In this document: in pieces, positions 1-64,000 of the stretch | Position numbering within the stretch: position 1 is the first letter of the stretch | How the letters are laid out: each line of letters starts with the position of its first letter | Origin: a virus | Lineage: Duplodnaviria > Caudoviricetes | Length of the DNA stretch: 64,000 bases | Reading direction: 5' to 3' (one strand) | Virus record (IMG/VR): IMGVR_UViG_3300037258_000283 | Coordinates: 2,046 to 66,045 of that record | Notes under the pieces: model-generated | The model's database searches: none | The model's input: only the letters and a program-made list of their open reading frames with translations | What the model was told of the DNA's origin: nothing | Translations under genes and position numbers: made by a program

Positions 1-368
1 ACTTCGGGCGGGCTGACCAGCCGCGTGCGGCTGTGACGCTGCGCCTCACCCGGAACGGACGATGCTCCGATCTTGTGGAGTACGTACGCCCTGACGGCCG
101 TCTCCGTCTCCACGAACAGCCTCAGTTCGATCCAGCGGCACGCGGAGCACCGCTCCCGGCGCGCGGGGTCGGCGTACGGCCGTCCGGGGTGGTTGCTGTT
201 GTGGCCGGGGCGTCGCGACGTCGCGACACCGAGGAAGTAGCCCTCCACGTCGACCGCGCCGGAGGCGTCGTCCGGCAGCAGCCAGACTCCGTGTTCCCCG
301 ACGTCGTCCAGTCCGGGCAGTGCGGTCGTGCCGCCGGTGTCCACGGCTACGGCTCCGATGTTCGTCAT
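1..368 (-). CDS. hypothetical phage protein, runs off window edge
   Basis: Manual translation from ATG 368 with GGAGG RBS: MTNIGAVAVDTGG...CSACRWIELRLF...; open to position 1. Confidence 0.6.
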   Translation of the reverse strand, partial: MTNIGAVAVDTGGTTALPGLDDVGEHGVWLLPDDASGAVDVEGYFLGVATSRRPGHNSNHPGRPYADPARRERCSACRWIELRLFVETETAVRAYVLHKIGASSVPGEAQRHSRTRLVSPPE

Positions 369-488
369 GCGTTCCTCCGCTGATCCGGGGTCCGGGGATG
401 TCCCGGAGCGCACGCCTACCCAGGATAGGCGTGCGGGATGGGCACTCGTGCGTATGAGCGCAGGTGGGAGCGATCTTTTACCGTGGTT

Positions 489-974
489 TCACCCGGCGGA
501 CGGCCATTCGACCTTGTCCAGGTACGCGCGCTGTGCCTGCGGCACCGAGAACTCGGGTTCGCCGTAGTGGTCCAGCGCACACCAGCGCAGCCACGCGGCA
601 TCGGCCTGGTTGTCGTCCGTGAACTCGGTCCCGGACCGCTTGTACGCGGCCAGGATCATGGCGGCCTTGTCCGCGTTCCCCCGGCCGGTGGCGTACGCCT
701 TCAGCGTGGCCGGGCTGACGATCACGTACGGGATGCCCGCGTCCATCAGGGCCGTGCGCACGGCCCCGTGCACCATGGCGATGATCTGCCCGGTGTTTCC
801 GAGGAACCGGCCCATGCCCTCGATCACCGCCAGGTCCGCCACCGGCAGCGCCGCAACGATCTGCAGCAGCCGCCGGTCACCGTGCTTCGCGTTCGTCCTG
901 ATCGTGCAGGTGGTGCCGTCCGGCAGTGCGACACCGGTAGCGGTCAGAGACAGGTCAAGTCCAGCAATCTTCAT
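489..974 (-). CDS. ruvC: RuvC-like Holliday junction resolvase
   Basis: IAGLDLSLTATGVA, AVIEG, PATLKAYATGRGNADKAAM and DDNQADA motifs. Confidence 0.88.
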   Translation of the reverse strand: MKIAGLDLSLTATGVALPDGTTCTIRTNAKHGDRRLLQIVAALPVADLAVIEGMGRFLGNTGQIIAMVHGAVRTALMDAGIPYVIVSPATLKAYATGRGNADKAAMILAAYKRSGTEFTDDNQADAAWLRWCALDHYGEPEFSVPQAQRAYLDKVEWPSAG

Positions 975-1021
975 GGTGCGGTTCCTCGTTCCTGGATCGT
1001 TTTCCGGGGCTGTTCAATCGA

Positions 1022-1258
1022 TCACGTGCTGTCGTACTCCGCGCAGAACCCGGCATGGACGACGAAGCTGTTCTTCGCCTCCCACAGTGACCGCAGACCG
1101 GCCGTCAGCTCCATGCCGTCGGCCAGGTTGTCGATCATCAGCTGCGCCAGGTCGTGGCACGGCCTGCTGACCTCCCGCAGATGCTCTGGCAGGTGCTCGT
1201 AGGCGAACATCGGCTCGAAGTGCCGCGTCTCGGGATGGCGGTCCGGTGCGATGATCAC
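1022..1258 (-). CDS. small conserved-type actinophage hypothetical protein
   Basis: FAYEHLPEHL...ELTAGLRSLWEAKNSFV pattern; part of an overlapping operon. Confidence 0.7.
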   Translation of the reverse strand: MIIAPDRHPETRHFEPMFAYEHLPEHLREVSRPCHDLAQLMIDNLADGMELTAGLRSLWEAKNSFVVHAGFCAEYDST

Positions 1259-1434
1259 AACGCCTCGATCCCGCGCTTCGCCTGCACCACGCGGTACCAG
1301 CGCCGCCGGTCGTGGACGATGTCCGCGATGTCCTCGCCGAAGTGCTCAAGGATCTGAGCGGCCGGGAACGGGTGCCGGCGCGCCACGTCCCGCGACTTCG
1401 CGCGCCGGGTGCGCCGGTCGGGTCGGTACTGCAT
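1255..1434 (-). CDS. hypothetical protein
   Basis: MQYRPDRR...; coupled to both neighbours. Confidence 0.5.
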   Translation of the reverse strand: MQYRPDRRTRRAKSRDVARRHPFPAAQILEHFGEDIADIVHDRRRWYRVVQAKRGIEAL

Positions 1435-1670
1435 CACGGCCTCCAGGTCCACAGACGGCCGTAGGGAGCGCCGGACAGGTCGTACACCGAGCTGGCGAAC
1501 GTGGCCGACGGGCACCACAGCGGCGGGTTCGAGCTGTCGCTGAGCACCCGGAGATTGACTGTGGTCTCCGACCATGCGCGCGTGACGATCGCCGGTGCCA
1601 GCACGGACCCGTTGTTCAGCGCCGGGTCCACCGAGCACAGCACGATGTCGCCGACCTTGACCGTGTCCAT
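1434..1670 (-). CDS. hypothetical protein
   Basis: MDTVKVGDIVL...PAIVTRAWSETTVNLRV...WTWRP; overlapping start/stop. Confidence 0.65.
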   Translation of the reverse strand: MDTVKVGDIVLCSVDPALNNGSVLAPAIVTRAWSETTVNLRVLSDSSNPPLWCPSATFASSVYDLSGAPYGRLWTWRP

Positions 1671-2596
1671 CAGCTCAGACCGCCCGCCGTGGCCGCAGCC
1701 TTGATTTCGTTGTAGAACGTCTGAGCGTCGATCACGCCCGGCACCGGCACCGGCGGCACGGGCACCGGTGTGGGCGTGGGCGGTGCCGGCACGGCCGCGT
1801 ACACCGGTACGGTGACGTCGCCCTGCTGCGCACTGGCCAGCAGCCACGTCATGTCGGCCACGGCCATGTAGCCGACCCCGTTGACGCCGAACCCGGTCGT
1901 GCCCCAGCTGTTCGGGATCGTGTACAGGCCGGTGCCGGTGTCGAATCCGTCCACCTCCAGTTCGTGACCGCCCGCGACGCCGGACGACTGGTCCACGACG
2001 ATCAGACCGTTCGCGTCTGTCGTGAACATGCTGTTCAGCCACTCGATCCCGATGGCGACCGGGCCGGCCATCAGCGCGGAGTTGAGCGCGTCCATGGAGA
2101 ACGCGTGCGTGTAGCCGGTGACCAGGCCCAGCGCCTGGAGCGCCTTGAACACCGACGGTCCGTCGCTGCCGGTGTCGGTCGGCGGGTACTGGCCCGGGTA
2201 CGGGTCGATGTCCGTGGCCAGCTCGTAGAGGCTGACCGCGAACGCCTCGTTCAGGGTGTAGGTCTTCGCGGTGAAGTGGCCGTGGCTGGCCGCCGCGCCC
2301 GCCGCGCTGATCGTCACGGTGCCGGTCGCGGTACGTCCGGCGGAGTCAGTGCCGAGCACACCGGTGGCCGCGTTGCCGGTGCAGCTGCCCAGCTGGCCCT
2401 GGTCCAGGATCGGGATGCGGCGGGTCCACTGCACGGTGGTGATGGCCGATTTCGGCAGCACCGGGTGCGCGTAGTTCAGGTTGCGCGGGTCGTGGTTGAC
2501 GTGGCGACCGAGACGGCTGTCCGTCACTTCGTACTGATGGATCAGGTACTCGGCTTCGGCCACCACGTCGTGGTACAGCTCACGGAAGAGATTCAT
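1670..2596 (-). CDS. papain-like (C1 family) cysteine peptidase
   Basis: DQGQLGSCTGNA (Gln, catalytic Cys), GGHEL (His), NSWG (Asn); Pro-rich C-terminal tail. Confidence 0.85.
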   Translation of the reverse strand: MNLFRELYHDVVAEAEYLIHQYEVTDSRLGRHVNHDPRNLNYAHPVLPKSAITTVQWTRRIPILDQGQLGSCTGNAATGVLGTDSAGRTATGTVTISAAGAAASHGHFTAKTYTLNEAFAVSLYELATDIDPYPGQYPPTDTGSDGPSVFKALQALGLVTGYTHAFSMDALNSALMAGPVAIGIEWLNSMFTTDANGLIVVDQSSGVAGGHELEVDGFDTGTGLYTIPNSWGTTGFGVNGVGYMAVADMTWLLASAQQGDVTVPVYAAVPAPPTPTPVPVPPVPVPGVIDAQTFYNEIKAAATAGGLS

Positions 2597-2749
2597 GAGC
2601 GCAGGATACCCGCCTGCGCTGAACTGGTCCTGAACATCATCCGATCGTCCAGTCCGCGCACTTGCCGTAGAAGATCCGCATTACGATATGCGGCAATCCG
2701 AACCTGGTCCGCAGGCAGTACGGGCACACCAGCAGGTTCAGGAACAGGT

Positions 2750-2938
2750 TCACAGCCACGCGCCACGGCGGCCACGGTCCACGGCCCGGCGCGCCCTGCG
2801 CAGGGCGACGCGCAGCCTCCAGCGCTCGTACGCGGCCGTCATGCCGACGGCGTCCTCCCGCTGCCTCAGCAGCTCTTCCATGTGGTCGGCGTAGCTGCGG
2901 AGGTACGTCCGGTGAAACGCCTGCTGTTCAAGGTCCAT
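2750..2938 (-). CDS. hypothetical protein
   Basis: MDLEQQAFHR... with GAGG RBS. Confidence 0.5.
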   Translation of the reverse strand: MDLEQQAFHRTYLRSYADHMEELLRQREDAVGMTAAYERWRLRVALRRARRAVDRGRRGAWL

Positions 2939-3009
2939 TACCTGATCCTCTTCCGTTGTCCGGGGTTCCAGCCGGCAGTCCACGGTCCACGGCCCGGTGC
3001 ATCGATTGA

Positions 3010-3189
3010 TCACCGCGACCTACCCTCGATCATCTTCCGGGCAATAACGGTGACCTCTTCCGCGATCTCGTGCACCGTGTCCTGACCCAGTCTCTCGATC
3101 AGGTCGTCCGGTTCCCATCCGTTCAGCTCACCCATGAGGAGTAGTCCGGCCTGGTACCGGGCCTCACGTTTGATCTCCTGCCGGTTCAC
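3010..3189 (-). CDS. hypothetical protein
   Basis: Manual ORF VNRQEIKREARYQAG...; GTGA overlap with the upstream gene. Confidence 0.5.
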   Translation of the reverse strand: MNRQEIKREARYQAGLLLMGELNGWEPDDLIERLGQDTVHEIAEEVTVIARKMIEGRSR

Positions 3190-3563
3190 CGCTTCGCCTC
3201 CGGCGCCATGCCCAGCGCGGTCCAGCCGACTCGGACCAGGCGGTCCAGCTCCGCCTTCGCCGCGCCGTCGGCCTTCGCGCGACGGTACACGGCCCGCGCG
3301 CCGTCGTGCGTAGTGACGGACCGCATGGCCTGGACGACGGGACCGGCGTCCTGTGCCAGCCCGGTGAGCGGCTTCACGGGTCCGGCGTAGCCGTCGCGCC
3401 CGAAACCCTCCACGCGGCCGTCTGCGGGCCGTCGGCCGGGAGCGGCGGCCGGCAGCTCCACCCAGTCCCCGACCGCCACGGACAGGCCGTCAGGCACCGC
3501 GTAGGCGTACGTGCGCGGCGAGCCGGTGATGCGGACCTGGACGACTGTTTCTTCACTGCTCAT
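3186..3563 (-). CDS. hypothetical protein
   Basis: ORF with RBS; RTYAYAVP...VAVGDWVELP N-terminal pattern. Confidence 0.6.
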   Translation of the reverse strand: MSSEETVVQVRITGSPRTYAYAVPDGLSVAVGDWVELPAAAPGRRPADGRVEGFGRDGYAGPVKPLTGLAQDAGPVVQAMRSVTTHDGARAVYRRAKADGAAKAELDRLVRVGWTALGMAPEAKR

Positions 3564-3596
3564 TGTCCTGGTTCCTCCGTCTTTGTCGTTGATCGG

Positions 3597-5342
3597 TTAC
3601 TTGGCTGAGATCTCGCCCCAGGTAGCGCCCGGCTTCGAGACGTCGCACAGGATCGGCACCCCGCGCCATTCGGTGGTGAACGCCTCCTTCAGCATGGCGC
3701 GCACGTCCTCCGCGTCGCCCTGCGGCACCGACATGATCACTTCGTCGTGCACCTGCGCGCGGAGCGAGGACCAGAGTTCCTGCGGGATGCGCAGCAGCGC
3801 ATCGCACATCAGGTCCCGCGCCGTGCCCTGGCCCATCAGCGCCGGTGCCTGGGTGTAGGCGCGCTCCGGCTCGCACCGCATCTTGCGGCCGAACCCGTTG
3901 TCCAGCAGTTCGCCGCGCTCCCCGGTGTCGCGGACTTCCTGGGTCCACGCCGTCTTGCGCGGGAACATCCGCGCCATGCCGTCGAAGAACGCGTTCACCA
4001 GGGCCGGCTCATGCCCGTCAGCGATCATCCGCTTGCGGCCCATGCCGTAGTTGGCCCCGTGACCGAGCGGCTTGGCGCGCTCCCGGTAACTGGCATCGCC
4101 GAAGATCTGCACGGCCAGCTCCGTGTGGACGTCGCGGCCGGGTTCGAACATGGCCATGTACGCCGGGTCCTGGCAGTGCGCCGCCACGCCGCGCATGTCC
4201 ACCTGGGACAGGTCGCAGGACAGCAGCACGTGACCGGGCTCCGGGAGGAAGATCTCACGTTCCCGGTGCCGGCCGCCGCGCTTGCCGAACACGGTCAGGC
4301 CGGGGGCGGTCACCGACCAGCGGCCGGACGCCTGCCGCATGCTGATCTTCGCGTGCACCCGGTCGCCGGCCAGGTGGTTGGAGGCGGTCTGGTACACGGT
4401 CCGCGTCGTGGTGACGACCGCCAGCAGGTCCAGCAGCTCCCGCAGCTCCGCCGGGCAGCGCGGATGGCCGCTGATCACCTTGAGCGCTTCGGCCGCCGTG
4501 GACAGCTGCCTGACGCCCGACTTGCCGCCGTCCGTCAGCGGCGGCCGTCTCACGCCGTACCGCTCCCAGACGTCCGCCAGCCACGCCGCGCCCTCCTTCG
4601 TCGCCTGCGGACTGCTGAAGGGCTCCCAGACCGGTGCCTTGGCCGCGCCCCGGCCGCGCACCACGGAGCGCCCCAGCGGCAGCCCGAAGCGCGTGCTGAG
4701 CGCTTCCAGCGCCGCCGCCTTGCGCGCTTCACCCTCCGCGATCCGCACGGCCAGCAGCTCCTGGTCCACCCGGAAGCCGTTCAGCGTCATCTGACCGGCG
4801 AGCATCGCCAGCCGGTGCTCCCGCGCGCCGTACTCGGTCATCGGGTAGTGCGCGGCCACGGCCCGGGTCGCCCGGACGTCCGCCCTCAGGTACGCGACGT
4901 ACCGGGCGTCATCGGTGGGGATCATGTCGTACCCGCCGAACTCGTTCTTGAGCGCCCGCAGGCCGCCTTCGCCGGTGATCTTCCCGGTCACCCCCAGCTG
5001 CTGAGCGATCTCATCCAGCCCGTACCGGTCGATGCTGCCGCCGGTGTCCCGCGCCCGGGGCGGGTTGGCCAGCCGCGCCAGGATCTCCGTGTCCCGTGCC
5101 CTGCCGGCGAGAGCGGTCCAGTCCGCGCCGTGGTGGTAGGCCAGGGCCAGCAGGTCGAAACCCATGATGTTGTGGCCCACGATCTCATCCGCCCGGCCCA
5201 GGTAGCCGATCAGCTGGCCGGGGTCGGTGGTGACGCCCACCTCCCCGTCGGCCGCCGCGCCGCACAGCCGCACGAAGTCGGACCGGTGGAACAGGTCGTC
5301 ACCGCTGGCCGTCTCGATATCGAAGTACCGCGTCCCGCTCAT
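3597..5342 (-). CDS. polA: DNA polymerase, family A, with 3'-5' exonuclease
   Basis: Exo I YFDIET, Exo II GHNIMGFD, motif A DLSQVDMR, motif B RERAKPLGHGANYG, motif C VHDE. Confidence 0.93.
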   Translation of the reverse strand: MSGTRYFDIETASGDDLFHRSDFVRLCGAAADGEVGVTTDPGQLIGYLGRADEIVGHNIMGFDLLALAYHHGADWTALAGRARDTEILARLANPPRARDTGGSIDRYGLDEIAQQLGVTGKITGEGGLRALKNEFGGYDMIPTDDARYVAYLRADVRATRAVAAHYPMTEYGAREHRLAMLAGQMTLNGFRVDQELLAVRIAEGEARKAAALEALSTRFGLPLGRSVVRGRGAAKAPVWEPFSSPQATKEGAAWLADVWERYGVRRPPLTDGGKSGVRQLSTAAEALKVISGHPRCPAELRELLDLLAVVTTTRTVYQTASNHLAGDRVHAKISMRQASGRWSVTAPGLTVFGKRGGRHREREIFLPEPGHVLLSCDLSQVDMRGVAAHCQDPAYMAMFEPGRDVHTELAVQIFGDASYRERAKPLGHGANYGMGRKRMIADGHEPALVNAFFDGMARMFPRKTAWTQEVRDTGERGELLDNGFGRKMRCEPERAYTQAPALMGQGTARDLMCDALLRIPQELWSSLRAQVHDEVIMSVPQGDAEDVRAMLKEAFTTEWRGVPILCDVSKPGATWGEISAK

Positions 5343-5363
5343 GATCGGTTCCTCATTCCGGGG

Positions 5364-7583
5364 TCAGTCGTGCCACGGGAAGTCGTCACAGCGAGTGACG
5401 ACGGGCGACGCCACCCGCGCCGGGGGTCCGAACGGATCGTCCGGCATTATGTCCGTTTTGGGGTCAGGCAGGGCAGGCAGATCAGGCAGAGCTGGACCTA
5501 CCCTCCCCATATCCTTATTTCTAGCCCCATCTGACCTCTCACCTGCTTTTATTTCCCCGACCGGTATGGGGAGGGATTTTATATATGGGCAGGGTAGCTC
5601 CAACTCTGCCTGCTCTGCCTGCCGATCAAGGCCCGATTCTTCCCAGTCCGCCATGATCCTTACGTTCACGGCACGGGACTTCGTTGCCTCGTTGCGAACC
5701 TCCGTCACGCCATTGACGCTGGTCAGACGACCGATGAACTTCTGTCGGCCCATCGCTGACGCTTTCTGCTCCTCCGCCCAGGCAGAGAACGAGGCGTACA
5801 GTTCGATCTTGGAGGCAACTTTGCCTGCGGGCAGATACGAGCCTGCCTGCGCCGGGGTCACTTCGCACCGCTCCGAGAGCCACTGGCGGACCCTGTCGGA
5901 GCGCGTCTCGAAGGTCTGAAGCACCTCCGGTCGTGTCTCTGCGTAACCGCCCCGGGCATTCCGACGCCTCCAGGCGGCCACCCAGCGGACCAGGATGCCG
6001 GGCAGCTCCCCCATGATCGCGTCCTCCACCGCCGGGTCCTCGTGCCCCGCGAAGCTGTAGGGGAACTCGAACGGCTTGATCCGCTCCATGTACGCGCGGG
6101 ACGACTCGCCCACCGTCGGCAGCTCGTTCGCGCTGAAGGCGAACAGCGCCTGGTTGGTGAAGCTGAACTGGCCGCCGTACTTGCGGTCCGCCATGATCAG
6201 GTCTTCGCCGGTCAGCATCTTGAAGATCGACAGGTCTTCCACGTGCGCGCTGGACAGGTCGGCCGCCGCGTTCAGGATCTTGCCGTACACGTTGGCCGCC
6301 GCGAACCGGTTCCCCACCAGCTGGTGCAGGCTCACCGATGAGCAGTTCCCCAGTCCGGCCACGGCCTGGAGGATGCGCAGCAGGGTGGACTTCCCCGAGC
6401 GCGACGGCCCGAAGGCGAACAGTGCCTTGGCGGGCGTGCGTCCGGGGTCCAGCATCGTGGACACGACCTCTTCCAGGTCATCGACCTGTGCCGGGCACAC
6501 GGCCGCCAGCCAGGCTTCGTAGGCCGGGCACAGGGCCGCGCCGTCCCCCCAGCACACCGGCAGCTGGACCGAGGACAGGTGCTCAGGGCCGTGCGGCCCC
6601 AGCGTCCCGGTGGCCAGGTCCAGCATCCCGTCCGCCAGGTTCAGCAGCCCGGGAGCGCCGCGCTCGGGGAGCACCTTGCCGGCCCGGTGCAGGATGCCGA
6701 ACATCACTTCCTCGATCGCGGCCCGGGACGCCGGCCGGTGCTGTTCCTCCAGCAGCGCGGACGTGGCCGTGATCATGGCCGATCCGTCGATCCGGTACAC
6801 GCCGTCCTGGTACAGAGCGATCTTCCGCTCCGCCGTGATGGCCGCCGGCTGCTTCGCCAGGATCGCCTTCGCGGCCTTCAGTGCCAGCAGCGACCCCTTC
6901 TCGAAGTACGGGCTGGAGGACGTGCGCGAGGGTGCCTTGGGCCACACCGTGGACGCCTGGGTCAGCCAGCGGTCCAGGAACCGGCCGCGCTTCTCCTGCG
7001 GCAGCCGGGCCAGTTCGTCGTCCACCCCGCGCTTGCCCAGCGCGCTGGTGACCACCAGGTGCACGCTCCGCGCGCCGTTGCGCTCCAGCGCGTCCCGCAG
7101 GTCCGACAGGCCGTCGTAGACGTGCCGGTTGCTGGTCACGTCCCCGTCGAAGAGCAGGTAGACCTCACGTTCCTCCACCCAGTCCAGCGGCAGACCGGAC
7201 CAGGCCCAGCAGCCGGCCACGCCGTAGACCGCGTAGTGCTCCGGAGCGTGGCTCAGTACCGCGTACTGCTGCTTGGTCCCCTCCACGACCACCACCGGGC
7301 CGGCCGGATCGTCGTCGCGCAGCCGGTTGAACGGGAGCTGCGCGCCCTTCGGCGACTCGTACTTGATCGGCTCACCGTCCCTGCCCCGGCGCGGTACGTC
7401 GGGCCGCAGCTGGGGCACGCCGTCCTCCGCGCCCGGACCGCGCCACGGGAAGATGATCCCCGGCGGCCTGCCGCCGTTGCGGCTGCACACGCCACTCGCG
7501 TCCAGCACCTCCGGCGTGATCGCGAAGCGGAGCAGGTAGTCCCGGTGCTCAGGCAGCAGCGTGCCGTCGGCAGCCTCCGTCAT
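5364..7583 (-). CDS. DNA primase-helicase (TOPRIM-like plus D5/P4-type SF3 helicase)
   Basis: VVVEGTK...LFDGD TOPRIM-like; LLNLADGMLDL; Walker A GPSRSGKST; FKMLTGEDLI; FSANELP. Confidence 0.9.
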   Translation of the reverse strand: MTEAADGTLLPEHRDYLLRFAITPEVLDASGVCSRNGGRPPGIIFPWRGPGAEDGVPQLRPDVPRRGRDGEPIKYESPKGAQLPFNRLRDDDPAGPVVVVEGTKQQYAVLSHAPEHYAVYGVAGCWAWSGLPLDWVEEREVYLLFDGDVTSNRHVYDGLSDLRDALERNGARSVHLVVTSALGKRGVDDELARLPQEKRGRFLDRWLTQASTVWPKAPSRTSSSPYFEKGSLLALKAAKAILAKQPAAITAERKIALYQDGVYRIDGSAMITATSALLEEQHRPASRAAIEEVMFGILHRAGKVLPERGAPGLLNLADGMLDLATGTLGPHGPEHLSSVQLPVCWGDGAALCPAYEAWLAAVCPAQVDDLEEVVSTMLDPGRTPAKALFAFGPSRSGKSTLLRILQAVAGLGNCSSVSLHQLVGNRFAAANVYGKILNAAADLSSAHVEDLSIFKMLTGEDLIMADRKYGGQFSFTNQALFAFSANELPTVGESSRAYMERIKPFEFPYSFAGHEDPAVEDAIMGELPGILVRWVAAWRRRNARGGYAETRPEVLQTFETRSDRVRQWLSERCEVTPAQAGSYLPAGKVASKIELYASFSAWAEEQKASAMGRQKFIGRLTSVNGVTEVRNEATKSRAVNVRIMADWEESGLDRQAEQAELELPCPYIKSLPIPVGEIKAGERSDGARNKDMGRVGPALPDLPALPDPKTDIMPDDPFGPPARVASPVVTRCDDFPWHD
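5467..5622. repeat. GGCAG/CTGCC repeats flanking an AT-richer core (candidate origin)
   Basis: ggcagggcaggcagatcaggcag at ~5467-5490 and ctctgcctgctctgcctgcc at ~5603-5622, around ttatttct/tttatttcc/ttttatatat. Confidence 0.45.
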
Positions 7584-7642
7584 CGGTTCCTCGTTCCTCT
7601 GGTCATTGGGATGCGACTGTAGCGCGGATCTGCCTACTCTGC

Positions 7643-7873
7643 CTAGCCGGACTCCCCGAACTCGAACCGGGCGGAGCGGGCCGCGCCCGCCGCCGGATGG
7701 CGGGTGGTCGCCGCGTCCAGCTGGTCAGCACTGATCTCCACCCGCCGCGAGCCGCGCCGCTTGTACCGCGTCAGCGTCCCGTCCCTGAGCATGTTGTCGA
7801 TGGTCCTCACGTGGACGCCGGCCCGCTGTGCGGCCTGTTCCCGGGTGAGCCACCGTTCGGTGTCATGGGTCAT
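7643..7873 (-). CDS. helix-turn-helix DNA-binding protein (Xis/MerR-like)
   Basis: WLTREQAAQRAGVHVRTIDNMLRDGTLTRYK. Confidence 0.85.
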   Translation of the reverse strand: MTHDTERWLTREQAAQRAGVHVRTIDNMLRDGTLTRYKRRGSRRVEISADQLDAATTRHPAAGAARSARFEFGESG

Positions 7874-7891
7874 GGCCCGACGGTAGCACCG

Positions 7892-7927
7892 GTTGCAGTT
7901 ACGTGCAATGTGTTGCGATCACGTGCA
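7892..7927. promoter_or_regulatory. tandem operator-like repeats in the divergent control region
   Basis: GTTGCagttACGTGCA and GTTGCgatcACGTGCA, 20-bp period, between divergent genes. Confidence 0.55.
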
Positions 7928-7984
7928 GGAGTCCCGTAGCGTGGGGACCGCACCGACCGACCGACGACAGGAACGAGGAACCAC

Positions 7985-8305
7985 ATGAACGACTACGAGC
8001 GGACATGGTACGAGCTGACGGCACAGCTCCCGACTCAGGTCCTGAGCGGGTATTACGTGGCCGCGTTCGAAGCCGCTGTCCGTGCCGACCAGCGGGAGCA
8101 GGACGCCGCACTGGCGGAGCGCATCAGCTTCGCCGATGTCCCGAAGGCCGGTGAGTTCTTCGCGTACACGATCCGCAGTGGCACGGCCTGGCACGGCGCG
8201 GCCGACGGCGTGGACGTGGAGCCGGTCCGGGCGGACGGCCCGATGACCACGGAACAGATCGTGGACGCGGCCATGGGGCTGCTGTCCCGGCTGAAGGGAA
8301 ACTGA
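7985..8305 (+). CDS. hypothetical protein
   Basis: ATG preceded by AGGAACGAGGAACC. Confidence 0.7.
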   Translation: MNDYERTWYELTAQLPTQVLSGYYVAAFEAAVRADQREQDAALAERISFADVPKAGEFFAYTIRSGTAWHGAADGVDVEPVRADGPMTTEQIVDAAMGLLSRLKGN

Positions 8306-8307
8306 TC

Positions 8308-8553
8308 ATGACGTACGAGGACACCGTCCGCGCAGCCCTGCTGACGGATGACAGCCAGGTGTGCCGCTGCTGGCCGCACGGACCGGACGACCCGTGCCTG
8401 TGTGACGGCCGGTACGCCAGCGGCGCATCCGGCTGCTGCGCCGGGCACGAGCCCGGGTGCTGCTGCGACATCGGCTGGGACTGCGAACACGATGCCGGAC
8501 AGCGCGCCGCTGGTGCGAAGTTCTGGGCAGAGCTGAAGGAGGGCAGCCCGTGA
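8308..8553 (+). CDS. Cys-rich hypothetical protein
   Basis: CRCWPH...CLC...GCC...GCCC...WDCEH. Confidence 0.55.
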   Translation: MTYEDTVRAALLTDDSQVCRCWPHGPDDPCLCDGRYASGASGCCAGHEPGCCCDIGWDCEHDAGQRAAGAKFWAELKEGSP

Positions 8554-8765
8554 GCAGCGGCCTGGACGGGACGCTGACCGCGAAGGAGAACGCGTTCCGG
8601 CGCACGCTGTGGACCCGCGAAGAGGTGCTGGGCCTCCTGCTGCTCCAGCGCCGCGACGACGCGGCTGCGATCCGCGCGAACCCGTTCCCTCAGGTGGACT
8701 ACGGCCTGTACGAGCTGGGAGTCAAGGACTCCGCCGACCTGATCGACCCGGAGGTACGACGCTGA
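8550..8765 (+). CDS. hypothetical protein
   Basis: GTG start with GGAGG RBS, overlapping upstream stop. Confidence 0.55.
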   Translation: MSSGLDGTLTAKENAFRRTLWTREEVLGLLLLQRRDDAAAIRANPFPQVDYGLYELGVKDSADLIDPEVRR

Positions 8766-8971
8766 TGGATCACCTGGACACGGAGACCGCCGACCGGATC
8801 GAGGGCATCGTCACCCTGGCGATCACCGCCAAGGGTGCCGCCACACGTGCGGAGGTGGTCGCCGTGCTGGAGACACTGATCAATAACCCGTTCTTCGCCG
8901 ACCCGGCGGGCGGGTACCTCCGGGGACTCCGGGTCGCGGTCAGCGCGGTACGGCGGATGGGAGACAGCTGA
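8765..8971 (+). CDS. hypothetical protein
   Basis: MDHLDTE...; TGATG coupling. Confidence 0.55.
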   Translation: MDHLDTETADRIEGIVTLAITAKGAATRAEVVAVLETLINNPFFADPAGGYLRGLRVAVSAVRRMGDS

Positions 8972-9426
8972 TGGACGCCGACGATGTGGAGCGCTTGACC
9001 GGGCTGGAGCTGGAGCCGTACCAGCGGATGGTCATCAGCGACGCGGTGGTGTCGGTCGATGGCGTGGAGCTGCCCGATTACACCACCTGGGCGATCACGA
9101 CGACTGTGCCCGACTTCTGTGCACGGTTCTTCCAGAACAGCGGTCCGGATGTCCTGGGGTCGTACAGGGTCATTGACGAATGGATGGTCACCGGGCCGCC
9201 GGACGTGAAGGAGGCCGTCTGCGACACGCCTCCGGCGGATGCCCTGGAGGCCGTTCTGCGGGCCGGTGAGCCGCTGCCCCGGCAGACGGTCCACCTGCCA
9301 GTGGAACCGACGGAGGCCAACGGCTGGAACGCCTGGTGGTGCCCCGACTGCCGGACCGACTGTGCCGCGTCCGACCCCTGCGGCTGCTGCACCGGAAACG
9401 GTCCCGAAGACGCGATCCCTGACTGA
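8971..9426 (+). CDS. hypothetical protein with C-terminal Cys cluster
   Basis: WWCPDCRTDC...PCGCC. Confidence 0.6.
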   Translation: MDADDVERLTGLELEPYQRMVISDAVVSVDGVELPDYTTWAITTTVPDFCARFFQNSGPDVLGSYRVIDEWMVTGPPDVKEAVCDTPPADALEAVLRAGEPLPRQTVHLPVEPTEANGWNAWWCPDCRTDCAASDPCGCCTGNGPEDAIPD

Positions 9427-9444
9427 CCCAGGAACGAGGAACCG

Positions 9445-11151
9445 ATGACGCACGACATGCTCCCGCTCAGGCCGTTCCAGCGTGAGGCGCTGGACGCTGT
9501 GGTGAAGGCACACGCGAGCGGCATGCGCCGTCCCGCTGTCGTGCTCCCAACGGGCTCGGGCAAGACCTTTTTGTTCTCCCACCTGGCCGCTGAGCACCAC
9601 GCGGCTACCGGGCAGCGGACGCTCATCCTCACCCACCGTGACGAACTGGCAACTCAGGCAATGGCGGAAATCAGGGGTGTTGCCCCGCACCTGTCTGTCG
9701 GCAAGGTGAAAGCGGAAGACAATGACGTGGACGCGGAGGTGGTCGTTGCCTCCGTGCAGACCGTCAGCCGGACCGAACGGCTCGCTGCGCTGCTGCGCTC
9801 CCAGGCAGGTGGGGAACCGTTCGGCCTGGTGATCCATGACGAATGCCATCACAGTGCCTCACCCAGCTGGGTACGGATCACCGATGCGTTCCCGGACGCC
9901 GGTCATGTCGGTGTCACCGCGACGCTGGCCCGGGGCGACGGCATCGGCCTGGGGTCGGTCTGGGAGGACGTGGTATACACCAAGTCGATCAAGTGGATGA
10001 TCTCCCGGGGCTATCTGGTCCAGCCCCGGGGGGTGTCCGTGAAGACGGACCTGGACCTGGGCAGTGTCCGCACGGCGGCCGGTGACTACCGGGCCGGGGA
10101 TCTCGGTAGCGCGATCCAGGACGCGGGTATCCCTGCGGTCATCGCGGGCGCGGTCCGGGAGCACGCGGCCGGCCGGCGCACGATGGTCTTTCTGCCGACG
10201 GTGGCCGCCGCTCACGAGACCGCTGCCGCGATGGAGTGTCTGGGGATCGCTACCGCCGTGGTGGAGGGAGCGACGCCTACTGGGGAACGGGCGCGGGCGT
10301 ACGAGCAGTTCCGCACCGGTCGTGTCCAGGCCCTGGTCAACTGCATGGTCCTGACCGAGGGCTTCAACGCCCCGTGGGCGGACTGCATCGTCGTCGCCCG
10401 CCCCACCCGGTCCGGTCCGCTCTATCAGCAGATCGTCGGACGCGGGCTGCGGACCTGGCCCGGAAAGACCGACTGCCTGGTACTGGACCTGGTGGGCGCG
10501 TCCACAGACAACAAGCTGGTCACCCTGATAGATCTCGAAGAGGGCATGTTCCCGGGCCGCAAGCCCTGCCGGGAGTGCTGGCGCACCCCGTGCGTCTGCC
10601 CCTGCGGGACCTGCGGAGGACCGCGCCCGTGCCCGGACTGCCGCGCGGAGCAGCCCGGCATCGTCCTGACCGGCACGGGGGAGGAAGTGGACCTGTTCGC
10701 CGCGTCGCACTCCGTGTGGCTGCGCACCCGTACAGGGATCATGTTCATCCCGACCGGGGACAGTGACGTCCTGCTCTGGCCGCGCCGCGACGGTGCCTGG
10801 GACGTGGCGGAGGCGCGGACCGAAGCGGCGGCCGGCACCGGCAGGCGCGCCGCCCGCATGGTCCGGCTGCACGCCGCGCTCCCGATGGAGACGGCCATGG
10901 CCTGGTGCGAATCCGAGGCGGAGGACCGGGGCAGTGCGGAGGCGCTGGGCTACCGCGCCGGGCACCGCGACGCCACCTGGCGCAAGCGCAGGGCCGCCGC
11001 CACCCCGGAGCAGCTGGCCCGCTGCACCCGGCTGCGGATCACCGTCCCCGGCGGCGCGACCAAGGCACAGGTGTCCGACCTGCTGTCGGTGGACGCCGCC
11101 AGCCGCCGGATCGACCCGTTCGTCATCCGCGCCGGGCTGGCAACGTCATGA
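9445..11151 (+). CDS. SF2 DExH-box helicase
   Basis: LRPFQ, PTGSGKT, DECHH, TAT, LTEGFN, QIVGRGLR; Cys-rich insertion. Confidence 0.93.
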   Translation: MTHDMLPLRPFQREALDAVVKAHASGMRRPAVVLPTGSGKTFLFSHLAAEHHAATGQRTLILTHRDELATQAMAEIRGVAPHLSVGKVKAEDNDVDAEVVVASVQTVSRTERLAALLRSQAGGEPFGLVIHDECHHSASPSWVRITDAFPDAGHVGVTATLARGDGIGLGSVWEDVVYTKSIKWMISRGYLVQPRGVSVKTDLDLGSVRTAAGDYRAGDLGSAIQDAGIPAVIAGAVREHAAGRRTMVFLPTVAAAHETAAAMECLGIATAVVEGATPTGERARAYEQFRTGRVQALVNCMVLTEGFNAPWADCIVVARPTRSGPLYQQIVGRGLRTWPGKTDCLVLDLVGASTDNKLVTLIDLEEGMFPGRKPCRECWRTPCVCPCGTCGGPRPCPDCRAEQPGIVLTGTGEEVDLFAASHSVWLRTRTGIMFIPTGDSDVLLWPRRDGAWDVAEARTEAAAGTGRRAARMVRLHAALPMETAMAWCESEAEDRGSAEALGYRAGHRDATWRKRRAAATPEQLARCTRLRITVPGGATKAQVSDLLSVDAASRRIDPFVIRAGLATS

Positions 11152-11516
11152 TCCCCGACGCTGACGCACAGCGCCGGGAGGCCGACAACTCCGCGCTGCG
11201 CGGCGGCCACCGGGCTGACGCCTGCCCGCGCCGGGTGTCGGTGGAGACCTACGGGGACGCCGGGCATCCGCACTGGTGGCACGGCGACTGCCAGTCCCCG
11301 GGAGCAGACCCGGCCAAGAGTGCCGGTGCCCCGACCGACCGACCGACCCCGCGTGAGGCACGGCTGCTGTCCCAGGCTTTCGAGACCTTCGCGGCGGCTC
11401 TGAACCGCCGCTCCGACACCATGACCGGCCGCAGGATGCCGCAGGCCGCGCACGCACTGAGCCAGGCGGCGGACGCCGCGCTGGAGACCGCTGATGTGTA
11501 CCGGAGGATGACGTAG
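11148..11516 (+). CDS. hypothetical protein
   Basis: ATGA overlap with the helicase stop. Confidence 0.5.
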   Translation: MIPDADAQRREADNSALRGGHRADACPRRVSVETYGDAGHPHWWHGDCQSPGADPAKSAGAPTDRPTPREARLLSQAFETFAAALNRRSDTMTGRRMPQAAHALSQAADAALETADVYRRMT

Positions 11517-13798
11517 TGACCCAGGAACCGAGGACGACCGGCACATGCCGCGAGTGCGGCAAGGAGGACATCACCCTGACATCGTGGGGAGCTGTCCGCG
11601 TTCATGGTCCCCGAGATGAACGCTGCGAGGGCAGCGGGAAGCTGCCGGACACCGGGGACGACGACGTGTCGAAATTCTGTGTCCTCTGCCGGAGCGGCGA
11701 ACATGATCGCACGGCTCACGCCTCGCCGGAGGCCGATGCTGCCCGCGCCCGGATCGCGGCCGGACCGTCCGCCGGACCCAATCCGTACCGGCCGCCGCTG
11801 TCCACGGAGCAGCCGTTCTACTGCGGCGTGTGCATCGGCTGCGGCAGGGACGCCCGTCCCGGGGGCCTGGGGTGCACCGAGTGCACGGAGCAGTACGGGG
11901 AGGAACAGCTTCGCGCCTGGAATGATGACGTACCCGTAGGGCCGCTGCCCACGGAGCAGCCGTCCTGGGACGGCGTTGATCCCTGGCACAACGACCCGCC
12001 GACGGAACGCGACGTCCGGGACGCTGAACGCGTGCTGATGTCCGGAGCACCGGACGACGTCCTGAGCGCCGCCTACGGTGTGCTGGACGATGCGCAGGCC
12101 CGGGGCACCTACCCCGCCGCCTCCGCGCCTGCGGACCCCGGTCCGGAGGAAGAGGACCCGTTCGCCTCCCCGGCGGCCGTGGTGCCCGACAGGGGGCCGT
12201 GGTTCGCGTCCCGCTACGACGGGGACTGTGACGGCTGCGGGGCCGACTTCGGCGAGGGCGACGACATCCGCGCCGACGGCTCCGGCGGCTGGGAGGCGAA
12301 GGACTGCTGCGGGGAGGACGCCGCGCCGGCGCGGGAGGACGTGCCGCGCCGGATCACCCCGAAGGTCCCGCTGAACGGCAACCACCGCTACGTCATGCCG
12401 CATCCGCAGAACCCGCGCAAGCAGTGGACCGCCCAGCGGGTGACCACGTTCACGAAGCTCGCCAGCGAGACCTTCGCGCTGGAGCAGTGGGCGTTGCGGA
12501 ACGTGGCCGTCGGCATGGCCGTGGACCCGTCCCTGGTGACCCGGATCAGGGCCATGCTGGAGGAGGCCCCGGACGGCGACGGTCCGGCGGAGCTGGTGTC
12601 CAAGCGGCGTCCAGCGATCGAAGCCGTGGTCACCGACGCCAAGACGGCCGCCGGGGACAAGGACAGGGCGCGCAAGGGCACCCGGAGCCACAAGCTGGCC
12701 GAAGAGCTGGACGCCGGTCACCGGACCCTGGACCAGGTGCCGCCGGAGTACCGCGCCGACCTGGCGGTGTACCTAGAGGCATGCCAGGCAGCCGGGTACA
12801 CCATGCTGTCCCACCTGATCGAGCGGACCACGGGGTCGGTGGCGTACGGGGTCATGGGCACGTTCGACCGGGTGGTCCGCTGCCCTGACGGCCTGTACCG
12901 GGTGTTCGACCAGAAGACGGGAAAGATCCGGTACGGGCAGAAGGAGATTGCCGCGCAGCTGGCCTGCTACGTGACCGGCTGCAACGAGACCGGTATTGCG
13001 CAGCACGACGGAATCGGCGACCCGAAGGACTGGGAGTCGTGGCGCTGGGTGCCGCTGACCGATGATCAGGGCCGTCCGATCACCGTGGAGACCGACTACG
13101 GGATCGTGGCCCACGTCCCCTACGGCCAGGGTGAGTGCACGCTGTACCCGGTGCCGCTGGACGTCGGCCGTGAGGCGATGAACCGCTGCCGGGACAACCG
13201 CGAGTGGCAGAAGTCGGACGCCTGCTTCGGCTCGCCGATCCCGGTGCCCGCGCTGGACGACGTGCCCGATCCCGGGGAGCTGCCCGGCTCCGTGCCGGAG
13301 CTGGTCAGCGCCGGATACGACAAGGCCACGGTTGCCGCCACGGTCGCCGGGGACACGCTGGACGTCGGCCGCCCGGCTGAGCCGTTCTGGGAGCACACCG
13401 AGTGGGTGCGCCGGTTCAGCGGCGTGGCCGCGTCCGCCGACGCCCGCGCCCTGTACTTGGAGTACGCGGCCGACCCGCACCACGACCCGCAGACGCTGGC
13501 GGAGCTGGCGGCCCTGGCGACGGCGGCACTGGCCCGGGCGAAGGCGGCTGCGGCCCGGCCGCAGGCCCCGGAGCCGGCAAAGGCCCCGTTCGTGCCCGTG
13601 GAGCCGGTGGAACTCCCCTGGACCGACGCCGGTGCCGCGCTGCCGACCTGGGAGCAGCGGTTCGGCTCGGTGACCACGAAGGCCGGAGCCCGGGAGCTGT
13701 ACCTGGAGTACACGGCCGCGCAGGACGGCGGCTCCCCGGGCGGGCACCTGGACGCGCTGGTGCGGATCGCGAACGCCGCTCTGGCCCGGCGCGCTTGA
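11516..13798 (+). CDS. PD-(D/E)xK (Cas4/RecB-like) exonuclease with N-terminal Zn-finger motifs
   Basis: RVTTF...LEQW, GTRSH, GTFDRVV...DQKTG, QLACY; several CxxC pairs; duplicated C-terminal motif. Confidence 0.75.
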   Translation: MTQEPRTTGTCRECGKEDITLTSWGAVRVHGPRDERCEGSGKLPDTGDDDVSKFCVLCRSGEHDRTAHASPEADAARARIAAGPSAGPNPYRPPLSTEQPFYCGVCIGCGRDARPGGLGCTECTEQYGEEQLRAWNDDVPVGPLPTEQPSWDGVDPWHNDPPTERDVRDAERVLMSGAPDDVLSAAYGVLDDAQARGTYPAASAPADPGPEEEDPFASPAAVVPDRGPWFASRYDGDCDGCGADFGEGDDIRADGSGGWEAKDCCGEDAAPAREDVPRRITPKVPLNGNHRYVMPHPQNPRKQWTAQRVTTFTKLASETFALEQWALRNVAVGMAVDPSLVTRIRAMLEEAPDGDGPAELVSKRRPAIEAVVTDAKTAAGDKDRARKGTRSHKLAEELDAGHRTLDQVPPEYRADLAVYLEACQAAGYTMLSHLIERTTGSVAYGVMGTFDRVVRCPDGLYRVFDQKTGKIRYGQKEIAAQLACYVTGCNETGIAQHDGIGDPKDWESWRWVPLTDDQGRPITVETDYGIVAHVPYGQGECTLYPVPLDVGREAMNRCRDNREWQKSDACFGSPIPVPALDDVPDPGELPGSVPELVSAGYDKATVAATVAGDTLDVGRPAEPFWEHTEWVRRFSGVAASADARALYLEYAADPHHDPQTLAELAALATAALARAKAAAARPQAPEPAKAPFVPVEPVELPWTDAGAALPTWEQRFGSVTTKAGARELYLEYTAAQDGGSPGGHLDALVRIANAALARRA

Positions 13799-13822
13799 CT
13801 TCGTCGTACCTACAGGTACGAT
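13795..13822 (+). promoter_or_regulatory. sigma70/HrdB-like promoter with overlapping palindrome
   Basis: TTGACT-16 nt-TACGAT; inverted repeat CGTACCT-AC-AGGTACG spans the spacer and -10. Confidence 0.5.
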
Positions 13823-14012
13823 TAAGGCGCGTACTGCTGAACGGCCGACGTCCCGCGCTCCCGCCGGAGAAGATCCGGGACGTCGGCCCCAGAATCGGGA
13901 GCCGTCCGGTCTCGTACACCGGAACGGTTCCGGCGGAGCCCGCGCCCTGTCCTTCGGGGCACGGTCTCCGCATCCCCGTACCCGACACGATCACGGAAAC
14001 GGAAACGACCCC

Positions 14013-14540
14013 ATGAGCACACCGTTCGACAGCGACGACGACCCGTTCAACGACGGCCCCGACGACAGCGACCCGTTCGACTCCCCGGCGGAGATCCCCA
14101 GCGAGTTCCCCAAGTTCGATGACCACCTGCGGGGGAGGCTGCTGCTGATCAAGCCCACCAAGCTGGAACAGGGTCTCGTCTCCACCACCCTGCCGAAGAA
14201 CTCCGACGGCACCCCCGTGGTCCAGGACCGCATCACCGCCGACGTCTACGTGCTGGACGGCGCGCCGCTGGCCGACTTCGCCGGTGCAACCGCGTTCCCC
14301 GGCCTGTACATCAGCCAGTCCCGGGTGGTGGTCCAGCTGAGCAACGTAGCCCAGCTGGGTGCCAAGACCCGCCAGACCATGGTCCTGGGACGGCTGAACA
14401 CCCGCTACGCGCAGGGGAAGCCCAACCCGACGGCGAAGGAGCGCAAGGCCGGACCCGGCAACCCGTGGGGTCTGGAGGACCCGACCGACGCCGACAAGGC
14501 CACGGCCCGCGCCTACCTGAAGGCGAACGGCATCGCCTGA
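14013..14540 (+). CDS. acidic hypothetical protein, possible ssDNA-binding/recombination factor
   Basis: Acidic N-terminus; LLLIKP...DRITADVYVLDG...PW.LEDPT.AD...ARAY; follows the exonuclease. Confidence 0.6.
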   Translation: MSTPFDSDDDPFNDGPDDSDPFDSPAEIPSEFPKFDDHLRGRLLLIKPTKLEQGLVSTTLPKNSDGTPVVQDRITADVYVLDGAPLADFAGATAFPGLYISQSRVVVQLSNVAQLGAKTRQTMVLGRLNTRYAQGKPNPTAKERKAGPGNPWGLEDPTDADKATARAYLKANGIA

Positions 14541-14553
14541 CCCGCACCGAGAC

Positions 14554-14587
14554 GCCCCCGGACGCCGACCTGGCTCCGGGGGCTTTT
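14554..14587 (+). terminator. intrinsic terminator
   Basis: GCCCCCGGA...TCCGGGGGC stem followed by TTTT. Confidence 0.65.
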
Positions 14588-14606
14588 CCGCAGAGAGGAC
14601 TGAGAC

Positions 14607-14942
14607 ATGACCGAGACGCGCAGACGGTACGGCCGTCCCCGTCCCCCGCAGGTCGTCACCCGGGACGCGGAGGCACTCAGCGTGCTCCGGGACGCCGGGA
14701 CGGCCGGACTGTCCCGCAACGAGGTGGCGGGACGCCTGGGTGTCGCACCCCGGCTGGCCAGCTACGCACTGCACCGCCTGCGGCGTCTCGGCATCGTCCG
14801 GCACGTCCCGCGCGGCAACGAGGGACACGGCTACTGGGCCGTGTCCGGGACGAAGAGCGAGACGCACAGCGGGACCGGGACACCGACCGGGACGAAGAGC
14901 GAGACACCCACCGAGACACAGGAAGCAGGCAGCGGGACATGA
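14607..14942 (+). CDS. winged-HTH DNA-binding protein
   Basis: ALSVLRDAGTAGLSRNEVAGRLGV...ASYALHRLRRLGIV. Confidence 0.75.
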   Translation: MTETRRRYGRPRPPQVVTRDAEALSVLRDAGTAGLSRNEVAGRLGVAPRLASYALHRLRRLGIVRHVPRGNEGHGYWAVSGTKSETHSGTGTPTGTKSETPTETQEAGSGT

Positions 14943-15442
14943 TCGAGGACCCGAGCTACATCCCCGGCGTGACGCCGGTGCAGTACCCCGAGCCCGGTGC
15001 CACGGGCACCTGGACCCAGGACGCCCTCCCCGGTACCGGGCCGGCGGACACGATGGCGGCGCTGCGGGAGCACGTACGGGACCTGGGGTCACGCCTCCAA
15101 CCCGGCCTGGTGATCCTGCGGCAGGCCGGGATCGTCCCGCCGGAGGACGGCCTGACGGCGGGGGACGTCCTGGACCGGGCCTGCGACTGGCTCCGCCAGC
15201 CCCACCCCGACCTGAGCGCGGCGGAGTACGGCGACCTGTCCGAGATCCTGTACACGCCGGTCCTCCCCGTGGAGGACCCGGACCCGGAGCTGGTGGCCCT
15301 GGCCCGTGTGGTGGCCGAGGACTACGCCGGCGCGCGGACCGTGGTGGAGGCCATGTCCCGCCGGGACCGGGCCGTCCTCGGGTTCTACCTGACGGAGCTG
15401 GGACACGTCCTGGACGCCGTGGACGCGGCCGACCACCGGTGA
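14939..15442 (+). CDS. hypothetical protein
   Basis: MIEDPSY...; ATGA coupling. Confidence 0.6.
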   Translation: MIEDPSYIPGVTPVQYPEPGATGTWTQDALPGTGPADTMAALREHVRDLGSRLQPGLVILRQAGIVPPEDGLTAGDVLDRACDWLRQPHPDLSAAEYGDLSEILYTPVLPVEDPDPELVALARVVAEDYAGARTVVEAMSRRDRAVLGFYLTELGHVLDAVDAADHR

Positions 15443-15627
15443 GCGTCCCGTTCCGCCGGGCACTGGCGCTGATGGCGTTCTCCGCTCTGCTGAACGGGCA
15501 CCCGGTGTATGCCGCTCGGCAAGTAGAGATCATGACGATGACCGAGCGGGACACCCTGTCCCGCTTCCTGGAGGAGTTCCGGGACATGGTCACCGAGACG
15601 GGACGCGTCTCGGCAACCGGGAACTGA
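15439..15627 (+). CDS. hypothetical protein
   Basis: GTGA overlap; shares the M(S/T).R.R..L..(Y/F)L.E motif with the upstream gene's C-terminus. Confidence 0.5.
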   Translation: MSVPFRRALALMAFSALLNGHPVYAARQVEIMTMTERDTLSRFLEEFRDMVTETGRVSATGN

Positions 15628-15756
15628 GACGCACCGCTGAGACGAGACGCACCACCGAGACGCACCACTGAGACGAGACGCACCACTGAGACGAGACGCA
15701 CCACTGAGACGCACCACTGAGACGCACCACCGAGACGAGATGGGAGACGAGACGCA
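15626..15756 (+). repeat. GAGACGCA direct-repeat array (candidate clt)
   Basis: 8 copies of GAGACGCA, 7 of them as 13-mers GAGACGCACC(A/G)C(T/C), with interspersed GAGAC. Confidence 0.85.
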
Positions 15757-16808
15757 TGGACCGAGACATGAAGCGGGACACCGAACCGGGTGAGACGGAC
15801 CGGGTGAGACGGACGGTCGCCACGGTCGGTCTGGTTGTCCCGACGCTGATGGCCCTGGGGATGTCCGCTGATACCTCGTTCCGGTTCCTCGGAGCTGTGC
15901 TGGGGATCGTGGACCCTGCGGAGCGCGGTGTCCTGACGGGCACTGCGGAGGCCGCTGTCATTGCCCTGACCCTGTACGCCTGGGCCACGTCCACCCGGCT
16001 GGCCGCGCGGATCGCGTACCTGGTCGTCCTGGTGCAGGCCGTACCCGCGTTCGAGGTGTCCGGCGGCTATGGCGGCATGGTCCGCACAGCCCTGGGGCCG
16101 GTCCTGCTGGTCGTGCTGCTGCACCTACTGCTGGGCCTGGAGCTACGGATGTCCCGGGTGCGCCCGTCCGGCATCGTCGCTGACATCCTGCGGGAGGCCC
16201 GAGAGCGTCTGGTCGCCTACCTGGGCATCGGTCGGCGCGGCACCGACTCCGCCGCCATTGCGCGCAGCCGTGCTGCGGACCGGGCCGTGGTCCTGGCCGA
16301 TCGGGTGGCGGAAGCTCCGGAGAAGAGCCGGAAACGTTCCAGGCGTTCCGCCCGGCTGTCCGCCGCAGTCGATGCGGCCCGGCACGGCCTGGACGCATCG
16401 GACGCGCGGGCGATGGAGGCGGCCATCGTCGCCCGGGTCGTGCGCCGCAAGTCGGTGGACGGCCTCGCTGGGATCAGTATCGAGTACGACTGGGCGGGGA
16501 CGGTCACCGAGACGGTGTCCGGGACACCGGGACGCGTTGAGACGTCTCCGAAACCCGTCTCGCGTGTGTCTCGCCCGGCCCTGGCTGTCCCGTCTCGTGA
16601 GACGGCTCCCGGTGGGACGGAACTCCTCACCACGGTGGAGGCCGCCGCCCTGGCGTCCCAGCTCCGGGGCGAGACGGTCACCGCCGCAGTTATTCGCAAC
16701 TGGAAATGGAGGAGTCGTCTCATCCCCGCGACCGACGTGGACGGGACGCTGTACGAGCGAGACGCGGTCGTGGCCGCAGAACTGAAGACGCGACGCGTCT
16801 CGCCCTGA
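15756..16808 (+). CDS. Spd-like multi-TM plasmid transfer/spread protein with C-terminal HTH
   Basis: About four TM helices, Arg/Ala-rich helical region, C-terminal LLTTVEAAALA...AAVIRNWKWRSRL. Confidence 0.65.
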   Translation: MDRDMKRDTEPGETDRVRRTVATVGLVVPTLMALGMSADTSFRFLGAVLGIVDPAERGVLTGTAEAAVIALTLYAWATSTRLAARIAYLVVLVQAVPAFEVSGGYGGMVRTALGPVLLVVLLHLLLGLELRMSRVRPSGIVADILREARERLVAYLGIGRRGTDSAAIARSRAADRAVVLADRVAEAPEKSRKRSRRSARLSAAVDAARHGLDASDARAMEAAIVARVVRRKSVDGLAGISIEYDWAGTVTETVSGTPGRVETSPKPVSRVSRPALAVPSRETAPGGTELLTTVEAAALASQLRGETVTAAVIRNWKWRSRLIPATDVDGTLYERDAVVAAELKTRRVSP

Positions 16809-16884
16809 GACGAGACGTCCCCGCGTCTCACCCCGAGGCGCGGGACACCGACCGAGACGCAACGACCGAGGAAGCGAGACGCAC

Positions 16885-17358
16885 ATGAGCGGGACGGACA
16901 GGCACTGGGTGGGGAACAACGACTTCGCCGCATGGGTCAAGAACATGGAGAGCACGGAGGTGCGCAGCGCGGACGACCTCCACGCGTACTGCGAGCAGGG
17001 ACGCGGGGCGTCGCAGTACGTCTCGGTGGTCCAGGACCAGTTCGCGGCGGACCTGAGGATCATGTTCCGGGACGCGGACCGCAGCCCGGACCCGAAGACC
17101 GCTGCGGAGAACGCGGAGATCGGGTTCGACCCGCACTACGACCGCCGGTTCCGGGGCGTCGTGCGGGAGATGGCGAAGGTGTCCGACGCCTACGAGGCCG
17201 CCGCGAAGCACCTGTTCGCGGCCTGGCTGAAGTTCGAGAAGGCGGCCGTCCAGATGGACTCCGACCGGAAGGAGGCCGTGGCCAAGCACCGTGCGACGGC
17301 CAAGCAGTCCGCGCCGGCGGCCACGGGGTCCGCGAGGGGGTTCAAGTTCAGTGGCTGA
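16885..17358 (+). CDS. TraA-like plasmid transfer protein
   Basis: 157 aa helical protein directly upstream of and overlapping traB; S.DDLHAYC pattern resembles Streptomyces TraA. Confidence 0.55.
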   Translation: MSGTDRHWVGNNDFAAWVKNMESTEVRSADDLHAYCEQGRGASQYVSVVQDQFAADLRIMFRDADRSPDPKTAAENAEIGFDPHYDRRFRGVVREMAKVSDAYEAAAKHLFAAWLKFEKAAVQMDSDRKEAVAKHRATAKQSAPAATGSARGFKFSG

Positions 17359-19390
17359 GACCAAGGAAGAGACGGCAGGGGAGCGCCGGGCGGCTCCCCG
17401 CCGTCCGTCCGCCAAGAGCCGGAAGGACGTCACGACCGGCCCCCTGACCAGCTACCTTGTGCCGCTGGCCCTGTGCACCGGCACGATGCCGCTGGCGGTC
17501 GTGCTCCACCTGGTGTGGGGCACGTCCATGCTCATGGTCGCGCTGCTGGGGGCGCTGACGGCGCTGCTGCCGCTGTACGTGCACACCACCTGGCACAAGC
17601 GCCACGAGCACACCCGGATCACCGCGTCCGTCTTCACCCTGGTGGTGTGCGTCTGGCTGACGGTGGCCGTGGCCGCCGGGCCGTTCGGGACCGATGTCCT
17701 GGACCTGTGGGGGCTCGGCGTCCTGGTCATGCCCCTGGCCTGGGTGCTGCGGCACACCGGGCTGTCCGGGGGCACCGAGCACGACGTCTCCCGCAGCGGG
17801 GCGGACACCATGCTGGCGCGCCTGCGCACGGTCCTGTCCGGGCTGCGGGAGCACAAGGTGGTCACCGGGAGCAGCGGCACGGAGGTGAGTGCGGAGTACG
17901 CCTACCCGGCCGGGGAGATGACGGCCGCCGATGTCCAGGCGGCCCTTCCCAACATCGCCAGTGCCCTGGAGCTGCCCGCCTCCGCCGTGTCCGTCGTCCC
18001 GGTCACGGGGCCGGGCAACCGGGTCCGGATCACCGCACAGGCCGCCGACCCGCTGGCCGGGAGCCCGCTGACCTGGCCCGGCTTCTCTGCGCGGGGCACG
18101 TCGGTGAACGACTCGCCGCTCCGGTTCGGCCGCCGGTCGGACGGCCGCGACGAAGGTCTCTGGGTCTGCGGCGATCCGGCGAAGGACCGCCAGCTGGTGC
18201 ACACCATGGGGGTCGGCATGCCGGGTTCCGGCAAGTCGGACACCGGCGTGGCGATCATCCTGGACGGCCTGTCCCGGGTGGACTTCGTGCCGGTCGTGGC
18301 GTCCTCGGTGAAGTTCGCGCAGACGTACGGGGACATCGCCGAAGCCCTGCCGGTAGCGGCTGACGGGCCGGAGCAGACGTTCCAGCTGATCGCCAACTTC
18401 CCTGCGGTGATCGCCTACCGCTCCCAGCTGATCGGGTCGCTCCGCAAGGCCGACGGCAGCCAGTTCAAGCAGTGGGAGCCGGAGCTGTGGACCGAGCACG
18501 GCATCCCGCTGGTGTTCGTCGTCCTGGACGAAGCCGCCTCAGTGACGCACGGGAATGAGGACTTCAACGAGGGCGTGCGCGTGCTGCGCAGCCTGGGGGT
18601 GCACTTGCTGGTGGAGATTCAGTCGGCAATCGGCACCTCCATCGACCGGAACATCCGCGACATGATCGGCCAGCGGCTGGCGCACGGCTGCATGAGTGAC
18701 ATCGACACCGGGTTCGCCCTGCACGACAGCACCGTCGCGGCCGGTGCCGACCCGACCAAGTGGGGCGCGAACAAGGCCGGGGCGCACTACGCGGAGCTGA
18801 CCGGCGTCCCGGCCGACCAGTGGCACCTGGAGTGCCGCAGTTTCCGCACCGACGCGCCGGGGCTGCGCAGCCGGGTGCTGGCGGAGACGAAGGGCAGCCG
18901 GGCCGTGCTGGACCCGGGCACCGCGTTCCACCTGGGGAACGGGATCAAGCGCCCGGACTGCTGCCTTCCGTCGGTCCCCGACGTGGTGACCGCCGTCCTG
19001 GAGCAGGCCGGGGACACGGACACCGTCCGCTACCTGGCCGACATGCCCGCCGACGACCTCCCGGAAGCGGACCCGGAGTACGCGGACGTGGACGCCTCCG
19101 AGCCCATCCCGTACACGCTCCCGGCCGGGACACCGGTCCCGGTCCGGGCTGTGCAGCCGGCCGGACCGGCGTCCCCGGCTGCCGCGCGGGAGGCGTTCGA
19201 GCGTCGGTTCGAGGAACTGGCGGCGGAGCGCAGCACGGTCACGGCGGCCGACTTCGCGGAGGTCCGCTACGCCGTCGGCCGTTCCCGGAACTGGCCGCTG
19301 TGGGAGTTGAAGCGGCTGGAGGAGCGGGGGCTGGTGAAGCAGGAAGAGCCCGGGAGCAAGACCTGGAACGTCCGCCAACGGGCCGCGTGA
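17351..19390 (+). CDS. traB: TraB FtsK/SpoIIIE-like conjugative dsDNA translocase
   Basis: N-terminal TM helices; Walker A GMPGSGKS; Walker B VVLDEAA; GADPTKWG; C-terminal wHTH GRSRNWPLWELKRLEERG. Confidence 0.82.
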   Translation: MAETKEETAGERRAAPRRPSAKSRKDVTTGPLTSYLVPLALCTGTMPLAVVLHLVWGTSMLMVALLGALTALLPLYVHTTWHKRHEHTRITASVFTLVVCVWLTVAVAAGPFGTDVLDLWGLGVLVMPLAWVLRHTGLSGGTEHDVSRSGADTMLARLRTVLSGLREHKVVTGSSGTEVSAEYAYPAGEMTAADVQAALPNIASALELPASAVSVVPVTGPGNRVRITAQAADPLAGSPLTWPGFSARGTSVNDSPLRFGRRSDGRDEGLWVCGDPAKDRQLVHTMGVGMPGSGKSDTGVAIILDGLSRVDFVPVVASSVKFAQTYGDIAEALPVAADGPEQTFQLIANFPAVIAYRSQLIGSLRKADGSQFKQWEPELWTEHGIPLVFVVLDEAASVTHGNEDFNEGVRVLRSLGVHLLVEIQSAIGTSIDRNIRDMIGQRLAHGCMSDIDTGFALHDSTVAAGADPTKWGANKAGAHYAELTGVPADQWHLECRSFRTDAPGLRSRVLAETKGSRAVLDPGTAFHLGNGIKRPDCCLPSVPDVVTAVLEQAGDTDTVRYLADMPADDLPEADPEYADVDASEPIPYTLPAGTPVPVRAVQPAGPASPAAAREAFERRFEELAAERSTVTAADFAEVRYAVGRSRNWPLWELKRLEERGLVKQEEPGSKTWNVRQRAA

Positions 19391-19460
19391 CGGTCGCCGT
19401 ACGGTGGGACACGGGCCTTCCGGTCCGTGTCCTGCCGTGTGCCGACCGGCACATACCCGC

Positions 19461-19547
19461 CTGTCAGAAGCTGTGACAGCCGCCCGACAGCGGCTGACAA
19501 CAGTGGTCACAACAGGACTGACAACAGCTCCTGTCGGGCCTCTGACC
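19461..19547 (+). repeat. (T/C)GACA(AC)AG repeats downstream of traB (second candidate clt)
   Basis: tgacagc, cgacagc, tgacaacag, tcacaacag, tgacaacag, flanked by inverted ctgtca/ctgtcg. Confidence 0.55.
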
Positions 19548-19619
19548 TTAAGTACTCATCAGAACTGTCCGTGCCTGACGTCAGCCGGGCGTCAGCTCCA
19601 CCGGAAAGGACCCGCAACC

Positions 19620-19856
19620 ATGATCCGAACTGTGGTGGCCACCGTGCACGTGGCCATGATCGCTGCTCTCCTGCTCATCCTCGGTGCCGCCATGAGCCCG
19701 TCCGCGCGCGGCGTGGGAATCCTCGGGTACGCCGTCATGGCGCTGTGCGCCGTGCTGGCCGACGTCATGATCACCTGGCCGCTGGCCGGCGGCACCCGCG
19801 CCGCCGTCCGGGTGCCGCTGAAGCTGGCCGTGCGCCGGCTCCGGAGGCGGAAGTGA
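19620..19856 (+). CDS. small membrane protein (Spd-like)
   Basis: Two hydrophobic helices, basic tail, GAAAGGA RBS. Confidence 0.65.
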   Translation: MIRTVVATVHVAMIAALLLILGAAMSPSARGVGILGYAVMALCAVLADVMITWPLAGGTRAAVRVPLKLAVRRLRRRK

Positions 19857-19963
19857 GCCGCCGGTGGGGGCAGCGCCATCCCACCCGCTGGCCGCTGCTC
19901 ATCTGGTCGGTGGGCGGCACGCTGATCGCGCTGGCGCAGATATGGATGTGGACCCGTGGCTGA
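19853..19963 (+). CDS. small membrane protein
   Basis: GTGA coupling; one TM helix. Confidence 0.45.
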   Translation: MSRRWGQRHPTRWPLLIWSVGGTLIALAQIWMWTRG

Positions 19964-20402
19964 CCGCGAACCCCTGCACGGGGTGATAGTCCGCGCGGCG
20001 GACCGGCCGCTCGAGCGTTTCGGTACCGACGGCTGGCCGGTCGGGCGGCCGATGGTCGTGGAGGTGCACCACTACCATCCCCCGGAGCCGGTGGCCGCCT
20101 CCCCTCCCGCGCGCGAGGATGAGGGGTGGGACCTGCTCCGGCGGCTGACTCCGTACTTCGTGATCGCGCTGCTGGCGATCGTGTTCCTGGGCAGCCTGGC
20201 GGGGGTGCTGCTGATACTGATCCCGCCGTTCATGGCGCTGGTGGCGACGCTGATGGCGTCGCTGGTGACCATCGCGGCCTGTGCCGTGGCGCTGGTCGTG
20301 GCGCTGGTCCTGTTCAGCGCCGTGATCGGCCGGATGCTGCACACCGGCCGCCGTGACCGGACGCTGGAGAAGCTGGCCGCGAACCAGGCCCCGCGCCCGT
20401 AG
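19956..20402 (+). CDS. membrane protein (Spd-like)
   Basis: VVEVHHYHPP motif followed by a ~60-aa hydrophobic stretch. Confidence 0.65.
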   Translation: MADREPLHGVIVRAADRPLERFGTDGWPVGRPMVVEVHHYHPPEPVAASPPAREDEGWDLLRRLTPYFVIALLAIVFLGSLAGVLLILIPPFMALVATLMASLVTIAACAVALVVALVLFSAVIGRMLHTGRRDRTLEKLAANQAPRP

Positions 20403-20410
20403 GAAGTCTC

Positions 20411-20443
20411 CGGCCCCGCATCCGTCCCCCGGGTGCGGGGCCG
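20411..20443 (+). terminator. GC-rich hairpin, probable terminator
   Basis: CGGCCCCGCATCCG...CGGGTGCGGGGCCG just after the stop; no U-tract. Confidence 0.55.
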
Positions 20444-20503
20444 CTGCATGTCCGCAGGTCGGAGCGGCGGGGGACCGGTCGCAAGAATCTTGCCGGAACC
20501 CCC

Positions 20504-20532
20504 TTGACGGGGGGCAGGAGAGGTGACATATT
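20504..20532 (+). promoter_or_regulatory. sigma70/HrdB-like promoter
   Basis: TTGACG-17 nt-CATATT with extended TG. Confidence 0.55.
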
Positions 20533-20539
20533 CGTATCA

Positions 20540-20760
20540 GCAAGGACGAACGAAGCACAACAACTGAACAAGGTGCCGGTGCCAGACCACCGGACATCCC
20601 AGAGATAAGGCCCCCGGAAAGGCTAAGGCTGGGAGGGACGGGAGAAGCCAGCGAACCTGGTCGGCGTCCACGAGTGAACAAGCCCCGCATACGTGATCAC
20701 GACGTACGCAGCGAACGCAACGCGGGGCACGCGAGAACGACCATCGCCCGAGTGAGGGAG
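20540..20760 (+). ncRNA. candidate structured leader or ncRNA
   Basis: A-rich 5' part then nested stems (ccggt/accgg, tcccag/ctggga, ccag/ctgg, gccccgc/gcggggc). Confidence 0.35.
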
Positions 20761-20766
20761 CACCCC

Positions 20767-21189
20767 ATGAAGCAGGACGCAGGACCGGCGTTGGAGGCCA
20801 AGGCGCGCAAGGGCGACTTGATCCTGATCGAGACCGTGACGCGCAACTCCTACTCGGTAGCAGCCCGTATGGAGGCGAAGGCCGCCGGACGGGAACTGTC
20901 CCAGGAGGACACCACGTACACCTTCGGCGTGGTCGCCTCAGCGACCCGTGAGGGGTACGTCAAGTCCTGGTCATCCGTCGGGTACGGGGACGAACTAGTC
21001 AGCACGTACGCCATGCCGATCGGAACGAAGGAGCGGCGCTGGGTGGTGGGCCAGAAGGACATAGACGTTCCCGCAGCCATGAAGGCCGCGAAAGCGCACC
21101 ACTGGGACGGTCACCCGGGGCAGCCCCAGCCGTTCGATTCCCTCAAAGAGGCGACTGATACTGTCCGCCCGTTCCGGATCACCCACTGA
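20767..21189 (+). CDS. hypothetical protein
   Basis: ATG with GAGGGAG RBS; KARKGDLILIE... Confidence 0.7.
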   Translation: MKQDAGPALEAKARKGDLILIETVTRNSYSVAARMEAKAAGRELSQEDTTYTFGVVASATREGYVKSWSSVGYGDELVSTYAMPIGTKERRWVVGQKDIDVPAAMKAAKAHHWDGHPGQPQPFDSLKEATDTVRPFRITH

Positions 21190-21309
21190 CCCACCAGCCC
21201 GGCCGGAGTTCACCGCTCCGACCGGGCACTGCGACCGCAGCAGGCGCACCCCGTAGTCAACCGGCCCGGCCTGCTGCGGTCGTCACCACCGACCCAGGAA
21301 AGAGGAATC

Positions 21310-21474
21310 ATGATGACCACGGTCCGGACCGCGAAGCGCTACAAGGTCCGCTTCGACCCGTTCACGGACGCCCCCGGCGTCATCGACCTGCGGACCGGCC
21401 GCTTTGTCCGGCACTCGGGGGACGACCGCCGGGTGCGGCAGCTCCGCGCCCGGCTGGAGAGGACTGGCCGATGA
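21310..21474 (+). CDS. small basic hypothetical protein
   Basis: Manual ORF following AGGAAAGAGGAATC. Confidence 0.6.
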   Translation: MMTTVRTAKRYKVRFDPFTDAPGVIDLRTGRFVRHSGDDRRVRQLRARLERTGR

Positions 21475-21635
21475 TCTCCGTTGCCGTCATGATCGGGATC
21501 GCCGTGGCCTGCGGGCTGCGGTTCCTGTACCTGGTCTGGCTCAAGCGCCGGACCGCAGACGTCCTGTGGACTACCGCCACGGGCATCGGAGCCGTGCTGC
21601 TGGCGCTCCGCTTCCTGCACGAGATGCACCGCTGA
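21471..21635 (+). CDS. small membrane protein
   Basis: Manual ORF MISVAVMIGIAVACG...; two TM helices. Confidence 0.55.
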   Translation: MISVAVMIGIAVACGLRFLYLVWLKRRTADVLWTTATGIGAVLLALRFLHEMHR

Positions 21636-21672
21636 TCCAGGAACCGCACCACCGGCCCAGGAACGAGGAACC

Positions 21673-21909
21673 GTGTCCGTGTACCCGTACACCGTGATCA
21701 AGAACGTGGCCACGCTGCCGTCCGCTCCCGTCTTCGGGGAGCTGGCCGACCACCTGGGCGACTGCCCGCAGTGCTACGGCGCGTCCGGTCCGCAGCACGC
21801 GGACCCGGGCAGCGACGACACAGCCGGGCTGTGCCCCGACGGCGCGGCCGTCGTGACCGCGTTCCGCTGGGACGTGGCCGCCATGGCACAGACGGCCGCC
21901 TGGAACTGA
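21673..21909 (+). CDS. Cys/His hypothetical protein (paralog of 26771-27001)
   Basis: DHLxxCPxC...LCxxG...WN. Confidence 0.65.
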   Translation: MSVYPYTVIKNVATLPSAPVFGELADHLGDCPQCYGASGPQHADPGSDDTAGLCPDGAAVVTAFRWDVAAMAQTAAWN

Positions 21910-21912
21910 GCG

Positions 21913-21966
21913 CAGCATGGCGGAGCGCGGGTACCTCCCGCGCTCCGGCCACGGGTGCTCAGCCCG
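21913..21966 (+). ncRNA. 54-nt structured intergenic element, copy 1
   Basis: Flanks identical to 27585-27638; central hairpin differs in sequence. Confidence 0.6.
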
Positions 21967-21988
21967 ATCACTGATCGAGAGGAACGAC

Positions 21989-22264
21989 ATGACTGAGCCC
22001 GCTACCACCCCCGTCAGTATCCCCGACGCCAAGCAGCGCATCGCGTTCACCGGCGACGGCCGGCACTGGCACGGCACCGTCACCCGCCACACGACACGCC
22101 CCGACGGCAGCCCCCGCCTCCACGTAGACGTGGACCCCGGCAGCAGCGGCATCAGCTCCGTGGCGTACCGGCTCGGCGATCACTTCCGCCTCACCCGTCA
22201 GGGCGAGATCTGCCCCGACTGCGGCGAGCCCGACCGTGGCCTGCCGATGTACAGCCGCCCCTGA
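21989..22264 (+). CDS. hypothetical protein
   Basis: GAGG RBS; C-terminal CPDCG. Confidence 0.6.
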   Translation: MTEPATTPVSIPDAKQRIAFTGDGRHWHGTVTRHTTRPDGSPRLHVDVDPGSSGISSVAYRLGDHFRLTRQGEICPDCGEPDRGLPMYSRP

Positions 22265-22297
22265 CCCCGCACTACCCCGACCCAGGAAAGAGGAATC

Positions 22298-22534
22298 ATG
22301 GACCTGACCAAGCTCATGCACACCGCCGCCTTTGACGAGTCCAGCGACATCGGATTTGAGGACATCCGGACGTGGGCGGCGCACGACAGCGGGGGCGGCC
22401 TGCCGGACGTCGCTGCCCTACCGTTCGCCGCGTGGCTGGACGCCGTCTGGAGCGACTACGACGACGGTGAGGGTACGCAGACCAATGACGACGTCCTGAA
22501 GGGCGCTCTGGCGTACTGGACGGGGTCGGCGTGA
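22298..22534 (+). CDS. acidic hypothetical protein
   Basis: Follows AGGAAAGAGGAATC. Confidence 0.65.
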   Translation: MDLTKLMHTAAFDESSDIGFEDIRTWAAHDSGGGLPDVAALPFAAWLDAVWSDYDDGEGTQTNDDVLKGALAYWTGSA

Positions 22535-22716
22535 GCGGCGCTCCGGAAGATCTCATGTGCCGTACCTGCCGGGACATCCTGCGCTGGTACGGCCACGGCG
22601 GTGTCGGCTATCTGCACGTCCATGTGGGTGGTCCGTCCCGGGGGAAGTTCTTCATGACAGACCACCCGGTCCCTGAGGACCAACGCCACAACCCGAGAAA
22701 GGACCACCGACAATGA
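22531..22716 (+). CDS. hypothetical protein
   Basis: CRTC; GTGA coupling. Confidence 0.5.
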   Translation: MSGAPEDLMCRTCRDILRWYGHGGVGYLHVHVGGPSRGKFFMTDHPVPEDQRHNPRKDHRQ

Positions 22717-22943
22717 GTGTCCCGAAGCGTCGCAAGGACTACGCGAGCAACGCCCGCAAGCGTCCGGCCAAGCAGTCCGGGTGCACCTGGTGCGGGGCGG
22801 ACACCGACCACGTGTCGATGTACTGTTCCGACGCCTGTCTCCAGGCCGACATGGAGGGGATCGAGGACCGCCCGCCGGTCACCGTCCTCGCCTTCACCGT
22901 GGCCGGGTGCTCGGATGAGTACCTGGCCCGGAAGTGGAGCTGA
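22713..22943 (+). CDS. Zn-finger-like hypothetical protein
   Basis: CTWCG...YCSDAC. Confidence 0.6.
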   Translation: MSVPKRRKDYASNARKRPAKQSGCTWCGADTDHVSMYCSDACLQADMEGIEDRPPVTVLAFTVAGCSDEYLARKWS

Positions 22944-23006
22944 CCCCCGAGCACGCGTGGCGTACCTGCGGGCACTGCTGCCGACCCAGGAGAGAGGAAG
23001 GATGAC

Positions 23007-23279
23007 ATGACCCCGGAAGCGCAACTGCTGGTCGATGCGTCCCCGGACGTGCCCACGTCGCTGAACGCCTGCCCTGCCGACTACGCGTGGACCGATGCGC
23101 CGGTGGCCAAGCGGCTGCGGGCACTGACGGACGCGGACCTGGAGGCGGCCCGCCGGCGGGTCCTGGACCACGGCGGGGACGTGCCCCGCGAGTACGGTGC
23201 CCGGGTCTACCGCTACGCGCACCTGGTCGTGAAGGAAGGGCTCCGCCGGGACGGGGAGCGTGCCCGGAACGGCCGCTGA
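23007..23279 (+). CDS. hypothetical protein
   Basis: Purine-rich RBS upstream. Confidence 0.6.
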   Translation: MTPEAQLLVDASPDVPTSLNACPADYAWTDAPVAKRLRALTDADLEAARRRVLDHGGDVPREYGARVYRYAHLVVKEGLRRDGERARNGR

Positions 23280-23353
23280 GTACGGCCCATCCGGACCCGC
23301 TACGTGGCGGGTTCACGTACGCACGATCCGAGGACTGTCGAAAGGAAGACGCT

Positions 23354-23548
23354 ATGGCTATGCGGGACCACATCAGTGCCGAGGGCACCGTCACCCACAG
23401 GACGATCACCGAGACCGCCAAGGAACAGATCACCATCGCACGGGACGGTCAGCGCGAGGCGCTGGCCCGGGGTGACTCCTACACGGCGGACCTTCTCGGT
23501 GAGGCCGTCGACATGAACCTTGACCGGCTCAGCGCGCACCAGGAGTAG
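23354..23548 (+). CDS. hypothetical protein
   Basis: MAMRDHISAEG...; AAAGGA RBS. Confidence 0.55.
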   Translation: MAMRDHISAEGTVTHRTITETAKEQITIARDGQREALARGDSYTADLLGEAVDMNLDRLSAHQE

Positions 23549-23581
23549 TGGCCAGTACGGCCCCGGGCGACCGGGGCACCT

Positions 23582-23651
23582 TCCCACACCTGTTGGAGGA
23601 CAGCCGGCGTCCATGGCGCCGGCCGACCGGGTCCGACCCCCGGAGCGGGAG
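23582..23651 (+). pseudogene. highly degenerate tRNA-like element (CAT anticodon)
   Basis: D-arm CTGT/ACAG; anticodon arm CGGCG-TCCATGG-CGCCG; T-arm CCGGG-TCCGACC-CCCGG; acceptor stem 5/7 paired. Confidence 0.4.
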
Positions 23652-23760
23652 CAGGCGGGAGGTCAGGCGGGCCGCACGTCCCTCTTGGGGACAGGGCATG
23701 CCCTGCTACAGGTATCCGTAGACCGACGCCAGGCGGGGGCAGACGTGCCCCCGCCGACTT

Positions 23761-23833
23761 GCCCCGGCAGCTCATCCGGCAGAGCGCCCGCCCCACACGC
23801 GGGGGGCAGCAGGTTCGATACCTGCCCGGGGTT
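23761..23833 (+). tRNA. tRNA-Val(CAC)-like, atypical (C8, C33, no encoded CCA)
   Basis: Acceptor GCCCCGG/CCGGGGT; D-arm GCTC/GAGC; anticodon arm CCCGC-CCCACAC-GCGGG; T-arm GCAGG-TTCGATA-CCTGC. Confidence 0.72.
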
Positions 23834-23861
23834 CGCAGAACCGACCCAGGAAGGAGTGACC

Positions 23862-24347
23862 ATGCAGTTCCAGACGCCGCCCGACGGCTATGACGAGGTG
23901 TTCACGGTCGGGGACCGCTGGAGGTCCCGGACTGCCAACGTGGCCAACACGACGTACTCCGAGGTGATCGGGGTCCTGTACGACGACAACGGCGACCGGG
24001 ACGCGGACCTGGTCCTGACGGTGAACCGGGGAGCCCGGGACGCCGACATGTACGGCAACGCGGCCTACCGGCCCGGCCGGGTGTACGGCCGCAGACGCTA
24101 TGAGATGTCCCGGAAGTGGGAGCCGAAGCCGTTCCTCCCCTGGGTACGCGGCACGGTCTACCTGGCCAAGGGACGCGGATACGCGTCCGGACCGCTGGGC
24201 CTGCGACTGCTGTGCATTCTCGTTTTCGACAACGGGGACGCTGTCCTGGTCGATACCGGCACCCAGGGATCGGCCACGCTCCCCGCGCGTGACCGGGACG
24301 CGTACAACGAGTCCGGTCCGGTGGGCGACGATCCGTGGGAGGAGTGA
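23862..24347 (+). CDS. hypothetical protein
   Basis: AAGGAG RBS; MQFQTPPDG... Confidence 0.65.
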   Translation: MQFQTPPDGYDEVFTVGDRWRSRTANVANTTYSEVIGVLYDDNGDRDADLVLTVNRGARDADMYGNAAYRPGRVYGRRRYEMSRKWEPKPFLPWVRGTVYLAKGRGYASGPLGLRLLCILVFDNGDAVLVDTGTQGSATLPARDRDAYNESGPVGDDPWEE

Positions 24348-24349
24348 CC

Positions 24350-25033
24350 ATGCCGAGACCCCGACTGCTTGACCTGTGCTGTTGTTCTGGTGCAGTGGCC
24401 GCCGGCTACACCGCCGCCGGGTTCGACGTCACGGGTGTGGACATCGTGGACCGTCCGCGATACCCGTACCGGTTCGTCAGGGCAGACGCGCTGGAATATA
24501 TGGACCGGATCATCGCCTCGGGTGAGGTGGAGCAGTACGCGCTGATCCATTCGTCCCCGCCGTGTCAGGCAGGGTGCACGCTGACCGTGGGCACCAACGT
24601 GTCCAAGGGATGGGGTGGAGAACACATCGACCTGGTACCGCCCATCCGGGACCGCCTGGACCTGTCCGGGGTGCCTTACGTGATCGAGCAGCCGAACGGC
24701 AAGTCGTGGGTCCGCAAGGACGTCACCCTGTGCGGGGAGATGTTCGCGCTGGGTGTCCTGCGGCACCGGAACTTCGAACTGGGGCGCTGGTCCACACCCC
24801 GTCCGGCACATGTCCGGCACCGGGGTTACGTCCGTGGGTGGCGGCACGGGGAGTATCGCGACGGTCCGTATGTCGCGGCCTACGGTGACGGTGGCGGCAA
24901 GGCGACCGTGGAGGAGATGCAGCGGGCCATGGGCATCGACTGGACCGATGTCCGGGAGGAACTGACCGAAGCCGTTCCGCCGGCTTACGGCGAGTGGTTG
25001 GGTCGCGCGTACCTCACCGGCCGGGAGGAGTGA
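24350..25033 (+). CDS. DNA (cytosine-5) methyltransferase-like protein
   Basis: LLDLCCCSG (motif I), GVDI, SPPCQ (catalytic), IEQP (ENV-like), C-terminal EAVPPAY. Confidence 0.82.
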   Translation: MPRPRLLDLCCCSGAVAAGYTAAGFDVTGVDIVDRPRYPYRFVRADALEYMDRIIASGEVEQYALIHSSPPCQAGCTLTVGTNVSKGWGGEHIDLVPPIRDRLDLSGVPYVIEQPNGKSWVRKDVTLCGEMFALGVLRHRNFELGRWSTPRPAHVRHRGYVRGWRHGEYRDGPYVAAYGDGGGKATVEEMQRAMGIDWTDVREELTEAVPPAYGEWLGRAYLTGREE

Positions 25034-25035
25034 CC

Positions 25036-25395
25036 ATGTCCCGCCAGCCGTACACCGGCGCTCCGCTGAGCGACCGGGAGCTGTACGTCCTCCAGCGGGC
25101 CGCGCTCGGGGACACGTACCTCCGGACCGCCCGCCTGCTGTACCTCTCCCCGAGCCAGGTCCAGCACGCGGCACGGCGCGCGATAACCAAGATCGGGGCG
25201 CGGAGCCTGACCCACGCCGTGGTCGTCGCCATCGACTGCGGACTGATCCATCCCGGGGACTGCGGCACTGTCCGCACCTACTACTGGCACCTGCGCCACA
25301 GCCAGGTCCCCGATACGGGGTGCACCGCCGCCTACCTGGACGGTGAGCGCCGTAAGTACCACGACCGCCGCAAGGAGTACGGCGGTCTCCGCTGA
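25036..25395 (+). CDS. LuxR-type HTH protein with C-terminal CGT..Y.WH motif
   Basis: LSDRELYVL...LYLSPSQV...KIGARSLTHAV...GLI. Confidence 0.8.
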   Translation: MSRQPYTGAPLSDRELYVLQRAALGDTYLRTARLLYLSPSQVQHAARRAITKIGARSLTHAVVVAIDCGLIHPGDCGTVRTYYWHLRHSQVPDTGCTAAYLDGERRKYHDRRKEYGGLR

Positions 25396-25429
25396 CGTAC
25401 CGCACCACCGATACAGAAAGGATCTCCGC

Positions 25430-25960
25430 ATGTCCGAGACACGGAAGCAGGTCGTCCCCTACCAGGTACGCGGCAGGGAACTCGACTCGGCCAGCGCGAA
25501 CGCGAACATGGTCTTCGAGCTGGGTCCGCGCTACAAGAGGCCGCACGACGACACCACGGTCATGCGGGTGTTCCACCGCACGATCGACGGGGATGTCTCC
25601 GTGCTGCTGGAGCGGGAGCACATCCCGGTCGTAGCCGCGTGGCTGGCGCGGACCGCGCCGCCCTCGGAGACCGGCGGCCCGCCGGACACCGGCCCGCAGC
25701 CGGACGGCTCGTACCAGGAGCCGACGATCTACTACCGCCAGACGGTCGTCAACGACGGCCTGATGGTGATCCGCGACCTCCAGACCACGGCCACACTGCG
25801 ACGCCACGGCGGCCAGGTGTCCGTGAGCATCGCCTGGAACGGCTCCGGCCGGAGTGTCGGAGTGCGCCTGGACGCCGGGCAGGTGGCCGACACCATCGCC
25901 TGGCTGGAGCACGCCGACGCCTTCGGGTGGGACGGCTGGAAGTCCGGGGTGACGCCGTGA
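25430..25960 (+). CDS. hypothetical protein
   Basis: GAAAGGA RBS; weak internal duplication (V.L......VAAWL / V.L......IAWL). Confidence 0.6.
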   Translation: MSETRKQVVPYQVRGRELDSASANANMVFELGPRYKRPHDDTTVMRVFHRTIDGDVSVLLEREHIPVVAAWLARTAPPSETGGPPDTGPQPDGSYQEPTIYYRQTVVNDGLMVIRDLQTTATLRRHGGQVSVSIAWNGSGRSVGVRLDAGQVADTIAWLEHADAFGWDGWKSGVTP

Positions 25961-26214
25961 TCCCGATGCCGTGGGCCGCACCGGAGCCGGTGCTGGTGGA
26001 GGTCACCGTGCACTGGCACTACCGGGGCACGGAACTGGAACACACCACGCCGGTGTTCCTCACCGACACGGACAACGACCATACCCGCTCCGACGTCCTG
26101 GAGAAGGTGTCCCTGGCTGCCACCGGCGGCACGAGGTACGCCCCGTACATGGAGCTGACCGACGCCGTCCGGGTCTCCGACGGCCGTCCCTGGTACGTGG
26201 GGAGGTTCAGATGA
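25957..26214 (+). CDS. hypothetical protein (tandem paralog A)
   Basis: W...GTE...HTT.V.L...AATG...Y. Confidence 0.6.
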   Translation: MIPMPWAAPEPVLVEVTVHWHYRGTELEHTTPVFLTDTDNDHTRSDVLEKVSLAATGGTRYAPYMELTDAVRVSDGRPWYVGRFR

Positions 26215-26423
26215 TCCGGGTCACCTGGCGCTGGCTGGGCACCGAGTATGACAGTCCTGAGCCGCACACCACGGACGTCCGGCTGGCCGGGCGCGGCTAC
26301 GTCGGCGAGATGGAGGTCCGGGAACTGGTGGCCGTGGCCGCTACCGGCCGCCGGGAGGACGCGCAGTACCTGGCCATCACCGGTGTGGGGCGCACCCCGC
26401 TGGACGAGAGGGACGGACGGTGA
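26211..26423 (+). CDS. hypothetical protein (tandem paralog B)
   Basis: W...GTE...HTT.V.L...AATG...Y; GGAGG RBS. Confidence 0.6.
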   Translation: MIRVTWRWLGTEYDSPEPHTTDVRLAGRGYVGEMEVRELVAVAATGRREDAQYLAITGVGRTPLDERDGR

Positions 26424-26731
26424 TACACACCCTGCTCCACGTGCTGGGCATGGACAACGGGAGCGGACCCTTCTACCTGGCCCTGTCCGGATGGATGGGC
26501 CTGCTGGGCTTCATCGGGGTCATCTGGACGACCCTGCGGAAGTACAACTGCGAGGTGCACGGCTGCCCGCGTATCGGCCGCCACGGCACAGCGGCGGGGC
26601 ACACGGTCTGCCGCAGGCACCATCCGGACGGGGCACCGACGCACGCGCACATCCTGCGCGCGCACCGTGCCGCCGTCCGGGCCAGGGAAAGCGCCACGGA
26701 CGCGGTGCTTCCCACCGACCCGGACGCGTAG
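26420..26731 (+). CDS. membrane protein with Cys/His motif
   Basis: TM helix then NCEVHGCPRIG...VCRRHHP. Confidence 0.7.
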   Translation: MIHTLLHVLGMDNGSGPFYLALSGWMGLLGFIGVIWTTLRKYNCEVHGCPRIGRHGTAAGHTVCRRHHPDGAPTHAHILRAHRAAVRARESATDAVLPTDPDA

Positions 26732-26770
26732 GACAGTTCGTACCAGGAACCCGATCGAGGAAGAGGAACC

Positions 26771-27001
26771 ATGGCGCTGCCCTACGCGCTGGACGGCATG
26801 GTGCCGATCTGGCATGTCCCGGTGATGCCCGCTGCCGCCGCCTACCGGCACGGCAGCGATCACCTGAGGAACTGCCCCCGCTGCGCGTTCACCGTGTCGG
26901 AGGCGCTGGAGGACGCGGAGCTGTGCGGCACCGGCCGCCTGCTCAACGCGCGGCTGAAGGCCGCGTACCGCTCCACCGCCGCTGCCGCCCGGTGGAACTG
27001 A
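26771..27001 (+). CDS. Cys/His hypothetical protein (paralog of 21673-21909)
   Basis: DHLRNCPRC...LCGTG...RWN. Confidence 0.65.
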   Translation: MALPYALDGMVPIWHVPVMPAAAAYRHGSDHLRNCPRCAFTVSEALEDAELCGTGRLLNARLKAAYRSTAAAARWN

Positions 27002-27135
27002 GGATCTGCCCCGCCGCCGGCTCCGGGCAGCCGCCCGGAGCTCGCCGGCACCGTCTCCGGTACACGGAGACCGACTGACCGCCGCGAAGCCCGCAGACGG
27101 GCGTACACGGCCCTGACAGGAACGAGGAACCGATC

Positions 27136-27363
27136 ATGAGTACTCACCGGTGCTGCCCCCACGGCAGCAACGAGATAGCCGCGTACGGCGCGGGCAGTAC
27201 CGACGCCGACCACCGCGCGGACCGCACGGCCCGCGAGTGGGGCGGAGGCGCGCACGTCCACTACGACGCGGGGAGCGACTCCTTCACCGTCGTGGTGGCG
27301 CGCGCCTCCCGGGTCCTGGTGGCCTACGGCGAACCGGCGCACCTTGCCGCCTTCGGGCGGTAG
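27136..27363 (+). CDS. hypothetical protein
   Basis: Follows AGGAACGAGGAACC. Confidence 0.6.
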   Translation: MSTHRCCPHGSNEIAAYGAGSTDADHRADRTAREWGGGAHVHYDAGSDSFTVVVARASRVLVAYGEPAHLAAFGR

Positions 27364-27368
27364 CGCCG

Positions 27369-27581
27369 GTGACCGTGCAGTGGCCGCTGAGGGCGGAGCT
27401 GAACACACCCGGCGGCACGCTCTGCCACGCACCCGGCACCCACGCGGCCCGGGTGCTGCCGGAGGCGGGGACGGCCATCACGGCGTGCGCCGTGGTCGTC
27501 AACACGTTCGACTGGGTTCACGACGACCTGGAGGCGTACCCGGTGACCTGCCGCGCGTGCGCCGGTGCAACGAAGGTCTGA
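27369..27581 (+). CDS. Zn-binding hypothetical protein
   Basis: THA...TAC...VTCRAC. Confidence 0.5.
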   Translation: MTVQWPLRAELNTPGGTLCHAPGTHAARVLPEAGTAITACAVVVNTFDWVHDDLEAYPVTCRACAGATKV

Positions 27582-27584
27582 CCA

Positions 27585-27638
27585 CAGCATGGCGGGGAAC
27601 GGCCGCGCGCCGCTCCCCGGCCACGGGTGCTCAGCCCG
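27585..27638 (+). ncRNA. 54-nt structured intergenic element, copy 2
   Basis: Covarying copy of 21913-21966. Confidence 0.6.
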
Positions 27639-27665
27639 GACCGACGGAGGAACGAGGAAACGACC

Positions 27666-27986
27666 ATGGGATCTACGAATACGTTCGCACCGACCGCGCC
27701 GGTCCTGCGGAGCAGGGCGGGTGCCGACTGGCGCACCGACCGTGTCACCACCGGGGAGCTGCGCGCGGGGAACGCCGTCCTGGACCCGGCAGCAGCGCCC
27801 GGGGCAGCCGCCACCGCGCGCCGCCTGGTCGTCCTGGACGGCAATCCCCGGGCGGTGGTCATCACCGTCCGGGGACACCTCATGACCGTCTTCGAGGTGA
27901 CCGGCCAGGACGCCGACTCCGGGCAGTACGTCAGCTGGACGGCCACGCTGGTGACCGCCTGGCACCGGGTACGCGGGTCGGTGTGA
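27666..27986 (+). CDS. hypothetical protein
   Basis: Follows AGGAACGAGGAAA. Confidence 0.6.
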   Translation: MGSTNTFAPTAPVLRSRAGADWRTDRVTTGELRAGNAVLDPAAAPGAAATARRLVVLDGNPRAVVITVRGHLMTVFEVTGQDADSGQYVSWTATLVTAWHRVRGSV

Positions 27987-28099
27987 TCGCCGTCGTCATC
28001 GGCGGTGTCCTGATCGTCCTGGGCACCGCCGCCCGTATCCGACTCATGATCCAGGCCCGCAGGGAGCGGGCACGGACCGCCGACCACCGAGAGGAGTAG
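27983..28099 (+). CDS. small membrane protein
   Basis: VIAVVIGGVLIVLG; GTGA coupling. Confidence 0.45.
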   Translation: MIAVVIGGVLIVLGTAARIRLMIQARRERARTADHREE

Positions 28100-28101
28100 C
28101 C

Positions 28102-28314
28102 GTGGACCGGCTCACCGACAAGCAGCGCGAAGCACTGCAGTACGCCGCTCAGGGCCTGACCGACCAGCAGATCGCCGCTGCCCTGGGCATCAGCCGGGAG
28201 TCGGTCAACGACCGGATGCGGACCGCCATGCTGAACCTGGGGGCGCAGACGCGGGCACAGGCCGTGGCCGCAGCCCTGACGGCGAAGCTGATCACATACC
28301 GGGCCGCCACGTGA
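28102..28314 (+). CDS. LuxR-type HTH regulator
   Basis: LTDKQREALQYAAQGLTDQQIAAALGISRESV...LGAQTRAQAV. Confidence 0.88.
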   Translation: MDRLTDKQREALQYAAQGLTDQQIAAALGISRESVNDRMRTAMLNLGAQTRAQAVAAALTAKLITYRAAT

Positions 28315-28502
28315 CCCGGGACCCGGTCGTCACCCGCTGGGAGTGCGCCGCGCCGCGTGAGGGGCAGCGGTTCCGGATCGTCCGGCAGACCCGCCAGACG
28401 GTCACCGTCCTCGGCACCGGTCAGCGGTTCACGCTGCGCACGATCTACGCATGGGCACCGGTCCCAGAACCGCCGCAGCCGGACGGCGTACGATCCACCT
28501 GA
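28311..28502 (+). CDS. hypothetical protein
   Basis: GTGA coupling. Confidence 0.45.
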   Translation: MTRDPVVTRWECAAPREGQRFRIVRQTRQTVTVLGTGQRFTLRTIYAWAPVPEPPQPDGVRST

Positions 28503-28576
28503 CGGCCCGCTGCGGTCACCCATCCCCCCGGGACCTGTGGCGGGCCGTCCCCGTACCCGACACCGGAAGAGGGACC

Positions 28577-29689
28577 ATGACCCGCTCGAAGACCCGCCTC
28601 ACCGCCGCCCTTGCCGCGCTGCCGCTGCTGGCCGCCGGATGCGCGGCGGCCGACGCGTCGGTGGCGCGCACACAGGTGACGGAGGACTACCTGGGTCCGT
28701 CCGTCGCCACGGCCGGGGAGGCAGTCTCCGCGTCCCTGGTCGTCCACGCCCCCGCCGGGCTGCGCGTGGACGCCGTCGGCGTCGCCGTGCGCGACTCCCA
28801 CGGACGCAATCTCGACTTCCCCGGCAAGGAGGCCGCGACCATCGGCCCTGCCGGGCTGCGCTACACCTCGAAGCCGGAGGCGTTCGCGGCCGGGACCTAC
28901 CGGGTCTTCGGTGCCTACCGGATCGCCGGGGTCTGGACGGACCTGCCGGCCGGCACGCTGACCGTGGCACCGGCCCCGGCCGCTCCCCCCGCGCCGGTGC
29001 CGACCACGGCCGCGCCGACGGGGTCCGTCACCGGCCCGGACGGCATCCCCGGCACCTGGCACCCGGTCTTCGATGACGAGTTCAACGGCACCTCGCTGGA
29101 CCTGTCCAAGTGGCAGCCGGGATGGCTCTCGAACGCGGCCACGACCCCGCACGTGAACGGCCTGGAGGACCAGGGGTACGCCCGCGCCAACGTGAGCGAG
29201 TCCGGCGGGGACCTGCACCTGACCCTGAACAGCCTGGGGGCGATCGTCAACACGGATGAGTCGGGCAAGCCGTTCAGCTACACGCACGGCGTGGCCGAGT
29301 TCCGCGTCTGGCTCCCGGGCACCGGGTCCGTGGTGGACGACTGGCCCGCGACGTGGACCGACGGGACCGGCACCTGGCCGGTCACCGGGGAGGACGACGT
29401 CATGGAGGGGCTGTCCGGTGGGACCGGCTGCCACTTCCAGAGCGTCCAGGACCACGGCGTCTCCGGGAACTGCTCCAACACCGGACCCGGCTGGCACACC
29501 TTCGCCAGCGACTGGGAGCCCGGGTCCGTGACCTACTACTACGACGGCAGGCAGGTCGGGAGGATCACGACCGGCACCACGGACGCACCGATGTACCTGA
29601 TCATGGATATGACGTCCGGAGCCACTATCGGGGGGCCCCGGGTACCCGCGACGATGCTCGTAGACTACGTGCGCGTCTGGCAGAAATGA
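28577..29689 (+). CDS. secreted/lipoprotein glycoside hydrolase family 16
   Basis: Signal peptide with LAAGC lipobox; Pro/Ala linker; W.PVFDDEFNG, WPA.W, catalytic EDDVME, WHTF...W, VDYVRVWQ. Confidence 0.85.
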   Translation: MTRSKTRLTAALAALPLLAAGCAAADASVARTQVTEDYLGPSVATAGEAVSASLVVHAPAGLRVDAVGVAVRDSHGRNLDFPGKEAATIGPAGLRYTSKPEAFAAGTYRVFGAYRIAGVWTDLPAGTLTVAPAPAAPPAPVPTTAAPTGSVTGPDGIPGTWHPVFDDEFNGTSLDLSKWQPGWLSNAATTPHVNGLEDQGYARANVSESGGDLHLTLNSLGAIVNTDESGKPFSYTHGVAEFRVWLPGTGSVVDDWPATWTDGTGTWPVTGEDDVMEGLSGGTGCHFQSVQDHGVSGNCSNTGPGWHTFASDWEPGSVTYYYDGRQVGRITTGTTDAPMYLIMDMTSGATIGGPRVPATMLVDYVRVWQK

Positions 29690-29700
29690 GGGAACGAACC

Positions 29701-29865
29701 ATGTTCAAGATCCTGGGCAACCTGCTGGTGCCTTTCCACAAGAGGCGGGTGGCCGCCGCCCGGAGCAACCTGCGCACCGCGTCCGCCAACATGGACACCG
29801 TCCGGCGCAACCGGGAGCTGGCCCGCGACGTCCGGGCTATGAGGAAAGCGGGCACGCTCCGGTGA
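29701..29865 (+). CDS. small basic hypothetical protein
   Basis: MFKILGNLLVPF...; RBS upstream. Confidence 0.5.
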   Translation: MFKILGNLLVPFHKRRVAAARSNLRTASANMDTVRRNRELARDVRAMRKAGTLR

Positions 29866-30407
29866 CAGAGGCTTATGACCCGCAGCCCGGGGACGTCGGG
29901 CTGACTCAGATCCACGGAGACGTGGGGATGCTGATCCGCTTCGGCCAGTGGCTGAACGGGGACGGCTTCGCGAACTACGAGCACGCTTTCGTCTTCACCG
30001 GGGACGGCATCGTGGAGGCCATGCCGGGCGGGGCACTGTACAGCCGGCTGGACAAGTACCCGGCCGACACTGTGGCCTGGCTGCGGTGCCCGCCACTGGA
30101 CGGGTCGGCCGTGGCCGCCGCCGCGCTCACCTACGTGGGTGTGCCGTACAGCTTCCTGGACTACGTCGCCATTGCCGCGCACCGGCTCCGGCTGCCGGTA
30201 CCGGGGCTGCGGTCGTACATCGCCAGCACGGGCCACATGATCTGCTCCCAGCTGGCCGACTCCGCCGCCCTGCGGGGCGGCTGGCGGCTGTTCACGGACG
30301 GGAGGTGGGACGGCTACGTGACCCCCGGCGCACTGGACCACTTGCTGGTCGTCCAGCAGCAGACCGGTCCCGAGGAACCGGTAAGAGAAGATCCACCGTC
30401 CCCGTAG
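29862..30407 (+). CDS. permuted papain-like (YiiX/NlpC-P60-like) enzyme
   Basis: PGDVG, YEHAF (His first), VEAMPGG, GVPYSF, MICSQL (Cys last), VTPG.L. Confidence 0.8.
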   Translation: MTEAYDPQPGDVGLTQIHGDVGMLIRFGQWLNGDGFANYEHAFVFTGDGIVEAMPGGALYSRLDKYPADTVAWLRCPPLDGSAVAAAALTYVGVPYSFLDYVAIAAHRLRLPVPGLRSYIASTGHMICSQLADSAALRGGWRLFTDGRWDGYVTPGALDHLLVVQQQTGPEEPVREDPPSP

Positions 30408-30440
30408 GCGGGCGGCTGACACAGGAACGAGGAACCGATC

Positions 30441-30626
30441 ATGGCAGCATACGAGTACCGCGTGGAGGACCCGATCCCGGCCACGCACCCCATGCGGAAG
30501 ATCCGGTGCAGCGGCTGCGGCCACGGTCCGGAATGGCACACCGACGCCGGTTGCGGGGAGTGCCAGCTGGACCGGGTCGGCGAGCCGTGGCGGCACACGT
30601 ACAGCCTGACGTCCGGGAGGTTCTGA
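30441..30626 (+). CDS. Zn-finger hypothetical protein
   Basis: CSGCGH...H...CGEC; preceded by AGGAACGAGGAACC. Confidence 0.65.
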   Translation: MAAYEYRVEDPIPATHPMRKIRCSGCGHGPEWHTDAGCGECQLDRVGEPWRHTYSLTSGRF

Positions 30627-30629
30627 CCG

Positions 30630-30869
30630 ATGGCCGCCGGAGTGCTGGACAGGCCGTGGACCGACGCCTGGGAGCGCGCTGTCCGACTTCGCCTGTATTG
30701 TCCGAGCTGCGGTGAGGTACGCGGCCGGACGATGGCCGGGACACCGGAGTTCACCCAGGACCCCTGGCAGGTGCTCGGACACTTCCGCTACGTGTACGAG
30801 GGTCAGCGGACCGTCCGCACGCTCTGCCACGGCGGTCCGGTGGACCCGGTGAAGGACCGCGCGCCGTAG
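30630..30869 (+). CDS. hypothetical protein
   Basis: CPSCG...H...C; exact start uncertain. Confidence 0.5.
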   Translation: MAAGVLDRPWTDAWERAVRLRLYCPSCGEVRGRTMAGTPEFTQDPWQVLGHFRYVYEGQRTVRTLCHGGPVDPVKDRAP

Positions 30870-30882
30870 GACGGCGCACAGC

Positions 30883-30919
30883 GAAGGCCCCGTACCCATC
30901 ACTGGGTACGGGGCCTTTC
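30883..30919. terminator. bidirectional terminator between convergent arms
   Basis: GAAGGCCCCGTACCCA-TCAC-TGGGTACGGGGCCTTTC. Confidence 0.85.
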
Positions 30920-30945
30920 TGCGTTCACCGCCAGGCGGTACCGGC

Positions 30946-31302
30946 CTACGCGCCGGGGCGCGCACCCCGCTTGCCGACGGCCACCGGCGAGACGCCGTGC
31001 CGGACCAGCAGCATGAGCGCGGAGGTGATCAGTGCGTCGATCGCGCCGATGGTCGCGGGGTTGGCGTCGAAATGGTACCCGGCCAGCAGCGCGGCCACGG
31101 CCCCTACCAGACCGGTGAAGGCGGCCGGGGCAATGGGCCGGGTGAGTGCGGCGGTGACGGCCGCGCCGACGGCGGCTATCACGGCGGTCCACAGACCGGC
31201 CTGTGCGGACGTCAGGCCGATGTTGAACGTGACGACCAGCGCCAGGGCGGAGCTGATCACCGCCATGATGAGCGCGGGCTCAGTGCCGAACGGCTTGTAC
31301 AT
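30946..31302 (-). CDS. holin-like membrane protein
   Basis: FGTEPAL...; about four TM helices; VSPV C-terminus; near the endolysin. Confidence 0.75.
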   Translation of the reverse strand: MYKPFGTEPALIMAVISSALALVVTFNIGLTSAQAGLWTAVIAAVGAAVTAALTRPIAPAAFTGLVGAVAALLAGYHFDANPATIGAIDALITSALMLLVRHGVSPVAVGKRGARPGA

Positions 31303-31471
31303 GGGCTTGTTCCTTCTCCCCTTCGTCCGCCAGGAGGCGGCTGATCCGCTTCCGGACGGTGGTCTCATGGCATCCGAGGTACCGCGCCGTGGCCGCGTAC
31401 GACCCGCGTAGCAGGTACTCGAAATACACTGTACGGCTGTCCACGCTCAAGGCGGGTTCCTGCCACGTCAT
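31280..31471 (-). CDS. small HTH protein
   Basis: GSYAATARYLGCHETTVRKRISR. Confidence 0.6.
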   Translation of the reverse strand: MTWQEPALSVDSRTVYFEYLLRGSYAATARYLGCHETTVRKRISRLLADEGEKEQAHVQAVRH

Positions 31472-32370
31472 GCGGTGACGGTGAAGCCGTGCCGCGTCCC
31501 CAGCCACGTCAGCGTGGTCTTCCCGGGGATGCCGTCCGCGTCCGCGCCACGGTACCCGCGACGGCGCTGGAGTGCCGCGTACGCGGCCACGGTGGCGGAG
31601 CCGAACGACCCGTCGTAGGCGTACTCGTTGCCCAGCAGCCCTTCCAGCCGCAGTGCCGCTTCCACCGGCTTCACGTCGGCCGGACGGGTCGTGTGCCCCT
31701 GGGCTGCCTGCGGGTCGTGCTCCGCCGCGTACACCGTGTTCTTCAGCGACACCTTCGGCTTCGCCGGGACCGGCGGCGGTGCAGCCGGCGTGAACGCGGC
31801 CACCCATGCCCGGAGCGCGTCCGGCTCCAGGTGGCAGTAGTCCAGGTCCACGGTCCGCGCGGCGTACTGGTGGAACAGCCACGGTGCATCGATCCCCGGC
31901 GCGCCCGCCAGCAGCCCGGACGTGGCGATCCACAGGAAGTCCTGGTAGTAGCCGGAGGTGTCCACGTCCAGCCAGTAGTCCTTGTTGCAGTACAGCCCGA
32001 CCGGGTTGTGCGGCAGCTTCCCCTTGACGTAGGCCAGCCACGCCTCCTTGTACGCGAACTGCCGGGTGAGCGGCACGCCGGCGTTGGCCGCGTCGTAGCC
32101 CTCCCAGTCCAGGACGACCAGGTGGCCCGGCTTCACGGCCGCGTGCGCCAGGAAGTAGTCCGCCTCCACCGTCACCTGGTCGGCCATGTGCGGGTAGTGG
32201 TAGGCACCGGGAACGAGGCCGCCGGAGACGGCGCGCGCCGTCTGCGCGGTGTACTCGGGGTTCTGGTAGGTCGTGCCCTCGGTCGCCTTCGCGAAGGCGA
32301 ACGTGAGCCCGGCCGTGGGCGGGGCCGGGGGCTGGTACGAAGCCCAGTCCTGGCCGTACGAACCGGTCAT
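31468..32370 (-). CDS. endolysin, GH25 muramidase with peptidoglycan-binding domain
   Basis: GQDWASYQ, FAKATEG, GAYHY, LDWE, WLFHQY; C-terminal DGSFGSAT...ADGIPG. Confidence 0.9.
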   Translation of the reverse strand: MTGSYGQDWASYQPPAPPTAGLTFAFAKATEGTTYQNPEYTAQTARAVSGGLVPGAYHYPHMADQVTVEADYFLAHAAVKPGHLVVLDWEGYDAANAGVPLTRQFAYKEAWLAYVKGKLPHNPVGLYCNKDYWLDVDTSGYYQDFLWIATSGLLAGAPGIDAPWLFHQYAARTVDLDYCHLEPDALRAWVAAFTPAAPPPVPAKPKVSLKNTVYAAEHDPQAAQGHTTRPADVKPVEAALRLEGLLGNEYAYDGSFGSATVAAYAALQRRRGYRGADADGIPGKTTLTWLGTRHGFTVTA

Positions 32371-32371
32371 G

Positions 32372-32902
32372 TCAGCTCCCTGCGGGGTTGTTGACGATCC
32401 ACTGGTGCACGGCGTCCAGCTCCGCCGCCGTCTCGGAGGCCACCACGGCGTCGTTGGTGACCACCAGGTGGTTGTCCTGGAGGGCTTCGCCGCTGTGGCT
32501 CCAGTTGGTGGAGCCCAGGACGGTGACCGACCCGTCCACCACCATGACCTTGTCGTGCATGATCGCACCCAGGCGGCTGGTGCCGATGGCTATGTCGGCC
32601 GCCGGGTACGCCTCCTTCAGCAGGATGCGCTTCTCCTCCGAGTACGCGGCCTGGGAGCTGTCCAGGGTGATCTGGACGGACAGGCCGGACCGGATGGCCG
32701 TCTCCAACCCTGCGGCCAGGGCCGTGTCATCGAACGCGTACATGGCCACCTGGATGCTGACCGTCGCCGTGGCGACCAGTTCCAGGAGCGCGGCGTGGAT
32801 ATCGTCGTCCGGTGCGTAGAGCACCCGCAGGTTGGCCGGGTAGCCAGACGGCAGCGGGACGTGCCGGTACTGGTCCAGGAAGGTCAGGTCTGCGTAGGTC
32901 AC
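32372..32902 (-). CDS. phospholipase D-superfamily (single HKD) protein
   Basis: MHDKVMVVDG...GSTNWS...QDN. Confidence 0.88.
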   Translation of the reverse strand: MTYADLTFLDQYRHVPLPSGYPANLRVLYAPDDDIHAALLELVATATVSIQVAMYAFDDTALAAGLETAIRSGLSVQITLDSSQAAYSEEKRILLKEAYPAADIAIGTSRLGAIMHDKVMVVDGSVTVLGSTNWSHSGEALQDNHLVVTNDAVVASETAAELDAVHQWIVNNPAGS

Positions 32903-33423
32903 GGTGTCCTCGAAGCGGTAGGGGACGGAGTCGGTGGCGGGGAGCCGGCGAACTGCTGGCAGTCGAGGGCATCGTACCCGTTCTTGATCACGACAACCGA
33001 CCGGTCGAACGCGGCCTTGTCCGTGGCCGCCGCCCGTGCGGCGGCCGTGTCCCCGGCCAACAGCAGCGAGTAGAGCGGGCAGAGCGTGTCCCGCCGGGTG
33101 GTGGTCTGGCTGGTGTTCAGGCGGTCGGTCAGCTGGGTGACCCGGACGTCGTTCGCGTGGATCTGGAGCCAGCCGACACCGATGATCGCGGACAGGACGA
33201 TGTCCACGGCCACGGACACGGCCACCCAGAAGATCATCCGCCGGTTGGTCCGGGCACGCTTCGCCAGGGATACGAACTGGTTGCCGGAGTCCTCCGCCAG
33301 GGAGCCGATCTCCGCCAGCACCGCCTGGCCGACGCGGACCAGTTCGTCCACCCGGGCCGCGTCCGGCGCTCCCGGTACGGGCTCAGGTTCCGGGCTCTCC
33401 GGCGGCTGTGCCGTCTCCGTCAT
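32899..33423 (-). CDS. membrane protein of the lysis cassette
   Basis: One TM helix, coiled coil, two Cys. Confidence 0.7.
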   Translation of the reverse strand: MTETAQPPESPEPEPVPGAPDAARVDELVRVGQAVLAEIGSLAEDSGNQFVSLAKRARTNRRMIFWVAVSVAVDIVLSAIIGVGWLQIHANDVRVTQLTDRLNTSQTTTRRDTLCPLYSLLLAGDTAAARAAATDKAAFDRSVVVIKNGYDALDCQQFAGSPPPTPSPTASRTP

Positions 33424-33589
33424 CGTCTCCGTCCTTCACCGGGGGGTGTGCGGCTTCCTCACGCAGCTGCCGGGACACGTTGAGAAGATCCTCAGCCAGG
33501 TGGTCCGCGTGGCTGGCCATCCGGGTCATCAACGTCCGCAGACGCCGGGACTCCTTCAATAGCTCTTCCACTGACGGCTCCCGGGCCAC
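33383..33589 (-). CDS. coiled-coil hypothetical protein
   Basis: VAREPSVEELLKESRRL... Confidence 0.5.
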   Translation of the reverse strand: MAREPSVEELLKESRRLRTLMTRMASHADHLAEDLLNVSRQLREEAAHPPVKDGDDDGDGTAAGEPGT

Positions 33590-33593
33590 GTGG

Positions 33594-33920
33594 TCATCTC
33601 CGGCGTGTGTTCGCGGATCGAGCAGCGTTGACGTCCCGGGTGGTGTCGGCCAAAGCCTGGGACGTCCGGGCAAGCGTGTTGACGTACTCATTTCTTACCA
33701 CCTCGGATAGCCTACTCAGCTCTTCGGTCACCCGGTCCGCCCGTGCCGACTCCTTCGCGGTCCGGGCGTCCGCGTCCGCCAGCATCTTCGTCAGCCGGAC
33801 GATCTCCTGGTCATGGTCGAGGTTCGACTTCTGGAACAATGCACGCGCCACCATCACGGCTATCACGGCTATCAAGCCCACGGCACCGTACTGGGTCAGC
33901 ACGTTCACGATGGGGGTCAC
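33594..33920 (-). CDS. membrane/coiled-coil protein (lysis-associated)
   Basis: LTQYGAVGLIAVIAV TM helix then coiled coil. Confidence 0.7.
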   Translation of the reverse strand: MTPIVNVLTQYGAVGLIAVIAVMVARALFQKSNLDHDQEIVRLTKMLADADARTAKESARADRVTEELSRLSEVVRNEYVNTLARTSQALADTTRDVNAARSANTRRR

Positions 33921-34015
33921 GGCAGCAGCCTCTCAGTCCTTGCGGGTCCGCATCCATGATCCCAGGTACCCCCGACTGTGTTGAAGATGTGAACGTACCG
34001 GTTGTGTCCCAGTGG

Positions 34016-35125
34016 TCAGGTGTTGTCCAGGTAGTAGCTGATCCCGTTGAAACTGACCCAGGCAGGTGCGGGTGTGGCTACCCCGACCGTGTGGGTGTGG
34101 GCGCTGAGCGTGTGTGCGTGCGAGCCGACCACGCCGTGGCTGTGGTCCGGGGTGGAGTGGCTGTGGCCGCCGTAGACGTAGTGGAAGTGCGCGCTCATGG
34201 AGTGCGTGTGACCGCCGTAGACGTAGTGGGTGTGCGCGGTCCCGGCGGTCTGCGCGCCGGTGGACTCGTCAATGCCCGCGAAGCCGCCGGTGTCGGTGCT
34301 GGTCGTGCTGTCCGGGGACGTGTTCTCGTCAACGCCCACGACGTTGGTCGTGCCGCCGCCGGAGGTCGTGGTGTTGTCCACCGGGTCCACCGTGTTGGTG
34401 GAGTCCGTGGACGGCCCGGAGACGGTGACCGGACTCAGCACGGGAGTCGGGCTGCGTAGGTTCACGGAACCGTCCGTGCTGAAGTCGATCTTCACGGAGA
34501 AGACAGCGCCCTGCGCATCCCGGGCCGCGTTCAGGGAGACCAGGCTCGCCGGGACATACCCGGCCGGGATGCCACCGCTGGCGATGATGGCGGTACTGCT
34601 GCCGTCGGACGCCGCGCCGCCCTTCCAGTCCATCCGCCACGACCCGTTGTCCCACACCCGCCGGTAGCGGACGGAGCCGTTGCCGTTGCCCCCGTGGGTG
34701 AACCCAGCCCCCAGCGGGGCGAGCGTCCACCCGGACGCGGAGAACTGCGCGGCCAGCTGCCCCAGCGCGAACAGGTTGGCGTCCTGCTTGACGATCAGGC
34801 AGGTGTCCCCGACCACCGGCGCGTAGCTGTCCAGGTAGACCACACCGGTGATCGTGGTCGTGGTGTCGCCGTTGACCTGGACGCTGAGCGTGGGCGGGAC
34901 GTCCGTGGTGTCGATGGCCGTCACCTGGCCCTTGATCACCGTGGCAGGGTCGAACGCCAGGATCGACTGCTGGCTGATCGTGGTGGCCAGGTCGCGGATC
35001 TGGGAGGTGAGCGCCGCCGCGTCGGCCGCCGCCTGGGCCGCCGCCGCGTCGGCCGCCGACTGGTCCGGGGTCTCCGGCGGATCTGCGGGTACGGTCGGGT
35101 CCGGCGGGGCGCTGGGAGTGGCCAT
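34016..35125 (-). CDS. minor tail / fibre-like protein
   Basis: LDSYAPVVGD N-terminal domain; HxH repeats; WVSFNGISY C-terminus. Confidence 0.75.
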   Translation of the reverse strand: MATPSAPPDPTVPADPPETPDQSAADAAAAQAAADAAALTSQIRDLATTISQQSILAFDPATVIKGQVTAIDTTDVPPTLSVQVNGDTTTTITGVVYLDSYAPVVGDTCLIVKQDANLFALGQLAAQFSASGWTLAPLGAGFTHGGNGNGSVRYRRVWDNGSWRMDWKGGAASDGSSTAIIASGGIPAGYVPASLVSLNAARDAQGAVFSVKIDFSTDGSVNLRSPTPVLSPVTVSGPSTDSTNTVDPVDNTTTSGGGTTNVVGVDENTSPDSTTSTDTGGFAGIDESTGAQTAGTAHTHYVYGGHTHSMSAHFHYVYGGHSHSTPDHSHGVVGSHAHTLSAHTHTVGVATPAPAWVSFNGISYYLDNT

Positions 35126-36249
35126 CAGCTCGTACTTTTTTTCGCTCGCAGGGTCAGTGACTGAGTGGATGCCGCGTCCAGCGGCACCGTGAAGGCGTCC
35201 ACGGCGTACAAGCCGCTGACGTTGGCCCCCGGCTGGTCCACCTGGACCACGTCCCCGGCCTCGTAGTCCGGGTTCACGATGCCGGTGGCGGACAGCTGGC
35301 TGGAGAACCCCAGCTGTCCCGACAGCAGGGCCTGCGCGGTCGTCAGCGCGTCCGCCGCCGTGGTGATGGTCTGGTCGGTGACGAACTGCGGCACTGCCCC
35401 GTACGGCCCCAGGTAGTAGGTCGCCGATGCCGGGTCGTCGTCCCAGGCCGTGGCCGTCACCGCCGGGGCCGTGTTGCCCGGGGACGCGCCGGTCACCACG
35501 ACGCCGTTGTACCCGGGATCGTCGGTGAAGACCTGGGTCATGTCGATCAGTGAGCAGTTCTGCCCGTCGATGTAGGTGAACTCCGGCGCGGGCAGAGCGC
35601 TGATGTCCGGCGGCGGGGCGATCACCACCCACCCGTCTACATCGAAGTAGATATCGCAGCCGAGCGACGACGCCAGGGAGGTCACGGCCGTCCATGGATC
35701 GCTGCTGGCGTCGTAGAGCTGGGGGGCAGCCGTGGTCCGGGTCGTGCTGATCGCGTCGTACTGGAGGTCCGGGAAGGTCAGCGCCAGGATGCCCTGGACA
35801 GCGGTCACCAGGTTGGTGCCGGTGGCCACCGTGTACGGGACCAGGAACTTGTTCCGGCTGACCGTCCGGGACAGGTCGGACGCCTCCAGCGTGATCTGGG
35901 GAGCGCCGGTGGCCGCCGTCTTCACCGACGACTTGGACAGCCGGAAGATCCCGAGCGGGACCACCTCCGTGGTCCCGTCGTCGTACAGCACGCCCCGGTA
36001 CGGCCGCAGCTCCGTCCCGAAGGGCGTCAGCAGGGAACTGGTACCGGTCGGCACCAGCACGCCCAGCGGGTCGATGCAGGTGACCTGGCAGGTGCGCCGG
36101 GTCGTGGCGGTCCGGTCCACGGTGACGCTGCCGCCGGTGACGGGCAGCCGGACCGTCTGCTGGGTCGGGGAGACGACGTCCACGTAGCTGTACACCGTGT
36201 GGGACAGCTTGATCTCCGCCAGGAACCGGTCAGTGGCGCGCTGGACCAC
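35125..36249 (-). CDS. minor tail protein
   Basis: GGSVTVDRTATTRR, L.PFGTEL...RGV, VPLGIFRL pattern of actinophage tail proteins. Confidence 0.8.
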   Translation of the reverse strand: MVQRATDRFLAEIKLSHTVYSYVDVVSPTQQTVRLPVTGGSVTVDRTATTRRTCQVTCIDPLGVLVPTGTSSLLTPFGTELRPYRGVLYDDGTTEVVPLGIFRLSKSSVKTAATGAPQITLEASDLSRTVSRNKFLVPYTVATGTNLVTAVQGILALTFPDLQYDAISTTRTTAAPQLYDASSDPWTAVTSLASSLGCDIYFDVDGWVVIAPPPDISALPAPEFTYIDGQNCSLIDMTQVFTDDPGYNGVVVTGASPGNTAPAVTATAWDDDPASATYYLGPYGAVPQFVTDQTITTAADALTTAQALLSGQLGFSSQLSATGIVNPDYEAGDVVQVDQPGANVSGLYAVDAFTVPLDAASTQSLTLRAKKSTS

Positions 36250-36252
36250 GGC

Positions 36253-36705
36253 TCACCACCGGCCCGACGTGGAGGGCAGCCGGGCCGGCTCCGCTTCCTG
36301 GACACGCTCCCGGGCTCCGCCCGGCTCGAACGCCTCGAAGTGCCGGTAGACGTGCCGCAGCCACTCCCGGGGGCGCTCCGCCGCCGCGCGCTTCAGGCAG
36401 ACGTCCTGCGGCGTGTCCAGGACGACCACCCGGAAGCCCTTCAGCGCGAACGCCTCCCGCTCCGCCGCCTTCGGTGCACACTTGATCACCCAGGCGTCCA
36501 CGTCCCGCCGCCGGGCGTACAGCTCCAGCACCGCGTCCCGGGCCGCGAAGACGTACGGCTTGATCGAGGGGGCGTGGTAGTGCTCTTCGTCCCCTCCCAG
36601 CGCGCACATGAGCGCGTCGAAGTCCACGACAAGGTCCCCCGGGCGCTTGTGCCGGGCCACGTACAGGTTCTTGCCGGAGCACGGCGCGCCGGTGACCAGG
36701 GTCAT
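36253..36705 (-). CDS. small P-loop NTPase/kinase
   Basis: VTGAPCSGK, VVDFD, VVLDTP..VCLKRA..ERP. Confidence 0.75.
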   Translation of the reverse strand: MTLVTGAPCSGKNLYVARHKRPGDLVVDFDALMCALGGDEEHYHAPSIKPYVFAARDAVLELYARRRDVDAWVIKCAPKAAEREAFALKGFRVVVLDTPQDVCLKRAAAERPREWLRHVYRHFEAFEPGGARERVQEAEPARLPSTSGRW

Positions 36706-37451
36706 CACAGCTCCACGCACCCGATCACCGGCAGGAACAGCAGGCAGGTGGGCGACGGCGCGGCGGAGGTCGGAGCCGTGGACGGCGCGGCGGAGGTGGT
36801 GCCCGGTGCCGGTGTCACCGGATCGACCGGCACCGGGGTCAGGGTGGTGGACGGTGCGGGAACCGGCACACGGCGCGGGGGCCGGCTCCGGGTGGACGTC
36901 GCCGTGGCCGGCGTGGTGGAGGGGGGCGGTTCGCTCCCGGCCGTGGACGGTGCCTGTGCCGGGGTCGTGCCCGCGCTTGCGCCGGGCTGGGACGGTTCGC
37001 TCCCGGTGGACCCCGTCGCTTGCACCGGGGACACGGACACGGTCACACCCGGCAGTACCGTACCGACGGTAAAGGACGACGTCTTCCCCGGCGCGGTGAC
37101 GTCGATCCGCTGTACAGCCGCCTGCGACGTCGCTGGAGCCGCAGTGGTGCCGGTGCCCGCGCTCGTGCCGCTGCGTCCGGCAGAGGCGCTGCCGTGCGCC
37201 GTGGCGGAGGCACCGGGCACGACCGGACCGCCCGCCGCAGCGGTGCCGCCGGACCCCGGTGCAGGGATCGTGGGACCCAGTGCGGCGGGCGGTCCGAGCG
37301 GGGCGAGGCCGGAGTCATGGTCTGCCAGCAGGATGCCGCCCCCGGCGGACGCGGCCAGGATTCCGGCGGCCGTCCAGCGCCGCCAGTGGACCGGCCTGCG
37401 GTGTGCCGCGTGCGCGGTGCGCCACCAGGCCGGGCGGTTGTGACTGGACAT
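36705..37451 (-). CDS. Thr/Pro/Ser-rich membrane-anchored or secreted protein
   Basis: HRR..WRRW plus TM helix, low-complexity body, CLLFLPVIGC end; GAGGAACC RBS. Confidence 0.65.
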   Translation of the reverse strand: MSSHNRPAWWRTAHAAHRRPVHWRRWTAAGILAASAGGGILLADHDSGLAPLGPPAALGPTIPAPGSGGTAAAGGPVVPGASATAHGSASAGRSGTSAGTGTTAAPATSQAAVQRIDVTAPGKTSSFTVGTVLPGVTVSVSPVQATGSTGSEPSQPGASAGTTPAQAPSTAGSEPPPSTTPATATSTRSRPPRRVPVPAPSTTLTPVPVDPVTPAPGTTSAAPSTAPTSAAPSPTCLLFLPVIGCVEL

Positions 37452-37474
37452 CGGTTCCTCCCGCCGCCAGGGTC

Positions 37475-40400
37475 TCAGGTGTTCGGTGTGACCTCGGTGA
37501 ATGTGACCTTGACGAACCGTACCGGGTTGGTCCGGCGCTGACCGGTCACCTGGATCTCCCCGGACAGGTCGCCGTTCGGGCGCACCCACCACGCGTGGTC
37601 CACGTCGCTCTGGAGGAACAGCGTACGTCCCAGCTTCAGCAGGGCCTTCAGCTGGAAGTACTCCGCATGGTTCATGACCAGGGTCAGCTGGAAGCTGTCC
37701 GCCTTGTAGCCCTCGGTGAGCACCACCGGGTAGTCGGCCCCCAGCGGCTGGTAGACGGAGGACGTGTTGGTTGTGCCGACGGCCAGCGGGTTGGCCTGGA
37801 CCCGCAGCATCATGTTGCTGTCCGGGTCCACCATGTCCTTGAGCCACCAGTTCGACGCCACCAGCGACACTTCGTCGCTGGTGGGTCCGTAGCCGGAGAC
37901 GAACTGGTCCCCGGCCAGGCCGTAGGCCACCGTCTGTGCGCGGTAGCGCCGGTTCGTCAACGGGACCACGGTGTGGTCGATGACCGTGATCAGGCCCGAC
38001 AGCGGGTCGTAGGACGGCGGGGTGTCGGTGAACCCGGGCAGCACGGTCCAGTCCCCGTACCCGGTGCCGGGGTCGTCGGCGTACTGGATCACCGGCACCG
38101 ACCAGACGGCGTGGGCCGTGCGCCCGGTGCCGTTCCGCCAGACCACGGCGTCGCCGATCATGATCCCGATCCGGTCGAAGTAGATCAGGTCGGAGACCGC
38201 CCGGCCGGAGACCGAGACGGACCCGGAGATCCGGGTGGTGCCGTCGGGGACCGTGAAGGTGGCCGCCGACGCCGTCCACAGCGTGGTACTGAACGGCGTG
38301 CCCTGGGCCGTGGCCGTGCTGATCAGCTCATTGGCCCGGTAGAAGGACAGGGACAGGTACGGCGTACCGCTGCTGCTGCCCAGGAAGCTGGCCACGAAGG
38401 TGGCCTGGTTGCCCCCCAGGACCAAGATGTTCGGGTCCAGCTTGGACAGGTCCACCGACGCCGGGAGCGTCGCCTTCGCCAGCCCGGCCGTGATCGGCGT
38501 GGCCGGCCGGATGATCCCGATCCAGCTGGCCGCCGACGTCAGCACGGAGCCGGAGCCCGGAGTGAACACGCCGGTGACGGAGGTGTTCCCGGTCGGCACC
38601 ACGCCGTTGGAGTCGTACACGGCCGTGGTCACCCACGGCGTGGCGCTGCCCACGGTGGTGTCGGCCCGCTCCGTCTCGTTCGCGCCGGGGGACGGCGGGG
38701 ACGGCAGCGGCTTGATAAACCCCATCCATGACACGGCCGCGTAGAAGCTGCGGCTGATCTCCCCGAAGCCGCTCTGTGCGCCCGCGCCCACCGGACCGTT
38801 GGAATCGGCCAGTGCCACGGCGACCTCGTACCAGGTCCAGTCCTGCTGCACCCAGTCGTTGGAGCGCATTGCTGTCTCCGAGACGCCCCAGGTCGGGGTG
38901 TAGATCGCGGAGGCCCCGAAGATGCTGACCCGCCAGGCGGAGCTGTTGGTGTTGGTCACGGTGGCCGTGGTGAGGAAGTCGCTGTTGTTCGTGGCGGACA
39001 CGTTCTCCGCCAGGAACTGGTTCGCGGCCACGTCGGCGTTCCGGTAGGCCGACGCCTCCGACAGCATGGCGACCGTAGACGAAGACGACAGGACCCCGGT
39101 CCAGCTGGTCGGCTCGCTGCTCCCGGCCGTGCGCTTGAACACGGCCATGGTCTGCGGCCCGGTGCCGTCGCTCTGGATCTTCTGGTGCACCAGGGTCCAG
39201 CCGGACGGGGCGTTCACGGTGGTGATGGAGCCGAACACGGACAGAACCGCGATCATCAGGTCACCGGACACGACCCCCGACGGCCGGTTGATCGTGTAGG
39301 ACGTGGTGGTGGCCGTGCTCCCCCAGGCCGTGGCACGGCCGACGTAGGCGATCGGGGGCACCACCGACGGGGGCAGGATGTTGGCGGTCATGCTGCCGCC
39401 GGTGGTCGGGGACGCCACGGCGAAGGCCGCTACCCTCCACGCGTTCGGGTCGGTGTTGGCGACCGTGGCCGTGGTGGCGTACAGCGGGGTGGGCGTGGAC
39501 CGGGACGACACGTTCTCCGCCAGGAACTGCTGGCTGACGTCGGCCGCGCCGGAGTAGGCCACCACCACCGCCTCCCGGCGGGTGGAGACCGTGCCGACCA
39601 CCCCGGCGTACGAGGACGGCTCACCGCCTCCGCTGGACCGGGCCAGCACCCACAGCGTGGTCCCGGACGACGTGGCCGTGTCCACCAGCGTCCACCCGGC
39701 CGGGGGAGTGATCGAGCCTGCCACCGACGACGTCACGTAAGCGATCATCAGGTCGGTGGCGACCACCCCGGCCGGGGTGTTCAGCGTGTAGTCGCTGCCG
39801 GACGTCGGGGTGGTGAAGACGGTGCCGGTGGCCCGGTAGCCGATCGAGGGGGTGATCCCGGTGTACGTGATCCTGTTGGTGGAGGTCCCGTGCGACCCGG
39901 TGCCGGTCGTGGCCACCAGCGCGATCGTGGACCCCGAGGACGCCACCCAGCTGGTGGCCGTCGGAGAGTCGCCGGTGGCCAGGAAGCTGGACAGGATGTT
40001 CCGGGACGCGTGGCCGCCGTCGGACCACAGTGAGTTGGTGCCGTACATCAGACCGACGTGGTCCACGTTGTGGATCTCCGCGTTCGCCGGGGACACCACC
40101 TCCAACTGGACCGCTGCCCAGACGGCTGCGGCCGGGACGGTGCCGGTAGCGGTGATCTCCGTCCAGGTGGAGGTGGAGTCCGTCCCGGTCCCGGTGAGCG
40201 TCCCGGAGACGGAGGAGAAGTTCATGTCGTAGAACAGGCAGCGGATGTTGATCGTGCGTCCCGTGGCCGCCGCCAGGAACTGGGACCGGACGGTGACCGG
40301 CGCGCCGGCCGCTATCGGGACCATGGTGGAGCTGGCGGACATGGTGGCCGCACTGGACGCGGTCAGGCGTCCCGACGCCACCCCGGCGTACGAGACGGAG

Positions 40401-41407
40401 GTGTCCTGGACCATCACCGCGTTGGCGGTGGTGTACTCCAGGGCGTCGGTCAGCGTCTCGAAGTCCGCCTGCTGCACCGAGAGCAGGTTGGAACTGTCCC
40501 GCAGCGTGAGCGCGACGGAGGACGTGTAGGCGTCCGGGACGACCGAGACGACACCGATCCCCGGGACGCCCGAGACGGTGTTGTCGTTGCCCGGGACACC
40601 GGGAGCGGGACCGTCCACCGAGAACGACCGGGACGCCCACGGCGAGACAGCGCCGGAGCTGGAGACGACCCGGACGTATACCGCGTAGTTGTCCGGGTCC
40701 AGGGAGGTGGGCAGCGTGTCCGAGACGATGTCCCCGGTCACGGTGGCTGCGTACACCGGCGGGGCCGTGTCCGGGCTGAAGGAGGGGTCGGCCGCCTGGA
40801 TCGCGGTGAAGACCCGGTAGTCGGCAGAGGTCTGGAGGTCCCCGTCCGGCTGCGCGTAGGTCCACGTGACCGTGGGGGAGGGGGTCAGCACGGTGCCGGT
40901 CGGCCCGGTGACGGTCACCACGGCCGCCGCCCGGTAGTTGACCACGGCGTACAGCTCGTAGACGTTCACACAGCCGCCCACGGCCGTGTAGGTGAAGCAC
41001 TGGAGGAGCAGTTTGTTCAGCCGGTGGACGTCCCAGGCGTAGCCCAGCGGGTCCCGCGAGTAGGTGCCGACGGTGTAGGTGGTCGGCGTGGACGTCGGGT
41101 AGATCGTGCGGGAGGTGAACCGGGACGTGTCGTCGGTACAGCTCATGTTCACGGTCAGCGAGACAGCGGCACTGGTCGTCTTCGCGCAGCGGACCTGGAT
41201 CACCACGGAGGTGATCACGGCTCCGGCCGGGACGGTGGTGACGTCGATCGGGAAGGAGCAGCAGGCGCGGCCCTTGCTCGCCGGGCACGCGCAGTAGTTC
41301 GTGTCCGAGGTGCTGGACCAGCACTGGTTCAGGGTGGCGAAGGCTCCGGCGAAGGTCCACCCCTCGTTCCGGAAGTCGGTGATCGGCTTGTGGCTGAAGG
41401 AGGTCAC
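37475..41407 (-). CDS. large minor tail protein
   Basis: ~1310 aa, Thr/Ser-rich, directly after the tape measure gene; duplicated DLMIA...GWTLV...QFLAENVS domain. Confidence 0.8.
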   Translation of the reverse strand: MTSFSHKPITDFRNEGWTFAGAFATLNQCWSSTSDTNYCACPASKGRACCSFPIDVTTVPAGAVITSVVIQVRCAKTTSAAVSLTVNMSCTDDTSRFTSRTIYPTSTPTTYTVGTYSRDPLGYAWDVHRLNKLLLQCFTYTAVGGCVNVYELYAVVNYRAAAVVTVTGPTGTVLTPSPTVTWTYAQPDGDLQTSADYRVFTAIQAADPSFSPDTAPPVYAATVTGDIVSDTLPTSLDPDNYAVYVRVVSSSGAVSPWASRSFSVDGPAPGVPGNDNTVSGVPGIGVVSVVPDAYTSSVALTLRDSSNLLSVQQADFETLTDALEYTTANAVMVQDTSVSYAGVASGRLTASSAATMSASSTMVPIAAGAPVTVRSQFLAAATGRTINIRCLFYDMNFSSVSGTLTGTGTDSTSTWTEITATGTVPAAAVWAAVQLEVVSPANAEIHNVDHVGLMYGTNSLWSDGGHASRNILSSFLATGDSPTATSWVASSGSTIALVATTGTGSHGTSTNRITYTGITPSIGYRATGTVFTTPTSGSDYTLNTPAGVVATDLMIAYVTSSVAGSITPPAGWTLVDTATSSGTTLWVLARSSGGGEPSSYAGVVGTVSTRREAVVVAYSGAADVSQQFLAENVSSRSTPTPLYATTATVANTDPNAWRVAAFAVASPTTGGSMTANILPPSVVPPIAYVGRATAWGSTATTTSYTINRPSGVVSGDLMIAVLSVFGSITTVNAPSGWTLVHQKIQSDGTGPQTMAVFKRTAGSSEPTSWTGVLSSSSTVAMLSEASAYRNADVAANQFLAENVSATNNSDFLTTATVTNTNSSAWRVSIFGASAIYTPTWGVSETAMRSNDWVQQDWTWYEVAVALADSNGPVGAGAQSGFGEISRSFYAAVSWMGFIKPLPSPPSPGANETERADTTVGSATPWVTTAVYDSNGVVPTGNTSVTGVFTPGSGSVLTSAASWIGIIRPATPITAGLAKATLPASVDLSKLDPNILVLGGNQATFVASFLGSSSGTPYLSLSFYRANELISTATAQGTPFSTTLWTASAATFTVPDGTTRISGSVSVSGRAVSDLIYFDRIGIMIGDAVVWRNGTGRTAHAVWSVPVIQYADDPGTGYGDWTVLPGFTDTPPSYDPLSGLITVIDHTVVPLTNRRYRAQTVAYGLAGDQFVSGYGPTSDEVSLVASNWWLKDMVDPDSNMMLRVQANPLAVGTTNTSSVYQPLGADYPVVLTEGYKADSFQLTLVMNHAEYFQLKALLKLGRTLFLQSDVDHAWWVRPNGDLSGEIQVTGQRRTNPVRFVKVTFTEVTPNT

Positions 41408-44400
41408 GGTTTCCTGCCTACTCCCTGCTTCAGCGCCAGCCGGAGCTGTGGGACCACGGTACGCCCCAGATGGTCCATGGTCTCCGGGGTGGCGTTCCCG
41501 GTGATCGTCACCGGCATGTTGACCGTGACGTCCCCGCCGCCGCCGGACAGGGCGTTCCGCAGGTCGGCGTTCGACATGATCGACTCTCCGCCCCGGGTCT
41601 GCATCAGCTCCGGTCCCAGCTCCCCGACGATCGACATACCGGGCCTGGCGTAGGTCGTCCCGGCCGCGTACTTGGCCGTCGGATCGAACCCGTAATGCCA
41701 CATGAACAACGGGTCGTTCCACCCGCGCGCGCCGGAGCCCACGTGAATGCCGCCCGCCGCCGACTCCACGTTGACGCCGTTCAGGGTGCCCGCCGTGTGG
41801 CCGACCCCGGCACTGGTCACGCCGATCATGAACGGTGCCTTCGCGTTCTCCACCCACCCGGGCGCGGCCGTGGCACCGTCGAAGGACATCGTGGCCCACT
41901 GCCGGTGCGGCTGCATCCCCTGGATCACGGATTCAATCGCGGACATGAAGCCCGAGTTGTGCACCACCACCCCGTCGGCGATGAAGTTGTGAGCCCCTTC
42001 CACCTCGAGATCGTACGTGTCCTGTATCCCCTCACAGCTGACCTCGAGCACCCGGGTAACCGTGAAGTCGCCCGCGTCCATCCATGCGGCGACTCCGGGA
42101 AGACGCCTCAGCGCTGCCTCTCCGCGTCCCGTCCCGGGCCACACCGTGAAGCTGTGGAGGGGCAGTGCGTTCCTGACCCGGACACACTTGATAGTGATCG
42201 GCTTCGTCCGGTGGTTGGTGGACACGTTGGAGACCGGCTGACCCATCATGATGTGCAGGGCACGGACGTCCTCGAGCAGTTCACGGGATGCCGACGCGTA
42301 TGTGCGCTCTCCGTGCTTGGCGGGGTTCTGCGGGTGGTGGCCGTCAGCGTCGCAGTACCCGTTCAGGAACGCCTGCCGGAGCTCTGCCACCCAGGTCCAC
42401 ACCGCGTCAGGGACACGCTTCTCCGGACCCGGTACCCGGAGACCCATGCCCTCGAGCATTCTGACCAGGGACACGCTCGAGGCGACCACACCGTGTTTGG
42501 CAGACGTAAAGCTGTTGATCCCCAGTGACGCGAACACCTGCTGTGCCCGAACGCTGTCGTCTCCGTACACGCATATCCGGATCGTGTTGTCCGTGAGGTA
42601 TCCGTCCCCGATGAACAGCCCCAGGAGCCACGCAACGTCATCCGTTACGGGGGTTCCGTCGGGGAGGCGGGCGTCGTCAACGCTGTCGGGCCGCATCTCC
42701 CGGGGCTGGACAAGCAGGTCCCCGCGCTCGAGTTCGTCCAGCCGCGCCCATTCAACGCCGTACCGGGCCGGGGACTGCTCCCCGCGACGGCCGCCCCTGA
42801 TGCGCCTCGCGGGCTCGACCTCCACCAGTTTCATGAACGGGTGGTTGGCCGACGCCGTGACGATCCGGTTACGGGTGCGGACCCGGTACACCTGCTGGGT
42901 CTCTGACTGCCATGCAGCCGTGACCGTCTGGACGGTCACCTTCCCGTCCACGTAGGAGAAGACCTCGTCTCCGGCAGCCACATCCTTGATCGGGGTTGCC
43001 CCATGGGGGCCATAAATCCTCACAGGTCCTGTTATACAGCAGTCCCAGGAGGGGTTCCCATTACCGCCCCACTGGTACGGCTTGCCGTTCTGCGTGCGTG
43101 CCCAGGCGAGTGCGGTCACGGAACTCCCGGTGCCGACCGGGCCGCCGCCGGACCCGGCCGGGGCGACGTCCTTGCCTTTCACCCACGACTCGATCGTGCT
43201 GACCATCTTGGTGGGGATGGCGTCCGCCAGCGTCTGGAGGTCGCCGGACGGGGTCACGGCGTTGATCGTCCCGATAGCTCCCTTGAGCATGGCGTTCAGC
43301 GCCGGGTCGATGACGTCGGCCACGCCACCGAGGACCACGTTCTTCAGCGCGTCCGCCGCGCTGCTGATCGCTCCGCCGATGCCCTTCACCACACCGGTGA
43401 TCGTCCCCAGGACCCCGCCGCCGCTGGCGTAGTTGCCGGCCGCGTCCCCCAGCGTGCGCACCGGGGCACCGCCCATGACCGCGCTGCGCAGGGCCGCCAC
43501 GGCGTTGTGGCCGCCGGCGGCGGCCACCTCCGCCGCCGTCCAGACGTGCTCCCCGTTCGACAGGGCTGCCATCACGGAGTCCGAGGTGGCCGTCCCCGGG
43601 CCGGAGACCGGGCCACCGGCCGCGAACGCGGGGAGCACGAAGGGCTGGAGCTTCGAGGCACCGAAGACCCCGGCGACGTCGTTCCACAGCGCCACGATGC
43701 CCTCGTTGTACACCACGTCCACGATCGCCTGGATAGGCGCGCGGACGATGTTCTTGATCGAGTTCCAGGCCGCCCCGATGGCGTTGACCCCGGCCGTGAA
43801 GGCACTGGGAATAGTCTTGGTGAAGAAGGTGCTGAGCGGGTTCCAGAAGGTCGTGAGGAAGAAGTTCAGCCCGGCGTTGAACACGGCCTGGAGCGCCGTC
43901 CAGAGCGCGCCCGCCGCCGTCTGGAGCGCCGACCAGACGGCCGTGGCCGCCGTCTTGATCAGGTTCCACGCCGTGGACCAGGCCGTCTCCAGCACGGAGA
44001 GGAAGGCGGAGAAAGCGGCCTTGATCGCGGTCCAGACCGCCGCCGCTGCCGTCTCCAGCGCCCCCCAGATCGCGGTACCGGCTGCCTTGACAGCATTCCA
44101 GGCCGTGTTCCAAACCGTCTCCACACCGGTCAGGAAGGTCTGGAACACGCTGGATATGGCTGTCCAGATCGCCTGTCCGACAGCCTTGATCGCATTCCAG
44201 GACGAAGAGAAGAAAGCGGAGAAGACGGACATGAACCCGTTGTAGATCGTCAGGAGAACGTCGGTGAACGCCTGCCAAGCAGCGGACATCACGTTCCATA
44301 TGGCCTGGCCGGCGGCCTTGATCGCGTTCCAGGCGACGCCCCAGTTTCCGGTGAAGATCGCGAAGAACGTGGTGAAGATCGCTGTCACCACCGCCCACAG

Positions 44401-46449
44401 TGCGGACCAGGCAGCGGAGATCACGGACCAGACACCGGTGGCGATCGAGACGACCACCGACCACGCTGCTTTGAAGATCGCTGAGAAGGTCGCGTAGAAG
44501 ACGTTCCATATCCCGGTGACCACAGACCACAGGATCGACCATGCGCCCGACAGCACCGACCAGGCCAGCTGCGCCACAGCACTGATCAGGGCCCAGAAAA
44601 CCTTCCACTCCGCTGTCAGGACCGACACGAAGACGGTCCAGACGGCCTGGATCACAGCCCACACCGCTTGCCAGGCGTCCTGGAGTGCGGTCCAGACAGC
44701 TTGAGCTGACGTAGACACGTCCGTCCAGCCGGTGGTGAAGTCGGTCCCCCACACCGACCAGAAGTCATTCCAGATGTCCGTGAAGAACGTCCACAGGTCC
44801 TGCCACAGCTGTTGCAGGGACTGCCAGACGTCCTGTGCCGCGAGCTTCGCCTGAGGCCACACGGTGTCCCAGGACTTGAACACGGGGTCCATGACCCCGT
44901 GGTAGGCGTCGGACAGCCCGCCGACCGTGTCCGACCAGGCGCTCTGCATCCATCCCCAGACGTCGGAGGCCACCTGCTTGATCGTTCCCCAGATCGCGGA
45001 CCAGTGCGCGGCCACGAAGATCAGTACACCGACCGGCCCCATCAGGATCAGCAGCAGTTGCCCCATGCCCTGGGTCAGGAAATTCCAGACATCCACGGCG
45101 GTGCCCTTGATCGCATTCCAGGTGGCCGCCCACGCGCTCTGCAACCAGCCCCAGACAGCGGAGGCCGCGTCCTTGATCGCGCCCCAGACCGTGGACCAGT
45201 ACGACACCAGGAAGTAGATCCCGACCCCCAGCGCCACCAGCGCGGCCACCACGACAAGGACGGTCAGTGCCATCCCGGCAAAGAGGATCAGCAGTGGGCT
45301 GGTAGCCAGGGCCAGGGCGAAGGACACGGTGGCGGCTATGGCCCCGTAGAGGTTGAAGGCCAGCAGTGCGGCGTTCCACGCCAGGTAGGCGTATGCCAGG
45401 TCCTGGATCAGGGACGGGTTCAGCTTGGCGATCAGGTTGAGAAGGATCACCACCGCGCTGAGGGACAGGCCGCTCATGTTCTTGGCGGCCTTGAACAGGT
45501 TGAGCAGGGAGTCACCCAGTGACTTGGCGGACTGGATCAGGGCCGGTCCGTTCTGCTTCAGATAGGTCATGAAGTCGGAGAACCCGCCGCCGGAGGCCCA
45601 CTTCTGGAAGTCCTCCGCCACGTCCTTGACCCAGCTGCCGAAGTCCACCCCCAGCGGGGCCGTGGCCCGCATACCGTCCCCGAGGGCTCCGAACAGCGCC
45701 CTGCCGGCCGCCTCCAGGTCGTACAGCACCGGGATGCCCACCGACTTCACGAACGCCAGGAAGGTGTCCAGACCGCCGCCGGTGACCCAGTTCTTGGTGG
45801 CCGTGGCGATCGACTGGACCACCGGTGCCAGGTCCACGATCACGGAACGGAGCTTGGGGATCGCGTCCGTGGCCGCCTGGACCATCGTCGTGGCCGGACC
45901 CAGGGTATAGCTCATGGTGCTGGTCACCAGGTCCTGCCAGGCACCCTTCATCGTGTCGATGCTCACGGCGAACTGCTGCTGGACCGGGGTGAGCCCGGCT
46001 ATGGCTGCCTGGTGCTGCTTCTCCAGGGCGATGACCTTCGTCTCTTCCGCCCCGTACGCCTTCGTGCCGGCCGTCATGGTGCTGAGCTTGACCTGAGCGG
46101 CGTCCAGGGCGTTGCCGGTGGTGGTCACGGCCGATTTCGCACCGATCACTTCGGAGATGGCCGTCTCCATCACCCCGCCGAATATCCCGACGGCGGCCCC
46201 GGCCCCGATAAACGCGGTGCCCGCCGCCGCACCGATCCCCAGCAGCCCGGCACCGATGGGGACCAGTGCCGGACCGAGGCCGATGATGGCGGAACCGAAG
46301 AGGTCGACACCCTCCGTGAGGTTGCCCCACGCCTTGTTCTGGTCGTCCAGCTTGCTGTTCAGGGTCGCCATGCTGGCCTGGGCAGCGGTCACGCCCGCCG
46401 GGTTGTACGCCGAAACGATACTCAGGGTCAGGCTGGTGATCAGCGCCAC
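41404..46449 (-). CDS. tape measure protein with C-terminal NlpC/P60 domain interrupted by an intein
   Basis: Ala/Trp 11-residue repeats; FAAGG.V.GPGTATSD; GKPYQWGG...WDC|intein|SGF...GHTAG. Confidence 0.93.
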   Translation of the reverse strand: MALITSLTLSIVSAYNPAGVTAAQASMATLNSKLDDQNKAWGNLTEGVDLFGSAIIGLGPALVPIGAGLLGIGAAAGTAFIGAGAAVGIFGGVMETAISEVIGAKSAVTTTGNALDAAQVKLSTMTAGTKAYGAEETKVIALEKQHQAAIAGLTPVQQQFAVSIDTMKGAWQDLVTSTMSYTLGPATTMVQAATDAIPKLRSVIVDLAPVVQSIATATKNWVTGGGLDTFLAFVKSVGIPVLYDLEAAGRALFGALGDGMRATAPLGVDFGSWVKDVAEDFQKWASGGGFSDFMTYLKQNGPALIQSAKSLGDSLLNLFKAAKNMSGLSLSAVVILLNLIAKLNPSLIQDLAYAYLAWNAALLAFNLYGAIAATVSFALALATSPLLILFAGMALTVLVVVAALVALGVGIYFLVSYWSTVWGAIKDAASAVWGWLQSAWAATWNAIKGTAVDVWNFLTQGMGQLLLILMGPVGVLIFVAAHWSAIWGTIKQVASDVWGWMQSAWSDTVGGLSDAYHGVMDPVFKSWDTVWPQAKLAAQDVWQSLQQLWQDLWTFFTDIWNDFWSVWGTDFTTGWTDVSTSAQAVWTALQDAWQAVWAVIQAVWTVFVSVLTAEWKVFWALISAVAQLAWSVLSGAWSILWSVVTGIWNVFYATFSAIFKAAWSVVVSIATGVWSVISAAWSALWAVVTAIFTTFFAIFTGNWGVAWNAIKAAGQAIWNVMSAAWQAFTDVLLTIYNGFMSVFSAFFSSSWNAIKAVGQAIWTAISSVFQTFLTGVETVWNTAWNAVKAAGTAIWGALETAAAAVWTAIKAAFSAFLSVLETAWSTAWNLIKTAATAVWSALQTAAGALWTALQAVFNAGLNFFLTTFWNPLSTFFTKTIPSAFTAGVNAIGAAWNSIKNIVRAPIQAIVDVVYNEGIVALWNDVAGVFGASKLQPFVLPAFAAGGPVSGPGTATSDSVMAALSNGEHVWTAAEVAAAGGHNAVAALRSAVMGGAPVRTLGDAAGNYASGGGVLGTITGVVKGIGGAISSAADALKNVVLGGVADVIDPALNAMLKGAIGTINAVTPSGDLQTLADAIPTKMVSTIESWVKGKDVAPAGSGGGPVGTGSSVTALAWARTQNGKPYQWGGNGNPSWDCCITGPVRIYGPHGATPIKDVAAGDEVFSYVDGKVTVQTVTAAWQSETQQVYRVRTRNRIVTASANHPFMKLVEVEPARRIRGGRRGEQSPARYGVEWARLDELERGDLLVQPREMRPDSVDDARLPDGTPVTDDVAWLLGLFIGDGYLTDNTIRICVYGDDSVRAQQVFASLGINSFTSAKHGVVASSVSLVRMLEGMGLRVPGPEKRVPDAVWTWVAELRQAFLNGYCDADGHHPQNPAKHGERTYASASRELLEDVRALHIMMGQPVSNVSTNHRTKPITIKCVRVRNALPLHSFTVWPGTGRGEAALRRLPGVAAWMDAGDFTVTRVLEVSCEGIQDTYDLEVEGAHNFIADGVVVHNSGFMSAIESVIQGMQPHRQWATMSFDGATAAPGWVENAKAPFMIGVTSAGVGHTAGTLNGVNVESAAGGIHVGSGARGWNDPLFMWHYGFDPTAKYAAGTTYARPGMSIVGELGPELMQTRGGESIMSNADLRNALSGGGGDVTVNMPVTITGNATPETMDHLGRTVVPQLRLALKQGVGRKP
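41956..43038 (-). mobile_element. intein (361 aa) with LAGLIDADG homing endonuclease
   Basis: CITG start; TASANHPF block B; WLLGLFIGDG and FLNGYCDADG; TYDLEVEGAHNFIADGVVVHN end; Ser+1. Confidence 0.93.
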
Positions 46450-46463
46450 GGCGTACCCTCCGA

Positions 46464-46790
46464 TCAGTCGTCCGGCTCGTCATCGTCCGCCGTGTCCTGC
46501 GGCGGGCGGTCGTGCACTTCGTGGGGCCGCTTGTGGTGGGCCGGCTCCGGCATGGGGTTCCGTTCGAAGTTCGCGGCCCCGAACATCCGGCAGAGGTTCT
46601 GGGTCATCTCGTGCAGCTGTGCCAGCGTCTCCGCCTCCCACGACCCGTCCAGCGGACCGGCGTAGCGCTCGTACGCGGCCCACTGAGCCAGCTCACGGGA
46701 GGTATGGATCTCCAGCACCCGGCGCACCGGGACGCCCATCCTCAGTGCTAGCCGGCAGTAGAGCCCCCGTTCGGGTCGCCGGTGAAATCC
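46464..46790 (-). CDS. tail assembly chaperone, -1 frameshift extension
   Basis: Slippery GGATTTC (46784-46790); the -1 frame reads ...RLALRMGVPV...ELAQWAAYERYAGPL. Confidence 0.72.
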   Translation of the reverse strand, partial: GFHRRPERGLYCRLALRMGVPVRRVLEIHTSRELAQWAAYERYAGPLDGSWEAETLAQLHEMTQNLCRMFGAANFERNPMPEPAHHKRPHEVHDRPPQDTADDDEPDD

Positions 46791-47161
46791 TCGGTCATCT
46801 CCGCCACGTCCGCCTCCGACAGGCCGTTCATCTCGTTGCACTTGTTGAAGACGCGGCTGAGCCCCGCCGCCGACTTGTTGCCGAGCGCGCGCACGTCCGA
46901 ATCGGAGAAGACCACCGCACCGATTTCGTCCACGATGCACAGCGCGGCCAGCCGGGCGCGGACGTTGACCACGCTGCCCTTGCGCTTCCCGTCCGGGGAG
47001 TTGGTCATCGACGCCTCGAAGGCGTCGCGCTCCTTCCCGGTCAGGCTCCGCAGCCGGACGCTGCCGCCCCACTCCGGGACCGGGATTACCTCGTACGTCC
47101 GGTCGTCCGCCTTGAGGATGTCGTCCCTGCCGAGCAGTACCGGTGCCTTGTCCAGTTCCAT
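46748..47161 (-). CDS. tail assembly chaperone
   Basis: LGRDDIL...VPEWGGSVRLRSLTGKERDAFE. Confidence 0.85.
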   Translation of the reverse strand: MELDKAPVLLGRDDILKADDRTYEVIPVPEWGGSVRLRSLTGKERDAFEASMTNSPDGKRKGSVVNVRARLAALCIVDEIGAVVFSDSDVRALGNKSAAGLSRVFNKCNEMNGLSEADVAEMTEDFTGDPNGGSTAG

Positions 47162-47251
47162 GGTCTGTTCCTCTCGCTGCGGATCGCTGCGGGTCGTAGG
47201 ACGGGCCGGGGTGACCCGCAAGAGCCCCCGGCCCGTCCCGATCAGTTGTCG

Positions 47252-47737
47252 TCAGTCCCCGGCAGCCGCGTCGTGGACCTCTTGCGCCACGTCCTCCAGC
47301 ACCTCGTGGAGTGCGTCTGCCAGATCTTCCTGGCCCTCTTCGAACGGTTTGGCGAACCACTCGCCGCCGGTCGTCTGGAGAACCCAGACGTGGCGGTTGC
47401 CGTAGACCGGGTGCCGCCACCCGTTGTCGGCGTCCAGGTAGGCCGGAAGGCTGGCCTCACCAGCCCGGTTCATGGACGCGGAGATGGTCACGCCGTCCCG
47501 GGTGATCCGGGTACCGACGCCCGCCGCCACCCGGGCACGGAGACCGGTGTGCTTGATCCCGTGAACGGCCAGGGCCATGACGTCTTCGCGCGACTTGTCC
47601 ACCAGCGGCTTGACCGCCTCCACCAGGGCATCGCGCAGCCGTTCCGCCAGCGTCTCGTCTGTGATCCGGAGCGCGTCGATGGCGCGCCGGAAGTCCGCAC
47701 CGGGGCTGACGGTCGTCCTGAGCGTGCCGGAGGCCAT
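47252..47737 (-). CDS. tail completion / neck protein
   Basis: WRHPVYGNR..WV.Q....WF motif; position among tail genes. Confidence 0.7.
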   Translation of the reverse strand: MASGTLRTTVSPGADFRRAIDALRITDETLAERLRDALVEAVKPLVDKSREDVMALAVHGIKHTGLRARVAAGVGTRITRDGVTISASMNRAGEASLPAYLDADNGWRHPVYGNRHVWVLQTTGGEWFAKPFEEGQEDLADALHEVLEDVAQEVHDAAAGD

Positions 47738-48153
47738 TACGCCGTGGCCCGCGCGATACCGGTCCGCTGGGTCGGGAAGGTGACCTGGGTCGTGCTCAGG
47801 TCGCCGACCTTGCCGGACAGGGGCTGGTACTCCAGCAGGATGCAGGTCGCGGTGAAGGACGGGTTCGCGGGACCGACGGCGCTTGCCGTCGGCTTGACGA
47901 CGACGGTGAACTCGGTCTCGTTGTCGTAGAGCGGGAACAATGTCGCGTCCACCTCCGCCGCCGCGAAGTCCTGCTGGAAGGTGATCACGTACTTGTCGGA
48001 GCTGAGCCCGGCCACCTGCTCCGTGCCCTGGCCGCTGAAGTTCGTAGTGGTGATCGCGGCCTTGATCAGGTCGATCTCCACGGACTCGCAGTGGTCGGAG
48101 AAGTCCACGCCGTTCACGACGATGTCACAGTCACGAAGAACGATCTTGCCCAT
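47737..48153 (-). CDS. major tail protein
   Basis: VNGVDFSDH...FQQDFAAAEVDATL...NPSFT...G.VGDL. Confidence 0.8.
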   Translation of the reverse strand: MGKIVLRDCDIVVNGVDFSDHCESVEIDLIKAAITTTNFSGQGTEQVAGLSSDKYVITFQQDFAAAEVDATLFPLYDNETEFTVVVKPTASAVGPANPSFTATCILLEYQPLSGKVGDLSTTQVTFPTQRTGIARATA

Positions 48154-48446
48154 CAGGTGCCGCCTTCCTTGGCTTCGGCCACCGGGGGCCGCTCTGTGGC
48201 GGGCACGACGTGCCCGGCCTCGATCAGGTGACGCGCCTGCGCGTCGGTAACGGTCAGGACCACGTCCTGGCCCTTGTGCGCGCCGCCCACCCGCTTGGGA
48301 CCCACGACCGTGAACAGCCGGTCGGTGGGCTGCTCCCGGGCCGCGCGGACCGGGCCACGGGGCCGTTGCGGCGGGGCCGGACGGTCCTGGACCGGCGCGG
48401 GTGCCGCGCGGCCCTTCCCGGTGGAGGTCTTCCGTACTTCGGTCAC
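48153..48446 (-). CDS. hypothetical virion protein
   Basis: ...QARHLIEAGHV; coupled within the structural operon. Confidence 0.6.
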   Translation of the reverse strand: MTEVRKTSTGKGRAAPAPVQDRPAPPQRPRGPVRAAREQPTDRLFTVVGPKRVGGAHKGQDVVLTVTDAQARHLIEAGHVVPATERPPVAEAKEGGT

Positions 48447-48781
48447 CTCGTGATCACCGCCATCGTCACCCCGGTCTGGCTGGACGTGGTGATCGTCGCC
48501 AGGTTGCCGTTCGTGGGGTCCTGGTACTCCTTCAGCAGCGGAATCCAGACCTCCGTGGGGGTCACGTTCCCGGCCGCGAGCGTGTACACCGTGTCCGGGT
48601 AGGCCACGCCCGTGGCCAGGGTTCCGGGGGTGATGGCGGTCACCGTGACGGAGCCGGAGGACGTGTTCACGTACCGGGCGAAGCTGGTCGGCGTGACGGC
48701 CATGGTGTCGGAGGCCGTGGCCGCTGTCAGGGCCGGGGCCGTCCCGGCGTTGACGATGGCCTGAGCGGTGCGGAGCGACAT
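48443..48781 (-). CDS. hypothetical virion protein
   Basis: Thr/Ala-rich; MSLRTAQAIV... Confidence 0.7.
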   Translation of the reverse strand: MSLRTAQAIVNAGTAPALTAATASDTMAVTPTSFARYVNTSSGSVTVTAITPGTLATGVAYPDTVYTLAAGNVTPTEVWIPLLKEYQDPTNGNLATITTSSQTGVTMAVITR

Positions 48782-48786
48782 GGGTC

Positions 48787-49218
48787 CTACTTCCCTGGGG
48801 TGCGGACGGTGAGCTTGAGGACGGCCCCGACCTGCTGGATACCGGCCGTGACGAATTTTCCGCCGTACCCCTCGATCCCGGTGGCCATGGCGTCGGTGTC
48901 GTCGTCCAGCCCCAGGCCCGGGGTGTTGTAGAACGCCAGCCGCAGGCTCTGCGGCCCGTTCCCGGTGAGGTAGCTGTCCAGCAGGGTCTGTGCGCTGGTC
49001 GCCTCGTTGTCGGGGACCAGCACGTAGAGATCGAAGTACCACGTGTCCAGACCCCGGCCGAAGGCCCCGTCAAAGGTGGCCGACGGCTTCGGGGACGGCA
49101 TGACGACCATGGCGGGGACCTGGTTGACGGACGGCACGTCCGCGTACACGGAGATGCCCGGGATGGCCCCGGTCACCACTGCGGCGATCCCGTCCCGGAT
49201 GTCCTGGAGACTGGCCAT
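48787..49218 (-). CDS. tail terminator-like protein
   Basis: LQDIRDGIA...AQTLLDSYL..NGPQS; position after the adaptor. Confidence 0.72.
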   Translation of the reverse strand: MASLQDIRDGIAAVVTGAIPGISVYADVPSVNQVPAMVVMPSPKPSATFDGAFGRGLDTWYFDLYVLVPDNEATSAQTLLDSYLTGNGPQSLRLAFYNTPGLGLDDDTDAMATGIEGYGGKFVTAGIQQVGAVLKLTVRTPGK

Positions 49219-49226
49219 GGTTACCC

Positions 49227-49886
49227 CTATCCGACTAGCACGGGTTCGCGGACATACCGGTCGAGCTTCGACATGGCCATCAGGTTGTCCTTCACCCGGA
49301 TGGTGCCCCAGACGTCGGAGCCGGCCACGCCGAACGGCGCGTCCTTCACCTGGAAGGTGGCCCCGGCCATGATCTTGCACGCCTGCTTCACCGGGGAGGG
49401 CACGGCCGCCCACCCCCACTGAGCGGTCACCTGCACCCGGTGGTAGCCCATCAGGTACCGGTTGCCTATGTCGTTCGGCCCGGACCACCGCTGGTACCCG
49501 GTGATCCCGAACCAGTGGTTCCCGAGCGGGGCCGTGCGCAGCTGGTTGAACGCCCACCCGGGCTGACCGTCCGTGATGCCGTTCCGGGGGAACAGCTCGT
49601 AGTCGGTCGGGTCCCAGGTGATCTCGTAGGTGGCACCGGTCTGGACCACCAGGCTGTCAGCGGTCCAGAAGTCGTCCACGTCGCAGTATCGCGGCCCCTC
49701 CGCGTCGTAGATCCTCGGGGAGGCCACGGTGTCCTGGTTGAACTGCCGGTTCGTGTACTTTTCGATCTCCCGGCTGGCGGAGTCCAGGGCGTCGCTGAGC
49801 TGGTCGTCCCACTGGCTTGTCGTGATCGACAGGTACGCCTTCAGTTCGTCCAGCGTCACGTACGGGTCCAGGTCCGCGATAGCCAT
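49227..49886 (-). CDS. head-to-tail adaptor
   Basis: YVTLDELKAYL...ASREIEKYTNRQF...VTAQWGW.AVP..VKQAC. Confidence 0.85.
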   Translation of the reverse strand: MAIADLDPYVTLDELKAYLSITTSQWDDQLSDALDSASREIEKYTNRQFNQDTVASPRIYDAEGPRYCDVDDFWTADSLVVQTGATYEITWDPTDYELFPRNGITDGQPGWAFNQLRTAPLGNHWFGITGYQRWSGPNDIGNRYLMGYHRVQVTAQWGWAAVPSPVKQACKIMAGATFQVKDAPFGVAGSDVWGTIRVKDNLMAMSKLDRYVREPVLVG

Positions 49887-50302
49887 TACGCCAGCCACCC
49901 GCCCACGGAGTAGGTGGAGGTCACGGCGTCCAGGTGGGTCACGGCCACCTGGAAGATCGGTGGGACGTAGTCCTGAGCGGTCAAGTTGGTGACCTTCGGC
50001 ACCAGCGGACCGACCCGCAGGACCGTCGTCGCCACCCCGCCGGACGCGAGTCCGAGCGTGGCGGAGGTCAGGACCGTCCAGGTCTTGCCGGAGACCTCAT
50101 CCAACCCCATCACGGTCACGGTGAAGCCGAGCACGCCGGCTACCGTGCAGTCCACGACCAGCACCAGGCCGTCGTAGTCCGACCGGCGGCCGACGATGTG
50201 GAACTGCTGGGTGTCCGGGCTGGCGGTCCGGGCGGCCGATGCGAAGACGGAGAAGCTGCCTTCCGGCTGCGCTGAGATGTCCTGCTGCGCATCGACCGTC
50301 AT
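49886..50302 (-). CDS. hypothetical virion protein
   Basis: ASAARTA...TYSVG; beta-rich. Confidence 0.7.
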   Translation of the reverse strand: MTVDAQQDISAQPEGSFSVFASAARTASPDTQQFHIVGRRSDYDGLVLVVDCTVAGVLGFTVTVMGLDEVSGKTWTVLTSATLGLASGGVATTVLRVGPLVPKVTNLTAQDYVPPIFQVAVTHLDAVTSTYSVGGWLA

Positions 50303-50303
50303 G

Positions 50304-50606
50304 TCAGCTCCCCGCGTCCTTGCGCGGACGGCCCGGCCCGCGCTTGACCGGAGCTTCCTCCGCCGTCACGTCCGCCTCCGCCGCCGGGGCGGTGTACCGC
50401 GCCGCCGGGTCCGGCTGCTTCGGCTGGACCCGGGCGTCCTCCATGTCGAACTGGACGTCCAGTTCCTGGAAGAGGTGACTGGCGTACGCCAGCAGGGCGT
50501 GACCCTCCCGGACCCTGGTGGTCCCGGCAATGATCGCTTCCTGCTTGCCGTCCACCCAGGCCACACCGCTGGTCCGGGCCACGTAGATCTTGCCTTCGTC
50601 GCTCAT
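50304..50606 (-). CDS. hypothetical protein with AT-hook-like tail
   Basis: TRVREGH.LL...KRGPGRPRK; follows the capsid gene. Confidence 0.7.
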   Translation of the reverse strand: MSDEGKIYVARTSGVAWVDGKQEAIIAGTTRVREGHALLAYASHLFQELDVQFDMEDARVQPKQPDPAARYTAPAAEADVTAEEAPVKRGPGRPRKDAGS

Positions 50607-50645
50607 GCGTCTGTCCTTCCCCTGATCGCCTCTGTACTGCGGAGA

Positions 50646-53477
50646 CTACTTGGCGACCAGGACCCGGAAGGCGTTCGAGTCGAGCACGGCCGAACCGTTG
50701 CGCCAGATGGCGAACAGGCCGCGCTGCCCGGTCGGGAAGTTGTTCGCGGTCCCGAACAGGTGCGGGATCAGTTCCACGCTCATGCCGATGCGGTCCACGA
50801 TCAGGAACTTCTGGAAGTCCCCGAAGATCGCCAGCTTGGTCGTGGTGACCAGGCCGGTCGCGTTGGGCATGGTCGATGCCTCGTAGACCGGGTACCCGGC
50901 CAGTTCCGAGGGACGGCCGCCACCCAGCTGGGTCCACAGCGCGGCACCGCCGTAGATGTCGATGGAGCGCACGAGGTTGTAGAACGCCTTCTGCGCGAGC
51001 CACGCCGCGTTCGGCTCATGGCGCGGGGGCAGCGCGTTGACCGGCAGGAACAGGTCCGCCAGCACCAGCGTCAGCGTGGTACCGGTGTTGATCGTGTTGG
51101 TCGCGCCGACCAATACGCCCTGCGGGTTGGGCGGGGTGTTGTTGCCCGTCACGAAGGCCGTGGCCTCCTCGACGTTCTTGCCCTCCTGGAGCATCAGACC
51201 CAGCTCTTCCTGGATCTGGGTCCAGTCCTGCTCGATCTCGAAGCTGAACGGGATGAACGCCTGGACCCGGCTGGGGGTCACCGAAGGCTGCGCCAGGGTC
51301 GGGCTGTTGTCGGACGCCTCAGCGGCCTCCGCCGCACGGCTGACGGTCACGCCCGCCGACGTCACGCCCTCCCAGGTGGTCCGCACCGTCTGGACGACGC
51401 GCGCGATCTGCCGGATGGGGTTGACCACGGACGCGTTGGTGAGGATCACCGTCGGGTCCAGGTCGAACGGGACGGCGTAGTCACCGGTCGCACCCGCACC
51501 GGCCGCGAGCGACGCGCGCTCCTCATTGGTCAGGGTGTTGGTGCCGCCCGAGAGCGCCACCTTCCCGAAGGCGCGGGAGTAGATCGGCGAGCCGGTCACC
51601 AGGATGCGGCGGGCCAGCGTGCCCTCCTTGTCGTCCACGCGCTTCAGCAGCCGCTCCACGGCCGACTGGGCGTCACCGACGTTGGCGGCCGGGGCGTAGG
51701 TACCGCGCTCCACCGCGCGGAGTGCGTTCTCCCGCAGGCTGTCCCGGTAGTCGTCCATGGACCGGGCATCGCGGCGGAGCGCGGCCAGGTCGTAGATGTT
51801 CTCCTGCGCACGCCGCTGGCCGCCGGTGCCCGCGCCGCCGGTGGGGGCGGTGAAGCCGGTGCCGTTCTCGGTACTGCCGGCACCGGCCAGCTTGGCGATC
51901 AGGGCCTTGCGGGCGTTCGCGGACCGGATGGCCTGGTCATGGTCCTCGTGCTCGGACGCCAGACGCTCCATCTCCGCCTGCTGCTCCGCCGGGAGCGAGC
52001 CGCCCGCGTACTCGGTGTCCAGCTCCGTGATCCGCGCGCGGATCTCTTCCTGCCGGGCCTGGCGCTCTTCCACCGTCATGGCGAAATCGGACACGTTCGT
52101 GCCTCTCTGCTGGTTCGCTGGGTTGCCTTCACCCGCAGAGTGCACGTCGTGCGGCTCTTCGGTCCCTTCGGACGCGGCCCCGGCTGGCGGGGTGCTGGTC
52201 GTGCTGGTCGCGGCCCCGGCCGGCGGGGTGCTGTTGCTCTGGTCGTCCGAGATCTCGATCCCGAACTTCGTGCAGGCTGCCTTGATCTTACTCTTGACCT
52301 TCGCCAGGTTCTCCGCGCTGTACATGCCCGCGTTCTTCGCCTGATTGATGTAGGACCAGGCTGCCTGAGCGTGAGCCTTGGTGTCCAGGGGGTAGCGCTT
52401 CTTGCCGTCGTCCTGGTACCCGGGGTCCGCGTAGTCCACGTCGCCGAACGGCTTCGCCGGATCGGCCATCCGGTCGCCCCCGGCCACGGGCTGGCCCTCC
52501 ACGTCCGTGGACACGTTGAACTTCGCGCACGCGGCCTTGATCGCTGCCTTGACCTTCGCCATGTCAGCCGGGCTGTACAGGTCGGGCGCGTCCGGGTGAT
52601 TGATGAACGCCCACGACAGCTGCGCGTGCGCGGCCGTGTCGATCGGGTAGCGCTTCTTACCGTCCTTCTGGTACCCGGTGTCCGCGCAGGTCACCCCGGC
52701 CCACGGGTTGCCGCTCTCCGCCGCCGGGTCGTCCGCGTCCGGGTCGTCGGGGTCGGCCACCGGCGCGGTCGTGGCGGACCGCAGCTCCCGCACGCTGCGC
52801 AGTGCGTCCGCGTACTGCTCCGGACGACGGCTGCGCAGTGCGGCGTAGTAGTCGTCCGTGGTGGAGCGCAGCCCGGCCGTGGCCGCTCCGTTCGCCGGGA
52901 ACATGGTCGGACCGAATTCCATCACGCGCGCCTCACGGATGGTGCGCTCCGGCAGGCCGTCCGGGTTGGCGTCGCTGCGCGTCGGCGCGTCGTCCCAGTC
53001 GTCCAGGACCACCTGGAACCGGAATGACGACCCGTACGCGCCCGCCTCCAGCGCCGGGACCAGGTCCCGGACGTACGAGGTGTCCAGCAGCTGGACATCG
53101 TAGGCCGGGCCGTTGCTGTCCTCTTCGATCCGCAGCGGGATTCCGATCGGCTTGTCCGCCACCTGGGGGTCGTGGCCGTGCTCCAGCAGCACCTTGATTC
53201 CCTGAGCGGGATTCTTCCGGCTGGCGTTGTCGCTGAGCGTTTTCTTGAACGCTCCCGGGGCGACCTTCTCCAGGAACCGCCCTTCCCAGGCGGAGTCGAT
53301 CGGGTAGAAATCCCCGAAGGTGGAGAAGTGGCCGGACATGATCGGCATACCGGAGCTGGGAGCGGTGCCGTCCGGCGCGACGCCGCGCAGTTCCACGGCC
53401 TCCGCTGTCTGGGTCCGGCACACGGGGATCGTGAGGCGGACCGGCGCTCCCCCGATCGGTTCGATGTCAGCGGGCAT
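50646..53477 (-). CDS. HK97-type prohead protease fused to major capsid protein
   Basis: F.E.VAPGAF, LLEHG, GSSFRF, EFGPTMFPA protease motifs; capsid from ~52094 (GDYAVP, AAEAAE, FGDF, GQRG). Confidence 0.9.
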   Translation of the reverse strand: MPADIEPIGGAPVRLTIPVCRTQTAEAVELRGVAPDGTAPSSGMPIMSGHFSTFGDFYPIDSAWEGRFLEKVAPGAFKKTLSDNASRKNPAQGIKVLLEHGHDPQVADKPIGIPLRIEEDSNGPAYDVQLLDTSYVRDLVPALEAGAYGSSFRFQVVLDDWDDAPTRSDANPDGLPERTIREARVMEFGPTMFPANGAATAGLRSTTDDYYAALRSRRPEQYADALRSVRELRSATTAPVADPDDPDADDPAAESGNPWAGVTCADTGYQKDGKKRYPIDTAAHAQLSWAFINHPDAPDLYSPADMAKVKAAIKAACAKFNVSTDVEGQPVAGGDRMADPAKPFGDVDYADPGYQDDGKKRYPLDTKAHAQAAWSYINQAKNAGMYSAENLAKVKSKIKAACTKFGIEISDDQSNSTPPAGAATSTTSTPPAGAASEGTEEPHDVHSAGEGNPANQQRGTNVSDFAMTVEERQARQEEIRARITELDTEYAGGSLPAEQQAEMERLASEHEDHDQAIRSANARKALIAKLAGAGSTENGTGFTAPTGGAGTGGQRRAQENIYDLAALRRDARSMDDYRDSLRENALRAVERGTYAPAANVGDAQSAVERLLKRVDDKEGTLARRILVTGSPIYSRAFGKVALSGGTNTLTNEERASLAAGAGATGDYAVPFDLDPTVILTNASVVNPIRQIARVVQTVRTTWEGVTSAGVTVSRAAEAAEASDNSPTLAQPSVTPSRVQAFIPFSFEIEQDWTQIQEELGLMLQEGKNVEEATAFVTGNNTPPNPQGVLVGATNTINTGTTLTLVLADLFLPVNALPPRHEPNAAWLAQKAFYNLVRSIDIYGGAALWTQLGGGRPSELAGYPVYEASTMPNATGLVTTTKLAIFGDFQKFLIVDRIGMSVELIPHLFGTANNFPTGQRGLFAIWRNGSAVLDSNAFRVLVAK

Positions 53478-53478
53478 G

Positions 53479-54939
53479 TCAGTTCCCTTCCGGGGGCGGA
53501 GGCGGTGTGGCCGGGGCTGCGGGTCCGGTCGGTGTCGGGGTTCCCGGCGGGAGCGCGGGAGCGCCCTGGCCGATGGGCAGGGCCGGCGTGCCGCCTTCGC
53601 CCGGTGGGAGCGGGAGCACGTCCGGCGCGGACGTCGGGGTGCCGGGCGGGTTCAGCTGGACGGACACGAGACCGGTGTGCTCCAGCAGGGTCCAGTCCTG
53701 CGCGGTGATCGCTGCCACGATCGAGTCCGGCTCGTACCCGGCGGAGATCAGCGTACTGATCGTGGCCGCCTCCGTGGTCTGGATCTGGGCCAGCACCTGG
53801 CGGTCCGTGCGCAGGAACGCAATGTCCCGGTCGTCGTACCACAGCCGTGCGTTCGGCTGGGACGGCACCAGGGACTGGTACGAGGCCGCCAGGGAGCGCC
53901 ACAGCGGCCGGAGCGTGCCGTCCCCGAAGGCGGAGCGGGCCGTGGAGAAGTTCGCGCCGTTCAGGCCCGGCCCCTTCAGCGCTTCGGAGAGTCCGAGGAT
54001 CACCGGGTGCACGCCCGCCGCCGCCGCGATGCGCACCTCGCCCGCACCCTGGGTGACCGCGAAGTCCATCTGCTGCATGTTCGTCCCGAGCACCGTCACA
54101 TCCGCGCCGCCACCCAGGTACAGGGTCTTGTAGGCGTTCTCGGTGCCGGTGTGGGAGGTCTCCATCTTCTGTATGAAGTCCTTGAACTGCTCTTTCGTGA
54201 CTGTGTCCTTGAAAGAGACGGCCATGTTGGGCGTCGCCGCGTTCGCGAAGAAATTCGCCTTGTGCGCCGTGGCCGCCTTGTCGGACTGGATCTCCCGGAG
54301 CACCGGCGTCAGCCACGACATGCCCCGGTACTGGGCTTCGGGGTCCGGGACGGGCGACCAGTGCGCCACTTCCTCCGGCATGTACACCTTGGCGACACCG
54401 GCGTTGTAGCCGATGCCGCCGGGCCAGTACATGTACCCCACCACGTCCGACTGGACGGCCTGGGACGGCGGGGCGCTCAGCACGATCTGGACCCAGTCCG
54501 GCCGCAGCCGCCGCAGCCGCTTCGGCTCCCGGGCCACGAAGTGGTTCCCGGCCAGGTCGATGTCCTGGAGTGCGCGGGTGAGCAGCTCCCCGGTGGTGCC
54601 GTTCGGCCAGGGGTTCTCCAGGATGGACAGGTCCGGGGTGCCGAACAGGTCGCCCGGACGGCCGTTGCGGATCTTCTGGTACTGGAACCGCATGTCGGAG
54701 AAGACCGACGCCCGCGCCTGGACACAGGCGAAGACGATCCCAGAGGACTTGTACAGGGAGTTGACGTACCCGATGAACGAGTTCTCCGCCGACTCCGTGT
54801 CGATCGTCGTGGACGTCCCGGTCAGGTTGTAGGCCAAACCGTTGTACGTGAACATGCCCATCCAGTCAGCCATGCTGACGTCGGGAAAGTTCCGTTCCTC
54901 GGTGCGGCCACGGGCCAGGGAGCGCCACAGCTTGGTCAT
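53479..54939 (-). CDS. HK97-family portal protein
   Basis: VFACV, LENPWP..T, LAGN, LRPDWV, GMSWL, FFANAATP, IAAAAGV. Confidence 0.92.
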   Translation of the reverse strand: MTKLWRSLARGRTEERNFPDVSMADWMGMFTYNGLAYNLTGTSTTIDTESAENSFIGYVNSLYKSSGIVFACVQARASVFSDMRFQYQKIRNGRPGDLFGTPDLSILENPWPNGTTGELLTRALQDIDLAGNHFVAREPKRLRRLRPDWVQIVLSAPPSQAVQSDVVGYMYWPGGIGYNAGVAKVYMPEEVAHWSPVPDPEAQYRGMSWLTPVLREIQSDKAATAHKANFFANAATPNMAVSFKDTVTKEQFKDFIQKMETSHTGTENAYKTLYLGGGADVTVLGTNMQQMDFAVTQGAGEVRIAAAAGVHPVILGLSEALKGPGLNGANFSTARSAFGDGTLRPLWRSLAASYQSLVPSQPNARLWYDDRDIAFLRTDRQVLAQIQTTEAATISTLISAGYEPDSIVAAITAQDWTLLEHTGLVSVQLNPPGTPTSAPDVLPLPPGEGGTPALPIGQGAPALPPGTPTPTGPAAPATPPPPPEGN

Positions 54940-55115
54940 GCGTCACTCCCCTTGCCCACTGGTCCCGCGCCGTCGGTCACGTCGGAGAAGAGCGCATACG
55001 CCAGCAGCGCCGCGCCTGTCCCCGTCATCCCCCACGGCCCGAATATCCAGGTGAGCCCTGCTGCGATCATACCGACCGCCAGCAACATGACCAGAAGTCC
55101 TTCACGACGCGTCAC
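54936..55115 (-). CDS. small membrane protein between terminase and portal
   Basis: Manual ORF VTRREGLLVMLLAVG...; two TM helices. Confidence 0.55.
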   Translation of the reverse strand: MTRREGLLVMLLAVGMIAAGLTWIFGPWGMTGTGAALLAYALFSDVTDGAGPVGKGSDA

Positions 55116-55146
55116 GGACGGCCGCCTCTCCGTCGTCGTAGATAGG

Positions 55147-56736
55147 TCACATGACCACCACCCAGGGTGCTACCGGCTCCGGCTCGCTGCCCTTCTCCTG
55201 GAGCCCCCACACCGCCAGCGTGGCCGCCACCAGCGGAGAGATGTCCGTGGCCGCACCGACCTTGTCCCAGGCCCACAGCTCCGCCAGCTTGCGCCGATCG
55301 GCCCCGGCCACGGCAGCGGTCAGCGGCACCTGGTCCAGGTGGGCGAGCATCGGTGCCTGTCCCGGCACCGGGACCACGGCCCCGCCGAACCACCCGCATG
55401 CCTGCGCGAACTGCCGCCCGGTCGGGGACGTCACCTCCACCTGGTGGTCCTCCAGTGACTTGATCAGGGAACCGGCCTGGGACGCCTTGTCGATCACCAC
55501 GGCGCACGGCTTCCAGCGCTCCACCAGCTCCAGCAGCCGGGGCACCACCCAGCGGTCCCCGCTCCGGTGGTCCAGGACGTCGGCAGAGGTGATCTCCACA
55601 TGCGTCATGCCGTCCTCGTTCAGCGCGGCCACGGTGATGCACGCCATCTTCCGGTCCGGGGTCATGTCGATCCCGAAGGCGACCGGGCCGACCGGACTGG
55701 ACAGCACGTCACGGCACGCCTTCCAGGACTCCTGGTCGATCACCCGCCAGCTGTCGCCCTCCACCGGCCAGTCCCCGACCCCGAGCCGCTCCCGGGCGAA
55801 TTCCTCGCCGGACATGGTCCGCCGCTCGGATTCGATGTGCTCCACCGACTTCTCCGGCGAGAGCACCCCGCCGATGCGGATGCCGAAGCCCGGGTTCGCC
55901 CGCGCGTAGGCGCGCACGAGGCGCACCTTCTGGCGCTCCGCCTGCTCCGTGTCCATGTCCGGGGTGACGATCAGCTTCTGCGGGTCGTGCGCGTAGCAGG
56001 GCTTCGGGCAGAAAGCGGTGCACCAGTCGATGGACCACTCCATGAAGCACAGTCGGGGATCGCTCCCGGCCACGCCGCGCGCGCGGACGCGCCCCAGCGC
56101 CGTGGACTCCCGGGTGCCGGCGGACCCGGTGTACCAGACCTGCGGGTTGGGCACCGCCGACAGGGTGGGGAGGATCGCGCCGACCGTGCTGTCCACCAGC
56201 GCCATGGCTTCGTCCAGAATCAGGCAGTCGCAGGTGAACCCGCGCCCGCCGCCCTTCGTCCGGGTCCGGAACCGCAGCCGGCGGAGCGCCCCGTCCCGGT
56301 ACACCTCGATCCCCTCGTCACCGTGGGAGCGCGAGACGCGGGAGACCTTCCGGTCCAGGTCCGGCGTGGACTCGATCAGCCCCAGGACCCGGTTGAAGTG
56401 CTCAAGCGACGTGTCGAACTGGTGGGCGCTGTGAATGCACAGCTCTTCGTCCAGCAGGTACAGGGACGCCAGCTCCCGCGCCTCCAGGACGCAGCCCTTG
56501 CCGTTCTGGCGGCTGACCACCAACCCGACCTCGAAGGCCGACCAGGTGCCGTCCGGCCGCATCCCCATGGCTTCGTCCAGGACGAAGGTCTCCCACGGGT
56601 CCATCACCAGTCCGGCGATGCCGGCCAGCTCCACCGCATCGGCCCCGGCGCTGGACAGGTGCTCCGGCACCGAGACGATGCGCGGGCGCTGGTCCCCGGT
56701 GAGCGGGAGCAGGTGCGGGGGAAGGAACGGGCTCAT
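55147..56736 (-). CDS. terL: terminase large subunit
   Basis: SRQNGKG, HSAH, GGRG...LILDEA, YTGSAG, ANP, FARERLG, FGIDM, DISPLVA. Confidence 0.93.
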   Translation of the reverse strand: MSPFLPPHLLPLTGDQRPRIVSVPEHLSSAGADAVELAGIAGLVMDPWETFVLDEAMGMRPDGTWSAFEVGLVVSRQNGKGCVLEARELASLYLLDEELCIHSAHQFDTSLEHFNRVLGLIESTPDLDRKVSRVSRSHGDEGIEVYRDGALRRLRFRTRTKGGGRGFTCDCLILDEAMALVDSTVGAILPTLSAVPNPQVWYTGSAGTRESTALGRVRARGVAGSDPRLCFMEWSIDWCTAFCPKPCYAHDPQKLIVTPDMDTEQAERQKVRLVRAYARANPGFGIRIGGVLSPEKSVEHIESERRTMSGEEFARERLGVGDWPVEGDSWRVIDQESWKACRDVLSSPVGPVAFGIDMTPDRKMACITVAALNEDGMTHVEITSADVLDHRSGDRWVVPRLLELVERWKPCAVVIDKASQAGSLIKSLEDHQVEVTSPTGRQFAQACGWFGGAVVPVPGQAPMLAHLDQVPLTAAVAGADRRKLAELWAWDKVGAATDISPLVAATLAVWGLQEKGSEPEPVAPWVVVM

Positions 56737-57038
56737 TCGCTGTGCCGTTCATGGCCGGTGCGCCGCCGGGTGCTCTGCCGCCGGGGCGCGCTCTTGCCGC
56801 CGCCGACGCGCTTCGCGGCCAGTTCGTCGTACGCCGACCGCTCGCCGTCGGCCGGGAGGCTGTTCAGTTCGTCCAGGATCTTGGTCAGCCGCAGCACCAG
56901 GGAGGACATGTCCACCCCGGCCGTGGCCGTGCTGATCATGTCGGCCACCCGGTCGCGCAGTGCCTCCAGCTGCTGCCGCCGGGTGCCGGTGGCGATGATC
57001 GTGCAGAACTCCGCCGGGGTCAGCCTCTTTATCGTCAC
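56733..57038 (-). CDS. terS: terminase small subunit
   Basis: LEALRDRVA...DELAAKR; overlaps terL. Confidence 0.75.
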   Translation of the reverse strand: MTIKRLTPAEFCTIIATGTRRQQLEALRDRVADMISTATAGVDMSSLVLRLTKILDELNSLPADGERSAYDELAAKRVGGGKSAPRRQSTRRRTGHERHSE

Positions 57039-58318
57039 GGTGACGTCACCAGGTCCTTCGTCGCGGTCGTGGTCCGGTCCTCCGCCGCCACGGTGGTGGT
57101 GCGGTCCTCCGCCGCCACGTACGTGGTCCGGTCCTCCGGGGTGACCACCGAGACCCGTGGACCGACCACCCGGGTCTCACTGACGGAGTCCAGGGACGGG
57201 GCGAGCGCCGCCGCGTAGGCGATTCCGTAGACCGTCGCCGTGGCCTGGGACGTCATGGTGGCGGCGGGCAGTTGCGCGACGAAGACGCCGGGGGCGTTCA
57301 CGAAGCCGGTCAGCTTGGTGAAGCTCTCCAGGCCGGTGCCGGGATCGATCAGCGCACCGGTGACCTTGACCGTGGCCGGCAAGGTGGTGTACGCCTTCAG
57401 CGCGCCGTCGTCGGGATCATTCAGCGCCCCGAGGACGGTGACAGCCGCCTGGCCGGTCATCACCGGCTTCAGCGCGCCGTCGTCGGGATCGAGCATCGCA
57501 CCGGTGACGGTGGCCGTGGCCTGGGACGTCACCACCGGCTTCAGCGCGCCGTCGTCGGGATCGATCAGCGTACCGGTGACCGTGACCGTGGTCTGGCCGG
57601 TGGTGGACGACTCCAGGCCGGTCCCGGGGTCGTGCAGGACCCCGGTGGTGGACACCGTGGCGCTGGAGGTCATGGAGACGTCCAGGGAACTGTCCACCGG
57701 GTCGTTCATCGCACCGAGGACATCGACCTCACCGGCCGTGGTGCAGTCGGCCTGGAGGGCGTCCGCCGCCAGGAAGTCGGTCACGTGGACTTCGAAGAAC
57801 GCACCGGCCGCCGGGGCTTCGGCCAGCAGGTCCAGTTCCAGGTACCCGGTTACGTACGTGTACGGCGCGAAGTTCTCCGCGTCCAGGTCCGCGCCGATGA
57901 CCGTGGCCGTGGCGGAGGCCGTGGTGAACGGTTCCAGGCCGGTGCCGGGATCGTTCAGGGCTCCGGTGACCGTGGCCGTGGCCGCCGTCGTGGTGAACGA
58001 CTCCAGGCCGGTGCCGGGATCATTCAGCGCACCGGTGACCTTGACCGTGGTCTGGCCGGTGGTGAACGACTCCAGACCGGTGCCGGGATCGAGCATCGCA
58101 CCGGTGACCGTCACGGTTGCGCTGGAGGTCATCGTGACGCACAGGGAGCTGTCCGCCGGATTGTTCAGCGCACCGAGGACCGTGACGGCCACCTGGCCGG
58201 TGGTGAACGATTCCAGACCGGTGCCGGGATCGTTCAGCGCACCGGTGACCGGGACAGCCGGAATGACCGGGACGTCGATGACCGGGCGGTTCGGGAACCC
58301 GCGTCCTAGCCTGGCCAC
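57035..58318 (-). CDS. repeat-rich putative virion fibre protein
   Basis: About 12 repeats of ~23 aa (V.GALNDPGTGLESFTT); C-terminal AEDRT repeats. Confidence 0.7.
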   Translation of the reverse strand: MARLGRGFPNRPVIDVPVIPAVPVTGALNDPGTGLESFTTGQVAVTVLGALNNPADSSLCVTMTSSATVTVTGAMLDPGTGLESFTTGQTTVKVTGALNDPGTGLESFTTTAATATVTGALNDPGTGLEPFTTASATATVIGADLDAENFAPYTYVTGYLELDLLAEAPAAGAFFEVHVTDFLAADALQADCTTAGEVDVLGAMNDPVDSSLDVSMTSSATVSTTGVLHDPGTGLESSTTGQTTVTVTGTLIDPDDGALKPVVTSQATATVTGAMLDPDDGALKPVMTGQAAVTVLGALNDPDDGALKAYTTLPATVKVTGALIDPGTGLESFTKLTGFVNAPGVFVAQLPAATMTSQATATVYGIAYAAALAPSLDSVSETRVVGPRVSVVTPEDRTTYVAAEDRTTTVAAEDRTTTATKDLVTSP

Positions 58319-58352
58319 ACTTCACCGCCTTCCGGCCGCAGGGACTACCGGA

Positions 58353-58862
58353 TCAGCAGAGTTCGAAGCAGACGTAGCAGAGCACGTTGGCCGTGACGCC
58401 CGTCTTGATCCTCAGCTGGAGGAACTTGGACGGTGCCACGACGAAGTCCCGGCCCAACGGGAACTGCTTCTCATAGTGCTCCGCCGGGTCCAGCCCGCAG
58501 GCCGCGAACTGGCGATCCGTGGTCGTGGTCGTGATCCCGGTGACGCCGTACCCACACGTGGTGGTGGACATGGTCAGTGGACAGGCCGTGGTGTCGTCCC
58601 CGGTCGGGGTGATCGTGGAGGTGCTGTGCGCGCTCGTACAGGAGGTCGCTGTTGCCGCCTGGGCAAGCGTCGCCAGAGTCTTGGCCCCTCCGGCAGCACC
58701 GAACCCACAGACACCCCATTCGATGATCCGCAGTCGCCCCGTGGACGGGGTGGCGATCTGTATAGCCACGACGGCCGTACCCGAGGTGATAGACGTGCCG
58801 GATGCCATCACCCCGGTGGTGGCGTCCACCAGGCCGTTGTACGCCATGTACTGAGCGCTCAT
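58353..58862 (-). CDS. hypothetical virion protein
   Basis: Thr-rich; IIEWGV...YEKQFPLGR. Confidence 0.7.
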   Translation of the reverse strand: MSAQYMAYNGLVDATTGVMASGTSITSGTAVVAIQIATPSTGRLRIIEWGVCGFGAAGGAKTLATLAQAATATSCTSAHSTSTITPTGDDTTACPLTMSTTTCGYGVTGITTTTTDRQFAACGLDPAEHYEKQFPLGRDFVVAPSKFLQLRIKTGVTANVLCYVCFELC

Positions 58863-58865
58863 GGG

Positions 58866-59216
58866 TCACGACCCCGCGTACACGAGTGCGTCGTTCAGGT
58901 CCGCTTCCGCGTCCCAGACCAGGTAGATGTCCACACTGATCGGAGAGCCACCCGTCAGCGTGTAGTAGATCGGCAACTGGCGGACACCGCCCCACGCACG
59001 TACCGGGTCCGCGTTTCCGTCACCGATCCCACTGATACCATTCACGGTCAGTTTGAACAGCTGGCTGTCCGCCGGATCGGTCGTCACCACCGTGGACAGG
59101 AAAGGGACGGGGATGCTGTCGGTGGCTTCGGTGAACACGGACTCCGCAGGTATATCAAGGGTCCGCAATCCACTGGTGTCGATCGTCACCGTTCCGTACA
59201 GAATTCCAGACGACAT
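58866..59216 (-). CDS. hypothetical protein
   Basis: ORF with GAGG RBS inside the operon. Confidence 0.6.
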   Translation of the reverse strand: MSSGILYGTVTIDTSGLRTLDIPAESVFTEATDSIPVPFLSTVVTTDPADSQLFKLTVNGISGIGDGNADPVRAWGGVRQLPIYYTLTGGSPISVDIYLVWDAEADLNDALVYAGS

Positions 59217-59232
59217 GACTGCTACCTCTCTT

Positions 59233-59496
59233 CTACGCCGAAGCGCCGTAGGCCAGGACGTACCCGGCGTCTCCGTTGGCTCCGGCGGGGATCGTAATGA
59301 CGTTCCCGGACACGGATACGCTGAGCCCGGCCACGACCGTGGTCCCCAGCAGGACCGCCCGCTTCAGCACGTTGAACTGCTGGCTGGTGTCAAAGGTATC
59401 CCCGGCGGTGACCCCGTCCAGGGCGTAGAGCACCGTCCGGGCGGACGCGTTGTCCGACCACATTTGCTTCACGCGGGTGCCGTCCAGTACGGCCAT
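59233..59496 (-). CDS. hypothetical virion protein
   Basis: MAVLDG...LYALDGVTAGDT. Confidence 0.65.
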   Translation of the reverse strand: MAVLDGTRVKQMWSDNASARTVLYALDGVTAGDTFDTSQQFNVLKRAVLLGTTVVAGLSVSVSGNVITIPAGANGDAGYVLAYGASA

Positions 59497-59507
59497 TGAT
59501 CCACTCC

Positions 59508-60056
59508 CTACCACGACGCGGCCCGGTTGACCGCTTGATTGATACTGCAGGTGTTCGGCGGCCCCGCACCCGAGGACGGGGTGTACGGCGGTCCGAAGTA
59601 GAGTTCATCGACCCAGAAGACCTGGCCCGACGTAGCGTTCAGCATGACCGGCTGGGGCACCGCCGCGTTGGTCGTGGCCGGGGCCACGCCGGAGGTGGTG
59701 ATGAACGTCCAGGCGTTCGGGGTGAGCGGCAAATTCGTGACCTGGTAGTAATTTTTGTAGGTGGCACCGACGTACCAGTCCACCTCCGCGCCGCCGGTCA
59801 CACCGGATGACGTCGTGTACACGTAGTAGGACAGCTGGTACGTCTGCCCGGCCGTGATCGCCGGCTTCGTGCCGCCGAAGGTGACCGCCACCAGTCCCGT
59901 GGCCGTGGCCGTGCACTTCATGGAGTGCGTGCCGTCGATGGCACGGGTGGTGTCCTGGACCAGGGTCAGGTTCGTGCCGGTGCCGGCCCAGTTGCCCAGG
60001 CTGGTCTCTACCGATTCGTCGTTGTAGACGAACAGGTTGCCCGCCAGTCCCGCCAT
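59508..60056 (-). CDS. carbohydrate-binding-module-like protein
   Basis: NL....SVET....W...A.DG.HS...GQTY.....Y...W...FWVD pattern. Confidence 0.65.
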   Translation of the reverse strand: MAGLAGNLFVYNDESVETSLGNWAGTGTNLTLVQDTTRAIDGTHSMKCTATATGLVAVTFGGTKPAITAGQTYQLSYYVYTTSSGVTGGAEVDWYVGATYKNYYQVTNLPLTPNAWTFITTSGVAPATTNAAVPQPVMLNATSGQVFWVDELYFGPPYTPSSGAGPPNTCSINQAVNRAASW

Positions 60057-60099
60057 AACTCACCGCCTCCCTGTCGACTCCGGCATGGTGAGTGTCTCC

Positions 60100-61194
60100 T
60101 CAGTCGGCGATGGGTTCGGCAGAGATGTTGACGGACCCGCAGTCCAGGCACCGGTGGACGACGCCCTTCCCATGGCGACCGGTCCGGAGCTGGAGGTTCT
60201 CCGGACGGTTGTCCAGAGTGTCGCCATTGATGTGGTGAACCGTCTCGTACGACTCTAGCGGCCTACCGATCATCTGCTCCATGACCTCGCGATGCTCCGC
60301 TACCGCAACCCCGTTGCGCTTGAACTTCCGGTAGCCTCCGACGACGGCCCCCGAGCCGTCAGGGGCACGTGACGATTCAACCGCCCCGGGGTCGCCGAAC
60401 TGCCTCCACCGCTCATAGTGCATCTTGCAGTAATCCCGAGCGGTAGACCGCTTACTGCACCCGTTCACTTGACACGTTTTCTGCTTCGCGGCGTCTGTGG
60501 GGTTTACGCGGCACCATGCCTGGTAGTGCTTTCCGCACATTCCCCGGGTGAGCGACGACTGGCCGCACCCCTCCATGGAGCAGACCGCCCCGGGAAACTC
60601 ACCGCGGTATTTGGCAGCGGCGTAATGACTCCGGCAATACCCCCGAACCTGGGAGTCTTTGTCGCAATCCGGATGGGCACACGACTCCCGTGTAACCTTT
60701 CGCGCCGGAATGGATGCGCGGGGGCTCCCGTGCTTTTTCTGCCGCTCATAGTGCATAGCACACAGCCCCTTGGATCTGTGCGGCAACCCACAGCCCTCCA
60801 CCTCGCACACAGTGCGCCCCACCCGACGAAGTGGAACACCTGCCTGTACATCACCATCCTTGCGAAGGCGCTGATAGTGCGCCTGGCACAGACCATTGCC
60901 GAAGTTGCCTCGATCGCACCCGTCCACGGTGCACGGACCGCCCCGGGTGGTGGTGACCGGCATGTCCGAATGCACCGATCCACGAAGGTGACGCTGGTAG
61001 TGCGCAGCGCACATGTTGCGAGCGTAGGGAGCCCTCACGCACCCGTCCACCGTGCACACATCCTCTCGCGGGGCCATCAGAGCGCCTTCACGCTCAACGC
61101 CCCCGGACTTGCGCCATGCCTGGTAGTGCTTGGCGCACATGCCCCGAACTTTCACGGGTGCAGTGCAACTATCGATCAAACAATTTGATTTCAT
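60100..61194 (-). CDS. HNH endonuclease with tandem Zn-finger repeats
   Basis: About seven C-x4-C...C..HY repeats plus EHREVME...VHHINGD.LDNRPENL; lower GC than flanks. Confidence 0.88.
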   Translation of the reverse strand: MKSNCLIDSCTAPVKVRGMCAKHYQAWRKSGGVEREGALMAPREDVCTVDGCVRAPYARNMCAAHYQRHLRGSVHSDMPVTTTRGGPCTVDGCDRGNFGNGLCQAHYQRLRKDGDVQAGVPLRRVGRTVCEVEGCGLPHRSKGLCAMHYERQKKHGSPRASIPARKVTRESCAHPDCDKDSQVRGYCRSHYAAAKYRGEFPGAVCSMEGCGQSSLTRGMCGKHYQAWCRVNPTDAAKQKTCQVNGCSKRSTARDYCKMHYERWRQFGDPGAVESSRAPDGSGAVVGGYRKFKRNGVAVAEHREVMEQMIGRPLESYETVHHINGDTLDNRPENLQLRTGRHGKGVVHRCLDCGSVNISAEPIAD

Positions 61195-61221
61195 GTACCA
61201 AGGTTACCATGCCAGGAGGAC

Positions 61222-61647
61222 TCACGTACCGTCGGGCATGGTGAAACTCCCGGAAGTTATACTCACGGCAACCCCATTGCTGATCGTTGTCGTGTTCAGT
61301 TCAAGTGCCCCGCCGCCGCCGGTCGCGGTCACGGTGCCATCGAAGCAGATCGCGGTACCCGTGGAGTCGGACGCCCGGAAGAACGTGGCGGTCCCCGCCG
61401 CCACACCCGTGGTGGCGATAGGCGTCCCCTGGAGCGTGGCCACGCCCGCCGACGGGGTTCCGAACGAGGGCTTGGACAGGGTGAAGGTCGCCAGCAGGGT
61501 GTTGCCGGACAGGGCCGTGTTCGCGTTGACCGGCTGGGTGCCGGTGTAGAGCTTGATCAGGCCGTCACCGGAACCGGCGTCCAGGAAGGTGGTCGCCTGG
61601 TTGCACATGCCGTTCCGCTGAGCAGTTGCGAGGTGAATGACAGCCAT
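61222..61647 (-). CDS. hypothetical virion protein
   Basis: IKLYTGTQP...LLATF...GTATFFR...DG.V. Confidence 0.75.
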   Translation of the reverse strand: MAVIHLATAQRNGMCNQATTFLDAGSGDGLIKLYTGTQPVNANTALSGNTLLATFTLSKPSFGTPSAGVATLQGTPIATTGVAAGTATFFRASDSTGTAICFDGTVTATGGGGALELNTTTISNGVAVSITSGSFTMPDGT

Positions 61648-61651
61648 GAAA

Positions 61652-61954
61652 TCACTCCTGTGGGGGTTCGGCAGGGACGGCCGGAGCCGGTGGCACGATC
61701 ACTACGGACAGCGTACGCACGGTGCACGCGAGATCCTGGGTGTCAGGATCAAGATAGCGCCGCCCGTGGCCGTCCCGCAGCACTGCGGTGAGCCGGACGC
61801 GGTCCGGGAGGATCTCGATCCGCAGGGTCTCGTTCATCGGCACGCCGGCCCGTGCGCAGATATCGGTGACGGCGTCCGTCAGGTCCAGCGGGGCTATCGG
61901 CCCCGCCGTGTCGTCCCCAGGGGTCATGGTGTCCGGTTCCGTGGTCAGGGTCAT
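61652..61954 (-). CDS. hypothetical protein
   Basis: Coupled ORF in the operon. Confidence 0.55.
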   Translation of the reverse strand: MTLTTEPDTMTPGDDTAGPIAPLDLTDAVTDICARAGVPMNETLRIEILPDRVRLTAVLRDGHGRRYLDPDTQDLACTVRTLSVVIVPPAPAVPAEPPQE

Positions 61955-62238
61955 CGGTTCTGCACCCGGATCGTGATCGTCCGCTCATCCGTGCGGCCCT
62001 GGCTGGTGGTGACCCGGTTCGCCAGCGTGTACGGGATGCCGGGCGTCCCGCCCGACAGCCACGCCACGGTGGACGTGGCGCTGAAGCCACTGCTGTTCAG
62101 GACCAGCCCGGCGGAGACGGTCATCACGGAGGTGGTGATGTTCTCCCCGTCGGCCAGCCACTGGGACCAGTCGAACGGCCAGTCCAGGACCGCGTCCGGG
62201 TCCTTGAGCCAGTCAATGGCAGGCGTCGTCATGGTCAA
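61951..62238 (-). CDS. putative fibre adaptor protein
   Basis: KDPDAVLDWPFDWSQWL...WLSGG..G..Y.....VTT..GR.DER. Confidence 0.75.
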   Translation of the reverse strand: MTMTTPAIDWLKDPDAVLDWPFDWSQWLADGENITTSVMTVSAGLVLNSSGFSATSTVAWLSGGTPGIPYTLANRVTTSQGRTDERTITIRVQNR

Positions 62239-62368
62239 ACGGTACCGTGCGCCGCTCCGGTTACCATGGCCCCGGACCGCAGGAAGGGAAACCGATGGTC
62301 ATGTGGGCATTCACCGTAGCCGCTGCTGCCGTGGCGAGGCCGCTCCGGCGCGTCCGGAGGACCGGGCG

Positions 62369-62554
62369 GTGATCCTGTTCTGGATAGCGGCTGCGCTGGT
62401 CACCGTGGCGCTGTGCTTCAAGCGGACCCATGGGGCGCTCCTGCTGGCCGTCGGCCTGGCCTTCGTCGTCGGGACCTACGTCGGGCACAGCCCCGACCTG
62501 GGTCCTCCCGTGTACCTGTTCTTCCGCAGCACCGTGCAGAGCGTCTTCCACTGA
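62369..62554 (+). CDS. small membrane protein
   Basis: GGAGG RBS, GTG start, two TM helices. Confidence 0.55.
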   Translation: MILFWIAAALVTVALCFKRTHGALLLAVGLAFVVGTYVGHSPDLGPPVYLFFRSTVQSVFH

Positions 62555-62556
62555 CC

Positions 62557-62745
62557 TCACGGCCCCGTGTCCGGGGAGCCGCCGATTCCGGGCGGGCGGG
62601 TCACGAACTGCCGCCATCCGTGCTCCGCCAGCTGCTCGGTCACGCCACCGAGGACAAGGGACACGATCAGCGCCACGGTGACGACGGCCTTGTCCCGGGC
62701 ACGGGTCTGCCGCTTGGTCGGCCGGGCGTGACGGCCGCTAGTCAT
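62557..62745 (-). CDS. small membrane protein
   Basis: GRHAR followed by a TM helix. Confidence 0.55.
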   Translation of the reverse strand: MTSGRHARPTKRQTRARDKAVVTVALIVSLVLGGVTEQLAEHGWRQFVTRPPGIGGSPDTGP

Positions 62746-63532
62746 TGGACGGGTGGGTACTGAGGGCGTTCAGCCCCCGGTTGAAGAGGGTCGAGACCAG
62801 CTCCCCGTAGCCGTACAGGAACGCGGCCAGCAGGACCAGGCCGACGGCCCACAGCACGACGTCCCGGCCGCCGCGCTCCCTGCGGACGGACACCGCCCAC
62901 CCGCTGACGGCGGGGACGCGCAGCAGCGCCAGCGGGGCGGATGCCGAGAGCGCGTCGTAGAAGATGCTGCCGCCGATGGCCCCGAACCCGAACAGCAGCG
63001 CCAGGTGGAGGAGGATCAGTGCCCAGACCACGTACGTGGTGCGCTGGACGGCCTTCCAGTACCTGCCCAGCCGCTGCTGTGCCCGATGGCTGGCCGTGGC
63101 CGCCAGCACCGACGACAGCAGCACGGCCAGCATCCCGACGGCCAGGAAGGTGTGGCCGGCCACGCGGGTAAGGAAGCCGCCGGGGAAGTCGGAGCCGGAC
63201 ACGATCGAGGCAATCACCAGGTCGGTGAGCGCGTTCGCGAAGAAGACCACGCCGAACCACCACCGGAGCGGGACGAACCAGCGCTTCCCGGTGAGCGCGG
63301 CCAGCGGCGTGACCGCCAGCATGGACAGGAAGATCAGCAGGGAGCCCGTCCCCAGCACGTCGGCGTTGGAGACGGACAGTCCGGCGAAGTCCCCGGTGAC
63401 GATCTCCCGGGACTCCATGGCCAGGGGGAGCAGGGCGAGTGCCCCGGCGGTGTACACGGCAATCCGGTTACGGGTCGGAGCCCTGCGGAGCTGGTTGGCG
63501 TGCTGGCTCATGCGGGAGAGGCTACGCGACAC
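62738..63532 (-). CDS. MsrQ/ferric-reductase-like transmembrane protein
   Basis: G...L.....LAVTP, R...G, LAAT....Q.RLG..W.......Y......LH; about six TM helices. Confidence 0.72.
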   Translation of the reverse strand: MSRSLSRMSQHANQLRRAPTRNRIAVYTAGALALLPLAMESREIVTGDFAGLSVSNADVLGTGSLLIFLSMLAVTPLAALTGKRWFVPLRWWFGVVFFANALTDLVIASIVSGSDFPGGFLTRVAGHTFLAVGMLAVLLSSVLAATASHRAQQRLGRYWKAVQRTTYVVWALILLHLALLFGFGAIGGSIFYDALSASAPLALLRVPAVSGWAVSVRRERGGRDVVLWAVGLVLLAAFLYGYGELVSTLFNRGLNALSTHPSND

Positions 63533-63878
63533 CGGAAGGGTAATTCACCTCCGAAATGGCCGAATTTGACCCGTCTAATTCGGGTTTTACCCTATTTCCG
63601 GCTATTTTTAGGGAATTCCAGCCATTAAAACGGGTTTTCGGCCCTCCGACCAGTCCCAGAACGCCTGCATAAGCGCTGGTCAGGCCATCCGGACCGCCCG
63701 GCGTCTGCATAGCCCCATGCACGGCGAACGGCACTCGGAGTGAATACATATCCGGGTTTTCGGCCCAAGATCGTATATTCACGTAGTATGCAGTGGATCA
63801 TGTGCATAAATCGCTGCATAATTTCATGGATAGCGACGTGAGCAGATTAGCGGCATAGTGGATCTTGAAACCGCAACG

Positions 63879-63962
63879 CTCTGACCTGCGACGATGCAGA
63901 CCACACGTGCTCTGACCTGCGGTTTTGTCGAGATTATCGCGTGATCATGCCTCTGACCTGCG
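63879..63962. repeat. three CTCTGACCTGCG direct repeats in an AT-rich region
   Basis: Copies at 63879, 63910 and 63951. Confidence 0.8.
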
Positions 63963-64000
63963 GTTTTCTCAAGATTTTATAGAGAGAAAAATGGTTCATA

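Follow-up and report, generated by a model that had tools for sequence, protein, structure and literature searches.

Genes of the block

The window, meaning the whole 64-kb stretch of DNA that was analysed, is part of a 66-kb IMG/VR record of a tailed soil phage with an estimated completeness of 77%. At 14.55-20.45 kb it contains a co-oriented block of genes and repeats on the + strand, bracketed by two strong hairpins. The left-border hairpin (14553-14583; -31.2 kcal/mol, z -3.62, 0 of 200 shuffles as stable) lies 3' of a phrog_870 gene and is terminator-like, being followed by UUUU, and it is absent from the output of a consensus terminator scan. The right-border hairpin (20412-20444) has a 13-bp stem at -37 kcal/mol (z -4.06). 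A sigma-70-like site is seen 3' of it, at 20504-20532. A sequence-only reading of this DNA had placed hairpins at 14554 and 20411, and both are borne out as stable against shuffles. That reading also listed the genes and repeats between them; its items are present in place or close by, and it missed two ORFs (14939-15442 and 15442-15627) and a hairpin at 19392-19447.

The largest gene of the block encodes a TraB homologue of 679 aa (17351-19390, with a GTG start at 17351 in a frame open from 17291). The protein matches the NCBIfam model plasmid_TraB at E 1.8e-88 over profile positions 8-628 of 639; a score of 297.6 bits, under the curated threshold of 800, keeps it from counting as an NCBI 'equivalog'. 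The Walker A (GMPGSGKS), Walker B (VVLDEA) and C-terminal RSRNW motifs can be read directly, and G294/K295 and E394 are invariant across 20 homologues. In the AF2 model a RecA-type core lies between four N-terminal helices and a C-terminal winged helix, the last being kept and modelled at pLDDT 83-92. Among PDB structures the model is matched best by the FtsK motor 6t8o (Foldseek E 3.9e-10) and TcpA. By tblastn, 41 plasmid records were matched at 25-34% identity, 38 of them from Streptomyces and many annotated traB. Sequence and model predict a dsDNA translocase of FtsK type that is anchored in the membrane and has a winged helix at its C-terminus. Chromosomal FtsK/SpoIIIE has a similar motor-domain fold, membrane anchor and DNA-reading C-terminal winged helix, but the phage protein gave zero matches to the Pfam FtsK_SpoIIIE or gamma domain at E 0.01, and PDB FtsK sequences matched it weakly, at E 0.02-0.05 only. 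An identity as chromosomal FtsK was ruled out by the full-length plasmid_TraB match, the lack of a Pfam FtsK_SpoIIIE match and the grouping with plasmid TraBs, and the FtsK-like ATPase of the earlier reading is indeed TraB. The homologue occurs in 29 further IMG/VR loci, with the same neighbourhood in all 28 that were analysed.

The gene before traB (16885-17358) overlaps the TraB start with its 3' end and encodes a TraA homologue of 157 aa. It matches NCBIfam NF041213 plasmid_TraA at E 3.4e-4 with 20.7 bits (cut-off 80), and the profile of its family, which is present in 22 of the 29 loci, aligns with pSN22 TraA (hhalign 95.3%, E 2e-8), in agreement with the TraA-like gene reported earlier. 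Further upstream, at the Spd/DUF2637 position, lies a membrane protein gene (15756-16808) whose product has three hydrophobic segments and an HTH-like C-terminal end (hydropathy). The protein is 31% identical to pZL12.73c over 377 aa (E 5e-27) and its blast family is present in 23 of the 29 loci. Three of these 23 members match DUF2637, including the copy of relative G002 (E 1.9e-12), while the window copy has zero Pfam matches. Atlas leads pointing to DUF2637/SpdB clusters reach scores of only 0.79-0.85, and the family profile is unmatched to the DUF2637 protein of pWTY27 (hhalign 3.5%). The Spd-like, multi-TM label previously given to this gene stands as to topology, position and the pZL12.73c match, which form the basis of the putative Spd assignment, and lacks a Pfam match.

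Three small membrane genes are present behind traB, as had been proposed. The first (19620-19856; 78 aa) has two hydrophobic stretches and GGAAAGG upstream. The second (19853-19963; 36 aa) is an uncertain gene with one hydrophobic stretch, under the hydropathy threshold used, whose start and stop codons overlap its neighbours at both ends. The third (19956-20402; 148 aa) is conserved 3' of traB in relatives; its family is found in 23 of the 29 loci and has diverged in parallel with TraB (Spearman 0.73).

At the left end, the wHTH gene noticed earlier is present (14607-14942) and encodes a putative DNA-binding protein of 111 aa. Its Pfam matches are weak (HTH_91 at 9.5e-5, HTH_24 and MarR_2 at about 2e-3, range 1e-4 to 3e-3) and all under the curated cut-offs. 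By tblastn, relatives sharing 32-49% identity sit close to traB at 21 of 30 loci, L002 and L021 being one element. The protein is a candidate regulator of the block, of non-GntR type, at the position of plasmid TraR/KorA. A GntR-type regulator, as in the plasmids, is absent from the block, and with the Spd call based as described above, the earlier word 'complete' for the cassette is too strong. The ORF at 14939-15442 (167 aa) overlaps the wHTH stop with its start (ATGA) and belongs to no known family, with no match in Pfam, PHROG or PADLOC; its C-terminal part resembles small ORFs at the same place in loci L008, L006 and L019. A possible small ORF follows at 15442-15627, an uncertain call of 61 aa, or of 31 aa from the ATG at 15533, for which a homologue search was empty.

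Repeat arrays and candidate clt

Two repeat arrays are present, as the sequence-only reading had seen. Array 1 (15623-15756) lies just 5' of the membrane gene and holds 8 of the 11 copies of GAGACGCA, at 13- or 18-nt spacing. All 11 copies in the 64 kb are on the + strand and inside 14859-16883, where 3.5 were expected in the 64 kb and 11 were reached in 0 of 100 shuffles. A word search placed two copies in the pre-traA spacer (16854-16883), and GAGACG occurs as 34 + strand words in the wider zone 14549-17369. Relatives have their own arrays, of GGGACA/TGTCCC types, about 1 and 2 kb 5' of traB. Array 1 is a candidate operator for the wHTH protein or, alternatively, a candidate second TraB site.

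Directly 3' of the traB stop is the long hairpin at 19392-19447 (-49.7 kcal/mol, z -5.25; 0 of 200 shuffles), which would be either a terminator or the inverted-repeat portion of a clt. It is followed by array 2 (19474-19527), consisting of TGACAGC, CGACAGC, TGACAAC, TCACAAC and TGACAAC, 10-12 nt apart. This is the densest [TC][GC]ACA[AG]C cluster of the window, with 5 in 80 nt against 2 for the runner-up, and it is the best clt candidate, with putative TraB recognition repeats. At least three TGACA/TGTCA/TGATCA words lie within 160 nt 3' of traB in 19 of 29 loci, and the post-traB stretch is the densest of the locus for these words in 17 of 29; a TGACA-type array after traB is missing from 10 of 29. 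A word change from TGTCA to TGATCA (L026, L028 and L029 vs L023) accompanies a change from GRKRGW to G(K/F)TP(G/Q)W at the start of the presumed TraB recognition helix, a co-variation made up of two or three changes only, among related sequences. Between array 2 and the membrane genes lies a conserved box, CTGACCTTAAG (19542-19552), which is possibly a promoter element; similar CTG(A/G)CCT(T)A(A/G)G boxes were seen by eye, uncounted, at the matching place in most loci.

Proposed function and alternatives

On balance, we lean towards reading the block as a phage-adapted traA-traB-clt-spd module of Streptomyces plasmid type, which would spread the phage genome in and between mycelia without virions. 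TraB would form a membrane-anchored hexameric pore, read the phased TGACA-type repeats just 3' of its gene with its C-terminal winged helix, and pump double-stranded phage DNA across septal cross-walls and hyphal contacts. The membrane protein at the Spd position and the small membrane proteins would assist DNA passage, and control of expression would fall to the small wHTH protein together with the GAGACGCA array. If true, the phage genome could spread inside and between mycelia, virion-free, during infection or a carrier state. The benefit of such pumping is not obvious, because a lytic phage kills the compartment of its own replication.

A role in maintenance instead of transfer is rather unlikely, yet it carries the most weight among the alternatives. 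The module would then distribute an episomal genome, in a carrier state or as a plasmid-prophage, through its own mycelium and spores, acting like FtsK-type pumping at sporulation septa, and other mycelia would not be reached. Streptomyces isolate assemblies do contain relatives as whole phage-sized contigs or a 'plasmid': pS1D4-14.2 (98.8 kb) has terminase, portal, capsid, tape measure and integrase, and others are found in S. africanus (92.7 kb), NRRL S-455 (95.7 kb) and NPDC017936 (92.2 kb). ParB_N is at cut-off in only 3 of 29 records, and therefore an alternative segregation device would be useful. Additionally, the same plasmid proteins drive intramycelial spreading according to PMC4447253. 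However, that paper also gives plasmid TraB alone as enough for intermycelial transfer, and because of this the two roles are inseparable by sequence. Tyrosine integrase and serine recombinase are, moreover, both missing from 10 of 20 near-complete records (at least 90%), which gives no sign of stable carriage and does not thereby prove a lytic lifestyle.

It is improbable that TraB and Spd act on the host with no pumping of phage DNA, through pock-like growth retardation, permeabilisation of membrane or wall, or a block of incoming plasmids or phages. Such effects would fit statements in PMC4447253 that traB is toxic when left unregulated, that plasmids keep it under Kor control and that SpdB2 permeabilises membranes, and the TraB ATPase region weakly matches the PADLOC model mad8 (E 7.9e-8). 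The mad8 match, however, is a P-loop match that trails the one to TraB by 80 orders of magnitude, and the C-terminal winged helix is retained. The array stays beside traB across the clade and changes together with the helix, which counts against host manipulation because an address on the DNA makes no sense unless DNA is transported.

The transfer reading also draws on the setting of the block. PolA, primase, helicase, exonuclease, terminase, portal, protease-capsid, tape measure and endolysin genes are found in the record and both flanks of the block are phage genes, as had been claimed. The absence of an integrase, noted earlier for the window, holds for the whole 66-kb record, and no partition or Rep gene is found in this record, which is incomplete at 77%. 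The cassette recurs in related phages, where the earlier reading had suggested looking for it: G002 and G014 have tail, tape measure, capsid, portal and terminase genes in common (45-72% identity) with TraB at the same place. In a tree from a quick search with midpoint root, all 29 viral TraBs and 2 from Streptomyces contigs fall into one clade (SH-aLRT 99), apart from 6 plasmid TraBs; the proposed check by HMM and phylogeny comes out for TraB. TraB identities follow those of the phage exonuclease (Spearman 0.91 over 18 loci; 0 of 2000 permutations as high). The cassette is contiguous with phage DNA: in run X1, possibly the source sample, coverage stays even at about 40x, and contigs span both borders with 0 differences. 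Identical pieces of cassette and flanks also turn up in a second soil study, X2, none spanning a border.

That the block is recent cargo without a phage role, a captured plasmid or AICE fragment, or a misassembly is barely credible: the record is a metagenome contig, Logan unitigs break within array 1, and a TraB match is found in 0 of 19 records with the same terminase type (27-63% identity; most are fragments or distant), but the break sits in a tandem repeat with evenly covered contigs of 17.7 and 41.8 kb on either side, a search for att-like flanking repeats and a GC shift found neither, and the same position in 28 other viral loci, the phage-only clade, the co-divergence with the exonuclease and the X2 pieces, none of which spans a border, all count against this reading. 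The notion of a cassette carried as a separate insert was given up on the grounds of the att search, the GC profile and the co-divergence. The block appears to be neither misassembly nor recent insertion but a long-standing component, inherited vertically, of the early (replication) region in a clade of actinomycete phages. Their host is probably Streptomyces.

Comparison with known systems

The idea of a phage with plasmid-type transfer genes already has a precedent in the plasmid-phage pZL12, of which the sequence-only reading was unaware. Reportedly, this Streptomyces plasmid-phage, pZL12 / phage ZL12, was described by Zhong et al. in 2010 (J Bacteriol 192:3747). Its pZL12.73c is homologous to the window membrane protein and lies two genes from the FtsK-like pZL12.71c, for which hhalign gives a remote alignment with the TraB family (91.5%, E 9e-7); pZL12.71c-73c is presumably the tested pZL12 locus. 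Unlike the window phage, pZL12 has ParAB and integrase/recombinase genes and no annotated traA. Its FtsK-like protein is unmatched by tblastn with phage TraB even at E 1 and sits on a very long branch of the tree, and the called ORFs of the window phage give just 5 tblastn matches to pZL12. The sections of PMC3583192, PMC4487206 and PMC7157519 that deal with pZL12 (GQ919031) present a tailed Streptomyces phage genome with a Streptomyces-type transfer locus, termed a singleton with no close relatives, whereas the window type has at least 29 viral relatives. By sequence, what seems new relative to pZL12 is the canonical TraA-TraB type, with no integrase or partition gene found, in a clade unmatched in 50,697 deposited phage genomes (no TraB match at E 1e-5).

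The cultured Streptomyces phages Gilgamesh (gp10), Jaresh and AndoPrime have FtsK/SpoIIIE-like P-loop genes of translocase type, and the relevant part of PMC13587820 discusses those of Jaresh and AndoPrime for host development, not conjugation. Gilgamesh gp10 matches phage TraB marginally, at 24% identity over 34% of the query (E 0.02).

For pSVH1, the likeness to the window block comes from published description. Thoma et al. 2015 (PMC4447253) describe TraB as a single FtsK-like translocase whose winged helix reads 8-bp clt repeats, and Spd proteins as products of small membrane genes, arranged in operons where stop and start codons overlap, that are required for crossing cross-walls and too diverse for sequence-based assignment. 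The modules of pSN22, pJV1, pWTY27 and pFP3 have traA followed by traB, adjacent or overlapping, and their TraBs are 26-29% identical to phage TraB over 57-83% of the length. Their carriers differ in being 10-35 kb plasmids with a divergent GntR regulator, and the window phage differs in its separate TraB clade and its extra upstream GAGACGCA arrays. The layout matches that of pWTY27 and pFP3, with a DUF2637 membrane protein upstream and the order DUF2637 protein, traA, traB, repeats. The clt of pWTY27 consists of four TGACACC copies at the 3' end of traB, where footprints show binding of the translocase, and it resembles array 2, with direct repeats at the traB 3' end in both.

The TraB module and its phage genome

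The block at 14.55-20.45 kb is well supported, at the sequence level, as a module of the TraA-TraB-clt type known from Streptomyces plasmids. Its 679-aa TraB protein matches the NCBIfam model NF041214 (plasmid_TraB) over the full length with an E-value of 1.8e-88 and 297.6 bits, below the curated cut-off of 800 bits, making it a clear homologue but one outside the equivalog. The protein also matches phrog_24831, a family of unknown function (E 6.9e-47), and contains the Walker A motif GMPGSGKS and the Walker B motif VVLDEA. Its predicted model has a pLDDT of 63.9 overall and of 70-92 in the core and C-terminal domain, and shows four helices at the N-terminus, then a RecA-type core and, at the C-terminus, a winged helix, with the C-terminal helix-helix-helix-hairpin modelled at pLDDT 83-92. 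These features predict an FtsK-like ATPase that carries both Walker motifs, is anchored in the membrane and has a winged helix at its C-terminus. The best PDB matches of the model are FtsK motors and TcpA. An identity as chromosomal FtsK or SpoIIIE was rejected, as the Pfam scan returned neither the FtsK_SpoIIIE motor nor the gamma-domain, and no Pfam family at all at E 0.01; the sequence-only reading, which had placed the protein with TraB, is borne out on this point by the full-length plasmid_TraB match. PADLOC gave for the block just a weak P-loop match to mad8, and this reading was set aside. In the phage collection, blastn in distant mode with positions 14000-21000 found no match (near-identical records were perhaps left out), and tblastn with TraB found none at E 1e-5, the sole weak match being Gilgamesh at E 0.02. 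The FtsK-like genes of cultured Streptomyces phages belong to a different family from the TraB described here.

All the elements which had been listed for the block from sequence alone are present, including the hairpins, winged-helix (wHTH) gene, repeat arrays, multi-TM gene, TraA, TraB and membrane genes, and two further ORFs (14939-15442 and 15442-15627) are added to that list. The 157-aa protein matches NCBIfam TraA with an E-value of 3.4e-4 and 20.7 bits against a cut-off of 80, while its family profile aligns with TraA of pSN22 (hhalign 95%, E 2e-8); by these profile matches it is a TraA homologue. Its gene lies directly upstream of traB, the order found in the plasmids pSN22, pJV1 and pWTY27. 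The 350-aa protein at the Spd position (15756-16808) has three hydrophobic segments by hydropathy and is homologous to pZL12.73c (E 5e-27); its C-terminal end may be HTH-like, as Atlas structure leads suggest. The Atlas leads that point to DUF2637/SpdB clusters stay below a score of 0.9. DUF2637 is matched by 3 of the 23 members of its family, the window copy not among them, and the family profile gives no significant hhalign alignment with the DUF2637 protein of pWTY27. The first gene of the block (14607-14942) shows weak winged-helix matches (Pfam E 1e-4 to 3e-3, under the cut-offs), and stands in place of a GntR-type TraR/KorA regulator of the kil-kor kind, for which Pfam gave no GntR match in the block. 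Past the second array come three short ORFs for hydrophobic proteins, their start and stop codons overlapping.

The source record is linear, with 66,045 bases and a completeness of 77% (CheckV). Scans with PHROG and Pfam bear out the tailed-phage identity and place on the same DNA, as had been claimed, the genes for DNA polymerase (3597-5342, minus strand), GH25 endolysin (31468-32568, minus), tape measure (41404-46449, minus), a protease-capsid fusion (50646-53477, minus), large terminase (55147-56736, minus), tail protein and portal, together with primase (5364-7583, minus) and helicase (9445-11151, plus). Genes from about 7985 to 30626, the block included, are on the plus strand throughout. 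The block is flanked on one side by genes for an exonuclease (11516-13798, plus; phrog_466, E 4.8e-51) and phrog_870, and on the other by a row of small genes and by two tRNAs, tRNA-Met and tRNA-Val (23582-23834). G+C content is 61-74% all along the window, and the block borders show no break. Virion, lysis and transfer genes are found together on one replicon, as in phage-plasmids of the pZL12 kind.

Several features were observed outside the block. The capsid maturation protease and the major capsid protein form a single 943-aa frame (50646-53477, minus), a fusion also seen in the Rhodococcus phages REQ1 and Jflix2 (40-44% identity). ARAGORN called an 85-nt tRNA-His at 7435-7519 (minus), within the 5' part of the primase frame 5364-7583; either the call is false, or the true primase start lies further downstream. 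A papain-family cysteine protease gene at 1670-2596 (minus; Pfam E 4.4e-6) is conserved in the viral records G007 and G001, in pS1D4-14.2, and in pZL12 (pZL12.46c region).

An assembly artefact or a fresh insert with its own att sites, on which the sequence-only reading would have fallen, is very unlikely. In the soil run X1, possibly the sample of origin, positions 11000-15685 and 15682-23000 are each contained in a contig (17.7 kb and 41.8 kb) with no differences and at an even depth of about 40 across block and flanks. The block lacks flanking direct repeats of att type, the sole repeat pair that spans it being 72% alike over 29 nt and inside genes. The X1 contigs break solely inside the tandem array 1 (15623-15756). 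Short identical fragments of the block and of its flanks also turn up in another soil study, X2, none of them bridging a border. Logan unitigs of X1 fall into pieces of 38-41 nt inside array 1, at 15656-15703, and the copy number of this array in the assembly may therefore be inexact.

Hairpins and repeat arrays

The hairpins at the block ends (14553-14583 and 20412-20444) are much more stable than shuffled sequences (z -3.6 and -4.1), and a third hairpin, of -49.7 kcal/mol, lies directly 3' of the traB stop codon. None of these hairpins was listed by a consensus scan, which also gave no sigma-70-like site ahead of the block. Array 1 holds 8 of the 11 GAGACGCA words of the window, all of which are on the plus strand and inside 14859-16883; the count of 11, against 3.5 expected, was reached in none of 100 shuffles. 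The word GAGACG occurs 34 times on the plus strand at 14549-17369. Upstream arrays of the relatives have lineage-specific words (GGGACA/TGTCCC types), GAGACGCA being that of the window.

Array 2 (19474-19527) is a candidate clt. It comprises five [TC][GC]ACA[AG]C words at a spacing of 10-12 nt, 84-137 nt past the traB stop, and is the densest cluster of such words within the 64 kb. Together, hairpin and array have the form of a clt, in which direct repeats, commonly joined by inverted ones, lie at the 3' end of traB or beyond it. The footprinted clt of pWTY27 (PMC3583192) consists of four copies of TGACACC where the translocase gene ends, and these repeats can also be read directly in the plasmid sequence. 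Of the 29 loci compared, 19 carry three or more TGACA/TGTCA/TGATCA words in the 160 nt that follow traB, and in 17 the post-traB window is the richest in TGACA-type words of its approximately 20-kb locus. The remaining 10 have no post-traB TGACA-type array, and some of them carry other repeats. In one locus of this kind, L011, another 160-nt window holds 9 such words, and the array may have been relocated. Between close relatives, the repeat word passes from TGTCA in L023 to TGATCA in L026, L028 and L029, and the residues that open the presumed recognition helix differ as well, a co-change that is suggestive in sequence and underlain by few events. Array 2 would be the site of TraB, and array 1 that of the small wHTH protein.

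A box CTG(A/G)CCT(T)A(A/G)G was observed at 19542-19552, in the gap that separates the post-traB repeats from the first of the small membrane genes, and was recognised by eye at the corresponding position of most related loci. Its role may be that of a promoter or of a site for some other protein.

Conservation and inheritance within the phage clade

The module was sought in related phages, and 29 further IMG/VR loci bear a TraB homologue (31-48% identity, contigs of 29-98 kb). These were found by an alignment-based profile scan; a scan of viral contigs with the single TraB protein had given no match. Of the 28 searchable records, 20 have an estimated completeness of 90% or more and 9 carry direct terminal repeats. 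ORFs were called in 28 loci and the window, and families were built by single-linkage blastp, leaving out L030 (cut at traB) and L002 (a duplicate of L021). The TraB family is present in 29/29 loci, the Spd-position protein and a 148-aa membrane protein in 23 each, TraA in 22 and the upstream exonuclease in 21, with a single conserved order of the five families. In a subgroup of 92-98 kb, a stand-alone gene of 129-149 aa was seen directly after traB, at about 12.2-12.7 kb in each locus (L014, L015, L017, L018, L020, L021, L022, L024, L025 and L031). It is a paralogue of the TraB C-terminal winged helix (27-47% identity over about 45-120 aa), and similar small genes are also found upstream; the window has no stand-alone copy.

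Two records, G002 and G014, have tail, tape measure, capsid, portal and terminase in common with the window phage (45-72% identity), with TraB at the same place. Others of the TraB-bearing records have replication genes alone in common with it, so that the module travels with the early region rather than with any one structural module. A related terminase is present in 19 records, most of them fragments or distant, and none of these gave a TraB match. The terminase and capsid of the window phage find no match in pS1D4-14.2, and of 29 records just G000 and G002 match phrog_9, so several structural modules occur across the clade.

With tblastn at E 1e-5, TraB matches 41 plasmid records, 38 of them from Streptomyces, at 25-34% identity, including pSN22, pJV1 and pWTY27. 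A quick maximum-likelihood analysis of 42 proteins, with midpoint rooting, unites the 29 viral TraBs with two TraBs of Streptomyces draft contigs (SH-aLRT 99) and separates them from six of plasmids and four encoded on Yinghuangia/Embleya chromosomes; pZL12.71c is on a very long branch. Pairwise identity of TraB follows that of the exonuclease across 18 loci (Spearman 0.91; 0 of 2000 label permutations as high), as well as that of TraA (0.83) and the 148-aa membrane protein (0.73), with a looser tracking of the Spd-position protein (0.43). We read this tree and co-divergence as pointing to long vertical inheritance within the phage lineage.

Persistence, proposed movement and comparison with known systems

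The absence of an integrase, noted earlier for the window, extends to the 66-kb record, which at 77% completeness gave no match to tyrosine integrase, serine recombinase or ParB_N. A tyrosine integrase is present in 9 of 29 clade records, and 10 of the 20 that are at least 90% complete have neither tyrosine integrase nor serine recombinase. Relatives are also found in isolates. The 98.8-kb linear "plasmid" pS1D4-14.2 of the Streptomyces soil isolate S1D4-14 (NZ_CP041606.1; loci L002 and L051) is a tailed-phage genome with terminase, portal, major capsid, tape measure and integrase; the available portion of its source paper (PMC6722414) mentions just extrachromosomal elements of 98.8-394 kb. 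Drafts of S. africanus NRRL B-24243, NRRL S-455 and NPDC017936 hold whole contigs of the same kind, of 92-96 kb (L052-L055). These isolate-borne contigs are more distant relatives of the window phage. Because of them, we place the host, with high probability, in Streptomyces or a close relative, and some clade members at least persist in cultures.

In Streptomyces conjugation, double-stranded DNA is moved by one pump. We reason that the module would serve virion-independent movement of the phage dsDNA. The main rival is a maintenance role, in which the pump would distribute the episomal phage genome within its own mycelium and spores. As a tentative and rather doubtful extension of the movement reading, tailed phages without integrase or partition gene might use a co-evolving TraB-clt-Spd set as a movement system, pumping naked double-stranded genomes during replication. 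The DNA would pass through cross-walls and into touching hyphae. If so, a single adsorption event would seed infection of the whole mycelium and of receptor-less neighbours, and a bacterial virus would spread from cell to cell independently of its capsid in a multicellular host. Long retention of pump and address site by a phage clade would bear on how phages cope with compartmented, developmentally resistant mycelia and on host-range limits set by receptors. It would also bear on gene flow in soil actinomycetes, since TraB can mobilise chromosomal DNA too, according to the portion of PMC6722414 available. The movement idea is directly testable. Relatives are harboured by Streptomyces sp. S1D4-14 (pS1D4-14.2), by S. 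africanus NRRL B-24243 and by Streptomyces sp. NRRL S-455, all of them in culture.

A side link between plasmids and phages is seen in the conjugative plasmid pWTY27 (14.3 kb), where a gene annotated "phage major capsid protein" lies just beyond traB and clt (L061 4136-4350; record 10642-12102).

The logic of such a movement system would be comparable to that of plant-virus movement proteins. Among Streptomyces phages, pZL12, described by Zhong et al. 2010, is reportedly the precedent for one that also transfers like a plasmid. Its record has ParAB, an integrase, the FtsK-like gene 71c and the membrane gene 73c; 71c aligns remotely with the window TraB family (hhalign 91.5%), and just 5 ORFs match between the two phages, too few to relate the genomes. 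The full-text literature searched, with subscription journals and supplements outside it, yielded pZL12-related mentions only and no phage clade with canonical TraA-TraB-clt modules. If a phage clade has long kept both pump and address site, virus and plasmid spread would be combined far more often than pZL12 implies.

Follow-up and report, generated by a model that had tools for sequence, protein, structure and literature searches.

Repeated words in and around a membrane-protein gene of a phage-like genome may be docking sites for that protein, beside TraB

Conjugation of the Streptomyces type is thought to need little beyond TraB and the clt locus, and what the accompanying membrane ("spread") proteins do is poorly understood. 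Here we ask which protein reads a group of short repeats that lies near traB in a 66-kb, phage-like record with a plasmid-type TraA/TraB module and phage structural genes. By "the window," we mean the whole 64-kb stretch of this record that was analyzed. The original prediction was that eight direct copies of GAGACGCA form a loading site for TraB, with a new specificity that is paired with the helix RSRNWPLWEL. The helix-turn-helix proteins encoded at 14607 and 15756 were named as alternative readers. The premise was that helix 3 of the TraB winged helix reads clt loci, which consist of direct 8-bp repeats; the relevant parts of two reports are in agreement with it (PMC4447253, PMC3583192).

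The array has the form that was predicted. The eight copies start at 15626, 15644, 15657, 15675, 15693, 15706, 15719, and 15749. The last one spans 15749–15756, and its final base is the A of the ATG of the gene at 15756–16808. Tandem Repeats Finder reports periods of 13 and 18 for the array. The window contains 11 copies of GAGACGCA, all on the + strand, and none of 100 dinucleotide-preserving shuffles reached this number (mean 3.48, largest 10).

The shorter word GAGAC, counted by strand along the window, is not enriched overall (156 observed versus 190 expected). It is concentrated between 14549 and 16885, with 32 forward and 9 reverse copies where 4.4 were expected from the rest of the window. 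For GAGACG, this zone has 28 forward and 8 reverse copies (36 in all) versus 2.05 expected; the Poisson P of ~6e-32 is post hoc because we picked the limits of the zone after inspection. As had been noticed, there are inverted copies of GAGAC(G) toward the end of the zone; in the strand-wise count, these run from 16544 on. The words cluster as follows:

14549–14617, + strand: minor cluster, with three forward GAGAC around the start codon of the gene at 14607
15595–15815, + strand: upstream cluster, with 17 forward and 1 reverse GAGAC, which extends from the intergenic gap into the membrane-protein gene, over its first codons
15626–15756, + strand: the reported array of eight direct GAGACGCA, with a unit of GAGACGCACCACT with or without an extra GAGAC, and spacings of 13 and 18 bp
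16501–16885, no strand assigned: downstream cluster, which runs from the 3' part of the membrane-protein gene through the 76 bp that separate it from the next gene and has 9 forward and 7 reverse GAGAC

The upstream cluster includes the likely ribosome-binding site GGGAG, and the downstream cluster includes copies of GAGACGCA at 16854 and 16876. GAGAC is absent from 14943–15594 and from 15816–16500.

Selection acts on the DNA of these words. They occur in the non-coding DNA of the zone as well as in its coding parts, where they appear in three frames and on both strands and encode ET, RD, VR, VS, SR, and RL; an effect on the coding sequence (a peptide rich in ET and VS) had been noticed. Also, the dipeptide ET is written as GAGAC[G/A] in 10 of 10 cases in the genes of the zone, versus 10 of 20 elsewhere (Fisher p 0.011). 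GAGACG is the reverse of a type IIS enzyme site, but we rejected a restriction-site explanation because the relatives described below carry unrelated words at the same places.

The genes in and next to the zone are:

14607–14942, + strand: gene for a 111-aa winged-helix protein (Pfam HTH_91, E 9.5e-5, below the cut-off)
15756–16808, + strand: gene for a 350-aa membrane protein (from hydropathy and a model) with a predicted C-terminal DNA-binding domain, the proposed reader of the words
16885–17358, + strand: TraA-like gene, a weak match (NF041213, E 3.4e-4, 20.7 bits versus a cut-off of 80)
17351–19390, + strand: gene for a TraB homologue of 679 aa (NF041214, E 1.8e-88); the open frame starts at 17291

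The 111-aa protein ends in a low-complexity tail (TKSET...) that is encoded through three GAGAC words, at 14859, 14901, and 14913. The TraA-like gene has the same position in the relatives. The product of 17351–19390 covers positions 8–628 of the 639 positions of NF041214 with 297.6 bits (cut-off 800), matches phrog_24831 (E 6e-47), and has the GSGKS motif and the invariant columns of the alignment. The best plasmid TraB is 33.6% identical to it. Judging from these matches, it is a clear homologue of TraB and, by the curated cut-off, not an equivalog. The RSRNWPLWEL helix is at its C-terminus (19280–19309).

Single-protein scans of genome contigs and viral contigs found no close relatives. Megablast with 14000–19500 against plasmids or with 9000–22000 against phages gave no match, and neither did tblastn of the window's TraB against phages. 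We recovered relatives by an alignment-based scan. The HK97 capsid family was found in none of five relative records (L020, L009, L010, L028, and L005). The window's portal protein was matched in none of L020, L009, L010, L028, and L014, and two of these five had weak matches, below the cut-off, to the portal family. Because of these results, the relatives appear by sequence comparison to have the replication and transfer part in common with the window; a shared structural module could not be demonstrated.

To compare loci, we used a non-redundant set of 33 with a TraB relative, including the window. In 31 of the 33, the 3 kb that precede traB are strongly enriched in a single short word. For instance, L004 has 57 GGGACA there versus 11 in the remaining 18 kb, and L014 has 67 CGGACA versus 20 in the rest; by the same measure, the window has 37 GAGACG versus 6. 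The same method found no word in L006 or L007. The word varies by element, but in the relatives it again forms two clusters, with the conserved coding part for the membrane domain between them: one is upstream of the membrane-protein gene, and the other is in its linker-coding 3' part. Some relatives carry 50–76 copies of GGACA over 2.4 kb. Two small Streptomyces plasmids with a homologue of the membrane protein have the same layout with other words (CGCGAC, 35 versus 15; CGGAAC, 32 versus 11).

This conservation bears on whether the words have a dedicated reader. They could be products of slippage or a by-product of low-complexity linkers, or they could be a phage pac site that is read by a small-terminase-like domain. 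Slippage can enlarge tandem arrays. For a pac site, the element has phage structural genes, and small-terminase DNA-binding domains are among the fold matches discussed below. However, the word also has dispersed copies that are not in tandem, and it is found in three frames, on either strand, and outside coding sequence. Across 31 of the 33 loci, the layout persists although the word changes, and two plasmids with the arrangement (17 and 18 kb) have no phage gene in their gene tables. We consider these explanations very unlikely. A structured RNA at the array was also rejected, because the array RNA is unstructured (z +1.48; it folds worse than 190 of 200 shuffles) and Rfam gave no match at E ≤ 1 over 13800–20000. 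These two results count against the lack of a reader as well.

In 30 of the 31 loci, the class of the word and the class of the membrane protein's C-terminal domain match one-to-one, with both classes assigned partly by eye and on the very loci tested. NGGACA occurs with an "SxxKAIxR" helix in 23 loci (the NGGACA assignment is weak for L008, L033, and L034), GAGACG with an Xis-like domain in four (the window, L009, L010, and L028), CGARAGC with a third domain in two, and GCTCAG with a fourth domain in one. The exception is L019, which has TCCGGA-type words and an "SxxKAIxR"-like tail. Because the word class follows this domain, we favor the protein at 15756 as the probable reader, which was one of the predicted alternatives.

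Pairs of loci point the same way. The two CGARAGC elements, L023 and L020, are placed among GGGACA elements on the TraB tree. L023 and L005 have an identical TraB helix (PRGWVYGELEQL), different membrane-protein tails, and unrelated words. L010 (GAGACG) and L027 (GCTCAG) have near-identical TraB helices and different tails. The window and L010, on the other hand, have the word and the Xis-like tail in common, and hhalign aligns only their tails (probability 98.3%), not their membrane domains.

Across the 33 loci, Mantel correlations with the word profile were highest for the tail of the membrane protein (r 0.68), versus 0.50 for the TraB core, 0.42 for the TraB winged helix, and 0.20 for the membrane domain. 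In a joint rank regression, the coefficients were 0.575 for the tail, 0.31 for the TraB core, 0.02 for the membrane domain, and -0.05 for the TraB winged helix. Because the loci are related, with only 4 independent contrasts on well-supported branches of the TraB tree, a sign test cannot reach significance (p 0.125–0.25); the domain was concordant in 3.5 of these contrasts on average and never opposite.

Could the array still be a clt locus that is read by the C-terminal winged helix of TraB? At known clt loci, TraB reads short direct repeats that are clustered (PMC4447253, PMC3583192), and the array is such a cluster (eight repeats in 131 bp), within the transfer module. Taken alone, the TraB winged helix does correlate with the word profile, and the words of L019 include GACCCGGA, which we take to be the recognition word of pSVH1 TraB. 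But once the tail is allowed for, the TraB winged helix adds nothing, and the word does not change together with its helix 3. The four GAGACG elements have four different helices (NWPLWELKRL, NWVYDELHRL, AWGYDQLTRL, and QWLYKQLGLL), and the same or nearly the same helix occurs with unrelated words in the pairs above (L005 and L023; L010 and L027). Also, one small plasmid has the same arrays beside a gene for a DUF87 ATPase, and no TraB is annotated in it (this is from the annotation only). The proposed pairing of a new TraB specificity with RSRNWPLWEL thus finds no support here.

The position of the array is another argument against clt. It lies 1.6 kb before traB, unlike the clt of pJV1, which has nine CCGCACA repeats directly after traB, or that of pWTY27, which adjoins a tra gene (PMC4447253, PMC3583192). 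In the window and in most of the loci, the place directly after traB holds a separate cluster of repeats:

19391–19620, no strand assigned: non-coding stretch directly after traB, with CTGAC/GTCAG-type repeats (CTGACAACAG twice, and CTGTCAGA)

This stretch has 7 CTGAC/GTCAG versus 0.61 expected. In 16 of the 33 loci, the four 6-mers with the strongest enrichment after traB include CTGACA/TGTCAG. By its position, 19391–19620 is a better candidate for the clt of TraB than the GAGACGCA array is. Overall, we think that the array is unlikely to be clt; proximity to traB should not by itself lead to a clt annotation for a repeat array.

The other predicted alternative, the small winged-helix protein at 14607–14942, fares worse still. 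In its favor, the protein is predicted to be a winged helix, and a few words lie around its start codon or form part of the coding sequence of its tail. However, GGGACA, CGARAGC, CGGACA, and AGGACA elements hardly differ in its recognition helix (of the S.TYLSLDRLR type). In the 23 loci with an orthologue, its correlation with the word is 0.32, versus 0.68 for the tail of the membrane protein. We consider it extremely unlikely that this protein reads the words.

What do we know about the favored reader, the protein at 15756? It has three hydropathy segments of at least 1.6, and a full-length model has four long N-terminal helices (pLDDT 50–65 in the membrane part, pTM 0.29). Together, these suggest 3–4 membrane helices. 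The gene sits beside traA and traB. In one search, the protein had 190 relatives at E ≤ 0.001, nearly all of them named hypothetical. Its C-terminal part is divided as follows:

16452–16616, + strand: linker (residues 233–287), predicted to be disordered (pLDDT < 50), and overprinted by forward and inverted GAGACG
16623–16799, + strand: predicted MerR/Xis-type winged helix (residues 290–348), from a model of the 75-residue tail

The model of the tail (mean pLDDT 75.6) is arranged as strand-helix-helix-strand-strand-helix (E14–17, H18–29, H35–43, E49–51, E57–59, and H60–72). In VIA-align, nearly all of the 50 matches listed are to MerR, Xis, BldC, RacA, or small-terminase DNA-binding domains, with Z scores of 4.5–6.6 (all below 8) and rmsd of 1.5–3 over 48–60 residues. 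Foldseek gave probabilities of up to 0.99 but no match at E ≤ 0.001. The sequence of the tail matched no HTH family in Pfam (HTH_17, MerR) at E ≤ 5 and no NCBIfam family at E ≤ 0.1, and its profile had only spurious matches, to repeat proteins, among PDB sequences. Based on the models, the tail is predicted to fold as a DNA-binding winged helix of the MerR/Xis kind. Hydropathy and charge suggest that it lies on the cytoplasmic side; we rely on them for the topology because the full-length model is of low confidence in its membrane part.

These observations lead us to propose, as somewhat more probable than not, that the GAGACGCA words are docking sites of the membrane-anchored protein at 15756, which would tie the DNA to the membrane beside TraB. 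The array would be the upstream half of a two-part field of ~36 (C/T)GAGACG(C) sites that flanks and partly overprints the gene at 15756–16808. The most likely reader would be the cytoplasmic winged helix at the protein's C-terminus. It might bind direct repeats head to tail, as Xis and BldC do. With many membrane-anchored copies on tandem sites, the DNA of the phage-plasmid would be held at the membrane next to TraA and TraB. The DNA could thereby be handed to the DNA pump, spread from one hyphal compartment to another, or be inherited stably.

The array probably also controls the expression of the gene at 15756, because it covers the ribosome-binding site and start codon of that gene. Such control might even be its sole function: the protein would be a membrane-bound transcription factor that binds the words as the operator array of its own operon, with no role in tethering or transfer. 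In support of this, the end of the array coincides with the start codon, the likely ribosome-binding site is within the array, and the fold relatives MerR and BldC are regulators. But about half of the sites are inside and after the gene, not at the promoter, and the 50–76 copies in some relatives far exceed what an operator needs. A scan with a sigma-70-type consensus found no promoter-like site, although this says little in a high-G+C actinomycete. We therefore regard a purely regulatory role as improbable. The consensus scan also reported one terminator-like site, at 17388–17373 on the minus strand (shuffle mean 1.0).

How does the proposed docking system compare to known ones? As in the clt loci of pSVH1, pJV1, and pWTY27, clusters of short direct repeats that are specific to the element lie in the transfer module, and the proposed reader is the terminal winged helix of a protein that is anchored in the membrane, as in TraB (PMC4447253, PMC3583192). 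Unlike at clt, the word follows the tail of another membrane protein, there are tens of copies, and two clusters overprint a gene.

Sites within the gene of a DNA-binding protein are known from SpdA2 of pIJ101. This protein binds sites (sps) in the gene that encodes it, and the sites shape the encoded peptide (SRDD/E); deletion of SpdA2 had only mild effects on stability (PMC4170104). The protein at 15756, which is predicted to bind DNA and is associated with transfer, resembles SpdA2 in this respect. SpdA proteins have 117–163 aa and 1–3 copies of a 12-bp palindrome that is conserved across plasmids, and the relevant parts of PMC4170104 mention no membrane domain. In contrast, the protein at 15756 has predicted transmembrane helices, and its word varies by element and has tens of copies.

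SpdB2 of pSVH1 is an integral membrane spread protein that binds double-stranded DNA, according to the title of Tiffert et al. 2007 (cited in PMC4447253), and it interacts with TraB (PMC4447253, PMC3583192). Compared by description only, the protein at 15756 is similar: a predicted membrane protein of a transfer module that would bind DNA. We found no report of sequence-specific sites for SpdB2. A membrane protein of similar build from pJV1 (L040, 666–1781) has no profile similarity to the protein at 15756.

RacA binds many clustered sites (ram), fastens DNA to the cell envelope, and anchors the chromosome. It differs from our proposal in that a partner protein takes it to the membrane and in that, as a dimer, it binds to inverted repeats. 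RacA has a MerR-like winged helix, is among the fold matches of the tail, and is described in the BldC paper as an architectural, non-transcriptional DNA-binding protein (PMC5859096). BldC itself is MerR-like and forms head-to-tail multimers on direct repeats, according to the same report. The tail at 15756 shares its predicted fold with BldC and with the excisionases Xis and RdfS, and its target would likewise be tandem direct repeats. Unlike these small, soluble proteins, the domain here is on a membrane protein, via a predicted disordered linker; the repeats are spaced by 13 or 18 bp, and the core word is GC-rich.

If the proteins of the 15756 type, which are widespread and annotated so far only as hypothetical, do read the word of their own gene, then one spread-type protein would have a concrete, testable function: bringing or holding DNA at the membrane. 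Specificity could then be predicted simply from sequence. Because the module here is in a phage-like genome, this would also bear on the movement of phage-plasmids between hyphae. More speculatively, the TraB-type transfer modules of actinomycete plasmids and phage-plasmids might contain a modular "address" system, so far undescribed: a membrane adaptor with an exchangeable DNA-reading tail, and tens of its words in and around its own gene. The adaptor, and not the TraB winged helix alone, would pick the DNA that is brought to the pump. We see this as possible but rather doubtful. If it were true, tail and words swapped together would give new transfer or incompatibility specificities, here in the genome of a tailed phage.

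Two of the GAGACG elements, L009 and L028, have a second word (GCAACG/TGCAAC) alongside GAGACG. Because of this, the reader may need more than the short core, or a second reader may be present.

The window covers 64 kb of a single record of 66,045 bases that is classed as viral and has a CheckV completeness of 77%. It codes for a family A DNA polymerase, a D5-type primase, a helicase, a GH25 lysin, a protease-capsid protein, and a portal protein. Between the replication and structural genes of this phage-like window lies a plasmid-type TraA/TraB transfer module, with all of its genes on the + strand:

Exonuclease-like gene (+; phrog_466)
Gene for a 175-amino-acid product (+)
Gene at 14607 (+), small winged-helix protein
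Two small genes (+), followed by the repeat array
15756-16808 (+), 350-amino-acid membrane protein
16885-17358 (+), weak match to TraA
17351-19390 (+), clear homolog of TraB (NF041214, E = 1.8e-88, below the curated cut-off; phrog_24831, E = 6e-47)

We found no relatives of this TraB in a collection of deposited phages. The closest plasmid TraB (33.6% identity) is from the linear plasmid pS1D4-14.2, and the same record is also among the viral contigs (as locus L020). Elsewhere in the window, a 1691-amino-acid open frame among the presumed tail genes (41404-46479, - strand) contains an intein splicing domain and a LAGLIDADG endonuclease (Pfam E = 3e-11 and 6e-8). Also, a single open frame of 1001 amino acids (50646-53651, - strand) fuses a prohead protease (Peptidase_S78), two DUF6582 stretches, and an HK97-type capsid domain.

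As originally predicted, eight direct copies of GAGACGCA lie at 15626-15756, and the last base of the final copy is the A of the start codon ATG at 15756. By Tandem Repeats Finder, the array has periods of 13 and 18, with GAGACGCACCACT as the unit, at times with an extra GAGAC. Across the window, GAGACGCA occurs 11 times, on the + strand only, versus 3.48 expected, and none of 100 shuffles attained 11 copies. GAGAC itself is not enriched overall (156 found, 190 expected) but it is concentrated locally. When GAGAC k-mers were counted by strand, forward and reverse copies clustered in 14549-16885. In this zone, whose limits were set post hoc after inspection, GAGACG occurs 28 times forward and 8 times in reverse, versus an expectation of 2.05 based on the remainder of the window. 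The sub-clusters of GAGAC are:

Start and tail of the 14607 gene: a few copies
15595-15815: 17 forward, 1 reverse
16501-16885: 9 forward, 7 reverse

Counting by position gave no copies of GAGAC in 14943-15594 or 15816-16500. Inside the genes of the zone, copies of the word lie on either strand and in each of the three frames. The codon pair for ET is GAGAC(G/A) in 10 of 10 cases in these genes, versus 10 of 20 in 22 other open frames (Fisher P = 0.011).

To compare related loci, we used a protein search, which gave 27 relatives of TraB (36-48% identity); their alignment led to 6 genome loci (four from Streptomyces and two from Yinghuangia) and 30 viral-contig loci. Five rows were left out: L001 (the same plasmid as L020), L026 and L031 (identical in contig range to L004 and L005), L022 (a near-duplicate of L021), and L032 (which came without upstream DNA). 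The comparison set was 33 loci, including the window.

A single short word shows strong enrichment within 3 kb 5' of traB in 31 of the 33 loci, and the word varies by element. The same count gave no enriched word in the 3 kb before traB of L006 or L007. NGGACA types account for 23 loci, with weak assignments for three of these (L008, L033, and L034); L004, for example, has 57 copies of GGGACA, versus 11 in the other 18 kb. The GAGACG class has four members (the window, L009, L010, and L028, whose array unit is CCCCGAGACGCTGCAACGG), and the remaining classes are CGA(A/G)AGC (2 loci), GCTCAG (1), and TCCGGA (1). Each element has two word clusters, one just 5' of the counterpart of the 15756-16808 gene and the other in the gene's 3' part and beyond, while the conserved coding part for the membrane domain between them is word-free. 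Two small Streptomyces plasmids with a homolog of this gene have the same layout (CGCGAC, 35 versus 15; CGGAAC, 32 versus 11); in one of them, the adjacent ATPase gene is annotated with a DUF87 domain, and the annotation includes no TraB. Two of the four GAGACG elements carry GCAACG/TGCAAC as a further word beside GAGACG (L009, ~8300-9450; L028, ~8130-8230), and L028 has both words within one 24-bp array unit. The window's array, unlike those of L009 and L028, runs on as GAGACGCACCAC.

The C-terminal tail of the 15756-type protein has several unrelated forms across the loci, and the word class matches the form in 30 of 31 cases. The exception is L019, where the words 5' of traB (3 kb) are GATCCGGA and GACCCGGA, with nine copies of each in the locus; we take GACCCGGA to be the recognition word of TraB from pSVH1. 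In L020 and L023, both tail and word differ from those of their nearest TraB kin. L010 and L027 differ in both tail and word, though their TraB helices are near-identical, and the window and L010 have a tail and a word in common, on membrane domains with no alignment to each other. As we read these sequences, such natural swaps are the most telling part of the evidence. We also used Mantel tests on the 33 loci to relate the similarity of the enriched 6-mer profile to the similarity of four protein parts, with a joint rank regression:

Mantel correlations and joint regression coefficients for the word profile
Membrane protein tail: r = 0.68, joint coefficient 0.575
TraB core: r = 0.50, joint coefficient 0.31
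TraB winged helix: r = 0.42, joint coefficient -0.05
Membrane domain: r = 0.20, joint coefficient 0.02

All four correlations are significant by permutation, which is an effect of shared ancestry. A quick tree of TraB requires at least 7 changes of word class. Well-supported branches provide 4 independent contrasts, in which the tail class is concordant in 3.5 on average and never opposite; because the contrasts are so few, the sign test gives P = 0.125-0.25. Also, we defined the word and tail classes on the same loci that we tested. Given the few contrasts and the shared data, the evidence that word class tracks the tail of the membrane protein is clear in direction and moderate in formal strength.

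The original prediction was that the array is the site where TraB loads (clt). The TraB winged helix does correlate with the word on its own, but with a joint coefficient of -0.05, and the word follows the tail of another protein, so we think it improbable that the array is a clt read by TraB. Of the two alternatives that were offered, binding by the small 14607 protein is disfavored: over the same 23 loci, r is 0.32 for its similarity and 0.68 for that of the tail, and its recognition helix hardly varies from one word class to another. Binding by the other helix-turn-helix protein is the best-supported reading, as the word class follows its tail. We lean, by a little, towards the array being sites for the membrane protein encoded at 15756-16808.

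This protein has 3-4 hydrophobic helices by hydropathy. In a low-confidence model of the full-length protein, four long helices at the N-terminus are followed by a helical middle, a linker (residues 233-287, pLDDT < 50), and a folded tail; the coding copies of the word start at the linker. When modeled alone, the tail has a mean pLDDT of 75.6 and the order strand-helix-helix-strand-strand-helix, as in MerR/Xis winged helices. The tail matches no family in Pfam or NCBIfam, and Foldseek gave no match at E ≤ 0.001 (the best listed were CbpM, MerR regulators, BldC, Xis, and RacA). VIA-align gave Z = 4.5-6.6, and nearly all of the 50 matches listed were DNA-binding domains of MerR, Xis, BldC, RacA, RdfS, a plasmid partition protein, or small terminases. 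The tail is likely to be a MerR/Xis-type winged helix; we say likely, not proven, because Z below 8 is modest. The membrane domain is 60-66% identical to that of L004, L005, and others, where TraB is only ~35% identical, so it seems that either modules have exchanged this gene or it evolves at a far lower rate than traB does.

In the mechanism that we favor, many copies of the membrane-anchored protein would bind tens of sites around their own gene via the flexible linker and the small winged helix. On tandem direct repeats, they might form head-to-tail multimers, as reported for BldC and Xis on DNA (PMC5859096). Binding would tether the word-bearing stretch of the element to the membrane beside TraA and TraB, perhaps so that the DNA is handed over to the pump, spreads through hyphal cross-walls, or is stably inherited. 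The array also extends over the ribosome-binding site and start codon, which makes self-regulation likely as well. As precedents, SpdA2 is reported to be a DNA-binding protein whose own gene contains its sites (sps) and whose deletion has a mild effect on stability (PMC4170104), and SpdB2 is described as a membrane protein that binds double-stranded DNA in a title in the reference list of PMC4447253.

The related systems that we found in the literature are clt/TraB, TraR repeats, SpdA2/sps, SpdB2, and the plasmid-phage pZL12, whose transfer is reported to need a tra gene and two neighboring genes (PMC3583192). In open-access text, our searches turned up no account of a membrane protein whose DNA-reading tails are exchangeable and whose gene is surrounded by arrays of the matching word. 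The arrangement would be a variation on a familiar theme, in which transfer modules of the Streptomyces type pair a cis site with the DNA-binding protein that recognizes it.

Most loci have another small cluster of repeats, directly 3' of the traB stop codon. In 16 of 33 loci, the top four 6-mers by enrichment in this place include CTGACA/TGTCAG, and other loci have TGATCAG, GTGATCAC, TGTCACGG, or GTGCGCAC. Similarity of these clusters correlates with the TraB core (r = 0.37) and the TraB winged helix (r = 0.28); for the membrane protein tail, r = 0.10, which is not significant. In a joint regression, the winged helix adds nothing beyond the TraB core, so its link to the cluster is weak. In the window, the 230 non-coding bp directly after traB (19391-19620) contain 7 copies of CTGAC/GTCAG, versus 0.61 expected, including CTGACAACAG twice and CTGTCAGA. 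In pJV1, nine CCGCACA repeats lie directly 3' of the traB stop codon; these are cited as clt repeats, and the clt of pWTY27 is given as the end of the tra gene and the adjoining 159 bp (PMC3583192). From these positions, we infer that 19391-19620 is a better candidate for clt than the array is. Some relatives encode extra small proteins (L005, 6582-6842 and 7272-7736; L023, 6317-6643) whose C-termini, by eye, resemble the TraB winged helix (GR..W...L..LE..G).

Follow-up and report, generated by a model that had tools for sequence, protein, structure and literature searches.

The window (the whole 64,000-nucleotide stretch of DNA that was analysed) carries on its minus strand, in this order, genes for a terminase, a portal protein, a protease-capsid protein, an adaptor, a major tail protein (47737-48153), a tail assembly chaperone (46748-47221), a tape measure protein (TMP) and a further tail protein, with the major tail protein and chaperone genes just upstream of the TMP gene. 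The TMP precursor matched 14 PHROG families labelled 'tail length tape measure protein', with E-values from 7e-43 to 1e-5 and phrog_5448 as the best of them, and it also matched phrog_971, a family labelled 'endolysin', at an E-value of 4.5e-61. The Pfam TMP models PF10145 and PF20155 were absent from the precursor at E-values up to 0.01; many of its relatives do carry them. The PHROG profiles and the order of the tail genes support a siphovirus TMP as the host gene, in line with the TMP named in the original prediction. Among the matches listed, the nearest relatives of the protein are TMPs of Streptomyces prophages, and the phage itself is likely an actinophage of the Streptomyces type.

The TMP gene is interrupted in frame by an insert of 361 codons (Table 1). 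The string CITGPV...GVVVHN, placed by script in the minus-strand translation, occupies amino acids 1138-1498 of the 1681-residue precursor, between ...PSWDC and SGFMSAIES; the wider flanks are RTQNGKPYQWGGNGNPSWDC on the N-terminal side and SGFMSAIESVIQGMQPHRQW on the C-terminal side. The coordinates, terminal strings and length that had been given for this element were reproduced exactly. A plus-strand reading of the same interval was rejected, as it yielded stops or a meaningless translation and no signal. GC content at third codon positions is 0.81 in the insert and 0.90 in the flanking exteins.

Table 1. Positions in the window of the TMP gene, the insert and the residues discussed in the text.
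Feature	Position	Strand	Basis
TMP precursor gene, intein-containing	41404..46449	minus	Open reading frame and translation; 1681 aa plus stop
N-extein, aa 1-1137, ending ...GKPYQWGGNGNPSWDC	43039..46449	minus	Alignment to Kromp and AbbeyMikolon TMPs up to the WDCSG Cys
N-terminal piece of NlpC/P60-like domain, about aa 1105-1137	43039..43137	minus	Residues 1-33 of the modelled L010 domain
Predicted catalytic Cys codon, aa 1137 (intein -1 residue)	43039..43041	minus	Aligns with DCSG Cys of LytE, CD1368 and Acd24020
Class-1 intein, 361 aa, Cys1 ... His360-Asn361, with LAGLIDADG homing endonuclease domain (predicted)	41956..43038	minus	Pfam, AlphaFold, Foldseek
Cys1 codon (TGT), predicted first splicing nucleophile	43036..43038	minus	At least 95% of 67 site-a inteins have Cys1
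LAGLIDADG motif 1, AWLLGLFIGDG, intein residues 136-146	42601..42633	minus	Helix 133-145 in model
LAGLIDADG motif 2, AFLNGYCDADG, intein residues 223-233	42340..42372	minus	Helix 218-232 in model
Asn361 (intein end) and Ser+1 (C-extein start)	41953..41958	minus	His360 and Asn361 invariant in 42-row alignment
C-extein, aa 1499-1681, from Ser+1 (SGFMSAIES...)	41407..41955	minus	phrog_971 resumes at position 932; aligns from DCSG Ser
C-terminal piece of NlpC/P60-like domain, about aa 1499-1590	41680..41955	minus	Fold match to NlpC/P60
GHTAG His, aa 1551 (C-extein residue 53)	41797-41799	minus	Aligns with LytE His
NVES Glu, aa 1562	41764-41766	minus	E97 of the intein-less domain

Sequence and predicted fold of the insert

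Two Pfam models matched the insert above their gathering cut-offs, as the hidden Markov model check proposed with the original prediction had anticipated. Intein_splicing (PF14890; cut-off 35.8 bits) scored 50.8 bits on the excised 361 residues and 43.7 bits in the context of the whole protein, and LAGLIDADG_3 (PF14528; cut-off 22.5 bits) scored 38 bits on the excised intein, covering intein residues 221-261. An AlphaFold model of the insert had a pLDDT of 95.1 and a pTM of 0.91. The top Foldseek match of this model was the TliVMA intein (7qsu; E 4.8e-21, TM 0.70), followed by PhoVMA, PI-SceI, PI-TkoII and PI-PfuI. The HINT part of the model matched the mini-inteins Ssp DnaB, Mxe GyrA and Mtu RecA with TMt values of 0.65-0.80, and the inserted domain matched I-DmoI. 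Like the window's insert, the solved endonuclease-bearing inteins TliVMA/PhoVMA (7qsu, 7qss, 7qst), PI-SceI (1vde), PI-PfuI (1dq3) and PI-TkoII (2cw7) combine a HINT fold with an inserted two-motif LAGLIDADG domain, and they matched it with Foldseek E-values from 4.8e-21 to 3.6e-13, TM scores of 0.54-0.72 and sequence identities of 14-18%. The hosts of these solved inteins are ATPases or polymerases, whereas the host here is a predicted virion cell-wall hydrolase. The agreement between Pfam and fold matches supports the assignment of the insert as a class-1 HINT intein with a two-motif LAGLIDADG endonuclease domain, in line with the homing intein originally proposed from the sequence.

The residues expected of such an element are conserved among its relatives. 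Cys1, S63-x-x-H66, D145/G146, D232/G233, the HNF block and the terminal His360-Asn361 are each either shared by at least 95% of 67 inteins at the same insertion point (site a, below) or show no or almost no variation in a 42-row alignment. The two LAGLIDADG motifs that had been described as intact were both found: A136, W137, G140 and G146 of motif 1 are invariant in the 42 rows and D145 is nearly so, and G227, Y228, D232 and G233 of motif 2 are all invariant. At the C-terminal end, ...VVHN is followed by Ser at position +1. The block B motif of inteins is T-x-x-H. In the window's intein block B reads S63-A-N-H66, so that Ser stands where Thr is usual. At least 95% of the relatives share S63, H66 is invariant, and we counted this as a block B motif.

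The block B serine bears on a reading in which the Hint domain has been domesticated, such that cleavage at its junctions matures the tape measure into separate pieces and the exteins are never ligated. Among bacterial intein-like domains there are Hint domains whose sole activity is cleavage, and C-terminal processing of TMPs is known in other phages, for example of lambda gpH. However, none of the residues needed for full splicing is missing and all are conserved, Ser+1 and the terminal His-Asn among them, and ligation would rebuild a conserved active-site motif that hundreds of relatives have without interruption. Moreover, the insert has kept a homing endonuclease domain, as mobile inteins typically do and domesticated cleavage modules do not. 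We regard this reading as extremely improbable, and favour an intein that splices.

The NlpC/P60-like domain split by the insert

The domain at the insertion point was modelled on an intein-less allele from a relative (L010) and not on the spliced product of the window itself. The model had a pLDDT of 84.9, with Cys33 at the start of a helix spanning residues 33-44. In a Foldseek search, the 50 best rows were NlpC/P60 enzymes except for two phage endolysins near the bottom, with moderate figures (best E 7e-4, TM 0.5-0.59). The 33 best VIA-align entries were all of the NlpC/P60 type, with Z scores of 9.2-7.5, of which, according to the tool's own warning, those under 8 can reflect a common arrangement. 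A profile search with the host domain matched LytE, Acd24020 and CD1368, and the Cys and His were aligned in these matches. The Cys and His align with the DCSG Cys and the SHMG His of LytE, and the third residue is offset by one, so that either Glu97 or Ser98 stands against the LytE His. C33, H86, E97 and S98 are invariant in 70 intein-less domains. The downstream GHT His that had been noted alongside the DCSG motif is present, as C-extein residue 53.

The domain shares its fold with MepS/Spr of E. coli, LytE and CwlO of B. subtilis, Acd24020 of C. difficile and RipA/RipB of M. tuberculosis. Compared with these NlpC/P60 D,L-endopeptidases (Z 9.2-7.7, rmsd about 3 Å over about 110 of 138 residues), it has the same G-x-PY-x-W-G-G...DCSG motif, with Cys and His aligned, but differs in the region after the Cys helix and likely has Glu or Ser in place of the third His. 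The whole host domain was also matched, at an E-value of 1e-9, by residues 1283-1419 of the mycobacteriophage Douge TMP gp16 (sequence of PDB 8zdo). In the Douge paper the TMP is modelled at residues 1658-1699 only, and the words NlpC and peptidoglycan do not occur in its main text, where the hydrolase-like module goes unmentioned.

Pfam places the domain less firmly. The two extein halves of the window, searched separately, gave no match to NLPC_P60 (PF00877) or to any other Pfam model at E-values up to 10. The intein-less proteins of Streptomyces phages Kromp and AbbeyMikolon scored 16.8 and 18.9 bits with PF00877, short of its cut-off of 23 bits, and their matches were confined to profile positions 1-23. 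Because of these scores we file the host domain as a divergent superfamily member and not as a strict PF00877 protein. Related inteins do interrupt the same motif in proteins that pass the PF00877 cut-off (61.5 bits for P0193 and 26.3 bits for P0067). The identification as NlpC/P60 thus stood as regards fold and the Cys/His alignment with LytE, and had to be relaxed to superfamily level as regards Pfam; at that level, sequence and model support a predicted endopeptidase of the NlpC/P60 superfamily (MEROPS C40). Since Pfam cannot see a split domain, the hydrolase is missed in annotation. Tail length is overestimated from intein-bearing TMP genes.

Empty sites, relatives and transfer of the intein

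The position of the insert is precise to the residue. In the phrog_971 profile the N-extein match ends at position 931 and the C-extein match begins at position 932, with neither gap nor overlap between the two halves, and these halves align edge to edge (columns 83 and 84) on the WDCSG that is uninterrupted in the TMPs of Kromp and AbbeyMikolon. Intein-less alleles in related phages, which the original prediction had suggested looking for, were found in these two Streptomyces phages and at 80 IMG/VR loci. In the latter search, for which the query was a two-row alignment, 311 relatives were obtained and 80 were kept, and all 80 have an uninterrupted WDCSGF; when just the C-extein served as the IMG/VR query, a single marginal locus came up. 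The earlier claim that removal of the 361 residues restores a DCSG motif is thus borne out by the occurrence of the same motif, without an intein, in these alleles. The 60 nucleotides around the site are well kept, with a median of 48 of 60 identical in the 80 empty alleles, and these alleles are candidate targets for the endonuclease.

A related intein is present in 76 of the 120 best-listed TMP relatives, including Gordonia phage BearBQ. The closest of the relatives listed, P0006 (67% identity over the queried region), likewise bears an intein. Across the wider set, related inteins occur in dozens of TMPs from phages and prophages of Streptomyces, Gordonia and Nocardia, and also in stand-alone NlpC/P60 hydrolases and portal proteins. 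The statement that inteins are uncommon in virion cell-wall hydrolases therefore holds for the literature; it does not hold for the databases, given the number of intein-bearing TMP relatives. Scans that used exact short peptide patterns, and are therefore no gauge of how frequent the intein is, returned few loci: with a single intein as query, IMG/VR yielded no relative; with a two-row intein alignment, IMG/VR yielded one weak locus; and the genome_contigs scan for intein-bearing loci yielded one locus, in Gordonia tangerina.

The window's intein is 71-76% identical to those of P0006 to P0010, whereas the 440 residues of N-extein flanking them are only 28-32% identical. That the inteins are far more alike than the TMPs that host them suggests continuing transfer, as judged from these sequence comparisons, although rapid divergence of TMPs, as opposed to recent transfer, could account for part of the excess. 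An alternative is that splicing has been retained and the endonuclease has lost the ability to cut DNA, leaving a passenger that is fixed, inherited vertically and on course to become a mini-intein. Such a passenger would fit with the small number of loci from the pattern scans and with the finding of no near-identical intein-less sister genome among the TMP relatives listed, and endonuclease activity is not something that a sequence can reveal. On the other hand, relatives show little or no variation in the two LAGLIDADG motifs and their acidic residues, the endonuclease domain is modelled with high confidence and matches the active enzymes PI-SceI and I-DmoI, conserved empty targets are plentiful, and the difference between intein and host identities is large. 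We consider a passenger of this kind unlikely, and infer that the intein splices and that its endonuclease is active.

We conclude that the insert is very probably a selfish, splicing-competent class-1 homing intein, lying in frame directly after the catalytic Cys of a divergent NlpC/P60-type domain near the C-terminus of a siphovirus TMP. The following steps of splicing are proposed from the chemistry of the intein family. The TMP would be translated as the full-length precursor; Cys1 would attack the peptide bond between Cys(-1) and Cys1; Ser+1 would receive the N-extein; and cyclisation of Asn361 would free the intein, giving a TMP of 1320 residues in which the active site, ...WDCSGF..., is intact. 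Once released, the intein would act as an endonuclease on TMP alleles that lack an intein, cutting them in the conserved stretch of DNA that encodes the motif, and would be copied into the cut allele during co-infection or encounters between phage and prophage. It is reasonable to expect that splicing is obligatory before tail assembly, and plausible, as the original prediction had it, that infectivity depends on splicing. Since the TMP threads into a narrow tail tube, the locus offers a convenient natural system for asking whether splicing must precede virion assembly.

The inteins of this group occupy neighbouring positions around a single catalytic centre. At site a, the position in the window, the junctions read DC/C..N/SG. 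At site b, one residue upstream, 12 proteins have D/C...N/CSG, and the catalytic Cys is the +1 residue. Other sister inteins adjoin the catalytic His. Because the FastTree tree is unrooted and carries a long-branch warning, we do not claim that site b was derived from site a. These observations largely establish a lineage specialised in the NlpC/P60 catalytic centres of actinobacterial phages and prophages, with three micro-sites: after the Cys, before the Cys and beside the His. The window's element is a genuine but ordinary selfish intein, one member of this widespread lineage, and we found no evidence that raises it above that.

The micro-sites also bear on the suggestion, made when the insert was first described, that the adjacent Cys(-1)/Cys1 pair allows redox control. 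In its general form this would be conditional splicing, for example through reversible oxidation of the pair, serving as a switch for activation of the hydrolase or for tail assembly. All 68 site-a and 14 site-a' proteins have the DC/C arrangement, as the definition of the class requires; conservation of Cys(-1) is uninformative on regulation because this Cys is the catalytic residue of the host enzyme. Related inteins in the same motif, those of the sister lineage at site b, lack the pair, others lie beside the His instead, the TMP is made and assembled in a reducing cytoplasm, and a disulfide that links neighbouring cysteines is strained and seldom seen. Redox-sensitive inteins are nevertheless on record ('Mycobacterial DnaB helicase intein as oxidative stress sensor', PMC6195587). 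Control by Cys(-1)/Cys1 is unsupported by our results and we judge a switch of this sort very improbable. That splicing of the TMP is conditional, whether on redox state or on folding, and forms a checkpoint coupling activation of the virion hydrolase to tail assembly is pure conjecture, and we think it very improbable as well. A selfish, splicing-competent intein remains our preferred account.

Tape measure proteins are already known as intein hosts: the main text of bioRxiv 10.1101/2025.01.02.630785 names the TMP among hosts new to that study. The terms peptidoglycan, hydrolase, NlpC and active site do not occur in that main text, and its supplements may describe the site. The one-residue spacing of site a and site b resembles that of the TerL1-a and TerL1-b inteins of mycobacteriophage terminases (Kelley et al., 2016; PMC5050341). 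There, the host site is an ATPase P-loop, as opposed to the nucleophile of a cysteine peptidase here, and the main text of that paper contains none of the terms tape, tail, lysin and cell wall. With the locus described here, the presence of an intein in a structural protein of the virion is well documented, and this intein is situated at an enzyme nucleophile rather than at a nucleotide-binding site.

A second intein, to which tblastn matches at 60382-61029 had pointed, was rejected. The open reading frame there (60100-61194, minus strand) encodes a stand-alone protein in which Cys-rich motifs recur and whose C-terminus is HNH-like, and the matches arise because some inteins contain similar Cys-rich inserts.

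One of the closest known counterparts is that of BearBQ gp17 (OR253908.1), whose TMP intein has the same insertion point, ...WGDC/CLTSEN...GIVVHN/SGAMS. It has the same class-1 and LAGLIDADG architecture, matches both Intein_splicing and LAGLIDADG_3, and is 53-57% identical to the intein of the window; in the BLAST comparison, where the inteins were 54% identical, the exteins of the two TMPs showed no detectable similarity. The host of BearBQ is Gordonia, as compared with the Streptomyces prophages that, among the matches listed, carry the nearest relatives of the window's TMP. In its GenBank record, BearBQ gp17 is annotated only as 'tape measure protein'.

Intein anatomy and genomic setting

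The source virus record comprises 66,045 b, of which the window covers 64,000 b, and has an estimated completeness of 77%; the G+C content of the window is ~69%. The intein and its host gene lie on the minus strand, and the plus-strand translation of the intein interval is meaningless. Based on gene position and PHROG matches, we assigned the minus-strand ORF encoding a 1681-aa protein as the tape measure protein (TMP) gene. This protein matched 14 PHROG tape-measure families (best E = 7e-43) and phrog_971, labelled endolysin (E = 4.5e-61); none of the Pfam TMP models matched it at E ≤ 0.01.

Features of the window (nucleotide positions unless stated otherwise)
Feature	Position	Strand	Basis or detail
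Large terminase	55147-56736	-	PHROG scan
Portal	53479-54939	-	PHROG scan
Putative protease-capsid fusion	50646-53477	-	PHROG scan
Head-tail adaptor		-	PHROG scan; between protease-capsid fusion and major tail protein in gene order
Major tail protein	47737-48153	-	PHROG scan
Tail assembly chaperone	46748-47221	-	PHROG scan
TMP with intein	41404-46449	-	After tail assembly chaperone in gene order
Intein	41956-43038 (TMP aa 1138-1498)	-	361 aa; located by script
LAGLIDADG motif 1	Intein residues 136-146		AWLLGLFIGDG
LAGLIDADG motif 2	Intein residues 223-233		AFLNGYCDADG
155-aa ORF amid tail genes	36253-36720	-	PHROG labels probably unreliable
Tail protein	35125-36249	-	PHROG scan
Endolysin	31468-32568	-	PHROG scan
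364-aa ORF	60100-61194	-	Probable HNH endonuclease

The insert, CITGPV...GVVVHN, is preceded by ...GKPYQWGGNGNPSWDC and followed by SGFMSAIESV.... The original prediction had described a homing intein with two LAGLIDADG motifs in the TMP; its coordinates and sequence strings proved exact in a string search of the translated ORF, and Pfam matches, fold and conserved residues bear out the anatomy. On the excised 361 aa, both Intein_splicing (50.8 bits; cut-off 35.8) and LAGLIDADG_3 (38 bits; cut-off 22.5) scored above cut-off, and Hom_end was sub-threshold. A phmmer search of PDB sequences matched the Ssp DnaB and Mxe GyrA inteins, but only weakly (E ~2e-4). An AlphaFold model built from a 42-row alignment (pLDDT 95.1, pTM 0.91) best matched the endonuclease-bearing TliVMA intein in Foldseek (7qsu; E = 4.8e-21, TM 0.70). 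PhoVMA, PI-SceI, PI-TkoII and PI-PfuI also matched the model; mini-inteins matched its splicing part and I-DmoI its inserted domain. All class-1 splicing residues are present (Cys1, S63-x-x-H66 with Ser in place of the usual Thr, His360-Asn361 and Ser+1). Together with both LAGLIDADG motifs, they show at least 95% conservation in 67 same-site inteins, and vary little or not at all across the 42 aligned rows. Judged by sequence and modelled fold, the insert is an intein.

Elsewhere in the window, the 943-aa ORF listed as a putative fusion is a single frame whose residues 48-287 match head maturation protease and 465-942 major head protein, apparently a fused protease-capsid gene. The 155-aa ORF carries the PHROG labels "terminase small subunit" (E = 3.7e-28) and "head maturation protease", which are odd for a gene at that position.

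The interrupted domain and its predicted splicing

We searched 50,697 phage records by tblastn with the C-terminal 665 aa, which returned 37 records. Streptomyces phages Kromp, AbbeyMikolon, SF1 and Nesbitt each matched in two pieces that adjoin in the record. The translated Kromp and AbbeyMikolon TMPs read unbroken through ...GNPSWDCSGL/F..., with both extein halves of the window abutting when aligned on them. Similarly, the N-extein reaches position 931 of the phrog_971 profile and the C-extein resumes at 932. Relatives of the uninterrupted domain are encoded by 311 IMG/VR stretches, and DCSG is uninterrupted in all 80 loci kept; intein-less alleles thus exist in related phages. The nearest empty alleles, L010 and L013, match the window at 25 of the 30 residues that precede the site and at 11 of the 12 that follow.

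The domain had been assigned to NlpC/P60. The Pfam NlpC/P60 model did not match the window's two extein halves, and scored 16.8 and 18.9 bits on the intein-less Kromp and AbbeyMikolon proteins, below the 23-bit cut-off and confined to profile positions 1-23. A profile built from 70 intein-less domains and searched against PDB sequences matched mycobacteriophage Douge TMP gp16 over the whole domain (E = 1e-9), then diffocin hub-hydrolase CD1368 and C. difficile Acd24020 (4.5e-5), followed by further NlpC/P60 proteins including B. subtilis LytE, matched across its entire catalytic domain (E ~1e-3). In the alignment with LytE, the DCSG Cys and GH(T) His coincide with their LytE counterparts, and the third residue is displaced by one position. 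We tested the fold on the intein-less L010 domain, standing in for the window's spliced protein. In the resulting model (pLDDT 84.9), a helix begins at Cys33, and His86 and Glu97 lie on successive strands. The 50 Foldseek matches listed (E from 7e-4, TM 0.5-0.59) are NlpC/P60 enzymes except two phage endolysins near the bottom, and the best 33 VIA-align entries are all NlpC/P60-type (Z 9.2-7.5), with phage and CHAP-type endolysins ranking lower. We conclude that the split domain is a divergent NlpC/P60 superfamily member, as suggested by the Cys/His alignment and by the fold of this relative, and not strict PF00877, given the Pfam scores.

Standard class-1 splicing would excise the 361 aa and ligate Cys1137 to Ser1499, restoring WDCSGF. 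In the precursor, the nucleophile would be separated from the helix whose start it forms in the L010 model, probably leaving the hydrolase inactive before splicing. That infectivity needs the TMP hydrolase itself is doubtful; mycobacteriophage TM4 reportedly stays viable without its TMP hydrolase motif. In phage Douge, a TMP trimer is described as filling the tail-tube lumen (PMC13033339), which leaves little room for a folded 40-kDa intein; from this we infer that splicing would precede tail assembly. The proposal of redox control through the adjacent Cys(-1)/Cys1 pair is unsupported: Cys(-1) is present as the enzyme nucleophile, sister lineages lack the pair, and TMP assembly is cytoplasmic.

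Probable mobility and distribution of related inteins

Identity between the window's intein and those of five TMP relatives (P0006-P0010) is 71-76%, against 28-32% for the 440 aa of TMP before it and 44-62% for the C-exteins. The intein of Gordonia phage BearBQ is 54% identical to the window's, with exteins lacking BLAST similarity. Fast TMP divergence could account for part of this contrast. Across the 60 nt spanning the site, the 80 empty alleles have a median of 48 identical positions (best, 52), and GC3 is 0.81 in the intein vs 0.90 in the exteins. The identity contrast, conserved empty sites, GC3 gap and opening codons are compatible with spread by homing; the intein is genuine and probably still mobile. 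Its opening codons, TGT ATA ACA GGA, all end in A or T, which is unusual at 69% G+C.

A search with aa 1040-1681 (E ≤ 0.001) returned 497 proteins. An intein BLAST match was found in 76 of the best 120, the window's own included, and was absent in 44, a ranking that favours carriers because the query included the intein. The view that inteins are uncommon in such hydrolases was therefore overstated. Named carriers among the matches listed were Streptomyces, Gordonia and Nocardia genomes and phage BearBQ. A phmmer search of 1.84 billion representatives with the intein gave 2712 matches at E ≤ 0.001, 120 of them at E ≤ 1e-30.

We projected junctions by BLAST in 197 proteins, uniting both lists minus the window's own and one duplicate. 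The window's site, DC/C...N/SG, accounted for 68; 14 had DC/C...N/S followed by non-Gly; 12 had D/C...N/CSG, one residue upstream, with the catalytic Cys as +1 nucleophile; 13 had further D/C...N/C types; 57 had other contexts; and 33 were partial or uncertain. By Pfam, bona fide NlpC/P60 hosts include P0193 (61.5 bits) and P0067 (26.3 bits), and other-context hosts include portal proteins and one trypsin-like peptidase.

The upstream site is occupied in nine Streptomyces TMPs (P0049, P0051, P0054, P0057-P0061, P0064) by a second lineage, 33-34% identical to the window's intein in the two compared (P0049, P0060). There, GNGNPSWD/CLTLSS...HN/CSGF lies in an extein nearly the same as the window's, and the enzyme's catalytic Cys would also serve as +1 nucleophile. 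Two further TMPs, P0161 (aa 1271-1686) and P0167 (aa 1115-1531), keep DCSGF intact and carry a related intein of ~416 aa at GHMAGTL/C...HN/SG(V/T)N(I/V)ES, where it separates the catalytic His of the NlpC/P60-like domain from the conserved Glu-Ser.

The TMP is reported as an intein host new to a recent survey (bioRxiv 10.1101/2025.01.02.630785), whose main text mentions no peptidoglycan, hydrolase, NlpC, active site, BearBQ, Gordonia or Streptomyces; its supplements may give the site. Judged by title, none of the literature pairing intein with NlpC concerned this element, and none of that pairing intein with tapemeasure concerned a TMP intein. Kelley et al., 2016 (PMC5050341), whose text contains none of the words tape, tail, lysin or cell wall, described terminase inteins inserted in the P-loop at sites one residue apart. 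The window's intein adds one more member to an already recorded lineage.

In a FastTree phylogeny of 162 inteins, the window's intein and those of P0006-P0010 form a well-supported group of six, and nine of the upstream-site inteins form one long-branched group within a larger group mostly at the window's site; because the tree is quick and unrooted, we draw no direction of site change from it.

In the lower-GC end of the window (58-64 kb, 0.64-0.66 G+C), the 364-aa ORF repeats the Cys-rich motif C-x2-C ... G-x-C-x2-HY-x-R about eight times, and its C-terminus, HHINGD...N-x-x-NL, is HNH-like. The product is probably a stand-alone HNH homing endonuclease, and some inteins match it weakly in tblastn because they have similar Cys-rich inserts.
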